Source: an uncultured Bdellovibrionales bacterium (GTDB lineage: Bacteria > Patescibacteriota > Minisyncoccia > Moranbacterales > UBA2206). From it: a DNA stretch of 64,000 bases. The notes beneath the pieces are model-generated. The model had not been told where the DNA came from. It saw nothing but the letters and a program-made list of their open reading frames with translations, and did no database searches. Positions within the stretch are counted from its first letter, which is position 1. Every line of letters begins with the position of its first letter. The stretch spans positions 17,248 through 81,247 of the forward strand of contig CAZWRY010000002.1 of NCBI GenBank assembly GCA_964636505.1. Reading direction: 5' to 3'. Made by a program: the position numbers and the translations under genes. Shown one piece after another: positions 1 to 64,000 of the stretch.

Positions 1-404
1 GTTTTGGCCTTTCCGACCAAAAATATGGTTAGGTTTTTGGTAGATAAATTGGTCAAAGCTATGTCCGGACCTAAAATATCGCTTAATTTAAAGAGTAATC
101 TTGACCAATATGTTTGTTCTCTCTGAATATTCTCAATATCCGCTATTTCGGAGTTAATTTGTTTTATTTCAGAATCATATCTTTCCATTTCAGCGTATTT
201 TTCATCTAGGCTTTTTTTATTAAAATTTTCTACTGCTAAACTTAGATCAGTTTTCAAAACATAATTTATGTTTAAAAGAAGAATAAAAAAAACCAATAAA
301 ATTCCCAGCAGTTCTGCTCCCAATTTAAAAACCATTCTCATCTTTTTTGTTTCCCTGATGACTTTTTTTTGCTGTTCGGATATCAAATTTAACTTAATTT
401 TCAT
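1..404 (-). CDS. pilN: Type IV pilus assembly protein PilN. 3' part truncated by the window edge; start codon at 404..402 overlaps the pilM stop by 11 nt.
   Basis: Minus-strand translation MKIKLNLISEQQKKVIRETKKMRMVFKLGAELLGILLVFFILLLN... has the INLL start motif, a TM helix and a coiled coil, and lies immediately downstream of pilM. Not in the ORF track because it runs off the window. Confidence 0.55.
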   Translation of the reverse strand, partial: MKIKLNLISEQQKKVIRETKKMRMVFKLGAELLGILLVFFILLLNINYVLKTDLSLAVENFNKKSLDEKYAEMERYDSEIKQINSEIADIENIQREQTYWSRLLFKLSDILGPDIALTNLSTKNLTIFLVGKAK

Positions 405-1473
405 AATAAAATCCTCGGAGGGCAAGCCCTATTGCCGTTGAAAATTTAACGGAATCTTCCCTGTTGATTACTGGTAAATTATTGCCTAGATTTAAATTTA
501 CCCAGGGGTCTCCCATCTCAACTTCTTTTTTTAATCTTTTCGCCAAATATGGAATAATGCCTTTCAGGTTAGCCCCGACTCCAGAGAGAATCAGCCTGTC
601 TATGCTCCTTACTTTTTGCGATGAGCCGGAGTAAAAGTCGGCCGTGTTTTCAATTTCTTTGGCTAAATTTTCCAAAACCGATTTTACAGAATTGGAAATG
701 GGATTTGTTTTTAATGGATTTTCTATGCCATAATTTTCCTTTATCTTTTCCGTCTGCACTTCATTGATGTTCATCCCTTTGCATATGGCGTCACTTACCA
801 CGTCCGAAGAAAAAGGAATGCTAGATGTAAAACAAGGCACACCATTTTCCACAATGATAAAACTGGTCTTATTTTTACCCAAATCAACAATCAAATCGAG
901 GGATTCTTCCTCGTTTTGGTCTAAAACCAGGCTTCTTGCCGTAGCGATAGATTCCACTTCAAAAACATATGGATCCAAACCCGCTTTCACAAGAACCTCG
1001 GATAAAACATCCACAATTTCTTTTTGAACGGCTACCGTCAAAACTTTTTGTTTGTTCTTTCCTTCATAGCCGATAAACTGCCAATCAAAATAAACATCTT
1101 CAATGGCTAACGGGATATTGGCTTCCATTTCCCATTTTACCGCCTCATAAGCATCCTCCTCTTTTATTTTAGGAATATTAATAACCCTTAAAAAAACTTT
1201 TGATTCAGGCAAAGAGCAAATAACTTTTTTGGTGTTTATTTTTTTAGGCCTGGCTTTTTCTAATGCTTCTTTTATGGAAGAAACGACTGCCTCTTTGTCT
1301 GTTATTTTCCCGTTTTCAATGCTTCCGCTTTTCATTTTGACACAAGAAAAGCTCCTGATTTCATCTTCGGCATTATCTCTTTCTATTTGAAAAATTTTAA
1401 CATCAGAATCGCCGATGTCTATGCCAAAAAATGTTGGTTCAAAATTTATTATTTTTTTATTCAGAAAACTCAT
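394..1473 (-). CDS. pilM: Type IV pilus assembly protein PilM (actin-like ATPase).
   Basis: 359 aa; FGIDIG...VKI N-terminus and actin/FtsA-like fold motifs; lies in the pilus locus. Confidence 0.85.
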   Translation of the reverse strand: MSFLNKKIINFEPTFFGIDIGDSDVKIFQIERDNAEDEIRSFSCVKMKSGSIENGKITDKEAVVSSIKEALEKARPKKINTKKVICSLPESKVFLRVINIPKIKEEDAYEAVKWEMEANIPLAIEDVYFDWQFIGYEGKNKQKVLTVAVQKEIVDVLSEVLVKAGLDPYVFEVESIATARSLVLDQNEEESLDLIVDLGKNKTSFIIVENGVPCFTSSIPFSSDVVSDAICKGMNINEVQTEKIKENYGIENPLKTNPISNSVKSVLENLAKEIENTADFYSGSSQKVRSIDRLILSGVGANLKGIIPYLAKRLKKEVEMGDPWVNLNLGNNLPVINREDSVKFSTAIGLALRGFYYEN

Positions 1474-1500
1474 TTTTGTTTTTTATTTTTCTTTATTCTA

Positions 1501-2958
1501 TCATAACTCTTGCCACAGATCTAGCAAATATTGAGATCCGGTGGGAAAATATGGCGGAGGAAAATATAAAAGGTTATTATCAAAATTGATATTTCTGTTC
1601 TCATATCCTGTATTGCGCGGACAGCTGTCCAGCCAAGAAAAACCGTAGCGTTGATTGGAAGCAATGGCGCCCTCAATTGTTATTGTGTCTTTTTTGTCCT
1701 CACACCAAGTGTGTCCGCAATTACAACCATTGCCCGTGTAATACTCTCTGCCAATCCTACCGTTTTGCGCCAATAAAGCTCCGTCAATATGTAATACATT
1801 CAGACTGTCTCTGATTATTTCAATATCTTTCTCGGCCACAATTCCTAAAACATTAATGCCATCATGCAAATTGTTGTAATAAGTAACATTATTACCAATA
1901 AAAACATTCGGCTGATTACCGGCCCTCATGTCAGCTGCTACGATCGTCAACATTTTTCCGGAATTCGCCGTTCCCAAAATTCCCTCCAACCAAATATTGT
2001 CTTCCACAAAAATGACTCCGTTATCCGGAATAGGGTTATCCAGACTCCAAGTATCATGAACGGAAAAAATCGGATTGTTATTGGAAGCGGCATGATTGTT
2101 AACCTGCCTAATGTCATATTTGTCCCCCTTCAGAATAATCTTCCTGCCATCTCCGGAGCTGTCATAGTATGTTCCTGTTTTAATAGCTTCGGCTTTCATT
2201 AAACTTAAGTCAGCCGAAACGGAAGAAAAATCCTTATTTGAAATCGGATATTTTTTCCCGGATAAAAAAACTTTGCTGTTCATATCCGTATTATATTCTC
2301 CGCTCCAAGTCGTCCAGACACCCGGCTTGATGGCGCGAACATCCGAATCGTTATCGTAATACGAGCTCACTGCGCTAAAAACAGTATTGTGGGCCACACC
2401 GTCAAAATGCACTCCATTATTGGCAAAAATTTTTCCGTAAACATTAGTTCCTACGCCTAAGCGCGTATAATCATTCCCGAGTACCGCATATTCACTCCAC
2501 GATGGTTTTCTATATCTGACTTTTATGGTTCTAGCCGCTTCGGGATATTTATATGTCCAAGCGGTTGATTTTACCTCCACTACCGTAGAGCCTTTTGCAG
2601 GAGGCGTCACTTCAAGACGATATTTACCAATGATTCCTCCTTCTGGATCCCTATATTCCGCTTCGTATGGGCTGGCCACACCCAGAGGACTTCCGTTTTT
2701 CCAAAAATTATCAACTTGTTGCGCCGTTCGACCTTCAGTATTATGCGCTAAATACCAACGATAAAAATAAATTCCGGATTCGGAAATCCTAAAAGCTTCT
2801 TCGCGAAAATTGGTATAGGAGCTGAATTTGACCTGAGAAACAACAAATTGAATAACCGAAAGCATAATGATGGAAACAACTGACATAATAACCAACATGT
2901 ATGCCAAAACAGATCCTTTTGAATTATTGTTTTTTTTACCTCCGTGCCGATTATTCAT
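1501..2958 (-). CDS. PilX-like or minor-pilin-like pilus-associated protein with a large Cys-containing extracellular domain.
   Basis: 485 aa; N-terminal hydrophobic anchor KGSVLAYMLVIMSVVSIIMLSV resembles PilX_N; C-terminal CNCGHTWC cluster; sits between the pilins and pilM. Confidence 0.45.
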   Translation of the reverse strand: MNNRHGGKKNNNSKGSVLAYMLVIMSVVSIIMLSVIQFVVSQVKFSSYTNFREEAFRISESGIYFYRWYLAHNTEGRTAQQVDNFWKNGSPLGVASPYEAEYRDPEGGIIGKYRLEVTPPAKGSTVVEVKSTAWTYKYPEAARTIKVRYRKPSWSEYAVLGNDYTRLGVGTNVYGKIFANNGVHFDGVAHNTVFSAVSSYYDNDSDVRAIKPGVWTTWSGEYNTDMNSKVFLSGKKYPISNKDFSSVSADLSLMKAEAIKTGTYYDSSGDGRKIILKGDKYDIRQVNNHAASNNNPIFSVHDTWSLDNPIPDNGVIFVEDNIWLEGILGTANSGKMLTIVAADMRAGNQPNVFIGNNVTYYNNLHDGINVLGIVAEKDIEIIRDSLNVLHIDGALLAQNGRIGREYYTGNGCNCGHTWCEDKKDTITIEGAIASNQRYGFSWLDSCPRNTGYENRNINFDNNLLYFPPPYFPTGSQYLLDLWQEL

Positions 2959-3026
2959 ATCTTTTTAGAAATCATACTTTAAATAAATTTTATCCGGATT
3001 ATTTTTCTCTAAACTGCCGCAAGAAT

Positions 3027-3641
3027 TTATTGCATATAATCATTTATATTTCTTAGCTGGGCAAAAGACTCAAGATTGACATTATTGGGAGCTCTTACCG
3101 GGTCAATATTTATCATCAAATGAATTTTGATAAGTCTTACATCTATTACACTTACAGGTGTCGCCAGAGGATTATTTGCTGAATCGCCAGGATAATTTTT
3201 ATTAAAATAATAAAATACCGGATCGTCTATCGTATTAACGATGTTTTTTGCAATAACTCTGACACTTTCATCGTTTTCAGAATAAGTTGCCGGATTTCCG
3301 CTTGGATTGGCAATACCTTCCTTAAGTTCTTGATTTTCCAAAAAATAATGGACTTTTTCAATCACATTATCCCTGTCTATATCAAAAAAAACCACCAAAT
3401 CAAACTCGTCTCCGGACTTGATTGGAAATTCTCCGCTGTCAGACTGTTGAATTTTTCTGAGATTTCCGGTTATTTCATTCATCGCCCTGGAAACAATTAG
3501 GGTTGATTGTCCTTCTTCCATAATAAAAGACCTGGCTTGCCAGTTTTTCAAGAAAAGCAAAGTTACGCCTTCCATGCTTAAAACAAAAATAGCAATAGCA
3601 ACTAGCGTTTCTATAAGAGTTATGCCTTTTTTATTTTTCAC
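3027..3641 (-). CDS. Type IV pilin or pseudopilin with a prepilin-type N-terminal cleavage/methylation domain.
   Basis: 204 aa; MKNKKG|ITLIETLVAIAIFVL class III signal with Glu at +5. Confidence 0.7.
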   Translation of the reverse strand: MKNKKGITLIETLVAIAIFVLSMEGVTLLFLKNWQARSFIMEEGQSTLIVSRAMNEITGNLRKIQQSDSGEFPIKSGDEFDLVVFFDIDRDNVIEKVHYFLENQELKEGIANPSGNPATYSENDESVRVIAKNIVNTIDDPVFYYFNKNYPGDSANNPLATPVSVIDVRLIKIHLMINIDPVRAPNNVNLESFAQLRNINDYMQ

Positions 3642-3653
3642 TTTTTTGTTTTA

Positions 3654-5042
3654 TTATTCAGAAATTAATTTTACGGTTTCGCTAACCAAACCTTCTATTG
3701 AAATATCCGATTGATTGTCGTTGAATCCATCAGCGGCTACCTTTATTTGATATGTTCCTTTTGCAAGATATGGCAGTGTTGTCGGGAAAAAGGCCAATCC
3801 ATATTTGTCAGTAGTCAGAGTAACGTCATAACCGGCCGTTTCATTTTTTAAATTAACCGAGGCCCCTTCAATAGCAATACTTTCATCGCTGGCTCTGACT
3901 ACTTTAATCAGCAGCGAGTCGGCTGTTTTATCCGCAAAAATTGCCTTGACATCCATTGCTGTATTGGGTGCCAAATCAAACTGGACATTTAAATTCTGTC
4001 CGGGATCAACTTTTATGAATCGGTACTGGCTGGTTGAATCAGAAAAAACAAAAGTGTATGTTCCATAACTCATATTTTCCAGAATTTTTTCTCCCGTTTC
4101 CCCTGAATTGAGATTTTGGTTAAAAGTAAAAAGCTCAACTGAAGGAACATCCAATGTGTCTCCCTGTTTTCTGCCCCCAGAAAGATTAAATCCTATATTT
4201 TTAACTCTGTTACCCAAGGGATCTTCGGTGGTTAAATTTATACTGGAAATCTTGTCCGTTATGACTGCTTTCATATTTAATGTATCTGCAATAACTGAAG
4301 CGTGTATATCTACCGGATTAAAAGTACTTGTCGGATAGGGCGGATAGGTGTTTGCCGAATAATATCCGCTTTTTGAAACTTCCAATGAATAGTTGCGATC
4401 ACCGACTGGCATAGATGGAAGAGAAATATTACCCGTATCATCAGAAGAAACGGTCATATCCACTCCCTCAGATTGATTCTTGATACGGACTTGAGCTTGA
4501 GGTATGCCGTTGCCTGAATTATCTAAAATATTCAAGGCAAGCGTGCCGCCGCCCACGCTTTTTTCAACTCCGATAGGAGAAAAAATAGAAACAAGGAAAA
4601 CGGTTCGGCTTTTCATCGGATCGGTCCCCCAGGCAACTGTTATCTTTACTTCTTTATAATCATTTGGAATCGCATCATTGGGAACCAACCCTTGTTTTCC
4701 ATCATAAGCATCGTCTATGTATTTTATAAAGGTAGAAACATAATAAGTATTGGTATTTTGAATAACTGTTTCTTCGGCCAAAATATCTCCCCGCGGTACA
4801 CTCGTTGTGGTTCCGATGTCATCGTAGTCAAGATTTCTGATTATTTCCATTTTTTCATTCGCCAAAGCAGTCGCTTCTAATTTGAATTTTGATTCTCTGA
4901 TGTATTTGATTCCCAAAATAGCGGTTTGATAAAAACAAACCGCTATCAAGGAAAAAATAAGCAAAACAATCATTGCTTCCACCAATGTAAAACCGGCTGA
5001 AGCTTTTGTTTTTATTTTCCCTCCAAAAAAATGAACAAGCAT
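3654..5042 (-). CDS. Large type IV pilin-like protein (prepilin N-terminus plus Ig-like/carboxypeptidase-regulatory-like repeats).
   Basis: 462 aa; leader ...ASAG|FTLVEAMIVLLIF; repetitive beta-rich C-terminal region. Confidence 0.7.
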   Translation of the reverse strand: MLVHFFGGKIKTKASAGFTLVEAMIVLLIFSLIAVCFYQTAILGIKYIRESKFKLEATALANEKMEIIRNLDYDDIGTTTSVPRGDILAEETVIQNTNTYYVSTFIKYIDDAYDGKQGLVPNDAIPNDYKEVKITVAWGTDPMKSRTVFLVSIFSPIGVEKSVGGGTLALNILDNSGNGIPQAQVRIKNQSEGVDMTVSSDDTGNISLPSMPVGDRNYSLEVSKSGYYSANTYPPYPTSTFNPVDIHASVIADTLNMKAVITDKISSINLTTEDPLGNRVKNIGFNLSGGRKQGDTLDVPSVELFTFNQNLNSGETGEKILENMSYGTYTFVFSDSTSQYRFIKVDPGQNLNVQFDLAPNTAMDVKAIFADKTADSLLIKVVRASDESIAIEGASVNLKNETAGYDVTLTTDKYGLAFFPTTLPYLAKGTYQIKVAADGFNDNQSDISIEGLVSETVKLISE

Positions 5043-5079
5043 GTCTTTGTAGTTTATTTAAAGTTTTTTCTTTTGGATA

Positions 5080-6300
5080 TTATTTTATGCTTTCCATAAC
5101 GCTATACATCTGTTGTAGCACCGAAATAGCAAAAAATCCCACGGCTATTCCGATAATAATCATCAAAACCGGTTCAATGATAGAAGATATGTTTTTTGTT
5201 AATTGATCCACCTCTTGTTCATAAAAATCGGCTAACTTGGCCAGAACTTCTTCGGTTTTTCCCGTTTCTTCGCCAACTTCAATCATTTGTGGAACCAAGA
5301 CTGGAAATACCTTGGATTCCTCATAAATTATGCTGCTGAGATTTATTCCTTTTTGTACATTTTCCGAAGCTTTGATTAAAACTTTTTTATAACGGAAATT
5401 GCCCAAAGTTCTGGAAAGAATTTTTAATGCTTCAACTACCGGCACTCCGCTGCCCAGCAATGAACTGTAGATTCTGCAAAACCTGGCGCAATTAAGCTTT
5501 ATCACAATATTGCTTACTCCCGGAAAATTGATAGCCATAACTCCTAAAACTCTTTTGCCAACATTGGTTTTTAGAGACATAAAAACAGCCGTAAAAAAAG
5601 CCACAATTCCAATAATCATTATTCCCCAATGATTTTTAAACAAGTCACTCAAAAAAATTATAAATTTGGTGGAAGCCGGCAATTCAGAATCAAATTCTTC
5701 AAACATATCCACTAGCTGGGGAACAACAAAAACCATCATCAAAAAACCAATGACCACCATAACTACCAGAATAACGGCCGGATAAACCAAGGCACCCCTG
5801 GTTTTTCGTAAAATATCGTGGTCTTTTTCCATCTGTAAAGCCAAGATAGTCAAGACTTGTTCCAAATTTCCGCTTACTTCTCCGACTCTGATCATATTCA
5901 CAAATAAATCGCTGAAAACTCCCGGAAATTTAGCCATACCCTCTGAAAGTTGATTGCCGGCTTGAACGCTTTCTTGGATATTTTTTAGAATGGATTTAAA
6001 TTTCTTGTTTTTAGTTTGAACAGCCAAATTTCCCAAAGATTTAGATACCGATAAGCCTGAGGCCACCATCACACTCAAATTGCGGGTAAACATCAACTTC
6101 TCCTTAAGAGGAATGGTTGAAAAACGATCCCAAAAACCGATTCCATCGCTTTTTTCTTTCTTATCTTCCAATTTCTTGCAGAAGGTCAGGACATAATTTT
6201 CGGACCGCAAAATTCTAGCCAGATCTTTTTCGTCTTTAACCTCAATTTCTCCGCTTTTCGTTTCTCCGGAATAATTTTTGGCTTTGAAAAAAAATTTCAT
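5080..6300 (-). CDS. pilC: Type IV pilus inner-membrane platform protein PilC (GspF family).
   Basis: 406 aa; two T2SSF repeats and TM segments (GALVYPAVILVVMVVIGFLMMVFVVPQ). Confidence 0.85.
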   Translation of the reverse strand: MKFFFKAKNYSGETKSGEIEVKDEKDLARILRSENYVLTFCKKLEDKKEKSDGIGFWDRFSTIPLKEKLMFTRNLSVMVASGLSVSKSLGNLAVQTKNKKFKSILKNIQESVQAGNQLSEGMAKFPGVFSDLFVNMIRVGEVSGNLEQVLTILALQMEKDHDILRKTRGALVYPAVILVVMVVIGFLMMVFVVPQLVDMFEEFDSELPASTKFIIFLSDLFKNHWGIMIIGIVAFFTAVFMSLKTNVGKRVLGVMAINFPGVSNIVIKLNCARFCRIYSSLLGSGVPVVEALKILSRTLGNFRYKKVLIKASENVQKGINLSSIIYEESKVFPVLVPQMIEVGEETGKTEEVLAKLADFYEQEVDQLTKNISSIIEPVLMIIIGIAVGFFAISVLQQMYSVMESIK

Positions 6301-6327
6301 GAACGAATAATTTATAGTTTAAAAAGC

Positions 6328-8085
6328 TTACTCGGTTGTAACTCTAAGTATCTCCTCTATTGAAGTAAGGCCCATAGCCGCCTTAATAAATCCGTCTTCT
6401 ACCATGCTTAACATTCCGTCCTCCTGGCATTTTTTTTGCATTTCTTCTTCTGATGCCTTATGAGAAATCATTTTTTTCATTTCATCATTCACCTCCAAGA
6501 CTTCAAATATACCCAACCTACCCCTATAGCCTTCTTTATTGCACTGCTCGCATCCGGCCGAACGATAAAATTTTATACTTTTCCATTTATCCTTATCTCC
6601 GGAACTTTCTTTTATCTTCATAGCATCGCTATTTTTTATTATTTCAAATATCCTGTTCATATCATAATTTTTTTCCAGATTCTTAATATCGTCATTATCT
6701 AAAATGTATTCCTTGCGACAATTTGGGCAAAGTTTTCTGACTAATCGTTGGGCAATGATGGAATTTATAGTAGAAGCCAAAAGAAACGGTTCGGCTCCCA
6801 TATCAATGAGCCTGGGAACTGTTCCTATGGCGCTATTAGTGTGTAAAGTTGACAAAACAAGATGTCCGGTCATAGCAGAATGAATAGCCATTTCCATCGT
6901 TTCATTGTCTCTGATTTCACCGACCATTATCACATCCGGATCCTGACGCAAAAGCGAACGTAAACCGGCAGCAAAAGTCAGTCCGACCTTGGGATTAATT
7001 TGAGTCTGGTTGATCCTGACCATTCTATATTCAACCGGGTCTTCTACTGTGCTAATGTTTAGCTCTGGTGTATTTAAGATATCCATTATTGTGTATAAAG
7101 TAGTAGTTTTTCCTGATCCGGTCGGACCGGTCACTAAAATCATCCCGTTTGGTTTTTTGATATGGCGATGAACTGTTTCCAATCCCTTACCCGAAAACCC
7201 GACTTCTTCCAAAGTAAGCCCTTTGGAATTTTCATTCAAAAGACGCATTACGATTTTTTCTCCGTCAAAAATAGGCAAGATGCTTACACGAAAAGAAATT
7301 TTCAAGTCATCTTTTTCAATCTTGAACCTTCCGTCCTGCGGAACGCGATGCTCATCCAGTTTTAAATTAGAGAGAACTTTTATTCTGGCAATGATGCCTT
7401 GCATTACCTGCTTGGGCAAGGTCATCGCATCATGCAAAACTCCGTCAATACGATATCTTACTCTTACTTCTTTTTCGTCCGGTTCAATATGAATATCGCT
7501 GGCCTCTTGCAAAATAGCGTGTTTAATGAGCGTGTCTACTATCCTGATTATTGGTAAACCTTGGGCCACTTTTTCCAAGTCTTCTTCTTTACCTTCTTCC
7601 TTTTCGATGCCCTCTGAATCCTTGGTAATCATATCTCCAAATTCGGCCTTTAAGCTTTTTTCGTAATATTTTAGGACATTATCAATACTTTCCCCTGTCG
7701 TAAGACAAGCTACGACTTTCAATTCCGATTTTTTTTTAATGAAATCAATCGTTTGAATGTCTTCAGGGTTCAACATTGCCACTTTTAATTCTTTGCCTGT
7801 TTTGCTAAAAGCAATTATTTTGTATTTTTTGGCAATCGGTTCCGGAATCATTTGCAGGACTTCTTGAGGAATTATTTCCTTAGTTAAATCAACAAAAGGC
7901 ACGCCCAAAATATAGGCATAAAGTTTTCGTAAATTAATCTCGTCAATGAGACCCTCTTTAAGAAGAATTTCTCCTAATTTTATTTTTTCTTTTTCCGCTT
8001 TCTGATAGGCCTTTTCCAAATCCTCCGCTTTTATTATGTCGGAGTCGCTTATAAATTCCTTCAGTTGTTTGTTTTTTATTTGCAT
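6328..8085 (-). CDS. pilB: Type IV pilus assembly ATPase PilB (GspE family).
   Basis: 585 aa; N-terminal GspII domain, Walker A GPTGSGKTTTLY, C-terminal tetracysteine motif (CPNC...CEQC). Confidence 0.9.
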   Translation of the reverse strand: MQIKNKQLKEFISDSDIIKAEDLEKAYQKAEKEKIKLGEILLKEGLIDEINLRKLYAYILGVPFVDLTKEIIPQEVLQMIPEPIAKKYKIIAFSKTGKELKVAMLNPEDIQTIDFIKKKSELKVVACLTTGESIDNVLKYYEKSLKAEFGDMITKDSEGIEKEEGKEEDLEKVAQGLPIIRIVDTLIKHAILQEASDIHIEPDEKEVRVRYRIDGVLHDAMTLPKQVMQGIIARIKVLSNLKLDEHRVPQDGRFKIEKDDLKISFRVSILPIFDGEKIVMRLLNENSKGLTLEEVGFSGKGLETVHRHIKKPNGMILVTGPTGSGKTTTLYTIMDILNTPELNISTVEDPVEYRMVRINQTQINPKVGLTFAAGLRSLLRQDPDVIMVGEIRDNETMEMAIHSAMTGHLVLSTLHTNSAIGTVPRLIDMGAEPFLLASTINSIIAQRLVRKLCPNCRKEYILDNDDIKNLEKNYDMNRIFEIIKNSDAMKIKESSGDKDKWKSIKFYRSAGCEQCNKEGYRGRLGIFEVLEVNDEMKKMISHKASEEEMQKKCQEDGMLSMVEDGFIKAAMGLTSIEEILRVTTE

Positions 8086-8111
8086 TTTAAAATAAAAAAA
8101 TTATCTTTCAA

Positions 8112-8492
8112 TTATTTTTCTAGGCCCAAACTTTCTTTTATTTTTTTAACAATATCTTCCAAGGCATAGCTGGATTTAATCAAGTAAGTGGTCGCACCCA
8201 GTTCAAATGCTCGATTAACATCCTCGGCACTTTCCAGGTTAGTCAGCAAGATAACCGGTATTTTTTGAGTCTTCTTGTTTTTTTTGATTTCTTCCAAAAC
8301 CTCAAAGCCGTTTTTTTTAGGCAAAATTATGTCCAAAAGAATCAGATCCGGATTCTCTCTTCCTACTAAGGTTATCCCCTCTTCACCATTAAAAGCACTG
8401 ACTGTTTCAAATTTTTCTAAAGTTAAAAATTCCTTCAGGGATTCCTGAAGCGAAACTTCATCTTCAATAATTAATATTTTATATTTTTTCAT
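8112..8492 (-). CDS. Stand-alone CheY-like response regulator receiver protein.
   Basis: 126 aa; ILIIEDE...DLILLDIILP...K signature residues; no output domain. Confidence 0.8.
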   Translation of the reverse strand: MKKYKILIIEDEVSLQESLKEFLTLEKFETVSAFNGEEGITLVGRENPDLILLDIILPKKNGFEVLEEIKKNKKTQKIPVILLTNLESAEDVNRAFELGATTYLIKSSYALEDIVKKIKESLGLEK

Positions 8493-8539
8493 ATATTTTA
8501 AAAAAATAATTTTAAATTTGCATTTTTCAAAAATTACTT

Positions 8540-9481
8540 TCAGGCCGCCGGCAAAGAAATATAAAAAATTGATCCGATATCTTCTTTTGATTTAAACCAT
8601 GTTTTTCCGCCGGATTCTTCAATGATATTTTTCACAATGTATAAACCCAGCCCGGTGCCTTCGGCTCGGTAACGAGACACATTATAGCTCCGAAAAAATT
8701 TGCTAAAAACTTGTTTTTGCTGGCTCCCGGGTATTCCAATACCGTTATCTTTGATGCTAAGGATCCAAAAATTGTTATTTCTCTTGAGTAAGACTTCAAT
8801 TTTACCGTGTTTCCTGGAATATTTTATTGAGTTGCTGAGAAGGTTTTCCACGGCTAGTTTTATTTTTTCCGGATCGCCCACCACCCTCGCCTCCTTTTTG
8901 TTGTTTTTTACGCTAATTTTCATGGAAACTCCGCTATTTTTCAGTAACGGACCTAGGTCATTACCAACTTCTCTCACGATATCAGCTAAGTCAATCTTTT
9001 CTCTTTTTAAAGAAAGTCTTTTTTGGTCAATTCTAGCTACATCCAAAAGATCGCTCACGAGTCTGGACATCCGCTTTGTCAAAACTTCTATATTTTCTAT
9101 GCCTTGCAATTGTCTTTTATTTAAGCCATTTTTAAACTTTGAATTTAAAAGTTCTAACTCCCATTTAATTGCTGAGATTGGCGTCCGCAATTGATGAGAA
9201 GCCAAGGAAATAAATTCGCTTTTAGTTTTATTGAGCCTGTTTACCTGTTCAACTCCTTTAACAACCATGCCTCCAAAAAAGAAAATTGTTATCGTTACAA
9301 TAGTTTCTGATAAAATCAAGACCTCTGGATTATCATAATTTTTAGCAATAAAATAGGTGGCTGTCATCGCCATGGAGTTAACAACGCCTAAAACAATAAA
9401 CAAAAACGATGGAGTTTGCCAAACACTAACACCAAGATCGTTGGCTTGTTTTTTTAGATTTAAATCGTTTATTATTTTCAT
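8540..9481 (-). CDS. Membrane sensor histidine kinase.
   Basis: 313 aa; N-terminal TM helices, H-box SHQLRTPISAI, HATPase_c G-box GTGLGLYIVK. Confidence 0.8.
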   Translation of the reverse strand: MKIINDLNLKKQANDLGVSVWQTPSFLFIVLGVVNSMAMTATYFIAKNYDNPEVLILSETIVTITIFFFGGMVVKGVEQVNRLNKTKSEFISLASHQLRTPISAIKWELELLNSKFKNGLNKRQLQGIENIEVLTKRMSRLVSDLLDVARIDQKRLSLKREKIDLADIVREVGNDLGPLLKNSGVSMKISVKNNKKEARVVGDPEKIKLAVENLLSNSIKYSRKHGKIEVLLKRNNNFWILSIKDNGIGIPGSQQKQVFSKFFRSYNVSRYRAEGTGLGLYIVKNIIEESGGKTWFKSKEDIGSIFYISLPAA

Positions 9482-9585
9482 TTTTGTTTTAGCTCAAACT
9501 TCTTCTGCCTCATTTGCCAGAAGATAAGTTTTTAGCCGAATATTTTATTTTTTGCAAATAAATTATACCACAAAAAACAAATAAC

Positions 9586-9610
9586 AAAAAACGCCTATAG
9601 GGCGATTTTA
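9586..9610 (-). terminator. Rho-independent terminator candidate for the 9633..10589 gene.
   Basis: Near-palindrome CGCCTATAGGGCG followed on the minus strand by a TTTTTT run. Confidence 0.45.
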
Positions 9611-9632
9611 AGACTTACGTATGATTTAAAAT

Positions 9633-10589
9633 TTAACCCAACAGCGACAATTCGCTTAATTTTTTGCAAAATTTTTCATAGGTTTTTACCCCTTGGGGCT
9701 CAGGCAAAAAAACCATTTTTTTATCATTAGCAATAATCACACTCCCGGCCCGATGCGTTCTTGGATCTTTGGCAATTCTTTCCATCTGCCATTTTTTCAA
9801 TCTTTCTTCAATGAAATCGGCTTGAAAAATTTTTTCTCCTATTTTTCTGATTATTTTAGCCGGACAAAAATCTTCCACAAATTTTAAGTTAGATTCTTCA
9901 AAGATACCGTAATTGACTTTATATTTTTTCATCCAAATATTTTTTTCTCTGAATTTTTGGAATGTTTTTGATCCGAAAAGCGGGAGTAAAAAATAATATT
10001 CTGAAGCAGAAAAAAAATATTCCGGTTCGGAAAAATCATCTTTCAAATTGATCTCCAGATATTTTTTATTAAGGAAATGATTGAGACAGGCCCTGTCTTC
10101 TATTTTTGTTCCATATCTTCTTTTGCCCAAAAGATGCACTGTTAAAGTTACCAAAAGTCTGCCGGTAAATATTTTTCTGTTTTTAAGCACGATTAAAAAA
10201 TCCAGATCGCTCTTTTTTTCAGTATTTTTCATTGCCAATCTTCCGCTCACGGCCACCATCCTCACGAAAGGTACAAAACGCAATATTTTTGCTATTTTTA
10301 TGGCTATTTTAAGCTTTTTTTCAGCTATTTTATTTCTTTCCAATCTTTGTTTGACCAAATTTTCCCGACCCCGCAAAAAATAAAAACCTTCCGAAGTGCA
10401 GATAAATCTTCGCAGTTTATCGCCTTCAAGCTCTTTTATGACATTGGCTAAAGTCATTTTTTCTTCCCCTGTTTCAATTGGCTCCATCCGCGTTAAATAT
10501 TTCCAAATTTCAAAAGCCGTCATGGGATAATCCAGGGCATCATAATAGGCCAGGGTAGTAAGAACATACTTGCTTAAATTTGAAGACAT
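9633..10589 (-). CDS. Hypothetical protein with a Pol-beta-type nucleotidyltransferase motif.
   Basis: 318 aa; VAVSGRLAMKNTEKKSDLDFLIV matches the GS-x9-13-DxD nucleotidyltransferase signature; nothing else recognised. Confidence 0.4.
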   Translation of the reverse strand: MSSNLSKYVLTTLAYYDALDYPMTAFEIWKYLTRMEPIETGEEKMTLANVIKELEGDKLRRFICTSEGFYFLRGRENLVKQRLERNKIAEKKLKIAIKIAKILRFVPFVRMVAVSGRLAMKNTEKKSDLDFLIVLKNRKIFTGRLLVTLTVHLLGKRRYGTKIEDRACLNHFLNKKYLEINLKDDFSEPEYFFSASEYYFLLPLFGSKTFQKFREKNIWMKKYKVNYGIFEESNLKFVEDFCPAKIIRKIGEKIFQADFIEERLKKWQMERIAKDPRTHRAGSVIIANDKKMVFLPEPQGVKTYEKFCKKLSELSLLG

Positions 10590-10609
10590 AATTTAAAAAT
10601 TATAAAATT

Positions 10610-13459
10610 CTACAGGTATTTCCCCGTCCAGCTTTTTTTGATTTTTTTGAGCTTGTCCGGTGTACCAGCATAAACAACTTCCCCTCCCTGGTCTCCGCCA
10701 TCCGGTCCCAAATCAATGACCCAATCTGAATTCCTGATCACATCTATATTGTGCTCCACGACCACAACCGTATTGCCTTTATCCACTAGCGCGTCTAACA
10801 CGCCTAATAACATTTTAACATCTTCAAAATGAAGACCGATAGTTGGTTCATCCAAAATATAGAGGGTTTGGCCGGTTGATTTTCTGGCCAATTCCGTAGC
10901 CAGCTTTATTCTTTGCGCTTCTCCGCCGGATAAACTTGTGGCGCTTTGACCAAGCTTAAGGTAGCCCAAGCCCACATCCTCAAGAGTTTTTAATTTTTCA
11001 AAAATCAAAGGCGATTTCTTGAAAAATTTTAAAGCATAAGAAACACTCATGTCCAAAACTTCGGCGATATTGGCTCCTTGATATTCAATATCCAAGGTTT
11101 TACGATTATATCTTGTTCCTCCGCATGATTCACATTTAACATACATATCCGGTAGGAGATACATTTCAATTTTTTTTGTTCCTTCTCCTTGACAATTTTC
11201 GCATCGCCCGCCCTTCATGTTAAAACTAAAACGGCTGGCCGTATAGCCTCTTTTTTTAGCTTCCGGCGTTGCCGCGAAAAGATCGCGAATTAAAGAAAAA
11301 ACACCCGTATAAGTAGCCGCGTTTGACCTTGGTGTCCTTCCAATCGGAGTTTGATTAATGTTAATTACTTTATCAATGTTTTTTATGCCATCAATTTTTC
11401 TGTATTTTCCCGGCACATCCTTGGCTCTATAAAAATATTTGGCCAGATATTTAGCCAAGATATCTGAGACTAACGTTGATTTGCCCGATCCGGAAACACC
11501 CGTGATTGAAACAAATTTGCCCAAAGGAATTTCCACATCAATATTTCTCAGGTTATGCTCGCTGGCGCCGGTTATTTTTATGAATTTTTTATTGCCTTTG
11601 CGATATGTCTTTTTATTCACGACTTTTTTGCGGCCGATAATATAGTCGGCTGTAGCTGTTTTTGACTTGAGAAGCTTTTGAAAATCCCCCTGAAAGATAA
11701 CTTCTCCGCCTTCCTCTCCGGCACCGGGACCCATATCAATAATCCAGTCAGCTTTACGGATAATGTCCTCGTCGTGTTCCACAACTATCAAAGAGTTTCC
11801 GCCTTCTCGCAAAGATTGCATGGTCCCAATTAACTTTTCCGTATCCCGATTATGGAGTCCGATAGAAGGCTCGTCCAAAACATAGGTGATGCCGGTAAGT
11901 TCCGCTCCAATTTGAGTTGCCAAACGAATTCTTTGGGCTTCTCCGCCGGAAATCGATTCTGCCCGGCGAGAAAGAGAAAGATAGTCCAAGCCTACATTTA
12001 TCAGCGCTTCGGTTTTTATCAATATTTCTTTAATAATACCGTTGGCAATTTCTTTCTTGTCCGAACTGTCACAAGAAGCTTTGACTTCTTTTAGAAAAGC
12101 CTTTAGCTTTTCTAGATCCAAATTGACCACATCGTCAATTGATTTTTCACCGATCATAACCGCCAGATATTCCTTTTTTAGTCTTTTGCCTTCACAAGCC
12201 GGACAAACTTTTTCCAACATATATTTTTCCAGGTCGCTGCGGACATATTCAGAAGTTGACTCTTCATATTTTTTCTTAAGAATGGCAGCAACGCCTTCAA
12301 AAGGAACTTCAATCTGCTTAAGTCCGCCCATGTCGTTTTTCTGTTCCACTCTGATCTCTTTTTTGTCCGGTCCATAAAAAATAATTTCCAGAGCTTTAGG
12401 TGAAAGTTTTTTGACCGGAACATCAACAGAAAAAGAATATTCCTTAGCCAAAGCCCTCAAAATATTTAGATAATTGCTCTGTCCGCTCAGTCTTCCGTTA
12501 GATTTACTCCAAGGTAAAATGGCTCCTTCTGAAAGGGTCAGGTTTTTATTTGGGATTACTAAATCCAAATCAACTTCTTTGGTAATTCCAAGGCCGGCGC
12601 AATATCCGCAAGCTCCTTCCGGATTGTTAAAAGAAAAGTGTCTGGGAGTTATTTCATTTATCCTGGTTTGACAAGTATGACAAACAAAATCGCGATTAAA
12701 GACTGAATCTCCTTCTTCTTCGGAAAAAACAATAATAGATCCGCCGCCAACTTTCATGGCTGTTTCAATTGAATCCAAGAGCCTTTCTTCATCCTGGTTT
12801 TCACCCCTAATATTGATTCTATCTACCACCACTTCAATGGCCGAGTTAAACTTATCACTCACAATCAGCAAAGCCTCATTGGTTAACATTATCTTTCCAT
12901 CAAATCTGACTCTGGCGTAACCCAAATGACTGATGCTACGCAAAATTTCACGCGAACTTTTGCCTTCTTCTTTTACTTTAGCCATAATAACTACTTGCGA
13001 ATTTTTGGGAAATTTTAAAATTCTTTCTAAAATTTCCTGGTTGGTTTTCTTGGACATAAGTTCTCCGCAAACCGGACAATAAGGCATTCCGATTTTGGAA
13101 AAAAGAATCCTAAGATAATCATAAATTTCCGTAAGTGTTCCAACAGTTGAACGCGGGCTACGACTCAAACTTTTCTGATCAATGGAAATAGTCGGGCTAA
13201 GATTTTCAATTTTATCCATATCCGGCTTAGCCGCTACATCCAAGAATTGCCGGGCATAGGACGACATTCCCTCCAGATATCTGCGATTGCCTTCCGCATA
13301 AACTAAATCAAAGGCTAAAGATGATTTACCTGAACCTGAAAGCCCGGTTACCACCACCAATTGATTGCGAGGAATATCAATATCCACATTTTTCAGATTA
13401 TTGACTCTGGCCCCGCGAATAATTATCTTATCCCTTGAGGAAGAAACTTTTTTTGACAT
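10610..13459 (-). CDS. uvrA: Excinuclease ABC subunit A (UvrA), copy 1.
   Basis: 949 aa; two ABC modules (GLSGSGKSSLAF..., [11 protein letters not shown]), zinc-finger insertions, LSGGEAQRI signatures. Confidence 0.92.
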   Translation of the reverse strand: MSKKVSSSRDKIIIRGARVNNLKNVDIDIPRNQLVVVTGLSGSGKSSLAFDLVYAEGNRRYLEGMSSYARQFLDVAAKPDMDKIENLSPTISIDQKSLSRSPRSTVGTLTEIYDYLRILFSKIGMPYCPVCGELMSKKTNQEILERILKFPKNSQVVIMAKVKEEGKSSREILRSISHLGYARVRFDGKIMLTNEALLIVSDKFNSAIEVVVDRINIRGENQDEERLLDSIETAMKVGGGSIIVFSEEEGDSVFNRDFVCHTCQTRINEITPRHFSFNNPEGACGYCAGLGITKEVDLDLVIPNKNLTLSEGAILPWSKSNGRLSGQSNYLNILRALAKEYSFSVDVPVKKLSPKALEIIFYGPDKKEIRVEQKNDMGGLKQIEVPFEGVAAILKKKYEESTSEYVRSDLEKYMLEKVCPACEGKRLKKEYLAVMIGEKSIDDVVNLDLEKLKAFLKEVKASCDSSDKKEIANGIIKEILIKTEALINVGLDYLSLSRRAESISGGEAQRIRLATQIGAELTGITYVLDEPSIGLHNRDTEKLIGTMQSLREGGNSLIVVEHDEDIIRKADWIIDMGPGAGEEGGEVIFQGDFQKLLKSKTATADYIIGRKKVVNKKTYRKGNKKFIKITGASEHNLRNIDVEIPLGKFVSITGVSGSGKSTLVSDILAKYLAKYFYRAKDVPGKYRKIDGIKNIDKVININQTPIGRTPRSNAATYTGVFSLIRDLFAATPEAKKRGYTASRFSFNMKGGRCENCQGEGTKKIEMYLLPDMYVKCESCGGTRYNRKTLDIEYQGANIAEVLDMSVSYALKFFKKSPLIFEKLKTLEDVGLGYLKLGQSATSLSGGEAQRIKLATELARKSTGQTLYILDEPTIGLHFEDVKMLLGVLDALVDKGNTVVVVEHNIDVIRNSDWVIDLGPDGGDQGGEVVYAGTPDKLKKIKKSWTGKYL

Positions 13460-13566
13460 ATTAAAAGATTTATTTAATGGGAAATTATTCTAAAAATAAG
13501 TTCCTGTTTGCAATAACTAATAGTACAGCAATCCTTTTTGTTTGTAAACCCCTTATCAACAAAAGA

Positions 13567-13604
13567 AGCCCGGAAAGGATAACGATCCTTTCCGGGCTTT
13601 TTGG
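13567..13604 (-). terminator. Strong bidirectional rho-independent terminator downstream of uvrC.
   Basis: 13-bp perfect stem AGCCCGGAAAGGA / TCCTTTCCGGGCT with a 6-nt loop and T-runs on both strands. Confidence 0.75.
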
Positions 13605-13787
13605 TCTTTCCCAATCAGCCTCAACGGATTCCTCGGACTCCGTTGAGATTTTTTAAATAACCGCTCTTATCATCTTCCTAACCTCCCTCTTGGATTTGGA
13701 TTTGGTTTTTCCCCGTTTTTCCGGGCTCCGGCTCCATTAGCCTCCTTTCTTAGGATTTTTGGCAACTCTCTTTTTATCCTATTTTAC

Positions 13788-15086
13788 TTATTTTGTCAAG
13801 AATTCGCTTTTTCTCATCTTTCTGTGATATCCAATTGCAAAACGATGCGCTTCATCTATGATTCTACCTAATAACTCTCTATCGTCTGCTATTTTTTTAA
13901 AATCATTTGAAAATTCTGTAATTGGAAATTGCTTGCCCGCTGGGCACAGCCAGAGATCAGAAATTAGAAATTGGAAATTGGAAGTTTTTCGTGTAGGACC
14001 CTTGGCAACAGCAATAATCGGAACTTTTATTCCTAAGCTCCTTAATAATTTCTCTGCCATGTTTAAGTGTCCTTGCCCTCCATCCAAGAGAATCAAGTGA
14101 GGCATCGGCCAATCATTTTTAAATCTACGTAGCAGCACCTCTTGCATCATTCCGATATCATTAATGCCCTCAACGGTTCTGATTTTGAATTTTCGGTACT
14201 GAGATTTGTTTGGCTGGCCTCCCTCAAAAACCACCATGGAGCCGACTGCGTTTTTTCCGCTAATATTGGAAATGTCGTACGCTTCAATACGAATAGTTTT
14301 TAGTTTATGTTTTTTAGTTTTTAGATCAATTTCAAAATCTTTTGAAATCAAAGCCACATCACGAATATGATTTAGCGCAAAAACTTTATTTCTTATTTCC
14401 GCCGCCTTTTCAAATTCATGATTCTTGGCTGCTAACTGCATTTCTTTTTCCAGTGTTTTAACCAGATTTTTTTTCTTACCTTCCAAAATCATCTGGATAC
14501 CATGGATATTTTTTTGATAATCTTTGAGAGTAATTGCACCGGCGTGTGGTCCCGGACAAAGTCCCAACTGAAAATCCAAACAGCCTTTTTCGGTTTCCTG
14601 CTTATTGGAATGAAAGGGGAAAATACGGCGAATTATTTTGAGCGCTACCTCCATTTGTTTTTTAAAAGTATATGGACCAAAAGCAGTTCGTAGTTTATAG
14701 TTTTTGGTTTGTAGTTTTTTAAAATCAATTTCCGTTTTTCGTAAAATCAAAACTCGCGAAAATTCTTCTTTAGTAATAACGAAATAGGAAAATGATTTAT
14801 CATCTTTAAGTTCAATGTTATATTTCGGCTGATATTTTTTGATCAAATTGCTTTCCAAAATCAAAGCCTCCAGAACAGAATCAGTCTTTTGAAAGTCAAT
14901 ATCGGCAACTTTCGGCATCATAACTTCAATATGATTTCTGGTTTCCGCGCCCCGAAAGTACGAAGCCACCCGGCTTTTTAAATTAGTTGCTTTTCCAATA
15001 TATAAAATATTTTTGGCTTTATCTTTGAAAATATATACTCCGGGATCTGATGGCAATTTGGCAATTTTTATTTTCATCTTTGACAT
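13788..15086 (-). CDS. uvrC: Excinuclease ABC subunit C (UvrC), short form without the C-terminal HhH2 domain.
   Basis: 432 aa; N-terminal GIY-YIG (PGVYIFKDKAKNILYIGKATNLKSRV), UVR domain (EFEKAAEIRNK), RNase H-like endonuclease region (RIEAYDISNISG...LLDGGQGHL...HRFAIGYHRK). Contains in-frame heptamer-repeat insertions. Confidence 0.85.
   Translation of the reverse strand: MSKMKIKIAKLPSDPGVYIFKDKAKNILYIGKATNLKSRVASYFRGAETRNHIEVMMPKVADIDFQKTDSVLEALILESNLIKKYQPKYNIELKDDKSFSYFVITKEEFSRVLILRKTEIDFKKLQTKNYKLRTAFGPYTFKKQMEVALKIIRRIFPFHSNKQETEKGCLDFQLGLCPGPHAGAITLKDYQKNIHGIQMILEGKKKNLVKTLEKEMQLAAKNHEFEKAAEIRNKVFALNHIRDVALISKDFEIDLKTKKHKLKTIRIEAYDISNISGKNAVGSMVVFEGGQPNKSQYRKFKIRTVEGINDIGMMQEVLLRRFKNDWPMPHLILLDGGQGHLNMAEKLLRSLGIKVPIIAVAKGPTRKTSNFQFLISDLWLCPAGKQFPITEFSNDFKKIADDRELLGRIIDEAHRFAIGYHRKMRKSEFLTK
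13921..13985. repeat. Miniature heptamer-repeat element inside uvrC, in frame: ATTGGAAATTG, a GC-rich hairpin segment, then AGAAATT AGAAATT GGAAATT GGAAG.
   Basis: Shares the 11-mer ATTGGAAATTG and AGAAATT tandem units with the rpoB-rpoC spacer at 60730..60775, and a GGCAAG-containing GC-rich segment with the uvrB insertion at 21855..21880. Confidence 0.7.
14295..14324. repeat. AGTTTTT-type heptamer tandem array (4 units) inside uvrC.
   Basis: AGTTTTT AGTTTAT GTTTTTT AGTTTTT; a second array lies at 14685..14720. Confidence 0.6.
14685..14720. repeat. AGTTTWT heptamer tandem array (5 units) inside uvrC.
   Basis: AGTTCGT AGTTTAT AGTTTTT GGTTTGT AGTTTTT; encodes the Lys-rich KKLQTKNYKL segment. 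Confidence 0.6.
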
Positions 15087-15130
15087 TTCTTAAAAATAAT
15101 TATAGCTTAATTCTAGCACCTTAAAACAAT

Positions 15131-15526
15131 ATGCCAAAGAAAGGAGACAGTATGTGCATGATGTATCCGGTACCGTCAAAAAAATGCGTTTTTGGGCCTG
15201 ATTTTAAGGCTGTAATTGAACATTTGCTCATGCACTTTAAAGTACATGAGTTGTATTTTTGTCGACCTGGAAATGACTGCTTGATCGTCTATCCGAGAGA
15301 AAATGTTCCTTTTAAAGTTACTGAGCCCCTGGAATTCTTTTATGACTCCGAGCAAAAGAAAAGAGGAATAATCAGCCCGGGAACCTATTTCATAAAAGAA
15401 CATTCTGTTTTTCCGTCGGGCCATCAACTGGTCTTGCAAAAAAACAACGCGGATAACCGGCTTCTCCCTTGTTTTACCTGGAAAGATGGCCCGGGCATTG
15501 ATTGGAGAGGAATAACAGCACAATAA
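15131..15526 (+). CDS. Hypothetical protein (cassette gene 1); probable start at 15152 after a GGAG ribosome-binding site.
   Basis: 131-aa ORF on the opposite strand from the flanking uvr genes; AAAGGAGAC precedes the ATG at 15152 by 7 nt; locally GC-richer; no recognisable domain. Confidence 0.5.
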   Translation: MPKKGDSMCMMYPVPSKKCVFGPDFKAVIEHLLMHFKVHELYFCRPGNDCLIVYPRENVPFKVTEPLEFFYDSEQKKRGIISPGTYFIKEHSVFPSGHQLVLQKNNADNRLLPCFTWKDGPGIDWRGITAQ

Positions 15527-15545
15527 ATTCTTAAAGGAGAAAAAA

Positions 15546-15857
15546 ATGCAGATAATAGAAGAAGTATTGCTGGAAGATTTAAGAGCAGGCGATATTCTGC
15601 TTTATGAAGTCAAAAGCGACGGCAGTTTTATCCTTGAAGCCTTTAGGCAAAATTGCCTATCGGGAGAAACGTCAACTTATTTCAGAGTGTTTTTTGATGA
15701 TTACTTCATCAAAAAACTTTGGGAACACCACTGCTACAATCAACCGGGCAGTCACAACGCTTTTATTAAATCTCTGGCTGATTGGGTTGCCTTAAAAGGG
15801 GTGGTTATGACCGAACGTCAACTTTGGCCTAAGTATCCGCTCTGCAAGGTGTCCTAA
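15546..15857 (+). CDS. Hypothetical protein (cassette gene 2).
   Basis: 103 aa; AAAGGAGAAAAAA then ATG; 19-nt gap after gene 1; followed by a terminator. Confidence 0.5.
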   Translation: MQIIEEVLLEDLRAGDILLYEVKSDGSFILEAFRQNCLSGETSTYFRVFFDDYFIKKLWEHHCYNQPGSHNAFIKSLADWVALKGVVMTERQLWPKYPLCKVS

Positions 15858-15864
15858 CCGACGA

Positions 15865-15903
15865 AAAGCGCAGCTTCTTATCAAGAGTTGCGCTTTTTAT
15901 TTT
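15865..15903 (+). terminator. Rho-independent terminator of the two-gene cassette.
   Basis: Stem AAAGCGCA / TGCGCTTT, 16-nt loop, then a TTTATTTT run. Confidence 0.55.
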
Positions 15904-15938
15904 CCCAAAAAAATTCAGAAAAATGTTTAACTCTGTTT

Positions 15939-18824
15939 TTATTTTTTCAAAACATCCCCGAGATATTTAGCAGTGTAACTTTCCTTTTGATATTTGATAA
16001 TTTCTTCCGGCGTTCCGCTTACAATGACTCGCCCGCCTTGCTCTCCGCCTTCCGGTCCCAAATCAATAATCCAGTCAGCTGTTTTGATAATGTCCATATT
16101 GTGCTCAATAACCACCACGGTATTGCCGGCATCAACTAATTTATTAAGTACGCCTAAAAGTTTTTTAATGTCATCAAAATGAAGACCCGTCGTCGGCTCA
16201 TCTAAAATATACAGCGTGTTTCCGGTTGAACGGCGCGCCAGTTCTGTGGCTAATTTTATCCTTTGCGCTTCTCCGCCGGAAAGAGTTGTGGCTGATTGGC
16301 CCAAATGAATATAGTCCAGTCCGACTTCTTCCAAAATTTTAAGCTTGTCATGAATTTCTGGAAAATTTTCAAAGAAAATTTTGCCTTCTGAAACCGTCAT
16401 TTCCAAAACATCGGCAATATTTTTACCTTTATATTTTACTTTCAGAGTTTCACTGTTGTATCTTTTGCCTTTGCAGACATCGCAAGGCAAATAAACGTCT
16501 GGCATAAACTGCATTTCAATTTTCAAAAATCCTTCGCCTTGGCAATTTTCACATCTTCCCCCATTTACATTAAAGGAGAATCTCCCTGGCAAATATCCCT
16601 TGGCTTTAGCATCTTTAGTTTTGGCAAAAAGTTCTCTGATCGGAGAAAAAAGCCCTGTGTAAGTGGCAGGATTAGAACGCGGAGTGCGACCGATTGGAGA
16701 TTGATCAATCATAATTACTTTATTGACATGTTGCGACCCAATTATTTCCGAATGTTTCCCTGGACGATCCAATGATCGCATTATCTTTGAAGCTAAAGAT
16801 TTATACAAAACATCTTCTACTAGAGTTGATTTTCCTGATCCGGAAACTCCAGTCACAACAGTCAAAACTTTGAGTGGAAATTCCACGGTAATATTTTTTA
16901 GATTATTTTCTCTAGCTCCACGCACCACAATCATTTTTTTATTTTTAATCGGACGACGAAAACTGGGGACTTCAATTTTTTCTTCACCACTAAGATATCT
17001 GGCCGTTAAAGATTTTTTGCTTTTCATCACTTCTTGAGGAGAACCTTCGGCCACAATTTCTCCGCCCGCTTTACCTGCGCCTGGACCAATATCAACTAAA
17101 TAATCCGCAGCTCTAATCGTTTCCTCATCATGTTCAACCACAATCAAAGTATTTCCGATATCACGTAAATCCAAAAGTGTTTTTAATAATTTTTTATTAT
17201 CCCGCGCATGCAGACCGACTGATGGCTCATCCAAAATATATAAAACTCCGACTAATTGCGATCCGATTTGAGAAGCCAAACGAATTCTTTGCGTCTCTCC
17301 TCCAGCCAAAGTGGCCGCTGATCTTCCCAGCGTTAAGTATCCAAGGCCAACATTATCCAAAAATCCCAAACGCGCTTCAATTTCTTTCAAAATTCTGCCC
17401 GCAATCAAATCTTCTTTTTTGCTGAGTTTTAATTTTTTGAAAAAATCCAAAGCTTCACTCACACCGACGGTAGAAACTTCGTAGATATTCTTCCCGCTAA
17501 CGGTCACCAGCAAAGCTTCCTTCTTGTATCTTGAGCCATGGCAAACCGAACAAGGATTTTGCGACATATATTTTTCAATGTCTTTTCTCACTCCATCTGA
17601 ATCAGTTTTTGCGTAGCGATCTTCCAAATATCCGGTTATGCCCCGCCAATTCAAATTATATTTCCAAACCGAACCGGTTTTACTGCGCAAAGTTACCGGA
17701 ACTTCTTCGGCTTCTTCTGCCGAAATCGGACAATAAGCATTTTCTTCGCCATAGAGCAAAATATTCAAATTTTCTTGGGATAAATCTCTGATACGAACAT
17801 TATCTTTGATATGAAAATGATTGGTCACCGCTCGTAGAATCGTGCCTTGCCAATTATTTTTTTTGTAGCTCCAAGGCATTATTCCGCCCTCGGCAATCGT
17901 TTTGTTTTTATCAGGAATCACCAAATTAATACCCATTTCTTTTTTAGTTCCCAATCCCTCACAAACCGGACAAGCCCCATAAAGAGAGTTAAAAGAAAAA
18001 AGTCTCGGTTCCATTTCCGGAAAATTTATTTCGTCATGAACCGGACAAGATAATTTTTGATTAAAAATAAGTTCCGCTTCTTTTTGCTTCCTATCTCTTG
18101 TTCCTTGTTTCTTTATTTTCACCAGCCCATCCGACAACTTCAAGGCCTTTTCAGTATCTTCAAAAATACGAGGAATATTTTCATCACTAATAGCCATCGT
18201 ATCCACTACAACATCAATTGTGTGTTTTTTGTATCTATCTAAAGTTATTTTTTCTTTAGGATTAAGCTCAACTTTTTTGCCATTAACATAGGCTTTGGAA
18301 TAACCGCGGCGATACATATCCAAAAGAAGGGCTGAGTATTCACCTTTGCGTCCGCGTACAATCGGACTCAGAATTTCAATTTCTTTTTTATCGCCGACAC
18401 TTAAAATACGATCCACAATTTCATCCGTGGAAAGCTTGGTTATTTCTCGTCCACAAATCGGACAATGAGGAATACCAATTTTGGCATAAAGCAAACGCAA
18501 ATAATCATGAATCTCTGTCACCGTTCCGACAGTTGACCTCGGATTATGCGAAGCTGATTTTTGATCAATAGAAATTGCCGGCGAAAGACCCTCAATGTAG
18601 TCCACATTTGGTTTGTCCATTTGCCCCAAAAATTGCCGAGCGTAACTGGACAAACTTTCCAAATATCGTCTCTGGCCTTCGGCAAAAATAGTATCAAAAG
18701 CTAGCGTTGATTTTCCGCTACCGGAAATCCCCGTAAATACAACAAATTTATTGCGCGGCAAATTCAGATTTATATTCTTAAGGTTATGCTCTCTCGCCCC
18801 GCGAATGATGATTTCGTCTTTCAT
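15939..18824 (-). CDS. uvrA: Excinuclease ABC subunit A paralogue (UvrA, copy 2), full length.
   Basis: 961 aa; same architecture as copy 1 ([23 protein letters not shown], zinc fingers) but clearly diverged in sequence. Confidence 0.9.
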
Positions 18825-18891
18825 ATTTTATTACCTTAAGGCAAATTACATTATATTATTTTAAGGAACTTTAATCAAGCCCATAAAAATC

Positions 18892-18932
18892 AAAAAGGCA
18901 TTGACTGATATTGCATGTCAATGCCTTTTTTT
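18892..18932 (-). terminator. Bidirectional rho-independent terminator after the 18945..19919 gene.
   Basis: Perfect 9-bp stem GGCATTGAC / GTCAATGCC flanked by A- and T-runs. Confidence 0.7.
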
Positions 18933-18944
18933 GCGTTTGCGAAA

Positions 18945-19919
18945 TTATTCCATCAGGACTAGGATCTTCCCCCTGATTTCAGCCTTTTTGGCCTCCATAA
19001 CGGAGAGGAATTTTTGGGCCGCCGCTAGCTCATCCTCCAGCCTCCGAACATTTTCGGCCAGGTTTTTTGTCTCGGTCTGAAACTCTACATATTCAGCCGA
19101 AAGAACTTCCAATTCCGTCTTGGCCGGTTCTTTTTGCTCGGAATTAAGACTGGGTATCTCCGCTTTTTTCTGTTCCTGATCCGAATGTCCAGCTTGTATA
19201 TCTTTTTGTAAGCCAAGAAGTTTTTGTCCCTTCTCAGCCAAAGAGAAATAAACTTTTATACGAGAAGTGGACGCCACTTTCTCAATATATCTCTCCTTTT
19301 CCAAAAATTTCACAGCCTGGGTTTCTGAACACTTGATACCCAGAGAAACAATAGTCTTCTTCAGCTGGCTCTGAAGAATCCTGCCGAACTCCGCCATCTG
19401 GACCTCCAGGAGAATAACCTTTATAGTTTCTTCGTCCAGAACATCGGCCACTATCCTCCGCGTAAAAAGCAGAGGGGCTTCTGTTAGGGCTGGAATTCCA
19501 GATGCAACTCTGCCCGCATTGTTTGCTCTCATCTTTTCTTGTCCCCTTTCTCCTTTTTTTATTTTATTTTTCTTTTCGTTCCGAAGATTAAATTCAACTT
19601 CGGCCTTTTTTAACAGATTAAAGAAGCTTTGTTCTTTTTCCGTATAGCCTTCCGGACGGAAAAAGAAGCAGTTAAACCGAGTCCCATTATCTCCCGGCTT
19701 CACTGCCACAACAACTGACCCTCTCTTGGGGTCTATTCTTTTAACTTCCAGCGGGCAGCAATGGGCAGAGCCTTTGATTTGCTCACCCAGATGAATATTT
19801 AATTCATAATCTTTTCTGTCAAACTGGACCAGTTCGAGGAACTCCTCAAGCAATTTCAACATTCCTTTCGGAATGTCTGTTGAGTGGGGTCCCTTCTTTA
19901 TACAAACTCTTTTTACCAT
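18945..19919 (-). CDS. Hypothetical protein: Cys-containing N-terminal domain, central winged-helix-like segment, C-terminal coiled coil. GC-richer than its neighbours.
   Basis: 324 aa; segment AEFGRILQSQLKKTIVSLGIKCSETQAVKFLEKERYIEKV...YFSLAEKG resembles a MarR/ArsR-type wHTH; heptad-rich tail; about 47% GC against about 35% in flanking genes. Confidence 0.5.
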   Translation of the reverse strand: MVKRVCIKKGPHSTDIPKGMLKLLEEFLELVQFDRKDYELNIHLGEQIKGSAHCCPLEVKRIDPKRGSVVVAVKPGDNGTRFNCFFFRPEGYTEKEQSFFNLLKKAEVEFNLRNEKKNKIKKGERGQEKMRANNAGRVASGIPALTEAPLLFTRRIVADVLDEETIKVILLEVQMAEFGRILQSQLKKTIVSLGIKCSETQAVKFLEKERYIEKVASTSRIKVYFSLAEKGQKLLGLQKDIQAGHSDQEQKKAEIPSLNSEQKEPAKTELEVLSAEYVEFQTETKNLAENVRRLEDELAAAQKFLSVMEAKKAEIRGKILVLME

Positions 19920-20058
19920 CCCTCGCTTCCTCCTTTCTCCTTTGAGTATTTTGTTGTTCAGGTACAGCTTGAAAATTTAGCATAAATTGGCTAAAAAGTC
20001 AAGAAAAAAGCCCTGAGCATTTCTGTCTAGGGCTCTAAAAAGTCTTTATTTAAAGGTT

Positions 20059-21015
20059 TTATTGGCAACTGCCACCTTGTGTTGTGGTGGTTGCCGAACT
20101 TAAAACCTTGGCACATTCGGCTGGAGCTTTGTTGAAAGCACTGCAAATGGCTTTTTTGTAGCCTTCTGAATCGCCATAGGAATATACGACATTTGATAAA
20201 ACCTCGTTAATTAAAAATGTTGGCGAGCCATTGGCTCCCGCCGCATTTGAAACTTTTTCGTTTTCTTTCATAAGAGTAACGCCTTGAGAGGATACACAAC
20301 TATTAACCGCAGCTACACTCAGGCCAGCATTTTTAATTCCGGCCTCCCAACAAGATCCATCGCTACTACAATTTTTGTTTATATAAGACACAAATGTAAA
20401 CCATTTATCTTTGCCATAGGTTTTTAAAACACAAGCTTCTCTTTCATTTTGAGCCACTTCCTTATCGCCATGCAAAGATCGAATGGCATCACCTTCAGAA
20501 TTTACAATATAGTGAAAATTGAAATTAACTTTATTCTTTAATAAATCATAAACGGGCTTTAATGTGTCTTCGGCTTTATTGCCAAAAGGACAAAAACTCA
20601 TTGTATATAGGTCAACTGTCGGCTTGTCATTTTTCGGAATTTCCATATTGGCTTTCTGCGCTGCCGCTTGTTGCTGGTTTTTCATCTCCTGAATTTTTTT
20701 CTTAATTTCATCAATATTAATTGCTTCCGGAAAAAATAATTTTCCGTCTTTGGTTGCATAGGATTCAACTTCTTGTTGCCCGTCATTCAAACTGATAGCT
20801 ATTTTATATATTCCGTTTTCCGAAACAACCTTTTTAATTTCGGCTTTCATTCCAGCTTGCAACAAGTTTTCATTGATAAAAGACTCCATGTTAACTTTGA
20901 CTTCTTCAGGACTCATCTGTAAAGAACTTCCTTTGATGGTAAGTAACGGACGACTGCAACCGGTAACAACGATCGCAGCCAGAGCTACAAATATCAATAT
21001 GCCTGTTTTTTTCAT
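20059..21015 (-). CDS. Lipoprotein of unknown function.
   Basis: 318 aa; signal peptide with lipobox VVTGC|S. Confidence 0.6.
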   Translation of the reverse strand: MKKTGILIFVALAAIVVTGCSRPLLTIKGSSLQMSPEEVKVNMESFINENLLQAGMKAEIKKVVSENGIYKIAISLNDGQQEVESYATKDGKLFFPEAINIDEIKKKIQEMKNQQQAAAQKANMEIPKNDKPTVDLYTMSFCPFGNKAEDTLKPVYDLLKNKVNFNFHYIVNSEGDAIRSLHGDKEVAQNEREACVLKTYGKDKWFTFVSYINKNCSSDGSCWEAGIKNAGLSVAAVNSCVSSQGVTLMKENEKVSNAAGANGSPTFLINEVLSNVVYSYGDSEGYKKAICSAFNKAPAECAKVLSSATTTTQGGSCQ

Positions 21016-21090
21016 GTTTTTTGCTATAATTTATTAATTAAGATTTGGCTTTTTCTATTTTAGGCTAAATAGAAAATTAAGGCAAACACA

Positions 21091-23142
21091 TCATTTTACC
21101 TTCAATTTTCGTAACTCGGAGATTTCATCGCGAATAATAGCCGCACTTTCAAACTGAAGACTGCGAGCCGCTTCTTTCATATCCTTTTCTCTTTGCTTAA
21201 TATACCCCGCAATGTTTTCCAGGCTTTCCAAATTGACAAATTCTTTGGAAATTTCCGGTTTGATTTCATGATCCACAATAGATTGAATTTTTTTCTGAAT
21301 AGTCTGAGGAGTAATGTGATGCTTTTTATTATACTCAGCTTGAATTTTTCTTCGGCGATTGGTTTCATCAATCGCTCGCTTCATTGAACCGGTAATTTGA
21401 TCGGCATACAAAATAACCCGCCCGGAAACATTTCTGGCCGCACGTCCGATTGTTTGAATAAGTGAAGTTTCACTGCGCAAAAATCCTTCCTTATCCGCAT
21501 CCAAAACCGCTACTAATTTAACTTCCGGCAAATCCAGTCCTTCACGCAATAAGTTTACTCCAACCAGAACATCAATTTCCCCCCGACGCAATTTTTCCAA
21601 AATTCTGACCCGATCCAAGGTTTCCACATTAGAATGCAAATATTCCGCTTTGATTTTATTTTCCTTTAAGAAATCGGATAAATCTTCGGCCATTTTTTTG
21701 GTAAGCGTCGTAATTAAAACTCGACCATTATCCTCCACTACTTTTCCAATTTCAATTAAAACATCTTTGACTTGTCCTTGGGTTGATTTTATCGCGAGCT
21801 CAGGATCAATGAGACCTGTTGGACGAATAACTTGCTCCACAATACCGTATTTTGCATCTTGCCTACCGGCGAGACAGATATTTTTTAATTTGTTTTTAAT
21901 TTGCGATTTGGAATTTATTTGGAATTTAGAATTTAGAATTTGTGATTTGATATATTCATACGGCCCAGGTGTCGCTGAAGTAAAAATTACCTGGTTTGTT
22001 TTTTCTTCAAATTCAGAAAATCTGAGCGGACGATTTTCATAGGCACTGGGCAAACGAAAACCATTATCAATCAAAGCGGTCTTGCGAGCCCGATCACCAT
22101 TAAACATGGCATTCAGCTGCGGCACGGTCACATGCGATTCATCAATGACCAAAAGATAGTCTTTATTAAAGTAATCCATCAATGTATATGGCGGTTCGCC
22201 TTTTTTTCTTTCAGTCAAATACAAAGAATAATTTTCAATACCATTGCAATAGCCGACTTCGCGCATCATTTCAATGTCCTGCTTGGTTCTTCTTTTCAAT
22301 CTTTCCGCTTCCAATAATTTATTTTCTTTTTTCAAATAAGCGACTCTGCCTCGCATCTCTATCTCTATCCTTTTTAATGCTTCTTCCATCAAGCCTTCAG
22401 GAACCACAAAATGTTTGGCTGGATAAATCAAAGTTTGTTTCAAGGTTCCCAGCTCTTCACCGGTCAAAAAATCATATTCCACAATTTTCTTTACCCTGCC
22501 CTTTTCAGCATTAATTCTGGTCACAATTTCGCGATCTGTCGGCATAATTTCCAATGTTTCACCGGTAAGTCTGAATTTGCCGCGGCTAAGCAATTCGCTT
22601 CTTTGAAACTGCATATCAATCAACTCTTTTATTTTTTCTTCTCGTTTGAATTCTTCGCCCACTTTTACTTCAAAACTGATATCCCGATAAAAATCCGGCG
22701 AACCCAAACCATAGATACAAGAAACAGAAGCCACAATAATCACATCACTCCGTGAAAGCAAGGCGGAAGTTGAAGCATGGCGCAAACGATCAATTTCATC
22801 ATTAATCTGCGCCTCTTTTTCAATATATGTGTCCGAAGAAGCGATGTAGGCTTCCGGCTGATAATAGTCATAGTAAGAAACAAAATATTCCACCGCATTC
22901 TTGGGAAAAAACACGCGAAATTCTTGCGCCAATTGGGCTGCCAAAGTTTTGTTGGGCGCAATCACCAAGGTTGGTTTTTGTACTTTTTCAATGACATTGG
23001 CAATTGTGAAAGTTTTACCCGATCCCGTCACACCCAAAAGCGTCTGGAATTTTTGTCCCTTTTTGAGTCCTTCCGTCAGCTTTTTAATCGCCTCTGGCTG
23101 ACTTCCGGCCGGTTTAAATTTTTTATTCAGAATAAATTTCAT
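21091..23142 (-). CDS. uvrB: Excinuclease ABC subunit B (UvrB) carrying an in-frame insertion of about 28 aa.
   Basis: 683 aa; helicase motifs (GVTGSGKT, DESH), beta-hairpin region, C-terminal UVR domain (FESAAIIRDEI). The insertion YIKSQILNSKFQINSKSQIKNKLKNICLAGRQDAKYG lies between ...SATPGPYE and IVEQVIRPTGL. Confidence 0.92.
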   Translation of the reverse strand: MKFILNKKFKPAGSQPEAIKKLTEGLKKGQKFQTLLGVTGSGKTFTIANVIEKVQKPTLVIAPNKTLAAQLAQEFRVFFPKNAVEYFVSYYDYYQPEAYIASSDTYIEKEAQINDEIDRLRHASTSALLSRSDVIIVASVSCIYGLGSPDFYRDISFEVKVGEEFKREEKIKELIDMQFQRSELLSRGKFRLTGETLEIMPTDREIVTRINAEKGRVKKIVEYDFLTGEELGTLKQTLIYPAKHFVVPEGLMEEALKRIEIEMRGRVAYLKKENKLLEAERLKRRTKQDIEMMREVGYCNGIENYSLYLTERKKGEPPYTLMDYFNKDYLLVIDESHVTVPQLNAMFNGDRARKTALIDNGFRLPSAYENRPLRFSEFEEKTNQVIFTSATPGPYEYIKSQILNSKFQINSKSQIKNKLKNICLAGRQDAKYGIVEQVIRPTGLIDPELAIKSTQGQVKDVLIEIGKVVEDNGRVLITTLTKKMAEDLSDFLKENKIKAEYLHSNVETLDRVRILEKLRRGEIDVLVGVNLLREGLDLPEVKLVAVLDADKEGFLRSETSLIQTIGRAARNVSGRVILYADQITGSMKRAIDETNRRRKIQAEYNKKHHITPQTIQKKIQSIVDHEIKPEISKEFVNLESLENIAGYIKQREKDMKEAARSLQFESAAIIRDEISELRKLKVK
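21845..21952. repeat. Miniature heptamer-repeat element inside uvrB, in frame: a GC-rich segment plus a GGAATTT / AGAATTT tandem array.
   Basis: GATTTGGAATTTATTTGGAATTTAGAATTTAGAATTTGTGATTTG plus GCCTACCGGCGAGACAG; the encoded ICLAGRQ parallels LCPAGKQ encoded by the uvrC element. Confidence 0.65.
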
Positions 23143-23333
23143 TGCTATATTTTATTTAGAACAGAACTTACACGTTTGACAATAAAAATCTGTCTCGGAG
23201 GCGTGAATTTGAAATTGATTGTTTCATGCCGTAGCACAGATTTTTAGGGGCAAACATGTGAGTTCTTTGGAATTTGATTTTATTAAAAATAAAATTCATA
23301 TTTTATTTGATAACCAATAATACTCCAAAGAAA

Positions 23334-23363
23334 CAAAAAAATCCAGGTTCACTGGATTTTTTG
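23334..23363 (-). terminator. Rho-independent terminator downstream of the mannose-1-P guanylyltransferase gene (bidirectional).
   Basis: Stem ATCCAG / CTGGAT, loop GTTCA, flanked by A7 and T6 runs. Confidence 0.6.
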
Positions 23364-23366
23364 TTT

Positions 23367-24407
23367 CTACAAATATTTTTCCAAACCCTTTTCTCTCATA
23401 TCTTTTACCAGATCTGAGATTTGGACTACTTTGTCTTTTGGAACCACTACAATCGCATCTTTGGTGTTGACCACTACCATGCCCTCCAGGCCAACAGTCG
23501 CCACGATTTTTTCATTTTCCAAATTATAGACCAAGGAATCTTTAGTTTTAAAATCAACCACATTGCCCATGACCACATTATCCTCTATCTTTTTAGCCAG
23601 CGCTTCTTTCAGAGCATAGAGTGTCCCCGGATCGCTCCAGCCCATATCCGTCTTTAAAATCACCGCGCTGGAAAGATCCACTTTTTCAATAATAGCATTA
23701 TCAAAAGATATTTTGGGCGCTTCTTCATAATTTCCTTGCGTAACTTTCCCGTAAACTTCCGGCGCCAATTTTTGATAACATTCTGTCAGAAATGAAACAG
23801 AGGTTATAAAATATCCCGGATTCCAAAAATATTCTCCCGAGGAAAAAATTTCATTGCAAACTTCTTGCTCCGGCTTGTATTTCCAACCCAAAAAAGAATA
23901 GAATTCTCTGCCCCCGATTTCTCCCGCTTTCTTTCCCAATTTCATCCAGCCCAAATTATTATTGGCAAATCTTGGTTTTTCAGCAATAAAAATAAATCTG
24001 TTTGGATTTTGCTCAATTAGTTTTTCTCCCGATTGAAGTGCCTTTTGAAATTCTTCCACTTTGTCCATTAAATGGTCCGCCCAAACAATAGCCATAGCTC
24101 CGAAATATCCCAATCCAGAAAGTTTATTGAGAGCAAAACAAACAGCTGGCCCAACATCGCGCCTGGCTGGTTCCAAAAAAATATTTTCTGCCGGCAACTC
24201 TGGCAATTGAGACTTGATATTTTCGGCATATTTTTCATTTGTCTGCACATAAATATTTTCAGCGCCAAAAACAGGCGCCACCCTTTCAAAAGCTAATTGG
24301 ATAGTAGACTTTCCATTAAAAATTTTATCAAATTGTTTTGGCGAATTTTCTCGGCTTATCGGCCAAAGCCTGGTCCCCGCCCCGCCAGCAAAAATTATAA
24401 TCTTCAT
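23367..24407 (-). CDS. Mannose-1-phosphate guanylyltransferase (GDP-mannose pyrophosphorylase).
   Basis: 346 aa; N-terminal IIFAGGAGTRLWPISR nucleotidyl-transferase signature. Confidence 0.8.
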   Translation of the reverse strand: MKIIIFAGGAGTRLWPISRENSPKQFDKIFNGKSTIQLAFERVAPVFGAENIYVQTNEKYAENIKSQLPELPAENIFLEPARRDVGPAVCFALNKLSGLGYFGAMAIVWADHLMDKVEEFQKALQSGEKLIEQNPNRFIFIAEKPRFANNNLGWMKLGKKAGEIGGREFYSFLGWKYKPEQEVCNEIFSSGEYFWNPGYFITSVSFLTECYQKLAPEVYGKVTQGNYEEAPKISFDNAIIEKVDLSSAVILKTDMGWSDPGTLYALKEALAKKIEDNVVMGNVVDFKTKDSLVYNLENEKIVATVGLEGMVVVNTKDAIVVVPKDKVVQISDLVKDMREKGLEKYL

Positions 24408-24743
24408 AGACTTTATGACTTTAGACTTGTTATCTTATGTTATAATTAAAACATAATGAACAAGAAATTAAAAGCCGAAAAACGCGAAGCCAAAAAGAAG
24501 CCTAAAATGAAAATTTCCGGCCGGAGTGTTTTTGGTTTAAAAGCAATTATCATCAAAAAGGCTAGAAAAACATCCCGACAGTAAGTTTAGTCGTATATAA
24601 TTTTAGAGGCTTATTGCAAAAAGTATAAATAGAGTTTTATTCATATCAATTCGGCTCTAAAATTATATGCAACTAAGCTTGCCTCTTGCTAATTGGAGTC
24701 AATTGACTAAATAACCTAGATATGCTAAGCTGGGATAAGTTAT

Positions 24744-25103
24744 ATGAGCATAATAATCCGAATTTTGGCTAATTCACTGGCTATTTTGATAGCCGCAAGA
24801 CTTATTCCAGGGTTCGTTTTCTCGGGTGATATTTTGAATTTACTTATCGCCGGAGCAGTTATCGGGCTCATAAATTCCATTGTAAAACCAGTCTTACAGA
24901 TTCTTTCTTTTCCGATCATTCTCCTGACCCTAGGACTTTTTAACCTGTTAATTAACATTTTTCTTCTGTTTCTGGCAGCCAGATTTTTGCCGGATCTCCA
25001 TATTCAAACTTTCTGGGCCGCTTTCTGGGGAGTTATCATTATCAGTTTCACTAACTACCTCATTTCATATTTGAGTAAACCAAGGAAAACTGATGAGACT
25101 TAA
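24744..25103 (+). CDS. DUF360 / phage-holin-4-like small membrane protein.
   Basis: 119 aa; four predicted TM helices; MSIIIRILANSLAILIAARLIPG N-terminus typical of the family. Confidence 0.55.
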   Translation: MSIIIRILANSLAILIAARLIPGFVFSGDILNLLIAGAVIGLINSIVKPVLQILSFPIILLTLGLFNLLINIFLLFLAARFLPDLHIQTFWAAFWGVIIISFTNYLISYLSKPRKTDET

Positions 25104-25123
25104 CCTATTAAACTAACGCTAAA

Positions 25124-25360
25124 ATGCTGCGAATTTTAAATATAATAGAAATAATTGTGGCCATTGTTCTGACCATTTCCATTCTCTTGCAAAACAGAGG
25201 TGCCGGACTAAGCGGAACATTCGGAGGAGATTTTGGTGGATATTATAGTAAAAGAGGGTTTGAGAAATTTCTGGTTTCTTTTTCTATTCTTCTTTCCATT
25301 TCCTTTATTCTTTTGGCTATAGCCAACTTTATTCTTTCAAGCAAAATCACTAATCAGTAA
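25124..25360 (+). CDS. secG: Preprotein translocase subunit SecG.
   Basis: 78 aa; two TM helices flanking LLQNRGAGLSGTFGGDFGG...KRGFEKFL. Confidence 0.7.
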   Translation: MLRILNIIEIIVAIVLTISILLQNRGAGLSGTFGGDFGGYYSKRGFEKFLVSFSILLSISFILLAIANFILSSKITNQ

Positions 25361-25468
25361 TTCAAGTATATTAGTAACGACACTTTTCAAAAATGGCCAA
25401 TTATAAATAAGTGGCCAAAAATACACAATATTCTAGATCTCAAAGAAAAGATTATCTTTTATTTTCTT

Positions 25469-27076
25469 TTGGTTATTCTTTTAATCTCTTTAGTGACTTG
25501 GGGAATTATTACTTACTACAACAAAACCAAAGCTATCCCAAAATACGGAGGAGAATATATCGAAGGCATTGTCGGACAACCTCAACACATTAATCCGGTT
25601 TTGTCTCTTTCTAATAATACCGACGATGATTTGTCTCAATTGATTTATAGCAGCTTAATGAAATATGACAGCACCGGCAATCTGACTAATGATGTGACCG
25701 ACAGTTATGATCTTTCCGATGACAAAACATTGTACACTTTTCGTTTGAAAAACAATGTTTTGTGGCATGATGGAGAAAAACTCACGGCCGAAGACATTGC
25801 TTTTACTCTAAGTTTAATCGTAGATCCTTCCTATAAAAGTCCTCTGCGTTACAATTGGCAAAGCGTAGAAACTAATATCGTAGACGAAAATACCATAACT
25901 TTCAAAATCAAAAGTCCACACGCCGGATTCTTGAATAATCTTACCTTTGGAATCTTGCCCAAGCACATTTGGGAAACAGTGGAAGCGGAAAAATTTCCTC
26001 TGACCAGCTTGAATCTTGAGCCAATCGGTTCAGGACCATACAAATATGGTTCCATCCAAAAAGACTCCAAAGGCAATATCATTTCCTATAAACTTTCTGT
26101 TAATCCAAATTATTACTTGGGCAAGCCCTATGTTTCTAAGATAACCTTTAATTTCTATGCCGACGATGATTCGGCTATTGTCGCCTACAACAAGAAAGAA
26201 ATTATGGGCATCAGCAGCCTGCCGACCGATAAAATTTCAGCTATCAAAAATGCCCGCAGCACGAATGTGCATAAGTCAAATCTGCCTCGATATTTTGCTA
26301 TTTTCTTTAATCAGGGCAAAAATGTTCCTTTGGGAAGTTCTGAAGTCCGGGAAGCTTTAAATTTAGCCACTGACAGACAAGAAATTTTGAATAAAGTTTT
26401 ATCAGGAAACGGTTATCCGATCTACACACCTATAACCAAAGGTATGTTAGGTTACGACGAAAATATCGGTAAAAAAGATTTCAATTTAGACAGGGCTAAT
26501 CAAATTTTAGATGAAGCCGAATGGAAGCGCGGTGATGATAGCATAAGATCAAAAAATAATACTGTTTTAGAAATAAATCTGGTTACCGCCAATTGGCTGG
26601 AACTTTCCGGAACAGCCGATATAATTAAAGCACAATGGGAAAAAATCGGCGCCAAAGTAAATGTAAGCGTGCTTTCAATTTCTGACATCCAGCAAAACCA
26701 TATCCGCACACGCGAATATGATGCTTTGCTTTTTGGACAATTCTTGGGAGGCGACTCTGATCCATATTTCTTCTGGCATTCATCTCAAGTTAAAGATCCG
26801 GGCTTGAATCTATCTTTGTTTGGAAAAGACGAAACGGATAAATTAATTGAACAAGGCAGAACTGAATTTGATAGGGAAAAAAGAGCTTCCATTTACCGTG
26901 ATTTTCAAGAAAAATTAATCGCTGTGAGTCCTGCCATATTTCTGTATAGTCCTTACTACATCTATCCAGTACGCGCTTCAGTCAAAGGCATTGATAATCA
27001 AAACTTAGTTTCACCTTCTTATCGTTTTTCTTTGATTAACAATTGGTTTATCAAGACCAAAAGAATTGGTAAATAA
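25469..27076 (+). CDS. ABC transporter substrate-binding protein, family 5 (peptide/nickel type). Apparent TTG start.
   Basis: 535 aa; N-terminal anchor; SBP_bac_5-like sequence (EGIVGQPQHINP..., LWHDGEKLTAEDIAFT...). Confidence 0.75.
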   Translation: MVILLISLVTWGIITYYNKTKAIPKYGGEYIEGIVGQPQHINPVLSLSNNTDDDLSQLIYSSLMKYDSTGNLTNDVTDSYDLSDDKTLYTFRLKNNVLWHDGEKLTAEDIAFTLSLIVDPSYKSPLRYNWQSVETNIVDENTITFKIKSPHAGFLNNLTFGILPKHIWETVEAEKFPLTSLNLEPIGSGPYKYGSIQKDSKGNIISYKLSVNPNYYLGKPYVSKITFNFYADDDSAIVAYNKKEIMGISSLPTDKISAIKNARSTNVHKSNLPRYFAIFFNQGKNVPLGSSEVREALNLATDRQEILNKVLSGNGYPIYTPITKGMLGYDENIGKKDFNLDRANQILDEAEWKRGDDSIRSKNNTVLEINLVTANWLELSGTADIIKAQWEKIGAKVNVSVLSISDIQQNHIRTREYDALLFGQFLGGDSDPYFFWHSSQVKDPGLNLSLFGKDETDKLIEQGRTEFDREKRASIYRDFQEKLIAVSPAIFLYSPYYIYPVRASVKGIDNQNLVSPSYRFSLINNWFIKTKRIGK

Positions 27077-27151
27077 TAGTCTTCTTTTTAAAAAAATTAT
27101 CTTTTCCCCTTGCTTGCTGCCCATCAGGTAAGCCGCGAGGCCAATAAAATT

Positions 27152-28165
27152 ATGGAAAAAACACATAACCAAATAGACAAAGAAAATCTGCGCCAAGTTA
27201 TTATTGACTTTCCCAAGCAGTTTGCAGAAGGTTTTGAATTAGCCCAAAATATCAAAATTAAAGGTAATTTTTCTTCTGTGATTGTTTCTGGCATGGGCGG
27301 CTCCGCTTTGCCCACCGAAACAGTAAAGCTCTATTTGGATGAAAATGCATCATACAAGAAAGATTTTAATCTTTTAGCCAACCGGACATATTCTTTGCCT
27401 AAAAACCATGACAAAAATTGTTTGTGCATTATTTCTTCTTTTTCCGGCAATACCGAAGAAACTTTGTCTTCTTTAAATGAAGCTATTAAGAAAAAGCTTC
27501 CTGTTGTCGGAATTGCCCACGGCGGAAAATTGATTGAAATCTGCAAAAAAAATAATATCCCCTGCATTGAACTGCCCTTCGTATCGCAGCCGCGCTATGC
27601 CACAGGATATTTCTTTGCCACCTTTCTTAAGGTATTGTCTAACTCAGGTCTGATCAGATTGGATGAGAAAAAAATAATCCAAGAAGCCCAGATTCTTGGA
27701 AAAGAAATTTTGAAAATTGAAAATAAAGGCAAAAGTCTGGCGCAAAAATTAGTCGGAAAAACCCCCCTTATTTATGCTGCCGATAAACTTAGAGCTGTGG
27801 CCATGATTTGGAAAATAAAAATAAATGAAAACGCCAAAACTCCGGCCTTCTATAATGTTTATCCGGAACTCAGCCACAATGAAATGGTCGGCTTTACTTT
27901 GCCACAAGGAAAATTTCATGTTCTGACTCTGATGGATAAAAATGAACATCCGCAAATCATAAAAAGAATGAAAATAACCGCCAAACTCTACAAACAAAAA
28001 GACATTGATACCTCTTTGATTGATATTGATAATTCAAGTGTTTTCAACTTAATTTTTAAGTCTCTCCTTTTAGGCGATTGGATTTCCTACTATCTGGCCT
28101 TGGAATACAAGCAAGACCCGACACCGGTAAAAATGGTTGAGGACTTGAAAGCCATGTTGGCTTAA
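27152..28165 (+). CDS. Bifunctional phosphoglucose/phosphomannose isomerase (SIS domain family). The ORF track starts at 27110; an ATG at 27152 is more likely.
   Basis: SIS motif VIVSGMGGSALPTE; archaeal-type PGI/PMI architecture. Confidence 0.7.
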   Translation: MEKTHNQIDKENLRQVIIDFPKQFAEGFELAQNIKIKGNFSSVIVSGMGGSALPTETVKLYLDENASYKKDFNLLANRTYSLPKNHDKNCLCIISSFSGNTEETLSSLNEAIKKKLPVVGIAHGGKLIEICKKNNIPCIELPFVSQPRYATGYFFATFLKVLSNSGLIRLDEKKIIQEAQILGKEILKIENKGKSLAQKLVGKTPLIYAADKLRAVAMIWKIKINENAKTPAFYNVYPELSHNEMVGFTLPQGKFHVLTLMDKNEHPQIIKRMKITAKLYKQKDIDTSLIDIDNSSVFNLIFKSLLLGDWISYYLALEYKQDPTPVKMVEDLKAMLA

Positions 28166-28230
28166 AAAACTTTATAAATATTAACTAACTAATTAACCTT
28201 AACATTCTTTGTTAAGTAACTTTTAATCTT

Positions 28231-29952
28231 ATGATAAAAAGAACAGAAAACTTGTCTGCCTCTGGCGGACAGCGTTCTTATTCTCGAAATAATTTGAGAA
28301 TAATTCCTCTCGGAGGCCTTGAGGAAGTGGGACGCAATATGACCGTATTTGAATACGGACAAGACATAATAATCGTTGACATGGGCCTTCAATTTCCTGA
28401 TGAAGATATGCCGGGAATAGATTACATCATTCCCGATATCAGTTATCTCAAGGGAAAAGAAAAAAATATCCGCGGGATAATTATTACCCACGGACATTAC
28501 GACCACATTGGGGCTATTCCTCATATTATGGAAAGGATTGGCAATCCGCCAATCTACATGACGGAACTTACCCGTGGTATCGTTCTTAAAAGACAAGAAG
28601 ATTTCAAGGACAAAACTCCTTTGAACATTCATACTGTCAAAAAAATAGACCGCTTAAGATTGGGCGTGTTTAATATTGAATTTTTTCATGTTAACCACAC
28701 CATCCCCGATGCAGTCGGCTTGGCTATCAATACGCCGGTTGGAACCGTTATTCATACGGGGGATTTCAAATTTGACCACTCTCCGATTTCGGATGCTCCG
28801 GCCGATATCGCTAAAATAGCCAGACTTGGCAGCGAAAACATCCTGGCTTTAATGTCGGACTCAACTGACTCACAAACTCCGGGATATTCACTTTCTGAAT
28901 CGCGTATTGCCAAAACTTTGGATGAGATATTTGAACGCACGGATGGTCGCCTCATTATTGCTACTTTTTCTGCGCTCATCAGCCGTATTCAATCGGTGGT
29001 TTCGGCGGCGGAAAAACATGGTCGCAAATTAGCCGTAGATGGATATTCCATGCGCACTAATGTTGAAATAGCCAGGACCCTAGGACATCTGCAAAGCAAA
29101 AAAGGCACCCTAATTCCAATTAATAAAGTTAATGAATATCCGGATAACAAAGTTGCCATTATTTGTACTGGCGCGCAAGGTGAAGCTAATGCAGTTTTGA
29201 TGCGCATTATCAATGATGAGCACCGCTTTGTAAAAGTTCACAAAAATGACACTTTCGTGCTTTCTTCCTCAGTTATTCCGGGCAATGAGAGAACCGTGCA
29301 AGCCATTATGGACAGCATCTATCGTAAAGATGCCAAAGTCATCAATTACAAAATGATGGATGTCCATGCCGGAGGACATGCCAGACAAGAAGACCTTAAA
29401 ATGATGATTAATTTGATTCGTCCCAAATATTTGATTCCGATTCATGGAAATTATTTTATGCTCAAGCTTCACGGCGAGCTGGGAGTTTCTGTAGGAATGG
29501 ATCCTAAAAATATTTTGATTGGTGAAAACGGTCGGGTTATGGAATTTGACTATCGCGGTAACGGAAAAGTTATGACTGAAAAAGTTCCGACTAACCATAT
29601 TATGGTTGACGGATTGGGCGTAGGCGACATTGGTCAGGTTGTTTTGCGCGATCGCCAATTGTTAGCTAAAGACGGAATGTTTGTTATTACGACTATCGTT
29701 GACGGCAAAACTAAGCAAATCGTCGGCAAACCGCAAGTTACTTCCCGAGGCTTTATTTTCGTCAAAGAAAATTTTGATCTGGTTAATGCCACCAAGAAAA
29801 AAGTGGAAGAAATTATTGCACAGAAAACTTCGCCCAATGAACCAGCTAACTGGGAATATGTCAAAAACAATATCCGCGAAACAGTCGGCTCATTCCTCTT
29901 CACAAAAACCCAAAGAAGACCAATGGTACTGCCGGTGATTATTGAAGTCTAA
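28231..29952 (+). CDS. rnj: Ribonuclease J (metallo-beta-lactamase / beta-CASP).
   Basis: 573 aa; IIPLGGLEEVGRNMTVFEY..., HxHxDH motif ITHGHYDHIGAIP, beta-CASP and C-terminal domains. Confidence 0.88.
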   Translation: MIKRTENLSASGGQRSYSRNNLRIIPLGGLEEVGRNMTVFEYGQDIIIVDMGLQFPDEDMPGIDYIIPDISYLKGKEKNIRGIIITHGHYDHIGAIPHIMERIGNPPIYMTELTRGIVLKRQEDFKDKTPLNIHTVKKIDRLRLGVFNIEFFHVNHTIPDAVGLAINTPVGTVIHTGDFKFDHSPISDAPADIAKIARLGSENILALMSDSTDSQTPGYSLSESRIAKTLDEIFERTDGRLIIATFSALISRIQSVVSAAEKHGRKLAVDGYSMRTNVEIARTLGHLQSKKGTLIPINKVNEYPDNKVAIICTGAQGEANAVLMRIINDEHRFVKVHKNDTFVLSSSVIPGNERTVQAIMDSIYRKDAKVINYKMMDVHAGGHARQEDLKMMINLIRPKYLIPIHGNYFMLKLHGELGVSVGMDPKNILIGENGRVMEFDYRGNGKVMTEKVPTNHIMVDGLGVGDIGQVVLRDRQLLAKDGMFVITTIVDGKTKQIVGKPQVTSRGFIFVKENFDLVNATKKKVEEIIAQKTSPNEPANWEYVKNNIRETVGSFLFTKTQRRPMVLPVIIEV

Positions 29953-29967
29953 AAAAACTTCATTACA

Positions 29968-29996
29968 AAAAGCCCCGCAATTGTGGGGCTTTTAAG
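29968..29996 (+). terminator. Rho-independent terminator of rnj.
   Basis: Stem GCCCCGC / GTGGGGC with AATT loop, followed by TTT. Confidence 0.6.
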
Positions 29997-29997
29997 T

Positions 29998-30026
29998 TTG
30001 CAAAATGCGTTTATTTTGAGTATTAT
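29998..30026 (+). promoter_or_regulatory. Sigma-70-like promoter candidate for trpS (TTGCAA-17-TATTAT).
   Basis: -35 at 29998..30003 and -10 at 30021..30026 with a 17-nt spacer; ATG at 30059. Confidence 0.45.
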
Positions 30027-30029
30027 TAT

Positions 30030-30065
30030 CTTATAAACCTTATGGGCCTTATAACTCTATGAACT
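30030..30065 (+). repeat. Four tandem 9-mers (CTTATAAAC CTTATGGGC CTTATAACT CTATGAACT) running into the trpS start codon.
   Basis: Direct reading of the sequence; the trpS ATG (30059) lies in the last unit. Confidence 0.6.
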
Positions 30066-31048
30066 CGCAAAAGCGCATTTTTTCCGGCGTTCAGCCGAGT
30101 GGAAATCTGCATATTGGCAATTATCTGGGTGCCATCAAAAACTGGGTCAAGCTTCAAGATGAATTTGAGTCTATTTTTTGCATTGTTGATTTGCATGCCA
30201 TTACAGTCCCCCAAAAACCGGAAGAACTCAGAAAACGAGTCTTGGAAGTTGCCAAAATATATTTAGCTTCCGGTATTGACCCCGAAAAATCCAGCATCTT
30301 TATTCAATCGCACATCAAAGAACATGCAGAATTAGCCTGGGTTTTAAATTCTATTGCCAAGATGCCAGAATTGGACAAGATGACTCAATTTAAAGACAAA
30401 ACGCAAAAGGGCGGACGTGAAAGTGCCGGAGTTGGACTATATGACTATCCGGTTCTGATGGCCGCTGATATTCTCTTGTATGACACAGAAAAGGTTCCCG
30501 TCGGAGAAGATCAAGTTCAGCATGTGGAACTGACTCGAACATTAGGCAAAAGATTCAATAGTCGTTTTGGTGAAACGTTTGTTATTCCGGAACCCTACAT
30601 CACTAAAGAGGGTATGAGAATAATGGGACTTGATGACCCAGCCAAAAAAATGTCTAAATCAGCTGCTTCAGAATATAATTATATTGCTCTAACCGATGAA
30701 CCGGACGTGATTCGCAAGAAAATCAAAAAGGCCGTGACTGATTCTGGTAGTGAAATAAAATACGAAGATTCAAAGCCGGCCCTCAAAAATTTGATTAATA
30801 TCTATTCCGGATTTTCCGGCAAATCCACCAAAGAAATTGAAGCCATGTATGTCGGCAAAGGGTATGGAGATTTCAAGGCCGACTTAGCTGAAGTTATTAT
30901 TTCTAAGCTACAGCCAATTCAAGAAAAAATGAAGGCTTTATCCGATGAGGAAGTTTTGCAAATTTTGAAAGAAGGCGCTGAAAAAGTTCAAAAAATCGCC
31001 GAAAATAAAATGAAAGAAGTGAAAGAAAAAATCGGATTCATCCTATAA
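30059..31048 (+). CDS. trpS: Tryptophan--tRNA ligase.
   Basis: 329 aa; HIGH-type motif PSGNLHIGNY and KMSKS motif. Confidence 0.92.
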   Translation: MNSQKRIFSGVQPSGNLHIGNYLGAIKNWVKLQDEFESIFCIVDLHAITVPQKPEELRKRVLEVAKIYLASGIDPEKSSIFIQSHIKEHAELAWVLNSIAKMPELDKMTQFKDKTQKGGRESAGVGLYDYPVLMAADILLYDTEKVPVGEDQVQHVELTRTLGKRFNSRFGETFVIPEPYITKEGMRIMGLDDPAKKMSKSAASEYNYIALTDEPDVIRKKIKKAVTDSGSEIKYEDSKPALKNLINIYSGFSGKSTKEIEAMYVGKGYGDFKADLAEVIISKLQPIQEKMKALSDEEVLQILKEGAEKVQKIAENKMKEVKEKIGFIL

Positions 31049-31057
31049 ATTGAAACA

Positions 31058-31090
31058 TTAAAAAAAACCGCCAGAAGGCGGTTTTTTTGT
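31058..31090. terminator. Bidirectional terminator shared by convergent trpS and PMM/PGM.
   Basis: AAAAAAAA CCGCC AGAA GGCGG TTTTTTT. Confidence 0.75.
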
Positions 31091-32455
31091 TTATCCCCTT
31101 ATGAGCCCCAATAGTTCATCTCTCTTTTTTTCCATAAGTTCTTTGCTTTTAGCTTCTACGTTCAGACGAATAACAGGCTCCGTGTTTGAACCACGAAGGT
31201 TAAATCGCCAATCAGCATATTCAATGGAAACTCCATCTATTTCATCAACACTCTCAGCTTCTGGAGCATATTTTTCTTTGGCCGCGGCTATTTTTGATTT
31301 TACATCCTGAACCTCACTGTTTATTTCTCCGCTCACAAAATATTTTTTCCAAAACATTTCAGTCATAATTTCTGAAAGTGTTTTATCTTCCGTTGAAAGA
31401 AATTCCAGCATCATCACAAAAGGAATGAGTCCATTATCACAATAAAAATAATCTTTGAAATAATAATGGGCACTCATCTCGCCTCCAAAGACAACATTAT
31501 CTTTTCTCATTCTTTCTTTAATAAAAGCATGCCCGGACTTATTGATAATATCCTGGCCTCCATTTTCCGAAGCCACATCTCGAATGGCCCAAATAAGTCT
31601 TGGGTCATGTAAAATAGTGGCTCCTGGATTTCTTTGTAAAAATATCTTACCCAATAAGGCCGTAATAAAATAGCCCTCGATAAATTCGCCTTTCTCTGTA
31701 AAAAAGAAGCAGCGGTCGGCATCCGCATCCCAAGCCACTCCAAAGTCAGTCCCATTTTCCACAACTAGCTTGGAAATTTCTTCCCTGTTTTCTGGAATGA
31801 GCGGATCTGGACGACCCTTGGGAAAATTGCCATCTGATTCCCAATTCAATTTCACGATATCAATATCCACTCCTTCCAACAGTTTATCGATAGCTCTGCC
31901 ACCAACTCCAAAATTTGGATTAGCTACAACTTTAAATTTTTTGAATTTGGAAAAGTCAGCAAAAGTTTTTATTTTGGCGATGTAATCAGCCATAATATCT
32001 TTTTTCTCAACTAGCTTCAAATTTTCTTCAGTTAATTCAAAATCCGTGATTTCTGTCTCATCTTTCAAAACCATGTCCCGAATTTCAAAAAGTCCAGTGT
32101 CCGACGAAATGGGTCGCGATTCTTCTCGCACAAACTTCAAACCATTATATTCCTTGGGATTATGTGAAGCCGTAAGAGAAAATCCTCCAGCATAACCATA
32201 ATTAGCCACAGAAAAATAGAGCATATCGGTGGAAACTTCTCCTACATCAATGACTTTTATTTTTTGATCGGTCACCGCTTTGATGGCCGCTTTTTTGAGT
32301 GATGGCGAAGAAAGGCGTACATCGGATCCAATCACAACTTCACTGGGTTTCACAAATTCACAATACGCCTTAGCAATTTTATAAACATCCTGTTCGTTTA
32401 TTTCAGAAGGATAAATTCCTCTCACATCATAGGCTTTGAATATGGACTCTTTCAT
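31091..32455 (-). CDS. Phosphomannomutase/phosphoglucomutase (alpha-D-phosphohexomutase family).
   Basis: 454 aa; active-site TASHNP, Mg-binding DADADR, AYDVRG N-terminal motif. Confidence 0.85.
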   Translation of the reverse strand: MKESIFKAYDVRGIYPSEINEQDVYKIAKAYCEFVKPSEVVIGSDVRLSSPSLKKAAIKAVTDQKIKVIDVGEVSTDMLYFSVANYGYAGGFSLTASHNPKEYNGLKFVREESRPISSDTGLFEIRDMVLKDETEITDFELTEENLKLVEKKDIMADYIAKIKTFADFSKFKKFKVVANPNFGVGGRAIDKLLEGVDIDIVKLNWESDGNFPKGRPDPLIPENREEISKLVVENGTDFGVAWDADADRCFFFTEKGEFIEGYFITALLGKIFLQRNPGATILHDPRLIWAIRDVASENGGQDIINKSGHAFIKERMRKDNVVFGGEMSAHYYFKDYFYCDNGLIPFVMMLEFLSTEDKTLSEIMTEMFWKKYFVSGEINSEVQDVKSKIAAAKEKYAPEAESVDEIDGVSIEYADWRFNLRGSNTEPVIRLNVEAKSKELMEKKRDELLGLIRG

Positions 32456-32661
32456 ATGGATTTAAACGTATTACTTAAAAATTTAACGCACTGTTATTTT
32501 AGCATTGACAACCCAAAGCAGACAAGGGAGAATAACCATCATTCTCATTTATCTGTTTTATTATAAAAAAAGACACAAGACAAACGTTATTATTCATTTC
32601 TCAAGCGAAAGCAAAAATCGTTAAATAGGTATACTTCCAACAAAGTCAAATTATAATAATA

Positions 32662-32694
32662 CAAAAAAAGCCGTCAACTCATAGTTAGCGGCTT
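32662..32694 (-). terminator. Terminator candidate for the 32733..33002 gene.
   Basis: Imperfect 10-bp stem GCCGTCAACT / AGTTAGCGGC with minus-strand T-run. Confidence 0.4.
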
Positions 32695-32732
32695 TTCTAA
32701 TTCGCGATGGATGATGATGTAGAAGTCTGGAA

Positions 32733-33002
32733 TTATTCATCTTCTTCCGATAGGTCGAAATAGATTATCTTACTCAAATCGCCAGTGGCTATATCCTCTT
32801 CCCTCTTCTTACGCTTTCTCTCCTCAAGAATGTCGGTAAAGCGGTATTTTACCCATGATTGCCATCTATTATGACAGATGGGACAATCCTGATACGGTTC
32901 AATTACCTTTCCACAACGGCAACAACGCAGAACGCCACCCTTGCTGTTTTTACGTACTGTCTCTATACACTCCTGAACATCTGCTTCGCTGAGCTGTTTC
33001 AT
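32733..33002 (-). CDS. Small zinc-ribbon protein, hypothetical.
   Basis: 89 aa; CCRCGK...CPIC pattern. Confidence 0.4.
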   Translation of the reverse strand: MKQLSEADVQECIETVRKNSKGGVLRCCRCGKVIEPYQDCPICHNRWQSWVKYRFTDILEERKRKKREEDIATGDLSKIIYFDLSEEDE

Positions 33003-33259
33003 AGAATTTCTCCTTCTCGTTGAGATATTTTGACAATATGGTTAAATAAAACAAAAATAAAATCAAATTTTTTAATTTTATCGCCTCTCTCTTTCTACAT
33101 CTAAAGAACGACCTGCAATGGTAGCATGAATAGAGTGATTTGTCAAATAAAAAATAATTTTTGCCTAATTTAAGCCATTAAAATAGTATGAAATGGAATA
33201 ATTAGCGCAAGAAACACTTTTCTTAGGTACTCACACAACCTAAAACCACAAATTCCTTT

Positions 33260-34024
33260 CTACTCGATTATCATTTGCTCCCCAACAAAATATTTACCGT
33301 TCCAATCGTCAATAATTTTATTAAAACCTTGTTCCAAAAACAGTTTTTTTATTTCCTTATAAATCTTTTTTTGCGTTTCCAAATCTCCTGTTTCCAAGAT
33401 ATGCCTATAATCGGCGATAAATTCTTTTGGCTTCCATGGCAAAAAATTGAGTGGATAGTTTTCTAATTCCCATTCAAAATATTTATTGTATGGTTTTATT
33501 CTTTCTTCAAGGGCATAAAGAGCAGTCATCAACGGCGGTAATGATTCGACAGCATCTAAGTATGCAGCCAAATTATTGCCATCTCTATAATATTTGGCGG
33601 AACGATAAACTTGGTTAATATAGTTATCGAGAGCATCTTCTATTACTGTTTTTTGTACTTCTTTCGGCAATTTACCTTTCTCATCCATCATTTTTTGTAT
33701 ATTTCCGGTTTTATCAATGATAGCTTTGTTGTGGGCAAAATTATATCTTTCCCATTCTCTGTCACTGCCCCAATCAGCATATTTGGAAAACTGGCTCAAT
33801 GTGTGTACCCAGATTTCAAAATCGCTTGAGTTGTAACTTAAAATTTTTTCCTTCAGATTTTCAGAAGCATCATCTGACACAACAACATACACATCCATAT
33901 CAGAATCTTTGGTTATAAATTTTTCGCTTTTCCCCATTGAACCACCCAAAAAAAGTCCTAGCACATCAGGATCTTTTTTACACTCATTCAAAACTTCTGT
34001 ATATTTTTTTTGTTGATTATCCAT
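33260..34024 (-). CDS. Nucleotidyltransferase-domain protein with ANT(6)/aminoglycoside-NTase-like architecture; substrate unknown.
   Basis: 254 aa; GLFLGGSMGKSEKFITKDSDMDVYVV (GS...DxD) followed by a helical C-terminal domain. Confidence 0.5.
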   Translation of the reverse strand: MDNQQKKYTEVLNECKKDPDVLGLFLGGSMGKSEKFITKDSDMDVYVVVSDDASENLKEKILSYNSSDFEIWVHTLSQFSKYADWGSDREWERYNFAHNKAIIDKTGNIQKMMDEKGKLPKEVQKTVIEDALDNYINQVYRSAKYYRDGNNLAAYLDAVESLPPLMTALYALEERIKPYNKYFEWELENYPLNFLPWKPKEFIADYRHILETGDLETQKKIYKEIKKLFLEQGFNKIIDDWNGKYFVGEQMIIE

Positions 34025-34383
34025 AACTATTAAATATTTATATTAAACAATTTTTTAATCTATATCTTAAGCATATTTGATTATTATTAAAATGTAAACT
34101 AAAGTATAAAAAGAGTTAACCCTAAATGTTTTTATATATGAAAATTGGCATAATGCAAACTCAATCAGACATTATTTAAGCGATAGTTCTGAAAAATGCA
34201 TCCCCTTTGACTTCATAATAAAGTTGCCACCGCCCCAATACGAACGTGTAATAGTGGCTCGTGATACGCAAGGAAGAATTGTTCGGTCAATTCCAATTCA
34301 ATGAAATAAAAAAGGAGTATACTCATATTCCAGATTTAAGTCCGCAAATATAAACTACTCCTCTAGTGCTACTCACTATATTT

Positions 34384-34782
34384 TTATTCAGTCGTTTTCC
34401 CTTCAAATTCCGCTTCATTGGCTTCCGCTTCTTCCTTGGTAAGCCTGACAATCCCGTCTTTGTGATGAGCAGGAGAATAAATGGTGTAAAGTTTCAATTC
34501 TTCAGTTTCAGAAACGTTAATGACATTATGCTGAGCACCAGATGGAACAATTATAGCTGTGCCATCCTTGACATCATATTCATTGCTATCGATTATCACT
34601 TTTCCATCTCCCTGTTCGAATCTGAAAAACTGGTCGTTTTCTTCGTGAACCTCCATTCCAATTTCCTCTTTTGGTTTTAGGCTCATAAGAACCAACTGGC
34701 TGTGCTTGCCAGTATAGAGCACTTTGCGAAAATTTCCGTTTTCCAAAGTGTCTTTTTCGATTTCTCCAAAAAATCCTTTCAT
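34384..34782 (-). CDS. Cupin-domain protein.
   Basis: 132 aa; cupin motifs G(x)5HxH-like (MEVHEEND...) and IIVPSGAQHNVIN. Confidence 0.55.
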   Translation of the reverse strand: MKGFFGEIEKDTLENGNFRKVLYTGKHSQLVLMSLKPKEEIGMEVHEENDQFFRFEQGDGKVIIDSNEYDVKDGTAIIVPSGAQHNVINVSETEELKLYTIYSPAHHKDGIVRLTKEEAEANEAEFEGKTTE

Positions 34783-34815
34783 ATTGTTTTTGTTAATGAT
34801 TAAATTCCTATTGTA

Positions 34816-35550
34816 TTATTGAGCTGTCCAACCTCCATCCACATAAAGAATTGAACCTGTGACATATTTTGATTCATCGGAAGCTAAATATACGGCTGCA
34901 TAAGCGATATCATTCGGTTCTCCCATATGTCCTAGTGGCGTAGCGGAACAAATACCTTTATTAGCATCTTCATTATCTTGCATCCCTTTGGTCATTTGCG
35001 TCTTGATAAATCCTGGAGCAATAGCATTCACTCTGATTCCGTCAGATGCTAATTCTAAAGCAGAAGTGCGAGTTAGCTGGTTTACTCCGCCTTTAGAAGC
35101 ACAATAGGCTCCAGCGGTTTTAAATCCGACTTGTCCCAAAATGGAAGTAGTATTGATGATGGAACCTTTAATACCTTTTTCTTTCATATAGCTACTAGCT
35201 TCCCTGATTCCATAAAAAACCCCGCTTAAATTGATAGCAATTACTTTATCCCATATCTCATCAGACATAGTGGCTATTTCTCCCACAAGTCCCACGCCAG
35301 CATTGTTTACTATAATGTCTAATTGCCCAAATTTTTCTACAGCACTATCTATCAAATTTTTCACTTCTTCTTTTTTTGAAGTATCCGCTTTGACAAAAAT
35401 TGCATTTTCTCCTAAATCGTTTTCATTTGAATATGGATTAACATCCGAGAAAACCACTTTTGCTCCTTCTTTGAGATACATTTCGGCAATTGCCTTGCCG
35501 AGTCCCGATGAAGCTCCTGTTACGATTGCCACTTTGTTTTCCAGTCGCAT
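34816..35550 (-). CDS. SDR-family NAD(P)-dependent oxidoreductase (glucose-1-dehydrogenase / 3-oxoacyl-ACP-reductase-like).
   Basis: 244 aa; TGASSGLGKA Rossmann motif, NNAG, catalytic YCASK. Confidence 0.85.
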   Translation of the reverse strand: MRLENKVAIVTGASSGLGKAIAEMYLKEGAKVVFSDVNPYSNENDLGENAIFVKADTSKKEEVKNLIDSAVEKFGQLDIIVNNAGVGLVGEIATMSDEIWDKVIAINLSGVFYGIREASSYMKEKGIKGSIINTTSILGQVGFKTAGAYCASKGGVNQLTRTSALELASDGIRVNAIAPGFIKTQMTKGMQDNEDANKGICSATPLGHMGEPNDIAYAAVYLASDESKYVTGSILYVDGGWTAQ

Positions 35551-35599
35551 AGTTTTTGTTTTTATTTGAATTTTTGATTAAAAATACAAATAAAAAAAT

Positions 35600-36112
35600 T
35601 TAATTATTATTCATTGCTAAATCAAGTTTTTTATAAAATTTTGAATGAATTATAATCGGCAATAAAAATCGATATGTGAAAAATGATACTATGAAAGCAA
35701 TAATAATACTGCCTGCGATATCAATCGAATGATGGATTCCTGCCATCACTCTGGCTATGCCAACTAATATAGAGAGCCCGAAAAGCAATATCCCAGCTTT
35801 TCGATTAAAGCAAAAAATAACAGCGGCTATCGCACTGCCAAGTAACATATGATTTGAAGGAAATCCATTGTTTGCTTCGTGAAAAATAAGAGGGAGTGAA
35901 TTATCCAATACAAATGGACGTGGATTATAGTAAAAAATAGCCGATATTTTCGCTATCAAATAAATAAGAGGGAAAGAAACAAGACCGAAGATTGTTATTT
36001 GTTTTTGATGGTTTCTCGATTGTTTCAGAAAATAAAACAAGACAATAATCACTATTAAAATAAGTAAATATTCTGCATTAAAAATTATCAGATTATTTAA
36101 CAGATTTTTCAT
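35600..36112 (-). CDS. PAP2-family membrane phosphatase.
   Basis: 170 aa; PSNH and ARVMAGIHHSIDIAGS motifs (PSGH / SRx5Hx3D). Confidence 0.65.
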   Translation of the reverse strand: MKNLLNNLIIFNAEYLLILIVIIVLFYFLKQSRNHQKQITIFGLVSFPLIYLIAKISAIFYYNPRPFVLDNSLPLIFHEANNGFPSNHMLLGSAIAAVIFCFNRKAGILLFGLSILVGIARVMAGIHHSIDIAGSIIIAFIVSFFTYRFLLPIIIHSKFYKKLDLAMNNN

Positions 36113-36123
36113 ATGTTTTTATT

Positions 36124-36399
36124 TTATTCTTCAATTCTTAACGCTTTTCCTTTAACAATCGCTTCGGCGATTTTAATTCTGGCAGAAGACAAAATCCGCT
36201 GAAAAGTGCTTTGAGAAGTGTTCATTTTTTTTGAAGCCTCAATTTGCTCCAGCCCGTCAAAATCCTTAAGTTTTACCGCTTCCATTTCTTCTTTAGTTAG
36301 AATAACCTCGTCCAATTCATACATCGGTATTCCCTGGGGTTTGAAATAATGAGCCTTGGGTTTGAAGCGTAATCGCTTGCATAGTTTTGGTCTTGTCAT
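36124..36399 (-). CDS. DUF134 / UPF0251 predicted DNA-binding protein.
   Basis: 91 aa; typical family length and C-terminal HTH-like QSTFQRILSSARIKIAEAIV. Confidence 0.65.
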   Translation of the reverse strand: MTRPKLCKRLRFKPKAHYFKPQGIPMYELDEVILTKEEMEAVKLKDFDGLEQIEASKKMNTSQSTFQRILSSARIKIAEAIVKGKALRIEE

Positions 36400-36400
36400 A

Positions 36401-37453
36401 TTATTTTCTTTCTAAATTAACATTACACTCGGGACATTTTAGACTTGAGCAAGGCACTCCTCTTTCGTGTGGCACGCTATAACCGCATTTCGGACATACA
36501 CATTGTCCATCCGGTCCCTTTCCAACCGCCTCTTCTATTTTTTCCTTAAATCTTCCTCTTCTTTGCCAGCCAAAACTTCTACCGAAGCTAGGTTTGTAGA
36601 AACTGCTTTCAATTTCGTGGCTGGATATTTGAATGACCACATATTGCAGACTCTCGATTCCGTTTATAAGTTTATCCCTTAAGTTATTGGAAATTTTCGT
36701 TGCTTCTTCTACTTTTAAATCGCTGGGAAGATTGATTTCTAAATTAGCTGTAATAGTCGAGCCCTTCTTTTGGGTTTTCAATGAAATAAGTTCAATGTTC
36801 TCATTTTTAGCGATTTCTTTTATTATATTTTCTGTTTCTTCTCCGGCAGAAACATCTAACAATGAACCTGCCGCATCTTTTCCCACAATAAACGCTTCCT
36901 TTATTATATATACCCCCATCAGCATCGCCAAAACAGAATCGGCATAAATCCAATAAGGCGTTAGAAATAATCCGCCTAATATGGCAAGGGAGGTGTAAAC
37001 ATCAATTCTGGAATGGACTCCGTCTGAAAGCAGACTAATTGAGTTTTCTTTTTTGCCGTAGTAAGTTTTGAGCCTTGCCATTGCTTCGTTCACAATGCTG
37101 GAAAAAATCATTATTCCAAAAGCCAAATATCCAACTTCGACTTCTTGCGGAGAAAATATATTTTTGAAAGCATTATAAATAATTCCGATGCCAGTTGCCA
37201 AAATAATTATTGTAATAATAACTCCGCCCAAAACTTCAAACTTGTAATGTCCGTAGGGATGTTCTTTGTCGGCTGGTTTTTTTGCTATTTTTATCCCAAT
37301 ATAGCTTATGATTGAAGAAAAAATATCCACTAAAGAATCAATACCTGCCGTCAAAATAGCCGATGAATTGGAAAAAAATCCAACGGCAATTTTACCTCCA
37401 GCCAAAGTCGCATTTGCGATTATTGATAATATAGCAATTTTTTCTTTCATCAA
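36401..37453 (-). CDS. Cation diffusion facilitator (CDF) metal-efflux transporter fused to a C-terminal Cys4 zinc ribbon.
   Basis: 350 aa; six TM helices, HPYGHYKFE motif, cytoplasmic domain, tail CVCPKCG...CPEC. Confidence 0.8.
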   Translation of the reverse strand: MMKEKIAILSIIANATLAGGKIAVGFFSNSSAILTAGIDSLVDIFSSIISYIGIKIAKKPADKEHPYGHYKFEVLGGVIITIIILATGIGIIYNAFKNIFSPQEVEVGYLAFGIMIFSSIVNEAMARLKTYYGKKENSISLLSDGVHSRIDVYTSLAILGGLFLTPYWIYADSVLAMLMGVYIIKEAFIVGKDAAGSLLDVSAGEETENIIKEIAKNENIELISLKTQKKGSTITANLEINLPSDLKVEEATKISNNLRDKLINGIESLQYVVIQISSHEIESSFYKPSFGRSFGWQRRGRFKEKIEEAVGKGPDGQCVCPKCGYSVPHERGVPCSSLKCPECNVNLERK

Positions 37454-37468
37454 TTTATATTACACTTT

Positions 37469-38674
37469 TTATCCAAACATCAGCCACTGTGGTTTGAATA
37501 TCAAAAGTATTCCGATAATAAGCATAATCATTCCACCAATTAGTTGCGAGTATTTTGAATACTTGGTAGAAATTCCTGTCATTTCCAGAGTAATCATCGC
37601 TACAAAGAAAATAAACAAATCATCCAGCATAAAGAAAAAAATGTATAGCAAAATGTAAAGATAGTATTGTAATTTGGAAAGTTCGTTGAGTGCCAAGACT
37701 TGAGTGTATACCGCAGGAAGTCCCGCTGAACAAATGAGTTCCACTAAATTTACCAAAAAAGCCAATGCGATAATTCCTCCCAGTGCTAGCCAAAAACTAT
37801 TTTTACCGACTGTCGCTTTCAATTTTTGGAAAACTTTCTGTCGACTTTCGTCATTAGCGACTTTGCATCCGCTTTCTTTGTTGAATAAAAATTCTTTCAA
37901 ACTGTATCCTCCGCCAAATAACGCTAAAATTCCAATCAATATCCGCACCCAAATCACAAAGCCGAGAAATAAAATAAGATTAAGCCAGGCAGACATAAAC
38001 AAAAAATAGACGGAAGCGGAGGCGATAATAAAAGCTGTTCCCAAAATCCACATCCTTTTTCGGTCTTTCATCCCCAAAAGCAGACTAATAAGAAATAGGA
38101 GGGTCCACATCGCACAAGGGTTGAAACCGTCCAGAAAACCCATAATTATCGTGAGAATCGGCAGAGAAAATTTGTAAGCGTCAATTTTTCCAATAAGCGG
38201 AAGATTGATAATTTTCTCTTTTTCATTATTTTCAGATTCGGTGTTTTGTTTTGAATCTTTTTTATTTTCATCTTTAGAATTCATTATACTCGCTATCTTG
38301 TCAGGACAGCCACTATTGTTGCATTTTTCTATCTGGCTTTTGATTTCTTCCGAAGTTATGCTTTCAGCATATCCGACAAAATTTTTGTCACTGATAACCG
38401 AAAACGGAACGCCTGAAACATCTACATTCAATGATTTACCAATTTTTTGCAAAAGCAATGCGTTTTCCTTGTTGTGATATATTTCAAAACTCCTTATTTC
38501 CAAATTCGGATAAACTTTTTGCATTTCCTGCAAGAATTGCATCTCCTTGGCACAATGCGGGCAGCCATCACCGTAAAAGAAATATGCCTTTATTGATTCT
38601 GAAGCGTTAACCGAAATTACTGGTAGAGTCAGAAATGAAATTGAAAAAAATAATAGTAAAAAAAACTTCTTCAT
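37469..38674 (-). CDS. Thioredoxin-domain protein fused to a CcdA/DsbD-type thiol-disulfide transmembrane transporter.
   Basis: 401 aa; signal peptide, GCPHC thioredoxin motif, then multi-TM region with FNPCAMW (DsbD_2-like). Confidence 0.7.
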   Translation of the reverse strand: MKKFFLLLFFSISFLTLPVISVNASESIKAYFFYGDGCPHCAKEMQFLQEMQKVYPNLEIRSFEIYHNKENALLLQKIGKSLNVDVSGVPFSVISDKNFVGYAESITSEEIKSQIEKCNNSGCPDKIASIMNSKDENKKDSKQNTESENNEKEKIINLPLIGKIDAYKFSLPILTIIMGFLDGFNPCAMWTLLFLISLLLGMKDRKRMWILGTAFIIASASVYFLFMSAWLNLILFLGFVIWVRILIGILALFGGGYSLKEFLFNKESGCKVANDESRQKVFQKLKATVGKNSFWLALGGIIALAFLVNLVELICSAGLPAVYTQVLALNELSKLQYYLYILLYIFFFMLDDLFIFFVAMITLEMTGISTKYSKYSQLIGGMIMLIIGILLIFKPQWLMFG

Positions 38675-38677
38675 ACG

Positions 38678-38947
38678 CTATTTGTTTTGGTTTTGATTGA
38701 TAATTTCAACCAGCTTGTCCTTATCAATTTCTCCGTTTAAACGCAAAAATTCTTTTTCTTCTTTGTCTAAAAAAACAAAAGTGGGAAGCGTTTTGTCAAT
38801 TTTATGTTTCTTCACCATTTCTTTGTCATTGTCAAAATCATAATACTCGGTTTTAAGCCAGGGATTTTCCTCTTCAATTTTTTTCCATCTGGGCTTCATA
38901 ACTAGACACCCAGAGCACCAAACAGCCCCGAATTTTAATACTTTCAT
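38678..38947 (-). CDS. Small thioredoxin-like protein.
   Basis: 89 aa; WCSGC CxxC motif. Confidence 0.6.
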   Translation of the reverse strand: MKVLKFGAVWCSGCLVMKPRWKKIEEENPWLKTEYYDFDNDKEMVKKHKIDKTLPTFVFLDKEEKEFLRLNGEIDKDKLVEIINQNQNK

Positions 38948-39831
38948 AAATTTTGTTTTAAATTATTGTTCATTTCTATATTGCTAATTATTTCCTGAAA
39001 CAAACTTTTGTATTCTGGGTTCATCTCTAAAATCGGCTTCATCTCAATAGTTGCATCAACAAAATCTTTTCGGTATGGAATTTTGCCTAATATCGGAATA
39101 TCACTCTCTTTGGCAAATTTTTCTATTTCCAAACAAAAATTATTTGCTAAATCGTATTTATTGATAACAATTCCGTGCTTGATTTGGAAATGACGAGCCA
39201 GATACAAAACTCTTTTTAAATCGTGTAGAGCTGAGGGCGTTGGTTCGGTTACGGCCACAATATAATCAGTGCCGACCAACGAAGCTATAACCGGGCAACC
39301 GACTCCAGCTGAAGAATCTATAAGAAGCATTTCAATTTTTAATTGCTGGCTAATTTTGTCCGCATACTTTCTGACTTCCGCTACAATCTCTCCTGAAGCC
39401 AGTTCTCCCAGTTTAAGCTCGCCCGAAACAATATTTACTTGATAATTTTTTCCTGTGTATATTTCTCCGATTTCCTTTTTATCTTCCGAGATAGCTCCTG
39501 TTGGACAAGCTACTTTGCAAGCCTTGCATCCGATGCAAATATCTTGCACGAAAGCGGGATATTTATCTTTGACAAAAACAATGGCGTTTTGCTTGCAAAC
39601 TTCGGCACATTTTCCGCATTTCTTGCATTTAGAAAAATTCCACTTGGGAATGGCCTGATAAACAGTTTCAGATTTTTTTCTTTGAACAGAAAGCAAAAGA
39701 TGGTCATTGGGACATTCCACATCGGCATCAACTAAAAGTGTTTTATATTTTCTGGCAAATTCAATCGCCAAGGAAGTGGCAACCATCGATTTTCCCGTTC
39801 CGCCTTTCCCCCCAGTAACCGCTATCTTCAT
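38944..39831 (-). CDS. MinD/Mrp-like P-loop ATPase with an inserted 2x[4Fe-4S] ferredoxin domain.
   Basis: 295 aa; GGKGGTGKS deviant Walker A; two CxxCxxCxxxCP motifs (CKKCGKCAEVC, CIGCKACKVACP). Confidence 0.8.
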   Translation of the reverse strand: MKIAVTGGKGGTGKSMVATSLAIEFARKYKTLLVDADVECPNDHLLLSVQRKKSETVYQAIPKWNFSKCKKCGKCAEVCKQNAIVFVKDKYPAFVQDICIGCKACKVACPTGAISEDKKEIGEIYTGKNYQVNIVSGELKLGELASGEIVAEVRKYADKISQQLKIEMLLIDSSAGVGCPVIASLVGTDYIVAVTEPTPSALHDLKRVLYLARHFQIKHGIVINKYDLANNFCLEIEKFAKESDIPILGKIPYRKDFVDATIEMKPILEMNPEYKSLFQEIISNIEMNNNLKQNL

Positions 39832-40187
39832 AGTTTATGCTCTTCGCAAACATCTTCCAAAGATGCTTTCTGAAGTTTATTATTTTTCCACATCTCAAAA
39901 ATTTCTTTTACTGTTTCCGCTGATTGAACATATACTTCAATATTAAACTCTCGGCATAAATTCAAAGCCCGTGGACCCAATCCTCTGCAAAGCAAGACAT
40001 TCGCACTATGTTTTTTCATAAGTTCTGGCGGAAGCCCAATTCCTCCCATATGTTCGCTGGTATTATCTATTATTTCAAGAACTTGCCCATTTTCATCAAG
40101 AAACGTATAAGTATTGCACCTGCCGAAATGTTCGGCTATTTTGTCGTCTAAACCTTTTTTACCGTCTGTTGGAATGACAATTTTCAT
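39828..40187 (-). CDS. NifX/NifB-C-terminal-like dinitrogenase FeMo-cofactor-binding-domain protein.
   Basis: 119 aa; MKIVIPTDGK...FGRC...; small alpha/beta fold of this family. Confidence 0.7.
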   Translation of the reverse strand: MKIVIPTDGKKGLDDKIAEHFGRCNTYTFLDENGQVLEIIDNTSEHMGGIGLPPELMKKHSANVLLCRGLGPRALNLCREFNIEVYVQSAETVKEIFEMWKNNKLQKASLEDVCEEHKL

Positions 40188-40194
40188 ATTGGTT

Positions 40195-40527
40195 TTAATT
40201 GCTTAATTTTTTATCAATAAATTTCTGGATAACATCTTTTACTGCTCCATCCCCATTATATACTTCAATATTGAATTGCTTCAAAACATCCATTGCTCTG
40301 GGCCCTATGGTTCTGGCGATTACAACATTAACATTATTTTCTGCTAAAAGCTTGGCAGCCGACATTCCTGCCCCGCTAGCTTGATTTTCGTTATCGTTCT
40401 TTATGGCATCCGCTTTTGTTATCTTGCCGTTTTCAATATCTGCAATGACAAAATATGGGCATCTGCCAAATAACTCGGCAACACTATCGGACAATTCTTT
40501 GCCTTCCGAACTAATAGCTATTTTCAT
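40195..40527 (-). CDS. NifX/NifB-C-terminal-like FeMo-cofactor-binding-domain protein (second copy).
   Basis: 110 aa; MKIAISSEGK...FGRCPYFVI family signature. Confidence 0.7.
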   Translation of the reverse strand: MKIAISSEGKELSDSVAELFGRCPYFVIADIENGKITKADAIKNDNENQASGAGMSAAKLLAENNVNVVIARTIGPRAMDVLKQFNIEVYNGDGAVKDVIQKFIDKKLSN

Positions 40528-40547
40528 AACATTGAAATCTTAAAAAA

Positions 40548-40820
40548 TTATTTTTGATTTTTAATCTCTTCCAAACGGGATTTGACCGCTTTTAATTCTT
40601 CTTCCAGAACTTCCGCTTCTTTAGCAAGAATTTCAGCTTCTTCTTTTTTGTCTACGATTGGAGCAGGATAGTATCCCCAAAATCTTCTCCAGCCCAATCC
40701 GCGACCACCGCCTCGTCTTCGTCCATAATCCATACCGCCACCACAAGGACCCATTCCTCTTCCTGACATCGGTCCCATTCCCATCGGGCCTGTTCCATTT
40801 TGTCTTGGCATATTTATCAC
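40548..40820 (-). CDS. DUF5320-family small protein (Gly/Met-rich N-terminus plus coiled coil).
   Basis: 90 aa; MPRQNGTGPMGMGPMSGRGMGPCGGG typical of DUF5320, which is found next to NifX-like and MinD-Fd genes in anaerobes. Confidence 0.6.
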   Translation of the reverse strand: MINMPRQNGTGPMGMGPMSGRGMGPCGGGMDYGRRRGGGRGLGWRRFWGYYPAPIVDKKEEAEILAKEAEVLEEELKAVKSRLEEIKNQK

Positions 40821-40929
40821 CTCACTTTCTATTTTAGTTTTTTAGTTGAGTATATACTATGAATATATACCCATAATATATTACTGTCAAACACGCAGAC
40901 TATTTCAAAATTTTTTATCCGGGCATCCC

Positions 40930-40958
40930 TTGATTTTTTCAGCTTTTTAGCGTAAAAT
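40930..40958 (+). promoter_or_regulatory. Sigma-70-like promoter candidate (TTGATT-17-TAAAAT) for the 757-aa gene.
   Basis: -35 at 40930..40935, -10 at 40953..40958, ATG at 40983. Confidence 0.4.
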
Positions 40959-40982
40959 AAGGAAAATTATAATTACAATTAT

Positions 40983-43256
40983 ATGCCTCTTGATTTCGAT
41001 ATACCCGCCTCAAAAGCTAGAAAATTCGGTCTGATTGAAGAACTTCCAAAAATAAAGGATACAGAGAGGGTTTTAATTGAGGTTAATTCAATAAAAGAGA
41101 CAGCTAGTTCCGTTGACATTGATTGCAGGGTTTCGGTCAGAGGGAAACAAAGTGAGAATAAGATAAAATATTCAATAAACGATATTACGCCAGAAAAAGC
41201 CACCTTCGCAGGATGGGCTTTTATTTTGTCTTATACAGAACGAGGTGGATTCTATTCTGGCGAAAAAATTTCCGAGAAAGAAGAAAAATCTCTAAAGGAT
41301 AGTGCTAAAGCATTTCTCGAAATAGCAACAAAAGAGGATTCTTCAAAATCAAAAAAAATATCTTGTTTGCCTTATTATTTAATAGCAAAACATCACTTAT
41401 ATGATTATAAGGATAGGGCGAAAACAAACCTTCATAAATCGTTAGACTGTCCCGATGTATTTCCAGATGCATACGATGCTTTAATAAATCTAGAAAGCTA
41501 TTCCGTAAAGAAATTGCTTATTGCCCAAGAAGGATTAAAAAAATTCCCAAGTGAAGAAAAACTTATAACTGAAATAGTAGATTACTATGTTGAACATAAC
41601 GAAAATAAAAAAGCAACCGATTTAATTCTAAGCAAAAAAGAAGTCATTCCACCGGACAAATGGATAAATTATAAAAGTCTAAGATTGTTGCTGGTTTTTT
41701 GCTTAATCAAACTTAAAAAATTCGATGAAGCAAGAAAAGAAACAAAAATACCAATATGCGAAACTGACTTTGAAGAAGATGCAAATCTTTTTCTAAAAGG
41801 ATTCATTGAATATGAAGCTGGTGATTATCAAAAGGCAACCGACTTTTTTCTTGATACAATAAAAATTTCCACTTATAACTCTAGCGAAGTAAGAGCAAGT
41901 TATTATTTCCTATTGGGATGCTATTATAATCTGGGACAGACAAGCCAACTGGAAGAACTAGCCAAGGAATTTGAATTAGCCAGTGATTACTTTTACGTAG
42001 AAGCTCTTAGGGGGTTTCACTATGTGGAGAATGTTAGAAAAATTCTCAAAGATATAATCAAATCTGAAGTTGATGAACTCGTAAAAGCTAAACTTTCTGG
42101 ATTATTGGCTTTCTCTTATTTTCAGGAAATTGAAACTAATCAGCAAAGCATTAAAAACAGAGCTTTCTGGGGCGGAGATTTAACAAAAAAGGAGAAGGAG
42201 AGAATAAAGAAAAACCTTTCACTTTTAGAGGATACCTTGAGATACTATCCGCGTGTTTCATTTTTTAATGCCTTGTATGCAAATTTATGTAATTATATTG
42301 GATATTATGATAAAGCTGTTAAATTTGACTTGAAGGCAATTGACGGCAAGGAAAATGAAAATATGGATGCATACAGCTATACGGAACTTACTGAATGTTC
42401 TAAGGAATTTATTGATAATTATGCAGAAATAATCAAGGAAAATGTTAGAGATATTGATAAATATATCGAAGAAAGACTTAGTTCAGACATAAACTCTTTA
42501 TACGAAATAAAAAAATACAATGTAATATCAGAGATATATTTCTATCTTAAAAATCAGAACAAGCTTGATACAATATGGGGAGCAGAAACTGAAAGCTTTA
42601 ATGGCTTCCTATTCCGTCTTGCATATAGCCTGAATGAAAAGGGACATATAAAAGACGCTTCGGTGGCATACAAAAAACATATTGAATTTTACGATGAAGA
42701 TTCGAGTGTTCTGAATAACTTGGCACTAATAAGAGAAAAAGAAGGCAAACTGGAAGAAGCAAAAAGCTTAATAACCAAGGCTAAAAATATTTCTGAAGAA
42801 AATGATGAGGTGGTTGATAGAAATTATGCCCGATTGACTTCGAGTTCAAAAAAAATACAATCAACTTCAGAAATTATTGAAAAAGCAGAAGAAATAAAAT
42901 CAACATTCACACCCCAAGCATTGATTGAAAAAGGCATAGGATATTTCCAATTTCGCAAACAGCGACCAAAAATAAAAATTGGCCAATCTGATAGTCGGCA
43001 TTTCAGATTGTTGCAATTTTTATCCAGTCCTCTTGGCTCTTCCAGAACCATCGACAGCGTTTTTGACGCCATTAAATTGCCGAAAGATAAAAATGACCAG
43101 ATGCTGAACGGCTATAACACCTATCAATCAATCGGCAGAAAAATAGACCTAATAGAGTATGCTAAGAAAGAACTTCAAAAAAATAAGGAGCTTCAGGGCA
43201 GACTCAAGTTTGAATTAGACCGCAATCAAAAAACATATAGGCTTCGGCTTGTTTAG
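40983..43256 (+). CDS. Large TPR-like / alpha-helical repeat protein of unknown function.
   Basis: 757 aa; several TPR-like helix pairs (for example AYKKHIEFYDEDSSVLNNLALIREKEGKLEEAKSLI); no catalytic motif recognised; starts the putative integrative island. Confidence 0.6.
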   Translation: MPLDFDIPASKARKFGLIEELPKIKDTERVLIEVNSIKETASSVDIDCRVSVRGKQSENKIKYSINDITPEKATFAGWAFILSYTERGGFYSGEKISEKEEKSLKDSAKAFLEIATKEDSSKSKKISCLPYYLIAKHHLYDYKDRAKTNLHKSLDCPDVFPDAYDALINLESYSVKKLLIAQEGLKKFPSEEKLITEIVDYYVEHNENKKATDLILSKKEVIPPDKWINYKSLRLLLVFCLIKLKKFDEARKETKIPICETDFEEDANLFLKGFIEYEAGDYQKATDFFLDTIKISTYNSSEVRASYYFLLGCYYNLGQTSQLEELAKEFELASDYFYVEALRGFHYVENVRKILKDIIKSEVDELVKAKLSGLLAFSYFQEIETNQQSIKNRAFWGGDLTKKEKERIKKNLSLLEDTLRYYPRVSFFNALYANLCNYIGYYDKAVKFDLKAIDGKENENMDAYSYTELTECSKEFIDNYAEIIKENVRDIDKYIEERLSSDINSLYEIKKYNVISEIYFYLKNQNKLDTIWGAETESFNGFLFRLAYSLNEKGHIKDASVAYKKHIEFYDEDSSVLNNLALIREKEGKLEEAKSLITKAKNISEENDEVVDRNYARLTSSSKKIQSTSEIIEKAEEIKSTFTPQALIEKGIGYFQFRKQRPKIKIGQSDSRHFRLLQFLSSPLGSSRTIDSVFDAIKLPKDKNDQMLNGYNTYQSIGRKIDLIEYAKKELQKNKELQGRLKFELDRNQKTYRLRLV

Positions 43257-43302
43257 AGTATTTCAGAGTAAAACATAGAAAATTAAAAGGCATCAGTTTA
43301 GA

Positions 43303-43330
43303 GGGCTTTATTGGAAAGCCTTTTTTATTT
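43303..43330 (+). terminator. Rho-independent terminator of the 757-aa gene.
   Basis: GGCTTT ATTGG AAAGCC followed by TTTTTTATTT. Confidence 0.6.
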
Positions 43331-43437
43331 GGATAAAATAGCCGCATTTTCTATACAAAACCCTCTTTAACCCTCTCACTCATTTTTCACTGAGAGGGTT
43401 ATTCATACTGGACATATAACCATTAACAAAAAATTAT

Positions 43438-43731
43438 ATGCCCAGAAAATTATCCAAAAGTAACTCGGAGAAATTGGGTCGGATTTCATCCGATAACTAT
43501 CAAGATTTTTTAACTACTTATGACTTAGGCTGTTCAGCCGCACTGGTGAGCAGTGGCTTTGAGCTTGTCTCGCTGGATAAATCCAATCCGAAAAAAGTCC
43601 AGTTTATTTTCAAAAGAGAAATCGGCATTGAAAAAGTTGTTGACCAATACTGGGCAGACCGTCTGGATGTGAAGGCTAGGACGTTTTTCGACAACGTGAA
43701 AATGCTCAAAAATCGCATCTGGAGCGAATAA
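43438..43731 (+). CDS. DUF5659-like small protein.
   Basis: 97 aa; core TTYDLGCSAALVSSGFELVSLDKSNPKKVQFIFKRE resembles the DUF5659 family recalled from memory. Confidence 0.45.
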   Translation: MPRKLSKSNSEKLGRISSDNYQDFLTTYDLGCSAALVSSGFELVSLDKSNPKKVQFIFKREIGIEKVVDQYWADRLDVKARTFFDNVKMLKNRIWSE

Positions 43732-43745
43732 TTAACTTTGCCCAG

Positions 43746-44087
43746 ATGAAAACAAATACCCGAAAAATTTGTAGCCACAGAAGCTATACGATAGACGAAC
43801 TATCGAAAATTCTGGGCAAATGTGAAAAGACTTTTTCCCGTTGGATTGAAGAAGGCTTGAAAACAATCCCTGGATGCAAGAAGCCAATTCTGATAAGTGG
43901 CCGAGAAGTTAAAGAATTTATGAAGAATAGAAGATTAAAAAGAAAAATCCCGCTCAACCGCAACCAGTTTTTATGTATGACTTGTAAGGCCGCAAGATAT
44001 GCCAAAAGAGGTTCAATTAAGGTTGTCGGCGACAAAAAAACTGCTCTCTGTCGTGTCTGCAACGGCAAAATGAGCCGAATAATTTAG
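43746..44087 (+). CDS. Small HTH-like plus zinc-ribbon protein, hypothetical.
   Basis: 113 aa; C-terminal CMTCK...CRVCNG Cys4. Confidence 0.45.
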   Translation: MKTNTRKICSHRSYTIDELSKILGKCEKTFSRWIEEGLKTIPGCKKPILISGREVKEFMKNRRLKRKIPLNRNQFLCMTCKAARYAKRGSIKVVGDKKTALCRVCNGKMSRII

Positions 44088-44112
44088 CCCTACCAAAACG
44101 ACTATATGATAT

Positions 44113-45279
44113 TTGCAATCCTCGCTTAAATGTCTATTTTCACTGCTAATTATTATTTTCAACATTATGACAAAAATACTCTACCAAAATGAGCAAAGAA
44201 AACGGGAATTTCTCGAGCATTTGAAAGGTGCGGAAGGTTTCTCTGAAAGCTCCATCAATACCTTTGCTGAAGCCGTAGACCAATGGCAGATTTTCACCGA
44301 AAACGATGACTTTGCTAATTTCAACAAGTCAAAGGCTCTATCTTTTCGAGACTGGCTGAAAACTAGAAAATCCAACACTGAAAACGGCACAATTTCACTG
44401 GTAACACAATATAACTATCTTCGCCGAGTAAAAAGATTTTTCACTTGGCTAGCGGGGCAACCAGTTTATAAAAACAAAATTTTAAAGAATGACGTGGAAT
44501 TTTTACGCCTTTCTAAGGGAGATGCCCGCATAGCTCGCCAAGGCACGACCAAGCAAATGCCCACTTTTGAAGAAGCAAGGGCAATAATTGAAAGCATAGC
44601 GATAAAAAACGAAATAGATATGCGAGACCGAGCATTTATCTCCTTTATTCTTACTACTGGTATTCGCATTCACGCCGCCGCAACCTTGCGAATGAAAAGT
44701 TTTGACGCGAAAAACAGACTGATAGACCAAAATCCGGCAGACGGTATAAAAACCAAAAATTCAAAACGGATACTAACCACTTTCTTTCCTATAGGCTGGG
44801 ATGAACCGGAAAAATATTTTTTGGAATGGTTTGATTATTTAAAATCAAAAGGTTTCCGGCCAGATGACCCGATTTTTCCAGCTACACTAAATAATTTGAT
44901 TTCTGGAAGACAAGCTTACAGCCAAAATTCAATCGGCAGAAATTTTTGGAGCGGCACGAGCGGTGCAAGAAAAATTTTTGAGAAAAGATGTAAAAATGCT
45001 GACCTGCCATATTTTCATCCACATTCTTTCCGCCATTTGGTAGTTAACATTTTGAGTAAAACCCGTCTCACAGAAGAAGAGAAACGGGCCATAAGTCTTA
45101 ACCTTGGGCACGCCAATGTCGGCACGACTTTTGGTTCATATGGCTATGGAAGTATGACTGAAGATGACGCAGTCAAAATAGTGCAGAAATTGAAAGCAAC
45201 CAATCAAGACGGGAGCAATTTAGTCCTTTCAGATGATGAAAGAGCTGTTTTTGAGCGAGTTATAAATAGAATTTTATAA
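44113..45279 (+). CDS. Tyrosine-type site-specific recombinase/integrase. The true start is probably the ATG at 44167 (MTKILYQNEQ...).
   Basis: 388 aa; N-terminal SAM-like core-binding domain; catalytic R...HSFRH...LGHANVGTTFGSYGY (R-H-R-Y). Confidence 0.8.
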   Translation: MQSSLKCLFSLLIIIFNIMTKILYQNEQRKREFLEHLKGAEGFSESSINTFAEAVDQWQIFTENDDFANFNKSKALSFRDWLKTRKSNTENGTISLVTQYNYLRRVKRFFTWLAGQPVYKNKILKNDVEFLRLSKGDARIARQGTTKQMPTFEEARAIIESIAIKNEIDMRDRAFISFILTTGIRIHAAATLRMKSFDAKNRLIDQNPADGIKTKNSKRILTTFFPIGWDEPEKYFLEWFDYLKSKGFRPDDPIFPATLNNLISGRQAYSQNSIGRNFWSGTSGARKIFEKRCKNADLPYFHPHSFRHLVVNILSKTRLTEEEKRAISLNLGHANVGTTFGSYGYGSMTEDDAVKIVQKLKATNQDGSNLVLSDDERAVFERVINRIL

Positions 45280-45297
45280 ATAATACACGAGAAGAGA

Positions 45298-45528
45298 ATG
45301 GCTATCAAAGCTCGGATACAATTTCAGAGGATTTATAAAAATCCCGAAAAAACAATTTCTTTCAGAGAGGCTTTTATGTGCTCGGAAATTTCAACAAAAA
45401 AGATACATCAGCCCTCAGTGGATTATCAGCTCGCCGAAAATGAAGACGGGTTGTTTGAGAAAGCCTTTGACATTTTGTTTGAAGAAACATTGAGGCAAAA
45501 TAATGATTTGACAACTAATGACAATTAA
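45298..45528 (+). CDS. Hypothetical small protein.
   Basis: 76-aa ORF between the two recombinase genes; no motif. Confidence 0.3.
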   Translation: MAIKARIQFQRIYKNPEKTISFREAFMCSEISTKKIHQPSVDYQLAENEDGLFEKAFDILFEETLRQNNDLTTNDN

Positions 45529-45543
45529 GTATATAATAAAATT

Positions 45544-45723
45544 ATGGAATTTCTCACACTTGAACAAGTGGCTAAATACTTTGGAGTTCATCCTCGCACC
45601 GTTATGCGTTGGCTTAAGCAAGGCAGTCTCAAAGGTTATAAGTTGGGCAAAGGCAAAACGGCTCTTTTACGCATCCCCAAATCAGAAGTAAGTAAATTTT
45701 TAGAAAAACATAAAATCAAATGA
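45544..45723 (+). CDS. Excisionase / MerR-like HTH DNA-binding small protein; its stop overlaps the recombinase start (ATGA).
   Basis: 59 aa, below the ORF-track cutoff: MEFLTLEQVAKYFGVHPRTVMRWLKQGSLKGYKLGKGKTALLRIPKSEVSKFLEKHKIK; helix-turn-helix_17-like. Confidence 0.55.
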   Translation: MEFLTLEQVAKYFGVHPRTVMRWLKQGSLKGYKLGKGKTALLRIPKSEVSKFLEKHKIK

Positions 45724-47360
45724 ACTCGTTGAATGATGACAAATCAATAAAGCTTATAGCCACTTACGCTCGTGTTTCTGAAAATCCTGATGATGAAGAA
45801 GGGACTATAAAAAATCAGTCAATGACTTTTAATGAATTGGCTGAAAAGAATAATTGGCAGATAATCCAAGAATATAAAGATGATGATTGGAGTGGCGACA
45901 TTTTGGAACGACCCGCACTTGATAAACTTCGGCTTGATGCAAAAAACAAAAACAGAGTTTGGGAAGCAGTCCTTATTTATGACCCAGACCGTTTGGCTCG
46001 CCGATACTCTTATCAAGAACTGGTGATGGATGAATTGCGGGAAGCAGGCATTGAGGTGATTTTTGTAACCGTTCCCGCTCCCCGAAATACTGAAGAAAAA
46101 ATAATGTATGGCTTCAAGGGCTTGTTTGCCGAGTATGAACGAGCAAAAATTGCCGAGAGATTTCGTTTAGGCAAACTTCGCAAAGCCAGAAACGGACATA
46201 TTTTGACAACACAACCTTTATACGGCTATAACTATATTCCAAAACAAGGTGATAGGCACGGCTATTATGAAATCAATCCGATAGAAGCAAGAGTTGTTAA
46301 AATGGTATTTTCTTGGATTGCTAATGACGGAATGACTTTGAGGGGCGTGGTAAAAAAATTGCACGAGTTGGGCATCAGACCACGCAAAAGCAAAAGGGAT
46401 GTTTGGAACACGGGCACATTGAGCACAATGCTTCGGCATAGAGGATATATTGGTGAGGCACACTGGGGCAGTTCGTATGCAGTTGTTCCTGAAAGGCCGC
46501 TCAAAAATGAAAAATATAAAAAAGTAAAAAAGACCAGCCGCAGGATTAGACCAAGAGAAGAATGGATAACAATTCCTGTTCCAGCAATTATTGAGACAGA
46601 ATTATTTGAAAAAGCGAACACTCAATTGCAAGCAAATTTTGCATTATGCAAACGTAACAAAAGAAATGAATATCTCTTGGCTGGTAAAATTGAATGCGTC
46701 TGTGGCAGAAAAAGAACTGGCGAAGGATATTACAATAAGCCAAATCTTTATTATCGTTGCAGTGATAGAGTGCTAAATTTTCCCTTACCATCAAAATGCA
46801 AGGAAAGAGGCATCAATGCCAGAGTAGCTGATGAGCTTGTTTGGAAAAAAATTGCAAGACTAATGAGTTCTCCAGAATTGCTGGCAGAGCAAGTCAATCG
46901 CTGGTTCAAAAACAAGCAAAGTAAAACGGGAACGGTATTGATTGATATTGAAGCTCTAAAAAAAGAAGTTGAAAAACTGGGCAAACAAGTTGAACGATAT
47001 AATAAAGGCTATGGAGTGGGAGCGTTCACTCTGGATGAGCTCAAGGAATACACTGACCCTCTACGAGAGCAAATTAGCCAGCTTCAAGCCCAAATTTCAA
47101 AAGCTACAAGTGAAAGCAATCAAACTCATCTGAAAGCACCAAATGAGCAAGAAATGGAAGCATTTGCCGAAAAAGCGAGAAAGACCCTTCAAAACTTGAG
47201 TTTTACTCTCAAACGTGCGATAATTTTAAATACTGTTGAAAAAGTAATTGCTTCAAAAGAACATTTACGGGTAAACGGTTATTTACCCCTAAATGTCTCA
47301 TTGTGTTATGAAGATAGGAATTGTAGGACTGCCGAATGTGGGCAAAAGCACTCTGTTTAA
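45720..47360 (+). CDS. Large serine recombinase (resolvase, recombinase and zinc-ribbon domains).
   Basis: 546 aa; catalytic YARVSE serine, DxxRLAR motif, recombinase domain, Cys-rich zinc ribbon (CVCGRK...CSDR), coiled coil; 3' end overlaps ychF by 50 nt. Confidence 0.88.
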   Translation: MNSLNDDKSIKLIATYARVSENPDDEEGTIKNQSMTFNELAEKNNWQIIQEYKDDDWSGDILERPALDKLRLDAKNKNRVWEAVLIYDPDRLARRYSYQELVMDELREAGIEVIFVTVPAPRNTEEKIMYGFKGLFAEYERAKIAERFRLGKLRKARNGHILTTQPLYGYNYIPKQGDRHGYYEINPIEARVVKMVFSWIANDGMTLRGVVKKLHELGIRPRKSKRDVWNTGTLSTMLRHRGYIGEAHWGSSYAVVPERPLKNEKYKKVKKTSRRIRPREEWITIPVPAIIETELFEKANTQLQANFALCKRNKRNEYLLAGKIECVCGRKRTGEGYYNKPNLYYRCSDRVLNFPLPSKCKERGINARVADELVWKKIARLMSSPELLAEQVNRWFKNKQSKTGTVLIDIEALKKEVEKLGKQVERYNKGYGVGAFTLDELKEYTDPLREQISQLQAQISKATSESNQTHLKAPNEQEMEAFAEKARKTLQNLSFTLKRAIILNTVEKVIASKEHLRVNGYLPLNVSLCYEDRNCRTAECGQKHSV

Positions 47361-48354
47361 GGCTTTAACGCGGGTAACCGTAGACATCAACAATTACCCC
47401 TTTTGCACCATTGAGCCCAATGTGGGCATTGTTAAGGTACCCGATGAACGCCTTCAAAAATTGGCTAAAATGTCGCATTCAAAAAAAATAATCCCGGCCG
47501 TGGTGGAATTTGTGGATATTGCCGGCATTGTTAAAGGCGCTTCCGTCGGCGAAGGTCTGGGTAATAAATTCCTGTCTCATATTCGCGAAGTAGATGCCAT
47601 TGCCGAAGTTGTGAGAGTTTTTAAAAATTCCAATATTACTCATGTGCACAACAAGATTGATCCGGAAAATGATATTGAAATTATCAATTCAGAATTAATG
47701 CTGGCCGACCTGGAAACCATTGGCAAAGTAAAAATCAGATTGGAAAAGGATAAGCGCGGGAATAAGAAAGGCGCTACCGAGCAATTGGAAGTTTTGGAAA
47801 AAATTCAGAAAAATTTGGAAAATGGACATTTGGCCAATGAAACAGTTTTGGATATGCAAGAAGAAAATACCCAAATCATTGTCCGCGAACTTTCACTTTT
47901 GACCATGAAACCGTTCTTGTATGTCTACAACATAGCTGATGTTAATCAAAAGTTATCAGATAGCTTGGAAAAAAGAAGCCATGTGAAATTGGATATAAAA
48001 ATAGAAGAAGAGCTTTTGGAAATGTCTCCCGAAGAAGCCACAGAAATGGAAATCAAATCATCAATTGATGGCTTGATAGTTAAGGCTTACGAAATTCTTG
48101 GGCTCATCACCTTCCTCACAACCGGCGAAGATGAAACTCGCGCCTGGACTATCCGCAAAAATTCAACTGCGCCGATAGCCGGCGCTGCTATTCATAATGA
48201 CTTCAAAGACCGTTTCATTCGAGCTGATATCATCCAATGGAACAAGCTCCTGGAAGCCAGCTCTTGGTCCAAAGCCAGAGAGATGGGAATGCTTAGGACC
48301 GAAGGCAAAGACTACATTGTCCAAGATGGAGACGTAATAGAATTTAAGATATAA
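47311..48354 (+). CDS. ychF: Ribosome-binding ATPase YchF (Obg-family GTPase).
   Basis: [18 protein letters not shown]1 motif, TGS domain at the C-terminus. The ORF track's upstream extension (47293) belongs to the overlap with the recombinase. Confidence 0.85.
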
Positions 48355-48517
48355 CTTGACCATTTCCAGACCAGATGCTAAACTAAAAACAATCTAGAAA
48401 GACCAGGATTTTCCCGCCCGGAGTATTCAGGGATAGGAAAATATTCATCCGCAAGAAATGGCTTTCTTTGAGGATTTTTTAATACTTTAAGATATAAATA
48501 TAAAGCACGAAAATATT

Positions 48518-48564
48518 GAAATGTTTTGTTTCATGTTTCATGTTCTATGTTTTATGAGTGTATG
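48518..48564 (+). repeat. NNNNATG heptamer ladder (CATGTT units) ending at the rpsF start codon.
   Basis: ATG triplets at 48521, 48533, 48540, 48547, 48554 and 48562 (spacing 12,7,7,7,8); the last is the S6 start. Confidence 0.65.
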
Positions 48565-49053
48565 AAATACGAACTGTTTTATCTAGTCGGTGTTTCGAAA
48601 GAAGCCGAACTGCCAAAAATAAAAGAAGATCTCAGAAATATCGTTTTGGAAGAAGGTGGTGTTTTTGAAGAGAAAGAAACCGAAGAAAAAAGAAAACTTT
48701 CCTATGCAATCAAACATGAAACCCATGGCATCTATATCGCCCAAAGATTTGAACTTGCTGAAAATGAAAAGATTCAAACTATCATCCGAAAAGTTAACCT
48801 TCATCCTAATGTTCTAAGATTTTTAATCAGCAAAACTAAAGATTTACCAGGGTTGAGAACCAAAGAAGAAAGAATCAAAGGATTTCCTGTTCAACCAGTC
48901 AAAGAAAAACCTGCAAAAAAATCCCCAGAAAAGTCAGTGAAAAAAATTGAAAAAACTGAAGTCCAAAAAGAAAAGACCGAGAAAGAAACCGCTAGTGAAA
49001 AAATTGACAATGAAGATATTGACAAAAAATTAGAAGAAATTTTAAATATTTAA
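48563..49053 (+). CDS. rpsF: 30S ribosomal protein S6 with a Lys/Glu-rich C-terminal extension.
   Basis: MKYELFYLVGVSKEAELPKIKEDL...; S6 fold followed by a KE-rich tail; classic rpsF-ssb-rpsR order. Confidence 0.8.
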
Positions 49054-49054
49054 T

Positions 49055-49190
49055 TTGTCCCTCACCATTTTTCAGCTGCTTACAAATAAAAAATAAATAA
49101 TTTTTGGAAATATAAATAATTATTTAATAACAACTTAATTATTAATAAAACCCTCGCCCTAGGCGAAAGCCGAAAAATGGTGAGGGACAA
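49055..49190. repeat. 19-bp perfect inverted repeat (TTGTCCCTCACCATTTTTC ... GAAAAATGGTGAGGGACAA) enclosing a 98-nt AT-rich loop between rpsF and ssb.
   Basis: Left arm 49055..49073, right arm 49172..49190; the right arm contains the ssb GAGGGA Shine-Dalgarno, 11 nt before the ATG at 49199. Confidence 0.8.
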
Positions 49191-49198
49191 GAAATATT

Positions 49199-49672
49199 AT
49201 GAATGTCAATAAAGTTCTTCTCGTGGGCCGGCTTACTCGCGATCCTGAAATAAGGACAACTGCCGGAGGCCAAAATGTCGCTTCACTTAGTTTGGCCACT
49301 AATCGTTTTTGGAAAGATAAAAATGGACAAAGACAAGACAAGACCACTTTTCATAATGTTATCCTTTGGGGAAGATTAGCTGAAATTGCAGGGCAATATT
49401 TGACTAAAGGGCAAGAAGCTTATATTGAAGGCCGCATAGAAACACGCAAATATACTGCCAAAGACGGAAGTGACCGCTATATTACGGAAATAATCGCTGA
49501 AAATATGCAGCTTGGATCGAAACCCCAGGGAGGAAACGGCGCCTATAATGCTTCAACTTCTAGGCCTGCCCAAAACACTCCGAGTGGACAAGGCTCAGCA
49601 CCCGAGGAAATCCCGACCATCAACCTGGATGAAGAGCAAGAAGAAGTAAAAATTTCAGATGTACCCTTTTAA
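49199..49672 (+). CDS. ssb: Single-stranded DNA-binding protein.
   Basis: 157 aa; OB-fold (LVGRLTRDPEIR...), Gly/Gln-rich linker, acidic C-terminal DVPF tip. Confidence 0.88.
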   Translation: MNVNKVLLVGRLTRDPEIRTTAGGQNVASLSLATNRFWKDKNGQRQDKTTFHNVILWGRLAEIAGQYLTKGQEAYIEGRIETRKYTAKDGSDRYITEIIAENMQLGSKPQGGNGAYNASTSRPAQNTPSGQGSAPEEIPTINLDEEQEEVKISDVPF

Positions 49673-49749
49673 GTAAAGATAATCACTAAATAGCACGAAT
49701 TCTATAGCTAATCATCATGATTTAGAAAAGATTCGTTATTTCAATTATT

Positions 49750-49956
49750 ATGGAAAAGAAACTTTGTTTTTTTTGTGAAAATAAACTGGATAAAATTGAT
49801 TTCAAAGATGCCTACCTTCTGCGAAGGTTTATGAATTCTCAAGGCAAAATTTATCCCCCCAAACGCCACGGCACTTGTTCCAAGCATCAAAGAACTCTTG
49901 CCAACGCCATCAAAAAAGCCCGCTTTATGGCCTTGGTTCCGTTTGTAGTTAAATAA
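49750..49956 (+). CDS. rpsR: 30S ribosomal protein S18.
   Basis: 68 aa; CFFCENK...IDFKD...LRRF...GKI motifs. Confidence 0.85.
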   Translation: MEKKLCFFCENKLDKIDFKDAYLLRRFMNSQGKIYPPKRHGTCSKHQRTLANAIKKARFMALVPFVVK

Positions 49957-49993
49957 CTTCACATAATGTGGGACATAGACTAAAAACTTGATT

Positions 49994-50038
49994 TATTTTC
50001 ATGTTATATGTTCCATGTTTTATGTTTCATGAATTATG
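49994..50038 (+). repeat. Perfect 7-nt NNNNATG ladder of six units ending at the efp start codon.
   Basis: ATG at 50001, 50008, 50015, 50022, 50029 and 50036, each exactly 7 nt apart; the last is the efp start. Confidence 0.7.
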
Positions 50039-50593
50039 TTAGGTATAAGTGAAATAAAAACAGGAAAAAACATCATTTTAAATAAAGAACCCTTCGCGGT
50101 TCTTTACCACGAACATTCTAAAACAGGCCGTGCTGGATCCGTTCTCAGAACCAGACTTCGCAACCTCTTAACAGGTGCTGTCTTGGAAAAAACATTTCAA
50201 GGCGCCGAACAAGTTACCGAAGCTGATATTACAAAATCCAAAGCTCAATTTCTCTATAAAGAAAAAGAGGTCTATTCTTTTATGGATACGGAAAACTACG
50301 ACCAATTTTCTCTTTCGTCTGAAACTTTGGGCGATGCCGTAAATTATTTAATTGAAGGCACGGAGGTCTCAGTTTTGAATTTCAATGGCAACCCGATCAA
50401 CATTGAATTGCCGGTTAAGATAAGCTTGGAAGTTATGGAAGCTCCACCCGGAATAAAAGGCAACACTGTTTCTACTGGCGGAAAAGTTGTAACTCTGCAA
50501 ACCGGACTCAAGATTTCTGCACCTCTTTTCATTAACCAAGGCGATGTCATCATCGTAAACACAGAGCGAGGAGAATATGTCGGGCGAGCCTGA
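50036..50593 (+). CDS. efp: Elongation factor P.
   Basis: 185 aa; KOW-like N-domain and two OB domains; GKG region; ...RGEYVGRA C-terminus. Confidence 0.85.
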   Translation: MLGISEIKTGKNIILNKEPFAVLYHEHSKTGRAGSVLRTRLRNLLTGAVLEKTFQGAEQVTEADITKSKAQFLYKEKEVYSFMDTENYDQFSLSSETLGDAVNYLIEGTEVSVLNFNGNPINIELPVKISLEVMEAPPGIKGNTVSTGGKVVTLQTGLKISAPLFINQGDVIIVNTERGEYVGRA

Positions 50594-50894
50594 ATCATAG
50601 AACATGCGCAACATAAAACATGCCTGCCCGCTAACGCGGGACGCAACCATGGAAACATACAACGGACTTGTTTAATTTTCTGCAATATTTTTCATCTCTT
50701 ATTTAAAGAAAAAGCCGAGCTTTGAAAAATTTTTCTCTTAAATATAAACAAAAAAACTCTGAACCAATCAGAGTTTTATTTTTATTTTCTATTTTTAAAA
50801 TATCCTTAAGCTTATTTCAATAATCTTTTTTTATTATTGTAAATATTTTTACCTCTATTATTGTTTCAAAAAAGCTTTTTGATATTTTGTTCTT

Positions 50895-51059
50895 TTATAA
50901 TATTCCGGCAGTGCTAATGAAGGTGAACACCATCACTGGGACCATGGCAACCAGAATGGCGAAGTTTCTTTCTTCTTCTCTTTTTATTTGTTTCGCCCGC
51001 TTTCGACACTCGGGACAATCTGACCCGCACCCTTCTTCTTTTTTGATATCTTCTTCCAT
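50895..51059 (-). other. Cryptic 54-codon ORF (CxxxCxxC N-terminus plus C-terminal TM helix) inside a GC-rich structured island; could equally be a small ncRNA.
   Basis: Minus-strand ATG...TAA translates to MEEDIKKEEGCGSDCPECRKRAKQIKREEERNFAILVAMVPVMVFTFISTAGIL. It has no clear SD and uses GC-rich codons atypical for the genome. Confidence 0.25.
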
Positions 51060-51154
51060 GTTGTTTTTTGTTTCCGCATGAGGCGCCTTCCTGCCGGTAT
51101 GCAGGGATTCGCCTTGGTTGGAAAAAATTACTAATTAAGCCTGGATTTAACACT

Positions 51155-51192
51155 AAAAAATAAAAAAGCGGGAATTCACCCGCTCCTTTTTT
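51155..51192 (-). terminator. Rho-independent terminator of recA (bidirectional).
   Basis: AGCGGG AATTCA CCCGCT flanked by A-run and T-run. Confidence 0.7.
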
Positions 51193-51249
51193 AGCTTCTT
51201 CTGCACTACATTATAATTATACACCTAAGCGCCTTAAAAGTCAATGTTT

Positions 51250-52254
51250 TTAATCCTGCGCGTCTTCTTTTTCTTTCATCTTTTCATAAATTTTTTTGGA
51301 AATTTCTTTCATCAGCTTCCCATCACTTTTGATGGCTGCCTTGGCTGCCTCGCGTCCTACGCCCAATTTTGTTTCTCCAAAAGAATACGAGTTACCCTTT
51401 TTATCAATTGCTTCAAGTTTGACTCCGGTATCCAAAATATCTCCGGAAGCGGAAACTCCTTCATTATACATGATATCAAATTCGGCTGTCTTGAAAGGCG
51501 GCGCTACTTTATTTTTTACAATCTTGACTTTCACTCTGTTGCCAACGATATCTTCGCCTTTTTTTATTTGCGCCGATCGCCTGACTTCAATGCGCACGGA
51601 AGAATAAAATTTAAGAGCGTTTCCGCCGGTAGTCGTTTCCGGATTTCCAAAAACAATTCCAATTTTCATTCTGATCTGATTGATAAAAATAACCGTGCAA
51701 TTTGATTTAGCCACAATAGCCGTGAGTTTCCTAAGAGCTTGAGACATTAGCCTGGCCTGCCTGCCCATATGCTGGTCTCCCATCTCACCCTCAATTTCTG
51801 CTTTGGGCACCAGAGCCGCTACAGAATCAACGACAATAACACTCACGGCTCCGGAATTAACTAAAGTTTCCACAATATCCAAAGCTTGCTCTCCGTTATC
51901 CGGCTGGGAAATAAGCAAATCTTTAATATTAACACCTATTCTTTTGGCATATTCAGGATCAAGAGCATGTTCAGCATCAATAAAAGCAGCTACACCTCCG
52001 GCTTTTTGCGCATTGGCAATAATATGTAAAGTTAAAGTTGTCTTTCCGGATGATTCAGGCCCATAAACTTCAATTATCCTGCCACGTGGAATGCCGCCAA
52101 TTCCTAGAGCGATATCCAAAGAAATTGAACCGCTCGGAATAGATTCAACATCAACTTTTTTAACATTACCAAGTGTCATAATAACCCCTTCACCGAATTT
52201 GTCTTTTATTTGTTCCACAACTGTACTGATAGCCTTGTTTTGTTCTTCTTTCAT
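51250..52254 (-). CDS. recA: Recombinase RecA.
   Basis: 334 aa; Walker [11 protein letters not shown]1/L2 loops, typical RecA sequence. Confidence 0.95.
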
Positions 52255-52288
52255 AGAAAATTAAATTATTAAATAGTTATGCTGCTGG

Positions 52289-53311
52289 TCAATATTTCAT
52301 ATCTTTCGTAAAAGTAACACCTTTTATGGCCGAGGGTTTATCTCCCAATGCTCCTACATCTTTTCCATTAAATTTCACAAAAGTACTGCTGGCTTTTCCT
52401 GAATCAATCACTATTTTTTCCTTGGCTGTAAACGATTGGACTCCGCCAGAAAGTACTGTACCGCTAAAAATCAAATTTCCGTCAGACTCCACACTTATTT
52501 GTACCGGACCGGAATCAATTCTGATTTCCAAATTAACGCCTTCTGAATATAGATTATTGTTCCCGGAATAATTTTCACTTTGCGCGGTATTTTCCGTAGG
52601 CTGATTTTCTTGAAAAACAGCTTGCACGGTAATGATTTCTTCCGTTTCTTTTTCAAAGCGATTTACGGCTTTTATATTTATGATGTTTGATCCGGATTGT
52701 AAAATTAAATTTTCCCTGAAATTCCCTTCGTCACCCACTAAAACCGGCTGTCCGTTGACCGAGAGTTTAGCATCTCTGTCTGTAATGCCTTCTACCAGAA
52801 CTGAGCTGCCCTGAATAACAGTATTTTGCTCGGGACCCAAAACAACCAATCTAGGTACGCTCGCAAAAGATCCAATTTCTTTATAAAGATAAGTGAAGCC
52901 GGCCAAAACTAAAATTGTAACCAAAGTTCCGGCGATAATTTTGGGAGTAAAAACAAAAGATTGGATTTTGAGTGGTTTCAATAATCGGAAACTATTTTTG
53001 CCTTCTTCCTTTTTATCGGCAGACATCCTTAGGTTCTTTTTTATCTCTTTTTCTTTTTCAAATAACTTTATCATGACGTTTTCATCAATTCCCAAAAATT
53101 CAGCATAGCTTTTTAAAAATCCTTTCGCATAAACATCCACGGGCAATTTTTCATAAGCCCCCTCTTCAATAAATTCCAAATATTTAACTTGGATATTGGT
53201 ATTGCGGGAAACATCAGCCAAACTCATTCTCCTGTCGCTTCTGATTTTTTTAAGCTTTTCTCCTAAAGTAAGTGTCCCGATACTTTTTTTAGTAAAACCG
53301 TTCATAGACAA
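52289..53311 (-). CDS. rodZ: RodZ-like cytoskeleton protein (XRE-type HTH, TM helix, C-terminal DUF4115-like domain).
   Basis: 340 aa; N-terminal HTH (LGEKLKKIRSDRRMSLADVSRNTNI), TM at about 115-140, beta-rich periplasmic domain. Confidence 0.6.
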   Translation of the reverse strand: MSMNGFTKKSIGTLTLGEKLKKIRSDRRMSLADVSRNTNIQVKYLEFIEEGAYEKLPVDVYAKGFLKSYAEFLGIDENVMIKLFEKEKEIKKNLRMSADKKEEGKNSFRLLKPLKIQSFVFTPKIIAGTLVTILVLAGFTYLYKEIGSFASVPRLVVLGPEQNTVIQGSSVLVEGITDRDAKLSVNGQPVLVGDEGNFRENLILQSGSNIINIKAVNRFEKETEEIITVQAVFQENQPTENTAQSENYSGNNNLYSEGVNLEIRIDSGPVQISVESDGNLIFSGTVLSGGVQSFTAKEKIVIDSGKASSTFVKFNGKDVGALGDKPSAIKGVTFTKDMKY

Positions 53312-53382
53312 TTAAACTTTTCAATCCTTATGAAATCTATAGAATTTATAAACTTTACGAACTTTATAAGCTTTTAGCTTCT

Positions 53383-55731
53383 CTACATTTGCCATTTGTC
53401 CCTTTTTTCTTGATCTAATGTCGGATTAACATAATCCGGATTTTCTCCGGAAAGATAAACTTCTCTAGGTTTAGCTCCGTCGGCCGGTCCTATGATTCCC
53501 TTGTTTTCCATGATATCCAAAAGCCGAGCTGCTCTGGCATAACCGACACGCAGTCTTCTTTGCAAGAGTGAGGCTGAAGCTTTTTTGGCTTGAGTCACCA
53601 CTTCCTTAGCTTGTTCCAGCAGCTCGTCTTCATCATCTTCGCCGCCAGAATTAAAATCCAAAAGTCCCTGGGAAGCCGGAGTAGAACTCTTTGGCACATC
53701 TTCTTCCGTGCCCGTATCCAAATCATTGGGAACATCTTCTGCATCAACTTTTTGGTTACGAATGAATTTAACTACTCTTTTCACCTCCGTTTCACTCACA
53801 AAAACGCCTTGAATCCTTTTCGGTTTTGGAGAAGAAGCCGAGAGATAGAGCATGTCGCCATTACCTAAAAGCTTTTCCGCTCCACCCATATCAATAATTG
53901 TTCTGGAGTCTATTTGAGTAGCCACTTGAAAAGCAATTCTGGTTGTAATGTTGGCTTTAATAAGTCCGGTTAAAACTTCCACTGACGGCCTTTGAGTGGA
54001 AACAATCAAATGAATCCCAACCGCCCGTGCCATTTGCGCTAAACGGACGATTGAGCCCTCCACAATCTTACCGTGACTGCCCATGAGATCTGCCACTTCA
54101 TCAATGACAATAACAACAAACGGTAAACTTTCCAGATCCTCTTCAGCAATTTCTCCGGTTTCCGGATTTTGATATTTTCTCTTTTCTCCTTTTTTAATTT
54201 TATCATTGTATGATTTAATATCTCGGGATGAAATTTCCTGAAGCAAACGATACCTTCTTTCCATTTCGCCAACCGCCCACTTGAGAGCATTTAAAACTTT
54301 ATTATTGTCCACAATTACATCACTCAAAAGATGGGGGATTTTATTATACAAAGAAAGTTCAACTCTTTTTGGATCAATCATTAAAAATTTCAAATTCTTT
54401 GGTGAATTTTGATAGAGCAATGTTGTAATAATGGAGTTTATGGCCACTGATTTTCCCGTTCCGGTTGAACCGGCAATCATAAGGTGTGGCATTTTTTCCA
54501 AATTTCCCAAAATGAAATTTCCGCTCACATCTTTACCCAAAGCCAATGTCAAATCTGATTCACGCTGAGCAAAGTCTTTGCTCCCCACAACATCTCGCAG
54601 GCATACCATTTCCGGAACCTTGTTGGGTGCCTCAATGCCTATCATGGATTTCCCCGGAATTGGCGCTTCGATTCTGATCGGATGCACTGCCATAGCCAAG
54701 GCCAGATCATTTTGCAAAGCTAAAATTCTGGATATCTTGACTCCTACTGCCGGACGAAAACTGTATTGGGTAACTGCCGGACCCACTTTGATTTCTCCTA
54801 TTTCCACATCTATTCCAAAATTTTTCAAAGTCTTTTGAATGATCTCGGCATTCTTCCGGGTATCTCCGCCTACAGCTCCACCGGAACTTTTTTCCAAAAT
54901 ATCCACCGGCGGCAAAATCCAATTATCATCCTTGGATTTTTTTCCGGATGGATTTTTTCGGATTGAAAAAGTGTTTTTTATTGAATCGGAAAATGATTTT
55001 CGGGAAAAATTGCTGCCCTCTTTATCATTTTCAAATTTATCCGGACCCTCCACAAATTCTATTTTCCCGATATTGCCTTCGTCTTCTTTTGTTTTTTTAT
55101 CTTCTTTGGCTGGAATTATTTTTTCTACCATTTCCGGTTCTTTTGTTTCAGCAGCTTCAGTCGTTTCTTCCTCTGTTTTTTCTTTTTTTCCAAGAGATCT
55201 TAGTTTATTAATAAAATTAATAATAGAAAAATTGAAAGCCACGATAAAACCGCAAAGAATGAGAGCCAAAATAATCACAAAACCTCCAGCTTGTCCCAAA
55301 TATTTGACCGCCAAGCTGGCCAGTCCAAAACCAACATAGCCTCCGCCTGATCCGGCCTTGGCAATCTCAGCCATTTTTCCTGCCGGAAAAAACCAATGAA
55401 AAAAACCTGAGAGTCCGGCTAACACAACTGCCAGCCCCAACAATTTAGAAACATAAAAAGATGTTTCTTTTCTGAGTAATAAAATTATTCCAGCTAATAA
55501 TAAAAAAATAGGCAAAACCATTTTGACCCAACCAATGGCTAGCCCAAAGACATTACTTAGGCGCTCACCAACAACTCCAGCCTTACCCACAAAACCCAAG
55601 ATTAAAACCAAGGCCAGAGCAAACAAAAAAACCGCTGCCACGCCCCTTTTGGCATCGGAGGCAATATTAGGCCTTTTTCCTTCGAATTCAAGATCTTCTT
55701 CGTTTTTGTTATTTTTCTTTTTTCTCCCCAT
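53383..55731 (-). CDS. ftsK: DNA translocase FtsK/SpoIIIE.
   Basis: 782 aa; N-terminal TM helices, linker, motor domain with Walker A GSTGTGKSV, C-terminal gamma wHTH domain. Confidence 0.9.
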   Translation of the reverse strand: MGRKKKNNKNEEDLEFEGKRPNIASDAKRGVAAVFLFALALVLILGFVGKAGVVGERLSNVFGLAIGWVKMVLPIFLLLAGIILLLRKETSFYVSKLLGLAVVLAGLSGFFHWFFPAGKMAEIAKAGSGGGYVGFGLASLAVKYLGQAGGFVIILALILCGFIVAFNFSIINFINKLRSLGKKEKTEEETTEAAETKEPEMVEKIIPAKEDKKTKEDEGNIGKIEFVEGPDKFENDKEGSNFSRKSFSDSIKNTFSIRKNPSGKKSKDDNWILPPVDILEKSSGGAVGGDTRKNAEIIQKTLKNFGIDVEIGEIKVGPAVTQYSFRPAVGVKISRILALQNDLALAMAVHPIRIEAPIPGKSMIGIEAPNKVPEMVCLRDVVGSKDFAQRESDLTLALGKDVSGNFILGNLEKMPHLMIAGSTGTGKSVAINSIITTLLYQNSPKNLKFLMIDPKRVELSLYNKIPHLLSDVIVDNNKVLNALKWAVGEMERRYRLLQEISSRDIKSYNDKIKKGEKRKYQNPETGEIAEEDLESLPFVVIVIDEVADLMGSHGKIVEGSIVRLAQMARAVGIHLIVSTQRPSVEVLTGLIKANITTRIAFQVATQIDSRTIIDMGGAEKLLGNGDMLYLSASSPKPKRIQGVFVSETEVKRVVKFIRNQKVDAEDVPNDLDTGTEEDVPKSSTPASQGLLDFNSGGEDDEDELLEQAKEVVTQAKKASASLLQRRLRVGYARAARLLDIMENKGIIGPADGAKPREVYLSGENPDYVNPTLDQEKRDKWQM

Positions 55732-55871
55732 AATACAATTATTTTAGCACAAAAAAAGCAAAACAAGAAATCTTAAATAAAAAACATATTTGCTGATGAT
55801 ATTATATCACTACTCTTCTTTTCTGCCTAGCCCTACTTGTGGATAAGTTATCAAAAGGGCAACCATGCACA

Positions 55872-55900
55872 TTGACAGAATGAAGTCTCTGTCGTATTAT
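55872..55900 (+). promoter_or_regulatory. Near-consensus sigma-70 promoter (TTGACA-17-TATTAT) for the LysM/L,D-transpeptidase gene.
   Basis: -35 at 55872..55877, -10 at 55895..55900; followed by the palindrome ATTGCAGCAAAATGCAAT at 55906..55923, then a GGAGGGAG RBS and the ATG at 55956. Confidence 0.55.
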
Positions 55901-55955
55901 TGTTCATTGCAGCAAAATGCAATATTTCTCAACAAAATCATATAGGAGGGAGAAA

Positions 55956-56573
55956 ATGATAAACGTTCTTTTTATTGTGTTGTTTGCTTGGATTGTTTTT
56001 TCATCGGAAACTTCTTTTGCCCAAGCCATTCCCGAAGGTTTTATCGAGTATAAAATCAAGAAGGGTGATGTCTTGGAGAAAATTGCTCCACGCGAACACT
56101 GGAATTTGATTCAGAAGGTCAATCGAATCGATGAACGCCATTTGATTATCGGCAAAAAAATCCTGCTCCCTGTTGATTTAAAAAGAGCCAGCGATTTTCT
56201 GCCGATTCCAAAGTTTATTGAGCAAAAAAGATTGAACCAGCGTTGTCTCTATGTTTTCCTCGACACTCAATATTTTGGCGCCTATGAAGATGGAAAGCTC
56301 GTTTTCTGGGGGCCGATATCTTCCGGGAAAAAAGACACATCCACTCCAGCGGGAAAGTTTAGCGTCATGTGGAAATCAAAATTTTATCGTTCCAGAAAGT
56401 TTGATGCTGACATGCCATTTGCGGTGAATATATCTCATGTCGGATACTTTCTCCATGAACAGTCATTGCCGGGAAGACCAGCCTCACACGGATGCATTCG
56501 ACTGCTACGTGAGGATGCCAAAAAGATTTATGCCTGGATTAAAAAGAATGATCCGGTCATAATCATTCCTTAA
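55956..56573 (+). CDS. LysM-domain L,D-transpeptidase (YkuD family).
   Basis: Signal peptide MINVLFIVLFAWIVFSSETSFA, LysM (YKIKKGDVLEKIA), catalytic HGCIRL motif. The ORF track starts at 55917; the start at 55956 has a strong RBS. Confidence 0.78.
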   Translation: MINVLFIVLFAWIVFSSETSFAQAIPEGFIEYKIKKGDVLEKIAPREHWNLIQKVNRIDERHLIIGKKILLPVDLKRASDFLPIPKFIEQKRLNQRCLYVFLDTQYFGAYEDGKLVFWGPISSGKKDTSTPAGKFSVMWKSKFYRSRKFDADMPFAVNISHVGYFLHEQSLPGRPASHGCIRLLREDAKKIYAWIKKNDPVIIIP

Positions 56574-56589
56574 GAAATTTTGTCTCACA

Positions 56590-56622
56590 AAAAAGGTCTT
56601 GAAGTTTCAAGACCTTTTAAAT
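56590..56622 (+). terminator. Rho-independent terminator of the L,D-transpeptidase gene.
   Basis: AGGTCTTGAAGTTTCAAGACCT perfect inverted repeat followed by a T-rich tail. Confidence 0.7.
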
Positions 56623-56737
56623 TATTTTGGGCAGTTATATTTTGGTATATATTTTTGCTTTATTAACTTATTTTATAGACAATTTAGTACTTTCATTTAT
56701 ACATTTTTTGCTAACTTTCTAATAAGCTCTGTGCTTT

Positions 56738-56986
56738 TTAAAAAATATCTGGATAATTCAAATGCGCTATATCTATTCTTTTTTTTGTAATAATTGTTAT
56801 TGGATTATCCTTATCATTTTTATAATCCTTTGCTAATTTAGCTATTTTTGAAATCCAATCATCTTTTTCCCTTTTTCCACAAAAATTTTTAATTACTTTA
56901 TAAAGAGATAGAAAATTCCAATTAAGACTTTTATTGCTTTCTCCAAATAGACTTATTAGCCTTTGTATTTTTTTATTAAAATCCAC
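56738..56986 (-). CDS. Hypothetical small protein.
   Basis: 82-aa ORF in a very AT-rich region; no motif; weak support. Confidence 0.3.
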   Translation of the reverse strand: MDFNKKIQRLISLFGESNKSLNWNFLSLYKVIKNFCGKREKDDWISKIAKLAKDYKNDKDNPITIITKKRIDIAHLNYPDIF

Positions 56987-57004
56987 ACTTAATTATACCA
57001 CCAA

Positions 57005-57043
57005 AGAAACAAAAAACACTCCGTTCTAAAAGCGGAGTGTTTT
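57005..57043 (-). terminator. Rho-independent terminator of rpoC.
   Basis: Stem AAACACTCCG / CGGAGTGTTT, 9-nt loop, minus-strand T-run. Confidence 0.75.
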
Positions 57044-57064
57044 AAATTGGAAGCGAGATATTCC

Positions 57065-60000
57065 TTAGTCTTTCTTGCGATAACCGGTCCCAGCTGGGAT
57101 AAGTTTACCAATGATGACATTCTCCTTGAGACCTCGAAGCTTGTCTTCTTTGCCAACCACTGCGGCATTGATGAGAACTCTGGCGGTTTCTTGGAAAGAT
57201 GCAGCTGAGAGGAAGCTTTCAGTTGAAAGAGCTACTTTGGTAATACCCATGAGCAGTCTTTCGCCTTTAGCCAACTCTTTGCCCTCGGCTTTCATTTGAG
57301 CATTAACTTCGTCAAATTCATCTTTTTCAACAATTTCACCTGAAACCAAAGTTGAGTTGCCTGAATCACTAATGAGCACACGGCTCAGCATCTGACGCAC
57401 GATAACTTCAATGTGCTTATCATTGATGCCTTCTCCCTGGGAAGCATAAATTTCCTGAATTTCACGGACAATATATCTGTGAACTTCTTCCCATCCCATT
57501 GTCTTGTATAAATTCTTGAGCTCAATATTACCTTCAACCAATTTGGAACCCTTGCCAACCAAATCACCTTCGGCTACTTTCAAAGTGCTGCCGGCTGAAA
57601 CTTGATATTCTTCAATCTTCTTAGTTTTGTCTTGCGATTCAATTTTGACAGTAATTACTTTTTCGCCATGAATAATTTCCGTTACTTTCCCATCCACTTG
57701 AGCGATAGCTGCTTCTCCTTTTGGGGGCCTGGCTTCAAAAAGTTCTTCTACACGCGGCAAACCTTGGGTGATGTCAGATCCGGCAATACCTCCAATATGG
57801 AAAGTACGCATGGTTAGCTGTGTTCCCGGTTCGCCAATAGCCTGAGCAGCTACAATTCCAACTGCCTGTCCAACTTGAACCAGCTGCCCGCGTCCCAAAT
57901 CAACTCCGTAACATTTCTGGCAAACACCGCGAGAAGTTTTGCAAGTCACGACTGATCTGATTTTTACTTTAGGAATATTCAATTTCTCAATTCTGTTGCC
58001 TTGCTCCTTGTTGATCAAAGCGCCTTTTTCCACAATGATTTCGCCGGAATGCGGATCAGTTACATTTTCCAGAACTACTCGGCCAATAACACGTGCGGCA
58101 AAACTTTGTCCGATTCTATCCGAATCTTCCTTATACAAATATATTCCAGTCTTGTCTTTGCAATCTTCCTCTTGAATAATAACATCCTGAGAAACATCCA
58201 CGAGCCTTCGGGTTAAATATCCGGCGGTCGCAGTTCTGAGGGCAGTATCGGCCATACCTTTTCTGGCTCCGTGAGTAGAAATGAAATATTCAAGTACATT
58301 CAAACCTTCTTTGTAGCAGCTCTTGATTGGCAGTTCAATGGTTTCCCCGGTTGGTCCAGCCATGAGTCCTTTCATACCAGACATCTGTACCACCACCGAT
58401 TCGGAACCTCTGGCTTTGGAATAAACCATAGAATAAACTGGGCCTTCCTTGTCCATCGATCCGCGCACCAATTCAGTGATAGTATTTTTAGTGTTGTTCC
58501 AAATTTCAATCACTCGGACTTTTCTTTCCTCTTCAGTCAAAAGTCCCATGTTATATTGTTGTTTGACCACTTCCACTTTTTCTTCCGCTTCAGCCATCAG
58601 TCTTTGCTTTTCAGCCGGAACAGTCAAATCTTCCATGCCCCAGCTTATACCTGATTTGGTCACAAATTCAAATCCAAGGCTCTTGATATCATCAATAAAT
58701 CTGACTGCTTCATCATGTCCGGATGTTTCCATTACTTTGGCTACTAAGGCTTTGAGTTCCTTTTTGGTCATTTCTTCATTTAAAAATCTCATGGATTCCG
58801 GCAAAATTTCATTGAGTCTGATTCGGCCAATAGTCGTTTCAATTATCTGACCGTTGTACATGACTTTTATTTTTGCTTGGATATCAATCACTCCCAATTC
58901 ATAGGCCATTACCGCTTCATTGAAAGATCCAAAAACTCGGCCCTCGCCTTTAGCTCCAGCCAAAGTGTGGGTAATATAATAACAGCCCAAGACCATATCC
59001 AAAGTCGGAGTGGTAATTGGATCGCCACTGGCCGGCTTCAAAAGATTTTTAGAACTGAGCATTAAGTTTTCGCTTTCCCATCTGGCTTTATCTGTCAAAG
59101 GAACATGTGCTGCCATCTGGTCTCCATCAAAGTCAGCATTGAAAGCGCTACATACCATTGGATGAACCTGGATAGCTTTGCCTTCAATTAAAACTGGCCT
59201 GAAAGCTTGGATACTCAAACGATGCAAGGTCGGAGCACGGTTCAACATTACATAGTGATGCGAAATGATTTCATCCAAAATTTCATATGATTCTTCGCTT
59301 TCAGCTTCTACCATTTTGCCGGCGCTGCGCACATTGTAGGCAGCTTCTCTTTCAATTAATTTATTAATAATGAACGGTTTAAAAAGTTCCAAAGCCATTT
59401 TCTTTGGGATACCGCATTGATAAATTTTGAGTTTTGGTCCAACCACAATAACGCTTCTTCCGGAATAATCCACGCGCTTACCCAAAAGGTTTTGTCTGAA
59501 ACGTCCTTGCTTTCCTTTCAGTGTGTCCGCCAAAGATCTGAGGGCTCTCTTTTGACCAGTAGAAGCAGCAACGCTTACTTGTCCGCGTCTGGCATTGTTA
59601 TCAAACAAAGCATCTACAGCTTCCTGAAGCATTCTTTTTTCATTACGGGTGATAACTTCCGGCGCACCGATTTCAATTAATTTTTTAAGACGATTATTTC
59701 TGTTAATAATTCGACGATAAAGATCGTTCAAATCGGAAGTCGCAAAGCGTCCTCCGTCCAAGGCTACCATCGGGCGAAGATCTGGCGGGATAACCGGAAT
59801 AACTGTCGGCAACATCCATTCTAATTTTAAGCCTGCTTTCAAAAAGCCTTGGAACAACTTAATTCTCTTTAATATTTTTTTCTTATCGGCAATTTCTTCG
59901 TCATTCAATTCATTTTTAAGTTTTTTTATTTCCTCTTCAACTTTGATGCTTTCTAAAACTCTTCTGACTGCTTCAGCTCCGATGCCGGCTGAAAAAACTT

Positions 60001-60640
60001 GCCCGTAGCGGGAAGACAAATTGAAATATTCAAGTTCAGAAATAATTTTCAGCTTAGCCAGACTCTTAAGTTCATCCTTGGCTGTTTTGTAAATATTTTT
60101 CAGTTCTTCTGTTTTCTGGTTTTTTTCTGCCTCTTCCAGCTTATTGATTTCTTTGATTTTGCCCTTGTATTCCTGATCCAACTGATTCAAAGCTTTGCTT
60201 CTTTCTTCTTCGTCTACATTCAAAATCATGTAGCTGGAAAAATAGATAATCTTTTCCAACTCTTGTGGACTCATGCCAAGCGCCATTCCGATTTTTGAAG
60301 GAACACCACGCAAAAACCAAATATGTGAAACCGGCACAGCCAACTGGATGTGTCCCATTCTTTCGCGTCGTACGCTGGAGCGAGTTACTTCCACTCCGCA
60401 CTTATCGCAGACAATACCCTTATATCTGATTCTTTTGTATTTTCCGCAATAACATTCCCAGTCCTTGGAAGGCCCAAATATTTTTTCACAGAAAAGGCCG
60501 TCCTTTTCATAGCGTTGCGTTCTGTAGTTAATGGTTTCCGGACGAGTTACCTCTCCGTTAGACCAACCCAAAACTTCATCGGGACTGGCGAGTTTTATTT
60601 TGACACTGTTAAAATCACTTACTTTAGTTATAGAGTCCAT
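57065..60640 (-). CDS. rpoC: DNA-directed RNA polymerase subunit beta'.
   Basis: 1191 aa; zinc-binding CYCGKYK...CDKCGVEV, NADFDGD catalytic motif, trigger loop and bridge helix regions. Confidence 0.97.
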   Translation of the reverse strand: MDSITKVSDFNSVKIKLASPDEVLGWSNGEVTRPETINYRTQRYEKDGLFCEKIFGPSKDWECYCGKYKRIRYKGIVCDKCGVEVTRSSVRRERMGHIQLAVPVSHIWFLRGVPSKIGMALGMSPQELEKIIYFSSYMILNVDEEERSKALNQLDQEYKGKIKEINKLEEAEKNQKTEELKNIYKTAKDELKSLAKLKIISELEYFNLSSRYGQVFSAGIGAEAVRRVLESIKVEEEIKKLKNELNDEEIADKKKILKRIKLFQGFLKAGLKLEWMLPTVIPVIPPDLRPMVALDGGRFATSDLNDLYRRIINRNNRLKKLIEIGAPEVITRNEKRMLQEAVDALFDNNARRGQVSVAASTGQKRALRSLADTLKGKQGRFRQNLLGKRVDYSGRSVIVVGPKLKIYQCGIPKKMALELFKPFIINKLIEREAAYNVRSAGKMVEAESEESYEILDEIISHHYVMLNRAPTLHRLSIQAFRPVLIEGKAIQVHPMVCSAFNADFDGDQMAAHVPLTDKARWESENLMLSSKNLLKPASGDPITTPTLDMVLGCYYITHTLAGAKGEGRVFGSFNEAVMAYELGVIDIQAKIKVMYNGQIIETTIGRIRLNEILPESMRFLNEEMTKKELKALVAKVMETSGHDEAVRFIDDIKSLGFEFVTKSGISWGMEDLTVPAEKQRLMAEAEEKVEVVKQQYNMGLLTEEERKVRVIEIWNNTKNTITELVRGSMDKEGPVYSMVYSKARGSESVVVQMSGMKGLMAGPTGETIELPIKSCYKEGLNVLEYFISTHGARKGMADTALRTATAGYLTRRLVDVSQDVIIQEEDCKDKTGIYLYKEDSDRIGQSFAARVIGRVVLENVTDPHSGEIIVEKGALINKEQGNRIEKLNIPKVKIRSVVTCKTSRGVCQKCYGVDLGRGQLVQVGQAVGIVAAQAIGEPGTQLTMRTFHIGGIAGSDITQGLPRVEELFEARPPKGEAAIAQVDGKVTEIIHGEKVITVKIESQDKTKKIEEYQVSAGSTLKVAEGDLVGKGSKLVEGNIELKNLYKTMGWEEVHRYIVREIQEIYASQGEGINDKHIEVIVRQMLSRVLISDSGNSTLVSGEIVEKDEFDEVNAQMKAEGKELAKGERLLMGITKVALSTESFLSAASFQETARVLINAAVVGKEDKLRGLKENVIIGKLIPAGTGYRKKD

Positions 60641-60780
60641 ATTATAAATAAATTTTCAAATCTCAATTTTCAATTTTCAATCAATGATCAATTTTCAATT
60701 TTTTAATTTCAAAAATTTAGTCATTGAATCATTGGAAATTGTTTAGAAATTAGAAATTAGAAATTAGAAATTTGTTAATC
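60641..60780. repeat. AT-rich heptamer tandem arrays (TCAATTT x about 5, then ATTGGAAATTG plus AGAAATT x4) filling the rpoB-rpoC spacer.
   Basis: Direct reading; shares the 11-mer ATTGGAAATTG and AGAAATT units with the uvrC-internal element. Confidence 0.75.
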
Positions 60781-60794
60781 AAAAAATTCATTGC

Positions 60795-63700
60795 TTATAC
60801 CTGTGTGTCAGTATCACCTTTCTCTTCTTTCATGTCTTCATCTTCTTCTTTCTTGGCACCAATAAGTTCAATGCTGAGTGATAAGCCTTTGAGCTCATTT
60901 ACCAAAACATTGAAAGATGTCGGGATATTTGGACTCTTTATCATTTCACCCTTAATAATAGATTCATAAGCTTTCGATCTGCCCATTACATCATCTGATT
61001 TTATGGTAAGCATTTCTTGCAATGTATACGCTGCTCCATAACCTTCAAGCGCCCAAACTTCCATTTCTCCAAATCGCTGTCCTCCAAACTGAGCTTTTCC
61101 TCCTAGAGGTTGCTGCGTAATCAAGGAATACGGACCAATGGAGCGCATATGAATTTTATCATCCACCAAATGATGCAGCTTCATCACATACATAACGCCC
61201 ACGGTGGATTTATTGTCAAAATATTCACCGGTCTTTCCATTAACTAATCTTATTTTTCCATCTTCCGGCAAACCGGCTTTAGTTAGTTCTTCTTTAATTT
61301 GTTTTTCCGAAACTCCGTCCAAAGCTGGAGAAGCCGCTTTATATCCAAGCCTAGAAGCTGCCCAACCTAAATGAGTTTCCAAAATTTGACCAATGTTCAT
61401 ACGACTGGCCACACCCAAAGGATTAAGCACCATATCTACCGGAGTTCCATCCGGAAGATAGGGCATATCTTCAGCCGGAGCAATTCTGGAAATAACACCT
61501 TTGTTTCCATGGCGTCCGGCCAATTTATCTCCTACAGAAATTTTCTTGAGTTGGGCAACGGAAACTTGAATCTGCTGGATAACTCCAGTAGTAAGCTTGT
61601 CTCCTTGTTCGCGTGAAAATATTTTAATATCCACAACCTTTCCGTATTCTCCGTGCGGTAAATAAAGCGAACTGTCTTTAACATCTCTGGATTTCTCCCC
61701 AAAGATGGCACGCAGCAATCTTTCCTCACTGGTCAGATCGCCTTCGCCTTTGGGAGAAATTTTTCCAACCAAAATATCGCCAGATTTTACTTCCGCTCCA
61801 ATTCTGATAATCCCGGTTTCATCCAAATTCTTAAGCCTTTCTTCTCCAATATTTGGAATATCTCGGGTCACTACCTCCGGCCCAAGTTTTGTATCGCGAA
61901 CATCAATAGAAAAATCTTCAATGTGAATTGAACTGTATCTATCGTCTTGCAAAAGTTTTTCAGAAATTACGATAGCATCTTCGTAGTTGAAACCTTCCCA
62001 AGGAATAAAAGCTACCAAGATGTTTTGTCCGAGCGCCAATTCTCCATGATCAGTTGAAGCACCATCTGCCAAAAGTTTTCCCTTTTTCACTAAATCACCT
62101 TTTTTGACCCTTGGAATTTGGTTCATACAAGTGAAGGCATTGGATTTAACAAAATTTTGCAACAAATATTCTCGGCGCAAGTAAGGTTTTTTAGAGCCAA
62201 CCTTGGCTTCTTCTTTAACTACGATGTGAGAACTGTCTACTTCCACAACTTCACCAGCCTCTTTGGCATTAACAACTTGTCCTGAATCAGAAGCTGATTT
62301 GTCCTCGATTCCGGTTCCAACAATTGGCGCTTCCGGCTTTACACAAGAAACAGCTTGTCGCTGCATGTTTGAACCCATGAGTGCACGGTTGGCATCGTCA
62401 TGTTCCAAAAATGGAATCAAGGCGGTTGCCACCGAAATCATTTGCTTGCAAGAAACATCGATATAATCAATTTTTTCCGCTTCAATTTCAGCCGCATTAC
62501 CTCTTACTCTGGCTTCAACAATTTTATCCATTACATTTCCAAACTCATCCAATCTTATTCCGGCATGAGCGATATTTTTTCTGTCTTCTTGGGTTGCATT
62601 CACATATTCAATCTCATCGCTCATCCAAGGTTTGATTTTTACAGTCTTTATTTTTTTATTGCCAGCTAAAGCTTTGGCTATTTTTTCATCTATAAAAGTT
62701 TCCGCTTTAATGCCGTCAATATCTTCACTTAAAAATTTGTGCAGTATTTTTTCTTCGATGTTTTCAACTTCTTGATAAACCTTGAAGTAAGGAGTTTCCA
62801 AAAATCCATATTTATTTATCTTAGCGTAGGTTGCCAAATGTCCAACCAAACCAATGTTTGGACCTTCTGGAGTTTCTACTGGACAAATTCTTCCATAGTG
62901 CGAATGATGCACATCACGGACTTCAAACCCAGCTCTTTCGCGGGTTAGCCCTCCGGGGCCCATGGCCGAAAGCCTTCGTTTGTGTTCCAGCTCGGCCAAT
63001 GGATTAACCTGATCCATGAATTGAGAAAGCTGAGAACTGGAAAAAAATTCTTTAATAGCCGCTGCAATTGGACGAGAGTTAATGAGTTGTCCCGGAACCA
63101 CTGTATTAATTTCACAAGTACTCATTCTGTCTTTGATGTTTCTGACCATTCTGGCAAAACCGACGCGTAATTTATTTTGTACTAATTCTCCAATCGCTCT
63201 CACTCTTCTGTTGCCCAAGTGATCAATATCGTCCGCTACCGCAGTTTTGTCATTATTCAATCGGATAATTTCTTTGATGATAGCCACCAAATCTTCTCTG
63301 CGCAGAACACGATAATCTTCCGTGTTTGGAAAATCAAATTCCAATCTTTGGTTGAGTCTATACCTGCCGACTTCTCCAAAGTCATATCTTTCAAAATTAA
63401 AAAACATTGAATCAATCATTTGTTTGGCATTATCTTCGGTTGCCAAATCTCCTGGACGAATTCTTTTGTAAACTTCTTTATATCCTTCGCCTTGATTTTT
63501 GGTAATATCCTTTTCAATAGTTTTTTGGATATATTTTGTTTCACCATTATCAGTATCTTTGAAAAGATCCAATAAATCTTTATCACTAGAATATCCAAAA
63601 GCCCGGAGCAAGGCTGTTACCGGTACTTTTCTTTTTCGGTCAATTTTTACCGAAAGGACGCCTTCAAAGTCCGTATCAATTTCCAGCCAGGCTCCACGGT

Positions 63701-64000
63701 TAGGAATAATTTTGGCCCCAAAAAGTCTCTTGCCTTTTTGATATTCCATCGTAAAGAAAACTCCCGGGCTTCTGATAAGCTGGCTAACTACGACTCTTTC
63801 CACTCCGTTAATCAAAAAAGTTCCGCGATCAGTCATAATAGGAAAATCCCCCAGGTAGATTTCCTGTTCTTTTATTTCGCCTGTGCTCTTGATGACTAAT
63901 TTTACTTTGCAACGAAGCGGGGCTTCATAGGAGATGTTTTTATTCTTAGCGGTTATTTCATCATATTTCGGATCATCCAAATAGTAATCTTCAAAGTAGA
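60795..64000 (-). CDS. rpoB: DNA-directed RNA polymerase subunit beta, 5'-truncated by the window edge (about 70 N-terminal residues missing).
   Basis: Reading frame stays open to the window end (...EDYYLDDPKYDE...); the ORF-track start M at 63980 is a TTG codon, not the true start. Conserved rpoB blocks throughout (GDK..GRHGNKGV, NADFDGD-partner regions). Confidence 0.95.
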   Translation of the reverse strand, partial: YFEDYYLDDPKYDEITAKNKNISYEAPLRCKVKLVIKSTGEIKEQEIYLGDFPIMTDRGTFLINGVERVVVSQLIRSPGVFFTMEYQKGKRLFGAKIIPNRGAWLEIDTDFEGVLSVKIDRKRKVPVTALLRAFGYSSDKDLLDLFKDTDNGETKYIQKTIEKDITKNQGEGYKEVYKRIRPGDLATEDNAKQMIDSMFFNFERYDFGEVGRYRLNQRLEFDFPNTEDYRVLRREDLVAIIKEIIRLNNDKTAVADDIDHLGNRRVRAIGELVQNKLRVGFARMVRNIKDRMSTCEINTVVPGQLINSRPIAAAIKEFFSSSQLSQFMDQVNPLAELEHKRRLSAMGPGGLTRERAGFEVRDVHHSHYGRICPVETPEGPNIGLVGHLATYAKINKYGFLETPYFKVYQEVENIEEKILHKFLSEDIDGIKAETFIDEKIAKALAGNKKIKTVKIKPWMSDEIEYVNATQEDRKNIAHAGIRLDEFGNVMDKIVEARVRGNAAEIEAEKIDYIDVSCKQMISVATALIPFLEHDDANRALMGSNMQRQAVSCVKPEAPIVGTGIEDKSASDSGQVVNAKEAGEVVEVDSSHIVVKEEAKVGSKKPYLRREYLLQNFVKSNAFTCMNQIPRVKKGDLVKKGKLLADGASTDHGELALGQNILVAFIPWEGFNYEDAIVISEKLLQDDRYSSIHIEDFSIDVRDTKLGPEVVTRDIPNIGEERLKNLDETGIIRIGAEVKSGDILVGKISPKGEGDLTSEERLLRAIFGEKSRDVKDSSLYLPHGEYGKVVDIKIFSREQGDKLTTGVIQQIQVSVAQLKKISVGDKLAGRHGNKGVISRIAPAEDMPYLPDGTPVDMVLNPLGVASRMNIGQILETHLGWAASRLGYKAASPALDGVSEKQIKEELTKAGLPEDGKIRLVNGKTGEYFDNKSTVGVMYVMKLHHLVDDKIHMRSIGPYSLITQQPLGGKAQFGGQRFGEMEVWALEGYGAAYTLQEMLTIKSDDVMGRSKAYESIIKGEMIKSPNIPTSFNVLVNELKGLSLSIELIGAKKEEDEDMKEEKGDTDTQV

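What the first reader, a model, noticed from the sequence alone, without database searches (positions are those of the whole stretch)
48518..48564. Matching CATGTT/NNNNATG ladder upstream of rpsF
ATG triplets at 48521, 48533, 48540, 48547, 48554 and 48562 (spacing 12,7,7,7,8), the last being the S6 start. It uses the same TTTCATG/TTCTATG/TTTTATG units as the efp leader 1.4 kb downstream, which argues that the pattern is a shared element and not chance.
Basis: seen in the sequence. Interest (0 to 1): 0.55.

Follow-up and report, generated by a model that had tools for sequence, protein, structure and literature searches.

The report
Conserved heptamer repeat array before rpsF
The "ATG ladder" is real: it is one arm of a family of 7-base tandem-repeat elements that these uncultivated Moranbacteria carry directly in front of many start codons, much like the still-unexplained heptamer repeats of cyanobacteria and giant sulfur bacteria, and it is conserved far beyond neutral expectation although its function has not been shown.

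Summary
ATGs sit at 48521/33/40/47/54/62, and no shuffled strand (0 of 600) gave a chain of 5 or more. A motif model built only from other genomes hits four places in the window: the rpsF ladder (E 2e-8), the efp ladder (2e-6), and two adjacent stretches of an inverted copy after the efp stop (0.006 and a weak 2.7). The ladder is a (GTTTCAT)n heptamer array, orthologous to a perfect (GTTTCAT)x4 at the same site in three other Moranbacteria. It differs from them at 3-4 of 31 bases, while 58-71% of four-fold synonymous sites differ. It belongs to a lineage-wide class of period-7/8 arrays (about 23 and 16 per 100 kb, against 0.5 in shuffles). These usually occur as two roughly complementary arms that fill the gap between a stop codon and the next start codon. 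Units differ between loci and many have no ATG. Downstream genes are diverse, and include a tmRNA and a tRNA spacer. The genome is almost free of Shine-Dalgarno sequences. A conserved promoter, structured leader and terminator upstream place the ladder in the rpsF 5' UTR. The closest known kinds are cyanobacterial STRR repeats and the TAACTGA repeats of Beggiatoaceae, whose functions are also unknown. My favoured reading is an RNA-level element of the SD-less translation-initiation region (moderate confidence).

The parts
48356..48384 (+). Sigma-70-type promoter of the rpsF operon (TTGACC, 17 nt, TAAACT with upstream TG)
   Evidence: Consensus scan. TTGACY lies at -38/-40 from the leader start in 23 of 24 relatives.
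48394..48480 (+). Conserved structured leader RNA ending in a terminator-like hairpin and a T-run; it places the ladder inside the rpsF 5' UTR
   Evidence: Model R2 hits once per Moranbacteria locus, always upstream of rpsF. In the central hairpin 12 of 14 pairs are compensatory, and 0 of 500 shuffles reach the observed values. No Rfam match.
48506..48513 (+). Remnant of the distal (complementary) arm: one CACGAAAA unit
   Evidence: Aligns with the ACACGAAACA units of the distal arms in L008, L014 and L015. The rest of the arm is at random-level identity.
48525..48556 (+). Proximal heptamer array TTTGTT-(TCATGTT)(TCATGTT)(CTATGTT)(TTATG): the reported ATG ladder
   Evidence: TRF period 7 x4.3. 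R1 full-length hit, E 2.4e-8. 27-28 of 31 nt identical to L008/L014/L015 although synonymous sites are saturated.
48562..49053 (+). rpsF (ribosomal protein S6, with a K/E-rich C-terminal tail)
   Evidence: Pfam Ribosomal_S6.
49055..49190 (+). Non-repetitive long-range stem (arms 49055-49077 and 49168-49190, 23 nt, 96% complementary) spanning nearly the whole rpsF-stop to ssb-start gap
   Evidence: the repeat finder I1. Fold z -8.7, pairing nt 1 to 138 of the 145-nt gap.
49997..50035 (+). efp ladder: CATGTTA TATGTTC CATGTTT TATGTTT CATGAAT T, directly before the efp ATG at 50036
   Evidence: TRF. R1 hit 50008-50031, E 1.8e-6. In relatives without a ladder the rpsR stop lies only 0-30 nt from the efp ATG.
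50597..50663 (-). Same unit in reverse orientation (AACATR on the + strand) starting 4 nt after the efp stop, interrupted by a GC hairpin (CCCGC-TAAC-GCGGG, 50627-50640); a distal-type arm with no clear partner
   Evidence: R1 hits on the minus strand at 50597-50622 (E 0.006) and 50652-50663 (E 2.7). Sequence. No convincing downstream partner in the fold.
60651..60772 (-). A second, complete paired-array element of another unit type (AATTTCT x4 distal, GAAAATT-type proximal on the minus strand) between rpoB and rpoC, ending 11 nt before the rpoC start
   Evidence: TRF, array table, sequence, gene identities by Pfam.

Best explanation
The ladder is the gene-proximal arm of a short-tandem-repeat element of the STRR/TAACTGA kind. 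In its complete form this is 4-5 copies of a 7-8-nt unit, a short spacer, then 4-5 copies of the roughly reverse-complementary unit, filling the gap between one gene's stop and the next gene's start. In this window the rpsF copy has kept its proximal arm (GTTTCAT-type units ending 5 nt before the S6 AUG) and lost most of its distal arm. Shown here: it is non-random; it is orthologous to arrays in other Moranbacteria; it is much more conserved than synonymous sites; and it belongs to a lineage-wide class. Inferred from the conserved promoter-leader-terminator layout: it lies in the transcribed 5' UTR. Inferred mechanism: the array acts on the mRNA as part of the translation-initiation region of a genome that hardly uses Shine-Dalgarno pairing. 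It would be a periodic, G-poor platform contacted by the 30S subunit or by an RNA-binding protein with a site size of about 7 nt (S1- or cold-shock-like OB folds). Where the distal arm is present, it would fold the platform into a hairpin that hides the upstream AUGs, leaves the true AUG just 3' of the stem, and may also insulate or stabilise the cistron. Confidence that it is a member of this element class is about 0.9. Confidence in the RNA-level, translation-linked mechanism is about 0.4.
For: Non-randomness and shared model. Orthology: perfect (GTTTCAT)x4 at the same site in L008/L014/L015. Constraint: among those three, four-fold sites differ 34-42% but the 30-31-nt array is identical while the loop has fully diverged. 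Window versus those three: 58-71% of four-fold sites differ, the ladder differs at 3-4 of 31, and the 31 nt upstream are identical at only 10-12 of 31. The efp element of L012/L014/L015/L016 is about 95% identical at dS 0.17-0.49, and the TACGAAA arms of L012 and L013 are about 91% identical at dS about 0.66. Class properties: period-7/8 arrays at 23.2 and 15.9 per 100 kb in Moranbacteria loci, against 0.5 in shuffles and 3.1/1.5 in non-CPR loci. 27 adjacent array pairs are nearly all inverted complements. Hairpins in relatives have z -2.3 to -8.6. The proximal arm ends between -3 and +14 nt from the start codon, and in several genes the last ATG of the ladder is the start codon, with Pfam models beginning at residue 1-4. 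Copy number peaks at 4-5. SD-less context: 7 of 55 starts have an SD-like 4-mer. 5' UTR placement: conserved TTGACY promoter, covarying leader with terminator, and only 21-39 nt from T-run to ATG in ladder-less relatives. When only one arm survives next to a gene, it is usually the proximal one (window rpsF, window efp, L003 ychF, L010 and L020 rplT, against one distal-only case after efp). Precedent: TAACTGA repeats overlapping the expected RBS in an SD-poor genome, with S1, Csp or CsrA proposed as binders. STRR hairpins between co-transcribed genes have been proposed to act in transcript stability or translational coupling.
Against: There are no transcript, ribosome-profiling or binding data for any of these organisms. 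The window's own rpsF and efp leaders do not fold better than shuffles (z -1.7 and -1.0), so any hairpin role is lost here. Complete elements also sit 7 nt before a tmRNA and between two tRNAs, and between convergent genes around a bidirectional terminator, where translation initiation is irrelevant. Which arm is T-rich and gene-proximal is not consistent across unit types (rpoC has an A-rich proximal arm). G.U wobble asymmetry does not favour the sense strand. In the CACATAA/CATGTTY family the arms are each regular but only partly complementary. Most relatives have no array at rpsF or efp, so it is dispensable. High similarity between species could partly reflect homogenisation or gene conversion from other copies rather than selection at this locus; L016 carries an L012-type element in an L014-like background.
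Confidence: 0.4

Rival explanations
1. Non-adaptive by-product. Heptamer arrays arise by replication slippage (7 nt being a favoured slippage unit), are copied to the other arm by template switching in hairpin-prone spacers, are tolerated in short intergenic gaps, and then decay. On this view the window's ladder is a decaying relic with no function.
For: Arrays also occur inside coding genes: uvrB has the insertion IKSQILNSKFQINSKSQIKNKLKN, and uvrC carries three arrays. The window's copies are eroded. Presence at a given site is patchy and unit types turn over or swap between close relatives. Heptanucleotide repeats are reported as the most abundant long simple-repeat class in most genomes, with polymerase slippage proposed (Mrazek 2007 as summarised in PMC4679880).
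Against: The arms are far more conserved than four-fold synonymous sites, while the loops between them diverge freely. Copy number is the same (4) in three species and has a mode at 4-5 rather than a geometric tail. Irregularities within arms are conserved between L012 and L013.
Confidence: 0.2
2. A structure-only RNA element. The two arms form a long hairpin that serves as an RNase III or other processing site, or as a 5'/3' stabiliser that insulates cistrons in polycistronic transcripts, independently of translation initiation. The tandem-repeat nature would then be incidental.
For: Complementary arms are the rule. In the YATGTTN family the spacer itself is palindromic, giving an almost continuous stem. 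Folds are significant. Elements lie between tRNAs and before a tmRNA. A non-repetitive 23-bp stem bridges the rpsF stop and the ssb start in the window. STRR hairpins have been proposed to increase transcript stability.
Against: In the window the partner arm is gone while the ladder is conserved. Many stems have a mismatch in every repeat, and some families pair poorly. Arms are conserved in sequence rather than covarying, and the wobble asymmetry is inconsistent.
Confidence: 0.15
3. DNA-level operator arrays. The repeats would be binding sites for repeat-reading DNA-binding proteins, as ribbon-helix-helix repressors read 7-bp heptads or 8-bp met boxes, controlling transcription of the downstream gene.
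For: The 7-8-bp periodicity, the direct and inverted arrangements, the 4-5 copies and the sequence (not only pairing) conservation of the arms all fit cooperative binding of small dimers. The comparison with omega and MetJ operators rests on my own knowledge and was not tested.
Against: At least eight unrelated unit types occur within single small genomes, which would need as many regulators. No sigma-70-like promoter lies in or next to the ladders, whereas this lineage clearly uses canonical TTGACY/TAnnnT promoters. The arrays sit inside operons and 5' UTRs, downstream of the promoter and terminator. The same unit precedes unrelated genes.
Confidence: 0.1
4. The ATGs themselves are the point. 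They would act as decoy or stand-by start codons, or start a short regulatory upstream ORF: MFCFMFHVLCFMSV, whose TGA overlaps the S6 ATG, and MLYVPCFMFHELC before efp.
For: Both ladders contain upstream ORFs that end at or just after the gene's start codon. ATG is commoner in proximal than in distal arms (63 against 21), with CAT the mirror image. In two families the distal arm has ACG where the proximal arm has ATG, and the arm before the non-translated tmRNA has ACG instead.
Against: Many arrays in the same positions have no ATG at all. A 7-nt period puts ATGs in all three frames, so no single peptide is defined. The ATG counts come from few independent lineages. There is no SD or other signal for the upstream ORFs.
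Confidence: 0.08
5. A contingency locus: copy-number changes of the heptamer switch or tune expression of the downstream gene (phase variation).
For: Tandem repeats between promoter and start codon are known to do this in some pathogens (examples summarised in PMC4679880).
Against: Copy number is fixed at 4 in L008, L014 and L015 despite 34-42% synonymous divergence. The downstream genes are housekeeping genes.
Confidence: 0.02

Closest known systems
TAACTGA heptamer direct repeats of marine Beggiatoaceae, some Cyanobacteria and Bacteroidetes (MacGregor 2015, PMC4679880)
   Same: [quoted passage not shown] Downstream genes show no functional pattern but include ribosomal-protein operons. Some repeats lie inside ORFs. 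Function is untested, and a post-transcriptional role with S1, Csp or CsrA as candidate binders has been proposed.
   Different: There, one unit (TAACTGA) dominates and almost all sets are direct (169 direct, 1 indirect). Here there are many unit families per genome (GTTTCAT, TTTCGTA, TTATGTG, ATGTTAA, TTACTAG, AAATTT types and others), usually as two inverted arms. The start codon can itself be the last repeat unit. The host is a different phylum (CPR/Patescibacteria).
Cyanobacterial STRR (short tandemly repeated repetitive) sequences
   Same: Usually 7-bp units in several unit families per genome, intergenic, able to form hairpins between co-transcribed genes (hupS-hupL). Function is unknown, with transcript stability or translational coupling suggested (PMC2670836). 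They can also invade genes, such as the RNase P RNA gene (Vioque 1997, as cited in PMC7593598).
   Different: The taxon and unit sequences differ. Tight abutment to start codons and conservation measured against synonymous sites are, to my knowledge, not described for STRR.
Long simple sequence repeats with 5-11-nt units (Mrazek et al. 2007, as summarised in PMC4679880)
   Same: Heptanucleotide units are the most abundant class, the phylogenetic distribution is sporadic, and slippage is the proposed origin.
   Different: That is a purely compositional category. It does not predict paired inverted arms, fixed copy number or sequence conservation.
Heptad/octad operator arrays of ribbon-helix-helix repressors (omega of pSM19035, MetJ met boxes); from my own knowledge, not tested
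   Same: 7-8-bp units in direct and inverted arrays of several copies.
   Different: Those have one unit per regulator and lie at promoters. Here there are many units per genome, no promoter in the arrays, and a location within transcribed spacers.
REP/REPIN and MITE-like intergenic palindromic elements; from my own knowledge, not tested
   Same: Dispersed, multi-copy, hairpin-forming intergenic elements. Near-identical copies occur at different sites in one genome (two TACGAAA elements flanking ssb in L012).
   Different: REP arms are not tandem arrays of a short unit. No associated transposase was looked for.

Membership tests
Start-codon-proximal heptamer direct repeats (TAACTGA-type, MacGregor 2015) | Tandem direct repeats of a 7-nt unit, 2-6 copies per set | tested here: met
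   TRF period 7, 4.3 copies at 48527-48556 and 5.0 copies at 49997-50031. The class mode is 4-5 copies.
Start-codon-proximal heptamer direct repeats (TAACTGA-type, MacGregor 2015) | Located within a few nucleotides upstream of a start codon, in forward orientation, over the expected RBS | tested here: met
   The array ends 5 nt before the S6 ATG and 4 nt before the efp ATG. In relatives and metagenome loci the end lies at -3 to +14 nt.
Start-codon-proximal heptamer direct repeats (TAACTGA-type, MacGregor 2015) | Shine-Dalgarno sequences rare in repeat-containing regions and in the genome | tested here: met
   7 of 55 ORF starts in the window have an SD-like 4-mer, and there is none upstream of rpsF or efp apart from a weak GAGTG.
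Start-codon-proximal heptamer direct repeats (TAACTGA-type, MacGregor 2015) | Downstream genes functionally diverse, including ribosomal-protein operons | tested here: met
   Pfam: S6, EF-P, ADK, SecY, TrmD, HisRS, HolB, FtsW, GT2, MBL, YmdB.
Start-codon-proximal heptamer direct repeats (TAACTGA-type, MacGregor 2015) | The unit is TAACTGA, with related heptamers rarely repeated | tested here: not met
   Units here are GTTTCAT/YATGTTN and at least seven other types. It works like that family but is not the same sequence family.
Cyanobacterial STRR | 7-bp tandem units, several unit families, dispersed in intergenic DNA | tested here: met
   Period-7/8 arrays at 23.2 and 15.9 per 100 kb, nearly all intergenic, with multiple unit families.
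Cyanobacterial STRR | Inverted arrays able to form hairpins between co-transcribed genes | tested here: inconclusive
   Met in relatives (27 inverted pairs; z -2.3 to -8.6) and at rpoB-rpoC in the window. Not met for the window's rpsF and efp ladders, whose partner arms are eroded (z -1.7 and -1.0).
Cyanobacterial STRR | Host is a heterocyst-forming cyanobacterium, with canonical STRR unit sequences | tested here: not met
   The host is Candidatus Moranbacteria by its EF-P relatives. The units are different.
RHH-type heptad/octad operator arrays | Arrays overlap or flank a promoter | tested here: not met
   No sigma-70-like site lies in either ladder. The conserved rpsF promoter lies about 140 nt upstream, before the leader and terminator.
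RHH-type heptad/octad operator arrays | One unit consensus per regulator, with a cognate small DNA-binding protein | not tested
   Many unit types per genome argue against it. No search for a binding protein was made.
Phase-variable simple-sequence contingency locus | Copy number varies between close relatives | tested here: not met
   There are four copies in each of L008, L014 and L015 at 34-42% synonymous divergence.
Regulatory leader peptide / upstream ORF | A defined upstream ORF conserved as a peptide, with its own initiation signal | tested here: inconclusive
   Upstream ORFs exist and end at the gene start. However, ATGs fall in all three frames, no SD is present, and ATG-free arrays occupy the same sites in relatives.
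S6:S18-binding rpsF 5' UTR motif (Fu et al. 2014), considered for the upstream leader at 48394-48480 and not for the ladder | Stem-loop with a bulge holding two conserved cytosines; H1 sequesters the ribosome-binding site | tested here: inconclusive
   No Rfam family matches the region even at E up to 10. The Moranbacteria leader has an invariant internal loop (C / A-U-A) in a covarying hairpin and ends in a terminator 21-39 nt before the ATG, rather than pairing with the start region.

The most novel reading that the evidence does not exclude
In these Shine-Dalgarno-less CPR bacteria the heptamer arrays would be a modular substitute for the ribosome-binding site. About four 7-nt units would be read one per domain by a multi-OB-fold protein (S1 or an array of cold-shock proteins) to recruit the 30S subunit to the AUG that ends the array. 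The complementary distal arm would act as a built-in anti-enhancer, opened when the upstream cistron is translated or by helicases or temperature. This would give a general, sequence-swappable device for translational coupling and control, and it would also explain the long-unexplained STRR and TAACTGA repeats.
Probability: 0.15. Interest if true: 0.8.

Novelty: new member of a known kind. Interest (0 to 1): 0.42.

Why it matters
Intergenic heptamer repeats (STRR, TAACTGA, "long simple sequence repeats") have been known for decades without a demonstrated function. This window and its relatives show that the same kind of element is pervasive in a candidate-phyla-radiation lineage that barely uses Shine-Dalgarno sequences. 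They also add something the earlier descriptions I read do not report. The arms are conserved far beyond synonymous sites while the loops are free, copy number is held at 4-5, and the array can end exactly at the start codon. That argues the repeats are functional and gives concrete, testable constructs, such as (GUUUCAU)4 with or without its partner arm in front of a reporter. It also matters for annotation: start-codon calling in these genomes is ambiguous inside ATG-containing arrays. As a by-product, the analysis uncovers a covariation-supported leader RNA with its own conserved promoter and terminator upstream of rpsF, which is absent from Rfam.

Tried and rejected
(1) Known RNA family: Rfam finds nothing at the ladders or anywhere in the window at gathering thresholds, and only noise at E up to 10. 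(2) Promoter inside the ladder: no sigma-70-type match. TTGAAA-17-CATGTT (rpsF) and TTGATT (efp) fall below the scan's criteria, whereas the true promoter upstream is canonical and conserved. (3) Translation-gene regulon: rejected, because the same ladder precedes unrelated genes. (4) Sense-strand RNA signature from G.U wobbles: about half the pairs fold better as the antisense strand, so the test is uninformative. (5) Long-range pairing of the ladder with the S6 coding region (48528-48541 with 48709-48722, 93% complementary): the codons differ in L008/L014/L015, so this is chance. (6) The array after efp as the distal arm of a third complete element: no convincing downstream partner in the fold. 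(7) Arrays as this genome's terminators: ordinary GC-hairpin plus T-run terminators are present elsewhere in the window, and the arrays lack T-runs. (8) Complementarity of the unit to the 16S 3' end: could not be tested, because no 16S is present in any fetched DNA. (9) Literature on such repeats in CPR, Patescibacteria or Moranbacteria: none found in the searchable library.
Full report
OBSERVATION. The sequence reads ...GAAATGTTTTGTTTCATGTTTCATGTTCTATGTTTTATGAGTGTATGAAATAC..., with ATG at 48521, 48533, 48540, 48547, 48554 and 48562. The last ATG is the S6 start: Pfam Ribosomal_S6 profile position 1 aligns to residue 2, and the N-termini of relatives align there. Tandem Repeats Finder reports 48527-48556 as period 7, 4.3 copies, and the efp leader 49997-50031 as period 7, 5.0 copies. 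In 600 dinucleotide-preserving shuffled strands the longest ATG chain at 7/8-nt spacing was 4 (20 strands) and never 5 or more. The window has chains of 5 (rpsF) and 6 (efp). The only correction is that TTCTATG is not in the efp leader; it occurs as its reverse complement just after the efp stop.

SAME MOTIF MODEL. I built a sequence-only model from 12 ladders taken from other genomes (alignment A1). Searched over both strands of the 64-kb window, it hits four places: 48525-48556 (full length, E 2.4e-8), 50008-50031 (E 1.8e-6), 50597-50622 on the minus strand (E 0.006), and weakly 50652-50663 on the minus strand (E 2.7). So the two ladders are one element type, and a third copy in inverted orientation starts 4 nt after the efp stop.

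ORGANISM AND CONTEXT. EF-P relatives identify the source as Candidatus Moranbacteria (Patescibacteria/CPR); the best hits are 72-81% identical. The local gene order is serine recombinase, ychF, rpsF, ssb, rpsR, efp, then recA convergent. Only 7 of 55 ORF starts in the window have even a 4-mer Shine-Dalgarno match, and upstream regions are A/T-rich and nearly G-free.

ORTHOLOGY AND CONSTRAINT. At the same position, abutting the S6 start, L008, L014 and L015 carry a perfect (GTTTCAT)x4. It is preceded by a spacer and a distal arm of roughly reverse-complementary units (ACGAAAC). The window's array aligns column for column with them and keeps one distal unit (CACGAAAA, 48506-48513). Among L008, L014 and L015, 34-42% of four-fold degenerate sites in efp and rpsF differ. 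Even so, the 30-31-nt proximal array is identical, the loop is completely diverged, and the distal arm is partly diverged. The window is saturated against them (58-71% of four-fold sites differ), yet the ladder differs at only 3-4 of 31 positions, while the 31 nt immediately upstream are at random-level identity (10-12 of 31). Under a per-site neutral model with p = 0.6, the probability of 4 or fewer differences in 31 is about 1e-7. The efp element shared by L012, L014, L015 and L016 is about 95% identical including its loop, at dS 0.17-0.49. The TACGAAA/TTTCGTA arms of L012 and L013 are about 91% identical at dS about 0.66, with divergent loops. There is also turnover: L016 is closest to L014 (EF-P 99% identical) but carries the L012-type ATGCTAA element at rpsF.

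THE CLASS. In the window plus 27 Moranbacteria loci, arrays of period 7 and 8 dominate the tandem-repeat spectrum. They occur at 23.2 and 15.9 per 100 kb in the loci and 15.6 and 3.1 in the window. Shuffles give about 0.5-1.6, and 42 non-CPR loci from the same search give 3.1 and 1.5. Nearly all are intergenic. Of 27 adjacent array pairs, almost all are inverted complements rather than direct copies. Typical elements read: stop codon, 2-9 nt, distal arm of 4-5 units, AT-rich or palindromic spacer, proximal arm of 4-5 units, 4-14 nt, ATG. Units differ widely: TACGAAA/TTTCGTA, AGTAACC/TTACTAG, CACGTAA/TTATGTG, TTAACAT/ATGTTAA, TAAGAAG/CTTCTTA, CGAATCTA/ATTCGTAG and AAATTT types. Orthologous sites carry different units in different genomes; upstream of rplT, for example, L010 has TAGAATT, L011 AAATTT-type, L013 TTATGTG and L020 CATGTTC. 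The two arms give significantly stable folds in relatives (z -2.3 to -8.6). Copy number per arm has a mode at 4-5 and falls off sharply at 6 or more. The elements are not restricted to protein starts. One ends 7 nt before a tmRNA gene (L013), one fills the spacer between two co-oriented tRNAs (L004), and some enclose a GC hairpin or bidirectional terminator. Arrays also occur in frame inside uvrB and uvrC in the window. The window has a complete paired element of another unit type between rpoB and rpoC (60651-60772).

UNBIASED CONTEXTS FOR THIS UNIT. A metagenome scan for YATGTTN x3 + YATG returned, among unrelated microsatellites, a coherent set of contigs of about 33-40% GC with the full architecture. 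These have a distal CACATAA/AACATGN arm, a small palindromic spacer such as AAACG-TCGT-CGTTT, and a proximal YATGTTN arm. The gene's start codon is the last ATG of the ladder or lies within about 11 nt of it. Pfam identifies the downstream genes as adenylate kinase, an MBL hydrolase, a GT2 glycosyltransferase, HolB, YmdB, TrmD, SecY, FtsW and HisRS. Several profiles begin at residue 1-4, which confirms those start codons. So this is not a translation-gene regulon.

IS ATG THE POINT? ATG occurs 63 times in proximal arms and 21 times in distal arms, and CAT shows the mirror image (20 and 56). In two families the distal arm has ACG where the proximal arm has ATG, and the arm before the tmRNA has ACG. 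This suggests some orientation preference, but it rests on about six independent lineages, and many elements have no ATG at all. Both window ladders contain short upstream ORFs that end on the gene's start: MFCFMFHVLCFMSV, whose TGA overlaps the S6 ATG, and MLYVPCFMFHELC before efp. A 7-nt period puts ATGs in all three frames, however, and no initiation signal is evident.

WHERE THE LADDER SITS IN THE TRANSCRIPT. Between ychF and the ladder lies an 87-nt element (48394-48480) that is conserved upstream of rpsF in the Moranbacteria loci where rpsF was found. Model R2 gives 25 hits in 24 loci (L001 has two) and none elsewhere in 512 kb. Its central hairpin has compensatory changes at 12 of 14 pairs and 96% of cells paired. 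None of 500 shuffles reached the observed values on any measure, and sliding the partners drops pairing from about 90% to 40-55%. An outer helix (AGAAAGyCC with GGrCTTTCT) and a terminator stem followed by a T-run are moderately supported. A canonical promoter precedes it: TTGACY at -38/-40 in 23 of 24 loci, followed by a TAnnnT-like -10, often with TG. In relatives without a ladder, the T-run is only 21-39 nt from the S6 ATG, which leaves no room for another promoter. I therefore infer that rpsF is transcribed from this promoter by read-through of the leader's terminator, and that the ladder is an insertion into the short 5' UTR segment between terminator and start codon. Likewise, in relatives without the efp ladder the rpsR stop lies 0-30 nt from the efp ATG, so the efp ladder is an insertion into an operon spacer. 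No sigma-70-like site is found within either ladder.

WHAT DID NOT DISCRIMINATE. The G.U wobble asymmetry of the stems does not consistently favour the sense strand. The window's own rpsF and efp leaders do not fold better than shuffles (z -1.7 and -1.0). A 14-nt complementarity between the ladder and the S6 coding region is not conserved and is taken as chance.

INTERPRETATION. Shown: the ladder is a conserved, non-random heptamer array; it is orthologous across Moranbacteria; it is a member of a lineage-wide class of paired 7/8-nt arrays; and it lies at the start codon of an SD-less gene. Inferred: it is transcribed as 5' UTR. The favoured mechanism (about 0.4) is an RNA-level role in or around translation initiation. 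The proximal array would be a periodic, G-poor landing platform for the 30S subunit or for an OB-fold RNA-binding protein with a site size of about 7 nt. The distal arm, where present, would fold it into a hairpin that masks upstream AUGs, exposes the true AUG just 3' of the stem, and possibly insulates or stabilises the cistron. The points in favour are the tight abutment to start codons, the SD-less context, the conservation of the proximal arm where the distal arm has decayed, the survival of proximal rather than distal arms in one-armed cases, the fixed 4-5 copies, and the published precedent. The points against are the elements next to tmRNA and tRNA genes and around terminators, the inconsistent T-rich versus A-rich orientation across unit types, the dispensability in many relatives, and the complete lack of expression data. 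The rivals are: a slippage and template-switch by-product (0.2; supported by arrays inside uvrB and uvrC and by erosion and turnover, contradicted by the conservation and the fixed copy number); a structure-only processing or stability hairpin (0.15); DNA-level operator arrays (0.1); ATG decoys or an upstream ORF (0.08); and phase variation (0.02).

COMPARISON WITH WHAT IS KNOWN. The closest published descriptions are the following. (i) TAACTGA heptamer repeats of marine Beggiatoaceae, some cyanobacteria and Bacteroidetes: 2-6 copies, within a few nucleotides upstream of start codons, in an SD-poor genome, with diverse downstream genes including ribosomal-protein operons, some repeats within ORFs, and S1, Csp or CsrA proposed as binders (PMC4679880). 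(ii) Cyanobacterial STRR sequences: usually 7-bp repeats, hairpin-forming, found between co-transcribed genes, of unknown function, with transcript stability or translational coupling proposed (PMC2670836). (iii) The general finding that heptanucleotide units are the most abundant long simple repeats in most genomes (Mrazek 2007, as summarised). The Moranbacteria elements share the defining features of these kinds. They differ in unit sequences, in having many unit families per genome, in the regular pairing of inverted arms together with start-codon abutment, and in their host phylum. I found no paper describing them in CPR bacteria, but the searchable library is incomplete. I therefore file the finding as a new member of a known, functionally unresolved kind.

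VERDICT. Interest is moderate (0.42). This is not a new kind of system, but the conservation data make a long-standing question about heptamer repeats more testable, and the neighbouring leader RNA is a separate lead worth following.

Noticed in passing
window 48356-48480: A conserved sigma-70 promoter (TTGACY at -38/-40 in 23 of 24 relatives) drives an ~87-nt structured RNA upstream of rpsF. It has a strongly covarying hairpin (12 of 14 pairs compensatory) with an invariant internal loop (C opposite A-U-A), an outer helix that pairs with the loop of a terminator hairpin (a pseudoknot or alternative pairing), and a T-run. It is found once per Moranbacteria locus, and no Rfam family matches. 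It may be a CPR-type rpsF attenuator or leader; membership of the known S6:S18-binding motif was not shown.
   Followed up: yes
window 49055-49190: A 23-nt, 96% complementary long-range stem (TTGTCCCTCACCATTTTTCAGCT / AGCCGAAAAATGGTGAGGGACAA) bridges the rpsF stop and the ssb start, enclosing about 90 nt (fold z -8.7). It is a non-repetitive counterpart of the stop-to-start hairpins formed by the arrays.
   Followed up: partly
window 60651-60772: A complete paired-array element of a different unit type lies between rpoB and rpoC (AATTTCT x4 and GAAAATT-type arms on the coding strand). Its proximal arm ends 11 nt before the rpoC start.
   Followed up: partly
window 21882-21949 (uvrB); 13959-13983, 14294-14324, 14691-14719 (uvrC): Period-7 arrays lie in frame inside the coding sequence. 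In UvrB the array encodes a K/Q/N-rich insertion (IKSQILNSKFQINSKSQIKNKLKN) ahead of the IVEQVIRPTGL segment. This suggests the genome's tendency to expand heptamers also remodels proteins.
   Followed up: partly
window, all ORF starts: The genome is essentially free of Shine-Dalgarno sequences (7 of 55 starts with an SD-like 4-mer). Upstream regions are A/T-rich with T favoured at -1 (36 of 55) and A at -8 to -2.
   Followed up: partly
window 13460-13787 and 23143-23366 (minus strand): Two long intergenic regions fold far better than shuffles (z -4.1 and -6.8) but match no Rfam family, even at E up to 1. They may be unannotated non-coding RNAs or leaders.
   Followed up: partly
window 45720-47360: A large serine recombinase gene (Resolvase, Recombinase and zinc-ribbon domains) sits immediately upstream of ychF and overlaps its longest ORF. 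This may mark an integrated mobile element boundary.
   Followed up: no
L016 1593-1670 versus L014 2500-2569: Element swap between close relatives: L016 (EF-P 99% identical to L014) has an ATGCTAA-type element upstream of rpsF like the more distant L012, whereas L014 has the GTTTCAT type. This suggests replacement by recombination or gene conversion.
   Followed up: partly
L030 3300-3486 and 3853-4003: Another Patescibacteria genome has much longer paired octamer arrays, up to about 13 copies (ATGAGAGC / TGTTCTAA; AACATGGG / TCCAATGY), the latter running into the efp start codon.
   Followed up: no
L013 5000-5093; L004 6554-6655: Paired arrays lie directly next to RNA genes: one ends 7 nt before the tmRNA 5' end, and one fills the 102-nt spacer between tRNA-Leu and tRNA-Pro on the same strand.
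   Followed up: partly
L001 266-353 and 2541-2628: The rpsF leader RNA occurs twice with identical scores in one 8.5-kb locus. This may be a local duplication or an assembly artefact.
   Followed up: no
window 50895-51059 (minus strand): A small ORF lies in the 656-nt efp-recA gap and would encode a 54-aa protein with a CxxC..CxxC motif and a hydrophobic tail (MEEDIKKEEGCGSDCPECRKRAKQIKREEERNFAILVAMVPVMVFTFISTAGIL). It was not examined.
   Followed up: no

What the first reader, a model, noticed from the sequence alone, without database searches (positions are those of the whole stretch)
49055..49190. 19-bp perfect inverted repeat enclosing the rpsF-ssb spacer sequesters the ssb Shine-Dalgarno
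TTGTCCCTCACCATTTTTC (starting 2 nt after the rpsF stop) pairs perfectly with GAAAAATGGTGAGGGACAA (ending 8 nt before the ssb ATG). The right arm contains GAGGGA, the only SD-like sequence for ssb. A 19-bp GC-containing stem with a 98-nt AT-rich loop is far more stable than a chance hairpin. It could be an RNase III processing site that separates S6 from SSB expression, an SSB autoregulatory structure, or the terminal inverted repeats of a roughly 136-bp MITE.
Basis: seen in the sequence. Interest (0 to 1): 0.6.

Follow-up and report, generated by a model that had tools for sequence, protein, structure and literature searches.

The report
Conserved palindromic repeat element between genes
The hairpin between the ribosomal protein S6 gene and the ssb gene is real, but it is not specific to ssb: it is one copy of a roughly 140-base palindromic repeat that sits between other gene pairs in the same tiny-genome (Moranbacteria) bacterium and has been kept almost unchanged while the neighbouring genes diverged.

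Summary
Window 49055-49073 and 49172-49190 form a perfect 19-bp inverted repeat (23 bp with one mismatch). It spans the rpsF-ssb spacer and is far beyond chance (fold z = -8.3).

The organism is a Candidatus Moranbacteria (CPR/Patescibacteria) bacterium. The structure is not an ssb-specific regulator. It is one copy of a dispersed ~140-nt element with this plan: 20-23-nt arms, an AT-rich loop, and a small GC hairpin just 5' of the right arm.

- Two more copies lie in what is most likely the same strain: one between ftsW and murG, one upstream of rplY.
- All three loci are shared with a second lineage whose synonymous sites are saturated.
- Orthologous copies are 83-93% identical. Flanking third codon positions are 48-67% identical and other spacers 39-65%. 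Paralogues within a genome are only 65-80% identical.
- Both helices covary.
- Orientation relative to transcription is fixed, and the right arm (GGTGAGGGA) ends 6-11 nt before the downstream ATG.
- I found no target-site duplication, no partner transposase and no Rfam match.

My best reading is an old MITE/ERIC/Correia-like palindromic element retained by selection and co-transcribed, whose stem masks the downstream start region. The exact mechanism is inferred, not shown.

Separately, 83% of 52 Moranbacteria rpsF-ssb spacers fold well beyond shuffled controls (z < -2), and 79% fold as a single hairpin enclosing the spacer, with unrelated sequences.

The parts
48562..49053 (+). rpsF (ribosomal protein S6, lysine/glutamate-rich C-terminal tail); stop codon TAA at 49051-49053
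   Evidence: ORF; Pfam Ribosomal_S6 on the identical gene in L001/L002
49055..49077 (+). Left (5') arm of the element, TTGTCCCTCACCATTTTTCAGCT; starts 1 nt after the rpsF stop
   Evidence: conserved and covarying with the right arm in 9 copies
49078..49153 (+). AT-rich loop of the element; its two ends (GCT.TTT.CAAATAA and TTAATTATTAATAAAA) are the conserved parts
   Evidence: alignments; 92% identity to orthologues in L006/L007/L034 although other spacers are 39-65% identical
49154..49166 (+). Small internal GC hairpin TCGCC-CTA-GGCGA, immediately 5' of the right arm. On the minus strand it extends to 10 pairs and is followed by a T-rich run, so it looks like an intrinsic terminator facing antisense (49171 down to 49139)
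   Evidence: fold; terminator-like site on the minus strand; present at the same place with compensatory changes in paralogues (2 of 5 pairs with double changes, 91% of cells paired)
49168..49190 (+). Right (3') arm AGCCGAAAAATGGTGAGGGACAA; contains an ATG (49177-49179) and the SD-like GGTGAGGGA (49179-49187); ends 8 nt before the ssb ATG
   Evidence: the most conserved block of the family, AAAA.TGG.G.GG.A
49199..49672 (+). ssb (single-stranded DNA-binding protein), the gene downstream of the element
   Evidence: PF00436 on identical proteins
49750..49956 (+). rpsR (ribosomal protein S18), third gene of the rpsF-ssb-rpsR cluster (context only)
   Evidence: ORF; PF01084 on orthologues

Best explanation
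What it is (well supported). The inverted repeat forms the two arms of one copy of a dispersed, non-coding, ~140-nt palindromic intergenic element of Candidatus Moranbacteria. It is MITE-like in form and comparable to ERIC and Correia elements. Its plan is: a 20-23-nt arm starting (T)TTRTCCC, an AT-rich loop, a small GC hairpin, then the complementary arm ending GGGAYAA. The rpsF-ssb copy was acquired once in the ancestor of a small group of lineages, where it took the place of an older, unrelated spacer hairpin. Like the ftsW-murG and rplY copies, it has since been kept by purifying selection, in one orientation only.

How it most likely works (inferred, not shown). The element is transcribed as part of the operon mRNA, and its arms close a long stem that loops out the whole insert.
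- The stem base starts 0-1 nt after the upstream stop codon and ends 6-11 nt before the downstream ATG. It therefore brings stop and start together and buries the downstream ribosome-binding region (the SD-like GGUGAGGGA) in duplex.
- ssb is then translated mainly when a ribosome terminating at the rpsF stop melts the bottom ~10-12 bp of the stem (translational coupling), or after an endonuclease cuts the stem (RNase III) or the AU-rich loop just 5' of the small hairpin.
- The fixed orientation follows from the small hairpin plus T-run, which would act as an intrinsic terminator if it faced the sense direction.
For: Repeat family.
- Exact-arm scan of metagenomes and nhmmer/CM searches find full-length copies at rpsF-ssb (window, L001/L002, L034, L006-L008, L104), ftsW-murG (L095/L096, L100, L101, degenerate in L098), upstream of rplY (L096, L100) and in L036.
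- L100 comes from the same sequencing run as L002, which is 99.99% identical to the window.

Selection.
- Orthologous copies are 92-93%, 83% and 85% identical, while flanking genes are 75-88% identical in nucleotides with third positions at 0.48-0.67 and other spacers at 39-65%.
- Paralogues are only 65-80% identical, which argues against homogenisation or a recent burst.

Structure.
- 93% of cells are paired against 41-50% when partners are slid.
- 8 pairs carry changes on both sides, against 1-2 in the slid controls.
- 0 of 500 shuffles reach the covariation score.
- L104 shows a C-G to U-A swap in an orthologue, and L100 versus L101 shows a U.G/C-G strain polymorphism.

Geometry.
- The left arm is 0-1 nt after the stop at rpsF and ftsW.
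- GAGGGA lies 6-11 nt before the ATG at all three loci.

Orientation.
- It is the same relative to transcription at all 3 loci. Four other elements of the same plan agree and one is uncertain.
- An antisense-facing terminator-like hairpin is found.

Clade-wide context.
- Of 52 rpsF-ssb spacers of at least 45 nt, 83% have z below -2 and 79% form a single enclosing hairpin, leaving about 9-10 nt unpaired before the ATG.
Against: - There are no transcript data: co-transcription, cleavage and coupling are all inferred.
- The rplY copy follows a Rho-independent terminator and has no adjacent upstream stop codon, so stop-start coupling cannot be the universal role.
- In L098 the left arm is largely lost while the 3' half is kept. 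This suggests that part of the constraint lies outside the long stem.
- Non-Watson-Crick cells in the stem are 6 G.U against 11 A.C on the sense strand, so nothing shows that the sense RNA, rather than the DNA or the antisense RNA, is the selected form.
- The SD-like core is 13 nt from the ssb ATG, and most relatives have no SD at all.
- No rnc gene was found in the DNA available (uninformative).
Confidence: 0.6

Rival explanations
1. Portable promoter and leader cassette. The 3' half of the element (AT-rich block, small hairpin, A-rich tract, SD-like arm) drives and stabilises a transcript of the downstream gene that begins at or near the small hairpin. The long stem forms only on read-through transcripts and silences them.
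For: - The rplY copy lies directly behind a Rho-independent terminator, with nothing but the element before the ATG.
- L098 keeps the 3' half although its left arm has decayed.
- The right arm is always 6-11 nt from an ATG.
- The conserved block (C/T)ATTAAT/TTATAAAA lies 5-10 nt before the hairpin.
- One promoter-like match, TTACCA-18-TAAAAT, lies inside the L100 rplY copy.
- Correia elements are reported to create promoters (PMC2649163).
Against: - No -35/-10 pair at a constant position is shared by the copies.
- The consensus scan finds none on the sense strand inside the window copy or the ftsW-murG copy.
- AT-rich sequence gives many chance -10-like hexamers.
- The L036 and L035 relatives are not followed by a start codon.
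Confidence: 0.2
2. Selfish or neutral MITE. A non-autonomous transposon happened to land between rpsF and ssb, has no role, and is tolerated because the hairpin does little harm.
For: - Terminal inverted repeats, small size, no ORF, and several copies at unrelated loci.
- Related elements with the same plan but other arm sequences occur in other Moranbacteria. Two of them are inserted in the loops of terminator hairpins.
- One orthologous ftsW-murG site lacks the element (L102).
Against: - Orthologous copies, including the AT-rich loop, are far more conserved than synonymous sites and other spacers.
- All three loci are shared by lineages with saturated synonymous divergence.
- Paralogues are divergent (65-80%).
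- There is no target-site duplication.
- No cognate transposase turned up. No copy was found among 2.9 million viral contigs or 50,697 phage records.
Confidence: 0.15
3. DNA-level or antisense function. The conserved part is an antisense-facing intrinsic terminator (small hairpin plus T-run on the minus strand) that blocks antisense transcription into the upstream gene, or the palindrome is a protein-binding or cruciform site.
For: - Terminator-like sites on the minus strand in the window copy (10 pairs, then TTATTAATAA) and in the L100 ftsW-murG copy.
- On the sense strand the same hairpin has only 5 pairs and no U-tract.
- A.C mismatches (G.U on the antisense strand) outnumber G.U by 11 to 6.
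Against: - The rplY and L036 copies lack the T-run.
- The 11:6 count is not significant, and the cells are not independent.
- This reading does not explain the 20-bp outer stem or the constant distance to the start codon.
Confidence: 0.1
4. ssb-specific regulator. The hairpin is an SSB autoregulatory site or a dedicated RNase III site that uncouples S6 from SSB synthesis.
For: - Position between rpsF and ssb, with masking of the ssb start region in the predicted fold.
- A hairpin in this spacer is the rule across the clade.
Against: - The same element, 65-80% identical, precedes murG and rplY.
- Close relatives (L004, L106, L107, L009) have unrelated sequences in this spacer.
- There is no Rfam r-protein leader match.
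Confidence: 0.05

Closest known systems
Correia repeat-enclosed elements (CREE / NEMIS) of Neisseria
   Same: Elements of ~100-155 bp with ~26-bp terminal inverted repeats and a conserved core. They sit in intergenic DNA next to genes and are co-transcribed, and the arms fold into a long RNA hairpin. They are reported to create promoters, bind IHF, and be bound, cut or protected by RNase III, so that they control adjacent genes (PMC2649163).
   Different: There is no sequence relationship. Correia elements number in the hundreds per genome, show a TA target duplication (from my own knowledge) and vary in presence between strains. Here only a handful of copies are seen, no duplication is visible, and the copies are positionally conserved across deep divergence. 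IHF binding and RNase III cleavage are untested.
ERIC / IRU (127-bp enterobacterial repetitive intergenic consensus) and related RU elements
   Same: Imperfect palindromes of similar size in transcribed intergenic regions. From my own knowledge (work on Yersinia ERICs), some are conserved at orthologous sites between species, and their effects on the stability and translation of flanking messages depend on orientation. Reviews held in the library: PMC3184786, PMC2267715.
   Different: This is a different phylum and an unrelated sequence. The element here has a cleaner 20-23-bp terminal stem with a large AT-rich loop and an internal GC hairpin, and a constant short distance to the downstream start codon.
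REP / BIME / REPIN elements mobilised by RAYT (Y1) transposases
   Same: Short dispersed palindromic repeats in intergenic DNA. REPINs are inverted doublets that fold into long hairpins (PMC3116915, PMC3733652). A RAYT-like gene (NF047646, 65.9 bits, below the cut-off of 80) lies next to efp in the relatives L004, L034 and L055.
   Different: The arms are not themselves palindromes and carry no GTAG or CGTC tag. No RAYT-like gene is present in the 64-kb window. Copy number is low.
Intercistronic hairpins that mediate translational coupling (for example the IF3-L35-L20 operon of E. coli, or MS2 coat-replicase)
   Same: A long-range stem hides the downstream ribosome-binding site and is opened by ribosomes translating the upstream cistron. 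The geometry here fits: the stem starts 0-1 nt after the stop and ends 8 nt before the start.
   Different: Those structures are single-locus and gene-specific, not dispersed repeats. Coupling is inferred here from geometry alone, and it cannot apply to the rplY copy.

Membership tests
MITE (miniature inverted-repeat transposable element) | Terminal inverted repeats enclosing a short non-coding core | tested here: met
   23-nt arms at 96% complementarity with a 90-nt core. No ORF: stops occur in all frames, and the ATG in the arm is in frame with the downstream gene in only 2 of 7 copies.
MITE (miniature inverted-repeat transposable element) | Several copies at non-homologous sites in one genome | tested here: met
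   rpsF-ssb (window), ftsW-murG and upstream of rplY (L100, from the same run as L002, which is 99.99% identical to the window). Assignment of L100 to the same genome is likely but not proven.
MITE (miniature inverted-repeat transposable element) | Target-site duplication flanking each copy | tested here: not met
   The flanks of the window, L006, L096 (two copies), L100 (two copies) and L036 copies share no direct repeat. The empty site in L102 differs by an unrelated 19-nt AT-rich filler rather than by a clean excision. Old duplications could have decayed.
MITE (miniature inverted-repeat transposable element) | A cognate autonomous element (transposase gene) with the same ends | tested here: inconclusive
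   The only genuine metagenome hits to the 20-mer arm were element copies; the other three were chance matches inside coding regions. No hits in viral contigs or phage records. Whole genomes could not be scanned.
MITE (miniature inverted-repeat transposable element) | Presence/absence polymorphism between close relatives (recent mobility) | tested here: not met
   Sister strains L001/L002 have an identical copy. All three loci are shared by lineages with saturated synonymous sites. Paralogues are 65-80% identical.
REP / REPIN (RAYT-mobilised) | Each unit is itself an imperfect palindrome carrying a conserved GTAG or CGTC tag | tested here: not met
   The arm TTGTCCCTCACCATTTTTCAGCT has no internal palindrome and no GTAG or CGTC. 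Criteria from PMC3733652 and PMC3116915.
REP / REPIN (RAYT-mobilised) | A RAYT gene in the genome, usually flanked by the repeats | tested here: inconclusive
   A RAYT-like ORF occurs in L004/L012, L034 and L055, below the NCBIfam cut-off. tblastn finds none in the window. The rest of the genome was not available.
Correia element (CREE) | Sequence homology to the Neisseria consensus, TA duplication, IHF site, RNase III cleavage of the folded arms | not testable with these tools
The TA duplication is not seen. This is resemblance of form only.
Rho-independent terminator | GC-rich stem-loop followed directly by a U-tract on the transcribed strand | tested here: not met
   No terminator-like site on the plus strand at 49055-49198. 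The right arm is followed by GAAATATTATG. A terminator-like site exists only on the minus strand, at the small internal hairpin.
Known structured RNA families (Rfam 15, including ribosomal-protein leaders) | A covariance-model match at the gathering score | tested here: not met
   No match in the whole window at gathering thresholds. In 48300-50100 there are only sub-threshold microRNA-precursor hits, that is, generic long hairpins.
Integron attC site | Conserved outer cores RYYYAAC ... GTTRRRY around an imperfect palindrome downstream of a cassette ORF | tested here: not met
   By inspection the ends are TTGTCCC ... GGGACAA. The flanking genes are core genes (rpsF, ssb, ftsW, murG), not cassettes.

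The most novel reading that the evidence does not exclude
In Moranbacteria, and perhaps other CPR bacteria, operon spacers are under a general rule that whatever lies between a stop codon and the next start codon must fold back on itself. The insert is thereby looped out of the mRNA, and stop and start stay adjacent. Families such as this element, and the 'word hairpins' built of tandem 7-9-nt units, would then be selected RNA modules that set the expression ratios of neighbouring genes through coupling or processing. They would be a previously undescribed layer of post-transcriptional organisation in streamlined genomes, rather than selfish DNA.
Probability: 0.2. Interest if true: 0.65.

Novelty: new member of a known kind. 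Interest (0 to 1): 0.45.

Why it matters
CPR/Patescibacteria genomes are about 1 Mb and are usually described as stripped of repeats and regulation. This work shows three things:
- a palindromic repeat family kept under purifying selection at the same three gene junctions across lineages whose synonymous sites are saturated;
- long hairpins that are roughly 200-fold enriched over shuffled sequence in 620 kb of Moranbacteria DNA;
- a hairpin of some sequence in about 80% of rpsF-ssb spacers across the clade.

If these structures act on mRNA, they are a cheap, protein-free way to tune the ratios of operon products in organisms with few regulators. They would also give a concrete target for metatranscriptomic end-mapping.

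There is a practical point too: the ATG inside the right arm misleads gene callers into N-terminal extensions. For example, the L096 MurG is called as 372 aa beginning MVRDKF (P0121).

Tried and rejected
- Rfam at gathering thresholds on the whole window, and at E up to 5 on 48300-50100: nothing but generic hairpin (microRNA-precursor) noise. tRNA/tmRNA search: none in the window or in L036.
- Arm scan of IMG/VR viral contigs and blastn against phage records: no match.
- Three of the six metagenome hits to the arm 20-mer (L093, L094, L097) are chance matches inside coding regions. In L094 the match lies inside a 492-aa ORF (78-1556) and reads EPKNGEG.
- SSB autoregulation or S6:S18 leader: rejected, because the element also precedes murG and rplY.
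- Small ORF or N-terminal extension from the arm ATG (49177): the frame relative to the downstream gene is inconsistent (in frame only in L096 ftsW-murG and L104).
- Internal sigma-70-type promoter: no consistent -35/-10 pair. Kept only as a rival.
- Sense-strand terminator: no U-tract.
- Strand test by wobble pairs (G.U against A.C): 6 against 11, inconclusive.
This is uninformative because only fragments of genomes are held.
- Target-site duplication: none found in seven copies. The L102 'empty' site is not a clean excision.
- REPIN and attC readings: defining motifs absent.
- First attempts at the S6 frame, the hairpin census (polluted by runs of N) and the intergenic fold scan (timed out) were wrong or failed, and were redone.

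Full report
1. THE OBSERVATION

The rpsF ORF ends with TAA at 49051-49053 and ssb starts at 49199. TTGTCCCTCACCATTTTTC (49055-49073) is the perfect reverse complement of 49172-49190. With one A.C mismatch the arms extend to 23 nt (49055-49077 / 49168-49190), with 90 nt between them.

The 19-mer has no other match in the window at up to 3 mismatches (0.05 expected). As RNA the region folds at -49.5 kcal/mol, z = -8.3, with 0 of 200 shuffles as stable. In the predicted fold the stem closes the whole spacer, and a second 5-bp GC hairpin (49154-49166) sits just 5' of the right arm.

Two refinements apply. The SD-like GAGG (49182-49185) is 13 nt from the ATG. Most relatives' ssb genes have no SD-like sequence at all.

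2. ORGANISM AND CONTEXT

SSB homologues place the window in Candidatus Moranbacteria/Moraniibacteriota, part of the CPR or Patescibacteria. The gene order is ychF, rpsF, ssb, rpsR, efp, then recA on the other strand. Contigs of sister strains (L001-L003, 99.8-99.99% identical) carry an identical spacer. Rfam finds nothing in the 64 kb, and there are no tRNA genes.

3. IT IS A DISPERSED ELEMENT, NOT AN ssb-SPECIFIC STRUCTURE

A scan of JGI metagenome contigs for the arm 20-mer returned the rpsF-ssb spacer of a relative (L092 = L007). It also returned a second, full-length copy between ftsW and murG (L095/L096). The three other hits are chance matches inside coding regions.

nhmmer and a covariance model built from the copies added four more:
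- a copy upstream of a 223-aa L25/Ctc gene on the same contig (L096 6534-6674);
- a divergent copy in L036;
- a copy in L034;
- a related element in L035.

Looking up MurG relatives gave L100. It comes from the same sequencing run as L002, which is the window's strain. L100 carries both the ftsW-murG copy (7929-8070) and the rplY copy (3361-3499). So the window's genome most likely holds at least three copies.

L104 (SSB 92% identical) is a third lineage with the rpsF-ssb copy. L004, L106, L107 and L009 have other sequences in this spacer.

4. THE COPIES ARE OLD AND CONSTRAINED

The window, L007/L034 and L004 lineages are roughly equidistant: 74-88% nucleotide identity, with third codon positions at 0.46-0.72, which is essentially saturated.

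| Locus (orthologous pair) | Element identity |
|---|---|
| rpsF-ssb (window vs L007/L034) | 92-93% |
| ftsW-murG (L100 vs L096) | 83% |
| upstream of rplY (L100 vs L096) | 85% |

The neighbouring spacers are only 39-65% identical. The flanking genes have third positions at 0.50-0.65. Paralogues are only 65-80% identical, and those within one genome 69-73%.

Orthologues being more alike than paralogues argues against a recent burst or concerted homogenisation, and for purifying selection on each copy, including the ends of the AT-rich loop.

In L098 (the same MAG as L004) the ftsW-murG copy has lost most of its left arm but keeps the loop's 3' part, the small hairpin and the right arm. In L102 the site holds only 27 nt. 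I found no target-site duplication in seven copies, and no transposase with matching ends.

5. STRUCTURE

On nine distinct copies (alignment A4):
- 93.1% of cells in the 21-bp outer stem and the 5-bp inner hairpin are standard pairs, against 41-50% when partners are slid by 1-3 columns;
- 8 pairs show changes on both sides, against 1-2 in the slid controls;
- 0 of 500 shuffles reach the covariation score.

Matching arms are also what terminal inverted repeats would give. The inner hairpin is not a terminal repeat and covaries too.

Non-Watson-Crick cells in the outer stem are 6 G.U against 11 A.C on the sense strand. The data therefore do not say whether the sense RNA, the antisense RNA or the DNA is the selected form.

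On the minus strand the inner hairpin extends to 10 pairs and is followed by a T-rich run, so it looks like a terminator. This holds in the window copy and the L100 ftsW-murG copy, but not in the rplY copy.

6. GEOMETRY AND ORIENTATION

At rpsF-ssb and ftsW-murG the left arm starts 0-1 nt after the upstream stop. At all three loci GAGGGA lies 6-11 nt before the downstream ATG.

The element has the same orientation relative to transcription at all three loci. Four further elements of the same plan but with other arm sequences agree (L004 4505, L020 2169, L032 4804, L009 9162), and one is uncertain.

A simple reason for this follows from established knowledge of intrinsic terminators. In the opposite orientation the inner hairpin plus T-run would terminate the operon transcript.

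7. WIDER PATTERN

The same plan recurs with different arm sequences in other Moranbacteria: a 5' end TTnRYCCC, a T-run, an AT-rich loop, a small GC hairpin, an A-run, and a 3' end GGGRYnAA. Two such elements sit inside the loops of terminator hairpins.

Independently, most rpsF-ssb spacers in about 70 Moranbacteria genomes are long hairpins built of tandem 7-9-nt 'words' and their complements. Of 52 distinct spacers of at least 45 nt:
- the median z is -3.6;
- 83% have z below -2;
- 79% fold as one enclosing hairpin that leaves about 9-10 nt before the ATG.

Hairpins with at least 19 matched bp number 60 in 620 kb, against 0.3 in shuffles. In the window's lineage the element appears to have replaced such an older hairpin.

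8. INTERPRETATION

Shown:
- a real, non-random hairpin;
- membership of a dispersed ~140-nt palindromic family;
- positional conservation, purifying selection, covariation, and fixed orientation and spacing.

Inferred: it is co-transcribed, its stem loops out the insert and masks the downstream initiation region, and downstream translation then depends on unwinding by the terminating upstream ribosome and/or on endonucleolytic processing.

The rplY copy sits behind a terminator, and the L098 copy lacks its left arm. Both show that the 3' half may have a role of its own, as a promoter/leader cassette or an antisense terminator. I keep these as rivals.

An ssb-specific role is rejected. A purely selfish, recently active MITE is unlikely.

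9. COMPARISON WITH KNOWN SYSTEMS

The closest analogues are:
- Neisseria Correia elements, for which promoters, IHF binding and RNase III cleavage or protection are reported (PMC2649163);
- enterobacterial ERIC/RU elements (PMC3184786, PMC2267715);
- REP/REPIN elements (PMC3116915, PMC3733652).

The element meets the formal MITE features of inverted ends, small size and multiple copies. It fails on target duplication and recent mobility, and the partner-transposase test was inconclusive. It lacks the REP tags.

Full-text searches for such repeats in CPR/Patescibacteria found nothing relevant. I therefore rate it a new member of a known kind, of moderate interest. The clade-wide 'every spacer is a hairpin' pattern is the more novel lead.

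Noticed in passing
window ~34149-47282 (recombinase ORF 45720-47360): The sister-strain contig L001 joins window 33307-34148 directly to 47283 onward, with a 33-nt overlap. The window therefore carries a ~13.1-kb strain-specific integrated element. It ends in a 546-aa large serine recombinase whose ORF overlaps the ychF start. GC skew is positive over 42-48 kb.
   Followed up: partly
rpsF-ssb spacers of L012-L091, L106, L107 (e.g. L014 2926-3000, L032 2914-3000, L054 2888-3000): Most spacers are long hairpins made of tandem 7-9-nt 'words' on the left arm and their complements on the right (CATGAAA/TTCCATG, CAGTAAC/GTTACTG, ACGAAAT/ATTTCGT, and others). The sequence differs between lineages but the architecture is constant: 83% of 52 have z below -2. 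The same word hairpin can recur in the ssb-rpsR spacer of one genome (L046 2908 and 3490).
   Followed up: partly
window 60641-60794: Another intergenic 'word hairpin' between two minus-strand genes: AATTTCT x4 opposite GAAAATT repeats.
   Followed up: no
window 23163-23266 and 24583-24680: Two further long inverted repeats (31-nt arms at 84% and 34-nt arms at 82%). The intergenic region 23143-23366 folds with z = -10.4. Unrelated in sequence to the element studied.
   Followed up: no
window 48520-48561 and 49995-50035: Tandem heptamers (T)TTCATG lie directly upstream of the rpsF and efp start codons. Many relatives end the ssb spacer with CATGAAnTTATG and have no SD. This may be a clade-specific initiation context.
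   Followed up: no
window 43257-43437: This intergenic region contains a short hairpin, AACCCTCTCACTCATTTTTCACTGAGAGGGTT, whose 5' half resembles the element's arm (CCCTCACCATTTTTCAGCTG) with two 1-nt indels. It lies inside the strain-specific island.
   Followed up: no
L004 11537-12049 (-), L034 4346-4885 (-), L055 4625-5140 (+): A 170-aa Y1-transposase-like ORF lies next to efp in several relatives. Its best match is REP-associated tyrosine transposase (NF047646, 65.9 bits, cut-off 80; Pfam Y1_Tnp 30.6 bits). It is absent from the window. GTAG-containing small palindromes occur nearby (L034 4579-4634, L045 4559-4639).
   Followed up: partly
L032 4798-4889; L014 4924-5044 (-): Elements of the same plan sit inside the loop of a Rho-independent-terminator-like hairpin (AAAAAGCGGGT..[element]..ACCCGTTTTT). 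This suggests insertion into hairpin loops.
   Followed up: no
L096 1989-2006 (-) / protein P0121: The ATG inside the right arm is in frame with murG here, and gene callers extend MurG by MVRDKF (372 instead of 366 aa). Similar miscalls are likely wherever the element precedes a gene.
   Followed up: partly
L036 6081-6212 (-): A divergent copy (arms CCCCCACCACTTTT / AAAAGTGGTGGGGG) lies in a ~700-nt non-coding stretch next to smpB. It has no start codon after it and no tmRNA or Rfam hit.
   Followed up: partly
L009 1674-9014 and L010 104-7444: In this relative a different island (serine recombinase, helicase, small ORFs) is inserted between ychF and rpsF. The ychF neighbourhood seems to be a recurrent integration site.
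   Followed up: no

What the first reader, a model, noticed from the sequence alone, without database searches (positions are those of the whole stretch)
49994..50038. Start-codon ladder: six ATGs spaced exactly 7 nt apart ending at the efp initiation codon
The efp leader is TTTCATG TTATATG TTCCATG TTTTATG TTTCATG AATTATG. Each unit ends in ATG, so ATGs cycle through all three frames. The in-frame one at 50015 opens a 5-codon uORF that stops 3 nt before the real start. An almost identical ladder precedes rpsF (48518..48564). Inverted CATGTT units follow the efp stop (50594..50660) and appear upstream of uvrB (23221..23262). This looks like a dedicated translational-control or ribosome-loading leader for translation-apparatus genes, or a regulator-binding array with an AACATGTT-like palindromic core.
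Basis: seen in the sequence. Interest (0 to 1): 0.7.

Follow-up and report, generated by a model that had tools for sequence, protein, structure and literature searches.

The report
ATG-studded heptamer repeat before efp
The six evenly spaced ATGs before efp are real, but they are one arm of a 7-base tandem-repeat hairpin element of a kind that fills the gaps between genes throughout this candidate-phylum (Moranbacteria) lineage, so this is a conserved but patchily placed variant of known start-codon-proximal heptamer repeats, not a dedicated switch for translation genes.

Summary
The ladder is real. ATGs sit at 50001, 50008, 50015, 50022, 50029 and 50036, and the last is the efp start. A four-ATG ladder pattern gives 4 matches against 0.01 expected. 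A sister array precedes rpsF, and an inverted AACAT array follows the efp stop. The uvrB site is chance.

The window comes from a Shine-Dalgarno-poor Moranbacteria (CPR) genome. In 227 kb of this lineage, period-7 tandem arrays number 42 against 1.0 expected, and period-8 arrays 20 against 1.4. They fall into several unit families. Most form two inverted arms that fill the spacer from the upstream stop codon to the downstream start codon.

The ladder is the start-proximal arm of the ATGTT/AACAT family. That family recurs before rpsF, ssb, efp, rpmB and rplT in relatives. Where it is present it evolves more slowly than third codon positions. It is nonetheless lost, degraded or replaced by another family in close relatives, and similar arrays precede unrelated genes elsewhere.

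The invariant core is ATGTT, not a palindrome. There is no copy-number variation among strains and no signature of selection on the sense RNA fold.

Best reading: a selected spacer element that affects initiation of the downstream cistron. This is a new variant of the known start-proximal heptanucleotide repeats. The mechanism is inferred, not shown.

The parts
49997..50038 (+). efp ATG ladder. Six heptamer units (TTTCATG TTATATG TTCCATG TTTTATG TTTCATG AATTATG); the last ATG is the efp start. This is the start-proximal (3') arm of an ATGTT/AACAT-family repeat element.
   Evidence: orthologous 6-ATG ladder with an intact partner arm in L217 and L210
49960..49996 (+). Decayed 5' arm and loop of the same element (cacataatgtgggacatag...). 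It is predicted to pair with the first two ladder units.
   Evidence: hairpin 49960-50009; whole 121-nt region z = -2.05; aligns to the intact AACAT arm of L217
50036..50593 (+). efp coding sequence. Codons 5-11 are complementary to ladder units 3-5, giving a predicted alternative hairpin at 50010-50066 with the start codon in its loop.
50594..50622 (+). AACAT-type array directly after the efp stop (CAT at 50596, 50603, 50612, 50619). It is the reverse complement of ladder units and has the form of a 5' arm without a local 3' arm.
   Evidence: conserved and more regular in L216
50623..50643 (+). Small GC-rich hairpin (cccgc-taac-gcggg) that interrupts the AACAT array.
   Evidence: a similar GC hairpin sits inside the AACAT arm of the L216 rpsF-ssb spacer
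50644..50665 (+). Two further AACAT-type units (CAT at 50648 and 50656) that continue the array beyond the GC hairpin.
48527..48564 (+). rpsF ATG ladder (TGTTTCATG TTTCATG TTCTATG TTTTATG AGTGTATG). ATGs at 48533, 48540, 48547, 48554 and 48562, the last being the rpsF start. Same family as the efp ladder.
   Evidence: orthologous ladder in L216 identical at 34 of 38 positions with all ATGs kept; also in L008, L014 and L015
48477..48526 (+). Decayed 5' arm and loop facing the rpsF ladder. One CACGAAA unit survives. The predicted imperfect hairpin 48477-48567 includes the start codon.
   Evidence: z = -1.75; intact CACGAAA-type arm in L014, L015 and L008
48356..48479 (+). Promoter-like site (48356-48384) followed by a conserved structured leader RNA (48396-48479) that ends in a terminator-like stem and a U-run. 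Together they place the rpsF ladder inside a 5' UTR of about 170 nt.
60641..60794 (-). rpoB-rpoC spacer filled by a heptamer-repeat hairpin of another family (AATTTCT x4.3 / TTGAAAA x7.9 on the coding strand). Same class of element, without ATG.
   Evidence: conserved in L211 and L212

Best explanation
What it is (shown). The ladder is the start-codon-proximal arm of a palindromic spacer element built from tandem heptamers. The core is ATGTT followed by two free bases, and the opposite arm carries AACAT. It is one of several families of 7-8-nt tandem-repeat hairpins. In Moranbacteria these fill the spacer from the upstream stop codon, or the 5' leader, to the downstream start codon. In this strain the 5' arms at rpsF and efp have decayed, so the 3' arm stands out as a bare ATG ladder.

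How it most likely works (inferred). The element is transcribed as part of the rpsF 5' UTR and of the rpsR-efp spacer in a genome that almost lacks Shine-Dalgarno sequences. It probably acts in cis on initiation of the downstream cistron in three ways. First, the hairpin brings the upstream stop or leader close to the start. Second, the unpaired, U-rich, AUG-studded end of the 3' arm gives incoming or terminating ribosomes a landing zone. Third, the short upstream ORFs are closed at or just past the true start (TGA 3 nt upstream for efp), so ribosomes can re-initiate and no N-terminally extended EF-P is made.

It is not a regulon-specific operator. The ATGs belong to the repeat core. They have not been shown to be selected as start codons.

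The confidence of 0.45 is for the whole statement. The identity part alone I would put at about 0.85 and the mechanism at about 0.35.
For: Identity:
- Period-7 arrays number 42 against 1.0 expected, and period-8 arrays 20 against 1.4, in 227 kb of Moranbacteria DNA.
- 67 of 85 arrays are intergenic, and the unit families recur across species.
- Orthologous spacers hold two-armed hairpins with folding energies of -25 to -42 kcal/mol that end 3-12 nt before the start.
- L217 and L210 show the intact form of the efp element.

Transcribed position: a conserved promoter and a covarying leader RNA lie upstream of the rpsF ladder.

Selection:
- The rpmB hairpin is 89-100% identical and the 8-nt-unit efp leader 91-99% identical between species whose efp third codon positions are 57-83% identical.
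- The window and L216 rpsF leaders are 80% identical and their ladders 89% identical, against 59% at third positions.
- All 8 differences between the window and L217 efp ladders fall on unit positions 3-4 (p = 2e-6). None falls in ATG (p = 0.005).
- The ladder is identical in 9 strain-level contigs from different samples.

Link to starts:
- Every sense-strand ladder in 289 kb abuts a protein start (rpsF, ssb, efp, rpmB, rplT).
- In L013 the same unit family has ACG instead of ATG in the arm that faces the tmRNA gene.
- Only 4 of 48 genes have an SD-like motif.
- The uORF stops lie at -6, +5 and +15 relative to the efp ATG.

Precedent: heptamer repeats directly upstream of SD-less start codons, including inside r-protein operons, have been described in Beggiatoaceae and Nostoc.
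Against: - There is no expression or ribosome data, so every mechanistic step is inferred.
- The hairpins show no sense-strand signature. G-U pairs number 58 in the sense folds and 72 in the antisense folds. Sense is the more stable strand in 11 of 28 spacers.
- The ATGTT core is just as conserved in AACAT arms that face no start codon.
- The uORF-relay idea does not generalise. The 8-nt unit family contains TAA stops within its units, and L013 and the window's rpsF lack an in-frame stop before the start.
- Most relatives express efp with a 0-30-nt spacer and no element, so the element is dispensable.
- Near-identical stop-to-start spacers sit between different gene pairs in single genomes. 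A strain or assembly breakpoint lies at the ladder edge. Both fit a mobile or recombining repeat.
Confidence: 0.45

Rival explanations
1. Selfish or mutational repeat with no role. On this view the arrays arise by heptamer slippage and spread or recombine as MITE/REP/STRR-like palindromes into stop-to-start junctions. The ATGs and their register with the start are by-products of the unit sequence and of very short spacers.
For: - Many unit families populate the same spacers.
- Different families occupy the orthologous rpsR-efp spacer in different species, and many species have an empty 0-30-nt junction there.
- Near-identical copies run from stop codon to start codon between different gene pairs in L013 and L012, with TAA on both flanks in L013.
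- A breakpoint lies exactly at the ladder edge in L210.
- Both arm orders occur in other phyla, before all kinds of genes.
- There is no sense/antisense asymmetry.
- Mrazek et al. 2007, as summarised in PMC4679880, proposed that 5-11-nt repeats simply tend to expand.
Against: - Orthologous elements are far more conserved than third codon positions.
- Substitutions are confined to two of the seven unit positions.
- Nine strain-level contigs show no copy-number change.
- In this strain the 3' arm keeps six perfectly spaced ATGs while the 5' arm has decayed.
- No transposase or target-site duplication was found for the ATGTT family.
Confidence: 0.25
2. Transcript-level hairpin. On this view the two-armed elements act as partial terminators or attenuators, or as RNase III/Y/J processing and stability determinants that set the relative amounts of the cistrons. 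The ATGs are incidental.
For: - Strong hairpins fill the spacers of the rpsF-ssb-rpsR-efp operon and the rpoB-rpoC spacer.
- Several elements enclose a GC-rich terminator-like stem between an A-rich arm and a U-rich arm (L004 5557-5649, L001 5685-5804, L096, and window 50594-50665).
- The window encodes RNase J, and relatives encode RNase Y.
Against: - There is no G-U bias toward the sense strand.
- In this strain the 5' arms are decayed and the predicted folds are only marginally better than shuffles (z = -1.75 and -2.05).
- The ladder arm is often longer than its partner arm, which leaves unpaired units next to the start.
Confidence: 0.15
3. On this view the ladder is a dedicated control element for translation-apparatus genes. 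A trans-acting factor, for example a ring-shaped RNA-binding protein reading triplets 7 nt apart as HutP does, or the ribosome itself, would recognise the N4-ATG array and co-regulate a regulon.
For: - In the sampled Moranbacteria DNA, ATG-bearing families were seen only before rpsF, ssb, efp, rpmB and rplT. In a more distant Patescibacteria locus (L030) one precedes a gene for a 23S-rRNA-intervening-sequence-type protein.
- Array-bearing spacers before rpoC, hupA and rodZ carry other families.
- Within the window, the ladder precedes 2 of 5 translation-related genes and 0 of about 50 others.
- COG J was over-represented downstream of TAACTGA repeats in Beggiatoaceae.
Against: - Sampling was centred on efp, and the two window loci belong to one gene cluster, so the enrichment has not been tested without bias.
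- rpsR, trpS and ychF lack the ladder.
- Presence shifts between spacers in close relatives.
- CPR-like metagenome contigs carry the same unit before an antiporter and before unknown genes.
- No candidate binding protein was identified.
Confidence: 0.12
4. DNA-level operator or promoter. On this view the ladder is an array of binding sites with a palindromic AACATGTT-like core, or a row of -10-like hexamers (TATGTT, TAATAT) that drives short-leader transcripts.
For: - TATGTT and TAATAT/TAAAAT fit the TAnnnT pattern of a -10 hexamer.
- In the 8-nt unit family, each such hexamer sits 6 nt before the next ATG (read).
- CATG is a 4-bp palindrome.
Against: - Half of the units are TATG, so CATG is not conserved, and AACATGTT does not occur in the arrays.
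- Perfect TTTCATG arrays (L014, L015) contain no TAnnnT hexamer.
- The rpsF ladder lies downstream of a conserved promoter and leader RNA.
- A 7-bp spacing does not place the sites on one face of the DNA helix (own knowledge).
Confidence: 0.03

Closest known systems
Start-codon-proximal TAACTGA heptamer direct repeats of marine Beggiatoaceae, some cyanobacteria and Bacteroidetes (MacGregor 2015, PMC4679880)
   Same: Both are tandem 7-nt units in forward orientation within a few nucleotides of the start codon. The downstream genes usually lack a Shine-Dalgarno site. Repeats occur inside ribosomal-protein operons, and translation genes are over-represented downstream. A translational role is proposed but untested.
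   Different: The unit differs (YATGTTN against TAACTGA). Here each unit carries an ATG, and the gene's own start falls roughly in register. The arrays here usually have an inverted partner arm, whereas 169 of the 170 BOGUAY repeat sets are direct. Several unit families coexist here. The host is a small-genome CPR bacterium.
Cyanobacterial short tandemly repeated repetitive (STRR) heptanucleotide sequences and the Nostoc TTTTGAA/TTCAAAA heptamer repeats
   Same: Both are dispersed intergenic tandem heptamers of several families, often near start codons or promoters. Deleting them changed reporter output for recO and recF in the Nostoc preprint 10.1101/2022.06.06.494920. The STRR families themselves (Mazel et al. 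1990) are cited from my own knowledge.
   Different: The unit sequences differ. STRR repeats have no reported ATG phasing with the start codon. No stop-to-start palindromic architecture has been described for them, as far as I know.
Long simple sequence repeats with 5-11-nt units (Mrazek et al. 2007, as summarised in PMC4679880)
   Same: Period 7 is the dominant class, and the repeats are mostly intergenic.
   Different: From my own recollection of that paper, those repeats were reported mainly in large genomes and were judged likely to reflect a general tendency to expand. Here the genome is small, the arrays are imperfect, they are stable among strains, and they are more conserved than third codon positions.
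REP/BIME elements and bacterial MITEs such as Correia elements (own knowledge)
   Same: Both are imperfect palindromes dispersed in intergenic spacers, co-transcribed with the flanking genes, and present as near-identical copies at several loci in one genome.
   Different: The arms here are internally tandem-repetitive. No GTAG-type conserved head, no RAYT or other transposase, and no clear target-site duplication was found for the ATGTT family. Copy number per genome is unknown.
Triplet-repeat RNA targets of ring-shaped regulators: HutP (UAG-N4, period 7) and TRAP (GAG/UAG with 2-3-nt spacers) (own knowledge)
   Same: Both have a conserved triplet with short free spacers, repeated about six times in a leader RNA. 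The period of 7 matches HutP sites.
   Different: The conserved core here has five bases (ATGTT), not three. No terminator/antiterminator pair overlaps the array. No HutP- or TRAP-like gene was seen. Many other unit families share the same architecture.

Membership tests
Heptanucleotide tandem repeats (LSSR 5-11 nt / STRR-like) | At least 3 head-to-tail copies of a 7-nt unit, beyond chance | tested here: met
   Tandem Repeats Finder reports arrays at 49997-50031 (5.0 copies) and 48527-48556 (4.3 copies). The 4-ATG ladder pattern gives 4 matches against 0.01 expected.
Heptanucleotide tandem repeats (LSSR 5-11 nt / STRR-like) | Lineage-wide excess of period-7 arrays, mostly intergenic, in several unit families | tested here: met
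   Period-7 arrays number 42 against 1.0 expected from local shuffles, and 7 in 254 kb of non-CPR control DNA. 67 of 85 arrays are intergenic.
Start-proximal heptamer repeats (TAACTGA type, MacGregor 2015) | Forward-oriented repeats ending within a few nucleotides of the start codon of genes without an SD site | tested here: met
   The last array ATG lies 3-7 nt before the true start, or is the start itself, in 14 cases listed. Only 4 of 48 genes have an SD-like motif, and neither rpsF nor efp has one.
Start-proximal heptamer repeats (TAACTGA type, MacGregor 2015) | Unit sequence TAACTGA | tested here: not met
   The units here are TTYYATG, with core ATGTT. The resemblance is therefore one of kind, not membership of the TAACTGA family.
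Start-proximal heptamer repeats (TAACTGA type, MacGregor 2015) | Over-representation upstream of translation genes | tested here: inconclusive
   In the window the ladder precedes 2 of 5 translation-related genes against 0 of about 50 others, but both loci lie in one cluster. The loci from relatives were sampled around efp.
Phase-variable contingency repeats | Copy number varies between closely related strains | tested here: not met
   Nine contigs that are 99.6-99.98% identical and come from different samples carry identical ladders and an identical trailer array.
REP/BIME or MITE | Near-identical palindromic copies at several intergenic sites in one genome, with terminal repeats and a target-site duplication or an associated transposase | tested here: inconclusive
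   The TACGAA-type families meet the first criterion, with L013 and L012 copies identical from stop codon to start codon and TAA on both flanks in L013. For the ATGTT family the copies are diverged and no duplication or transposase was found.
Structured cis-regulatory RNA (Rfam families, r-protein leaders) | Match to a curated covariance model, or covariation that supports a sense-strand fold | tested here: not met
   Rfam gave no match at gathering score or at E <= 10 over 48300-51300. G-U pairs number 58 in sense folds and 72 in antisense folds. The separate element at 48396-48479 does covary, but it is not the ladder.
HutP/TRAP-type triplet-repeat protein-binding site | A conserved triplet with free spacers that overlaps a terminator/antiterminator, plus the cognate protein gene | tested here: inconclusive
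   The conserved core is 5 nt, not 3. No overlapping terminator was found. Whether a binding protein exists cannot be tested from 64 kb.
Leader-peptide or uORF attenuator | Conserved upstream peptide or regulatory codons | tested here: not met
   The uORF peptides (MLYVPCFMFHELC, MFHVLCFMNYVRYK, MFYVS) change with the unit family and the period. The 8-nt family stops after 4 codons.

The most novel reading that the evidence does not exclude
The ATG-bearing hairpin families could be self-propagating 'initiation cassettes'. On this reading, palindromic heptamer-repeat elements copy themselves into stop-to-start junctions of operons in Shine-Dalgarno-poor CPR bacteria. They then become hard to remove because they supply the downstream cistron's initiation zone. 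The hairpin would bring the terminating ribosome next to an AUG-studded landing pad that hands it on to the true start. That would be an SD-independent coupling mechanism carried by a mobile repeat.
Probability: 0.1. Interest if true: 0.8.

Novelty: new variant of a known kind. Interest (0 to 1): 0.45.

Why it matters
CPR/Patescibacteria make up a large share of bacterial diversity, have tiny genomes, and mostly lack Shine-Dalgarno sites. How their ribosomes find internal start codons in operons is largely unknown.

This case shows that the spacers of core operons (rpsF-ssb-rpsR-efp, rpmB, infC-rpmI-rplT, rpoB-rpoC) are occupied by tandem-heptamer hairpins that are more conserved than third codon positions. 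In one family, every unit carries an ATG that runs into the true start.

If these elements tune initiation or coupling, they are a tractable entry point to SD-independent initiation. They would also help explain the long-unexplained start-proximal heptamer repeats of Beggiatoaceae and cyanobacteria.

There is a practical consequence too. The ladders mislead gene callers into N-terminal extensions. rpsF was called at 168 aa here, and several EF-P homologues were called with extensions such as MPHVSCF- or MLHASCS-. The ladders also coincide with assembly or strain breakpoints.

Tried and rejected
- Rfam at gathering score on the whole window, and at E <= 10 on 48300-51300, found nothing for the ladder or for the rpsF leader.
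- The palindromic-operator idea was rejected. CATGTT is not enriched, half of the units are TATG, and AACATGTT is absent from the arrays.
- The uvrB site is a single 9-mer plus one hexamer.
- Phase variation was rejected, because nine strain-level contigs are identical.
- The test for an RNA-sense signature was negative. I compared sense and antisense folding energy and G-U pair counts over 25-28 spacers.
- The idea that uORFs relay ribosomes to the start does not generalise. The 8-nt family has internal TAA stops, and L013 and the window's rpsF lack an in-frame stop before the start.
- The idea of a row of -10 hexamers fails for perfect TTTCATG arrays and for the rpsF ladder, which lies downstream of a conserved promoter.
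- The order of the two arms cannot serve as evidence that the ATG arm must face the gene. Each family has a fixed arm order, and both orders occur in other phyla.
- The ATG-versus-ACG contrast in L013 (efp and rplT against tmRNA) is suggestive, but it rests on three hairpins and could arise by chance about 1 time in 8.
- Exact look-ups of the window's RpoC and of P0001 failed. Contigs of the RpoC relatives at 92-93% identity did not reach efp.
- Pairing of the efp leader with the efp trailer across the gene (13 nt exact) is expected between any two arrays of one family, so I did not treat it as evidence of a gene-spanning stem.
Full report
**Observation**

The sequence is as described. ATGs lie at 50001, 50008, 50015, 50022, 50029 and 50036. 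The units are TTTCATG TTATATG TTCCATG TTTTATG TTTCATG AATTATG. Tandem Repeats Finder reports a period-7 array at 49997-50031. The last ATG opens a 185-aa ORF with the three EF-P domains.

A ladder of four ATGs spaced 7 nt apart occurs four times in the window, only here and before rpsF. Shuffles predict 0.01.

The in-frame ATG at 50015 gives MFYVS followed by TGA at 50030-32, which is 3 nt before the start. The other two frames stop at 50040-42 and 50050-52.

The rpsF array is real but less regular. Its ATGs sit at 48521, 48533, 48540, 48547, 48554 and 48562. The ATG at 48547 is in frame with rpsF with no intervening stop, and public gene callers used it, giving a 168-aa product.

After the efp stop there is an array of the complementary unit, with CAT at 50596, 50603, 50612 and 50619. 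It includes an exact 13-nt reverse complement of leader positions 50014-50026.

The uvrB site is one 9-mer and one hexamer, which is chance level. CATGTT as a hexamer is not enriched in the window: 28 found against 35 expected.

**Context**

EF-P relatives identify the organism as a Candidatus Moranbacteria (Patescibacteria/CPR) bacterium. GC content is 37.6%.

The local gene order is ychF, rpsF, ssb, rpsR, efp, then recA on the other strand. Only 4 of 48 genes have an SD-like 4-mer at -20 to -4, and neither rpsF nor efp does.

A promoter-like site (TTGACC-17-TAAACT, 48356-48384) is conserved in relatives. So is the 84-nt element that follows it, which carries compensatory base changes. Together they place the rpsF ladder inside a 5' UTR of about 170 nt.

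**The ladder belongs to a class of repeat elements**

In 227 kb of Moranbacteria DNA (the window plus 27 species representatives), period-7 arrays number 42 and period-8 arrays 20. No other period exceeds 8. Local shuffles predict 1.0 and 1.4. A 254-kb non-CPR control has 7 and 1. 67 of 85 arrays are intergenic.

The arrays fall into recurring unit families:
- CATGTTT/AAACATG, the family of the ladder.
- TACGAAN/NTTCGTA.
- CACGTAA/TTATGTG.
- The 8-mers CATTTTAA/TTAAAATG.
- AATTTCT/TTGAAAA.
- TATAAAGT, and others.

The typical architecture is a hairpin. One arm starts at or just after the upstream stop codon. A short loop follows. The complementary arm ends 3-12 nt before the downstream start. 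Predicted energies are -25 to -42 kcal/mol.

In the window the same class fills the rpoB-rpoC spacer (60641-60794). Weaker examples lie at 24407-24428 and 53313-53374. The rpsF-ssb spacer is filled by a 23-nt, 96% complementary palindrome. The ssb-rpsR spacer keeps a single ACGAAT...ATTCGT pair at the position where L008, L012 and L013 have a full TACGAA-type hairpin.

**The intact form of this element**

L217 (EF-P 86% identical) has the complete element between rpsR and efp. After the stop codon TAA comes the arm cttt-CATGCAA-CATTTAA-CATGGAA-CATATAA, then a T-rich loop, then the arm TTTTATG-TTGCATG-TTGTATG-TTTCATG-TTATATG-AATTT-ATG, whose last ATG is the efp start.

L210 is 99.6% identical to the window from position 49988 onward. 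Upstream of that point it carries a tRNA gene. It also has a clear 5' arm and six ATGs.

In the window the 5' arms at both efp and rpsF are decayed. The predicted folds are only marginally better than shuffles, with z = -2.05 and -1.75. This is why the 3' arm looks like a free-standing ladder.

**Recurrence and turnover**

Sense-strand ladders, defined as at least 4 ATGs spaced 7-8 nt apart, were inventoried in 289 kb of CPR DNA. All of them abut protein starts:
- rpsF: window, L008, L012, L014, L015, L016.
- ssb: L008, L014, L015.
- efp: window, L012-L016, L030.
- rpmB: L008, L012, L014-L016.
- rplT: L013. A further ladder before rplT was seen in L020.

The antisense hits are the partner arms.

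L016 and L012 carry the 8-nt family at the rpsF leader where L014 and L015 carry the 7-nt family. So the sequence was replaced but the ATG-bearing arm was kept.

Presence is nevertheless patchy. Only 6 of 27 species representatives have an ATG ladder before efp. Many have a 0-30-nt junction there with no element. The nearest relatives differ from one another:
- L216 (EF-P 88%) keeps the rpsF ladder and the AACAT array after efp, but its efp arm is degraded.
- L217 (86%) has ladders at efp and ssb and none at rpsF.
- L212 (EF-P 84%, RpoC 88%) has the ladder only at ssb, and a GTTGTTT-family hairpin at efp.

**Selection**

Where the elements are orthologous, they change more slowly than third codon positions:
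- The rpmB hairpin is 89-100% identical between species pairs whose efp third positions are 57-70% identical.
- The 8-nt efp leader is 91-99% identical against 59-83%.
- The window and L216 rpsF leaders are 80% identical over 100 nt, and the ladders match at 34 of 38 positions, against 59% at rpsF third positions.
- The rpoB-rpoC spacer of the window and L212 is 83% identical against 55%.

Between the window and L217 efp ladders, all 8 differences fall on unit positions 3 and 4. The probability of that is 2e-6. The probability that all 8 miss the ATG positions is 0.005. The invariant core is therefore ATGTT, not ATG alone. The same core is kept as AACAT in arms that face no start codon.

Nine strain-level contigs from different samples have identical arrays. 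These are therefore not phase-variable repeats.

**Tests that did not support an RNA-level or ATG-specific reading**

- Sense and antisense folds of array-bearing co-directional spacers are equally good. Sense is better in 11 of 28 cases. G-U pairs number 58 in sense folds and 72 in antisense folds.
- The in-frame stop before the true start is present at efp here and at rpsF in L014 and L015. It is absent at rpsF here and at efp in L013.
- The 8-nt family has stops inside its units, so a general uORF relay is excluded.
- In L013 the arm of the CACGTAA family that faces the tmRNA gene has ACG, while the arms that face efp and rplT have ATG. That fits a start-codon role, but it rests on only three hairpins.

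**Signs of mobility or recombination**

- In L013, two spacers (rpsF-ssb and infC-rpmI) are nearly identical from the stop codon TAA through to ...GGTAAAATT-ATG, with TAA on both flanks.
- In L012, two spacers on either side of ssb are nearly identical in the same way.
- L210 breaks from the window exactly at the edge of the ladder. L210 is a low-coverage contig, so this could be an assembly join across a repeat.

**Beyond CPR**

The contigs ranged from 23% to 69% GC and carried (ATGTTGA)n, (ATGTTCA)n, (ATGTTGG)n and similar arrays. Many had an inverted partner arm, in either order. They preceded unrelated genes, including LeuRS, RecG, ExoIII, a YigZ-like gene and a cation antiporter.

ATG-bearing heptamer arrays next to start codons are therefore widespread. 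They are not specific to translation genes.

**Comparison with what is known**

- Heptanucleotides are the commonest long simple-sequence repeats in many bacteria (Mrazek et al. 2007, as summarised in PMC4679880).
- TAACTGA repeats lie directly upstream of SD-less start codons in marine Beggiatoaceae, including inside r-protein operons, with COG J over-represented downstream. A translational role was proposed but not tested.
- Heptamer repeats near start codons in Nostoc altered reporter output when deleted (preprint).
- Cyanobacterial STRR repeats are the classical example (own knowledge).

The present case shares the kind of element. It differs in four respects: the unit sequence, the ATG phasing with the start codon, the palindromic stop-to-start architecture, and the host lineage.

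**Verdict**

The identity of the ladder is well supported. It is the start-proximal arm of a selectively maintained heptamer-repeat spacer element.

Its function is inferred. I consider a cis effect on initiation or coupling of the downstream SD-less cistron the most likely role. A selfish repeat, a transcript-level hairpin and a dedicated regulon are the rivals, in that order.

The 'dedicated to translation genes' idea remains untested without bias.

Noticed in passing
window 48356-48479: A conserved promoter-like site (TTGACC-17-TAAACT) is followed by an 84-nt structured element (AGAAAGNCC...CTCGC...GATAAG...GGCTTTCTT...GGATTTTT) upstream of rpsF. 10 of 14 predicted pairs show compensatory changes across 8 species, and the element ends in a terminator-like stem plus a U-run. 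It has no Rfam match. It is a candidate S6/S18-type ribosomal-protein leader or attenuator for the rpsF-ssb-rpsR operon.
   Followed up: partly
window about 32533/34148 to 47283: Strain-level contigs join ychF directly to window position 32533 (L201) or 34148 (L202). The 13-15 kb in between is therefore a strain-variable island. It ends in a large serine recombinase gene (45720-47360) next to ychF.
   Followed up: partly
L013 1982-2094 and 5114-5225; L012 2013-2108 and 2595-2693: Near-identical hairpin spacers sit between different gene pairs in the same genome. The identity runs from the upstream stop codon to the downstream ATG, and in L013 a TAA lies on both flanks. This suggests MITE-like insertion into stop-start junctions, or homogenisation between copies.
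   Followed up: partly
window 60641-60794 (between rpoB and rpoC): The spacer is filled by a heptamer hairpin (AATTTCT x4.3 / TTGAAAA x7.9 on the coding strand). It is 83% identical to the spacer of a relative whose rpoC third codon positions are only 55% identical. The start-proximal arm carries a TTG every 7 nt.
   Followed up: partly
window 49055-49190: The rpsF-ssb spacer is spanned by a 23-nt, 96% complementary inverted repeat. It starts 2 nt after the rpsF stop and ends 8 nt before the ssb start. It is not heptamer-based. L212, L217 and L014 carry an ATG-ladder hairpin at this position instead.
   Followed up: partly
window 50623-50643; L216 about 1299-1322: A small GC-rich hairpin is inserted inside an AACAT-type array in two different spacers of two species. 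This recalls the very small elements reported inside cyanobacterial heptamer arrays (own knowledge).
   Followed up: no
L210 1-423: This contig is 99.6% identical to the window from 49988 onward, but upstream it carries a tRNA gene and an intact AACAT arm instead of rpsR. It is either a strain rearrangement or an assembly join across the repeat, given its coverage of 0.35.
   Followed up: partly
L030 2300-3003: A more distant Patescibacteria locus has arms of 10-13 units of 8-mers (ATGAGAGC/ATGGGAGC facing TCCAATGY). They flank a gene for a 23S-rRNA-intervening-sequence-type protein and run into the efp start.
   Followed up: no
EF-P homologues P0128, P0213, P0217, P0231, P0236: Public gene calls give these proteins N-terminal extensions such as MPHVSCF-, MLHASCS- and MLCVPYSMI-. 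These are translations of ATG ladders. They point to more ladders before efp in other species and to a systematic start-codon annotation error.
   Followed up: partly
window about 50900-51065, minus strand: An unannotated small ORF of about 55 aa, read by eye, has a Cys-rich N-terminal part and a hydrophobic tail. It lies in the 656-nt efp-recA spacer, and similar sequence is visible downstream of efp in L008.
   Followed up: no
L217 about 1340-1460 and 2575-2700: A different, GC-richer repeat (...tcccatcttgtcatctcgagcg...ggaatgacaataat) is inserted both in the rpsF leader and in the ssb-rpsR spacer of this relative. This is another dispersed element that targets the same operon spacers.
   Followed up: no
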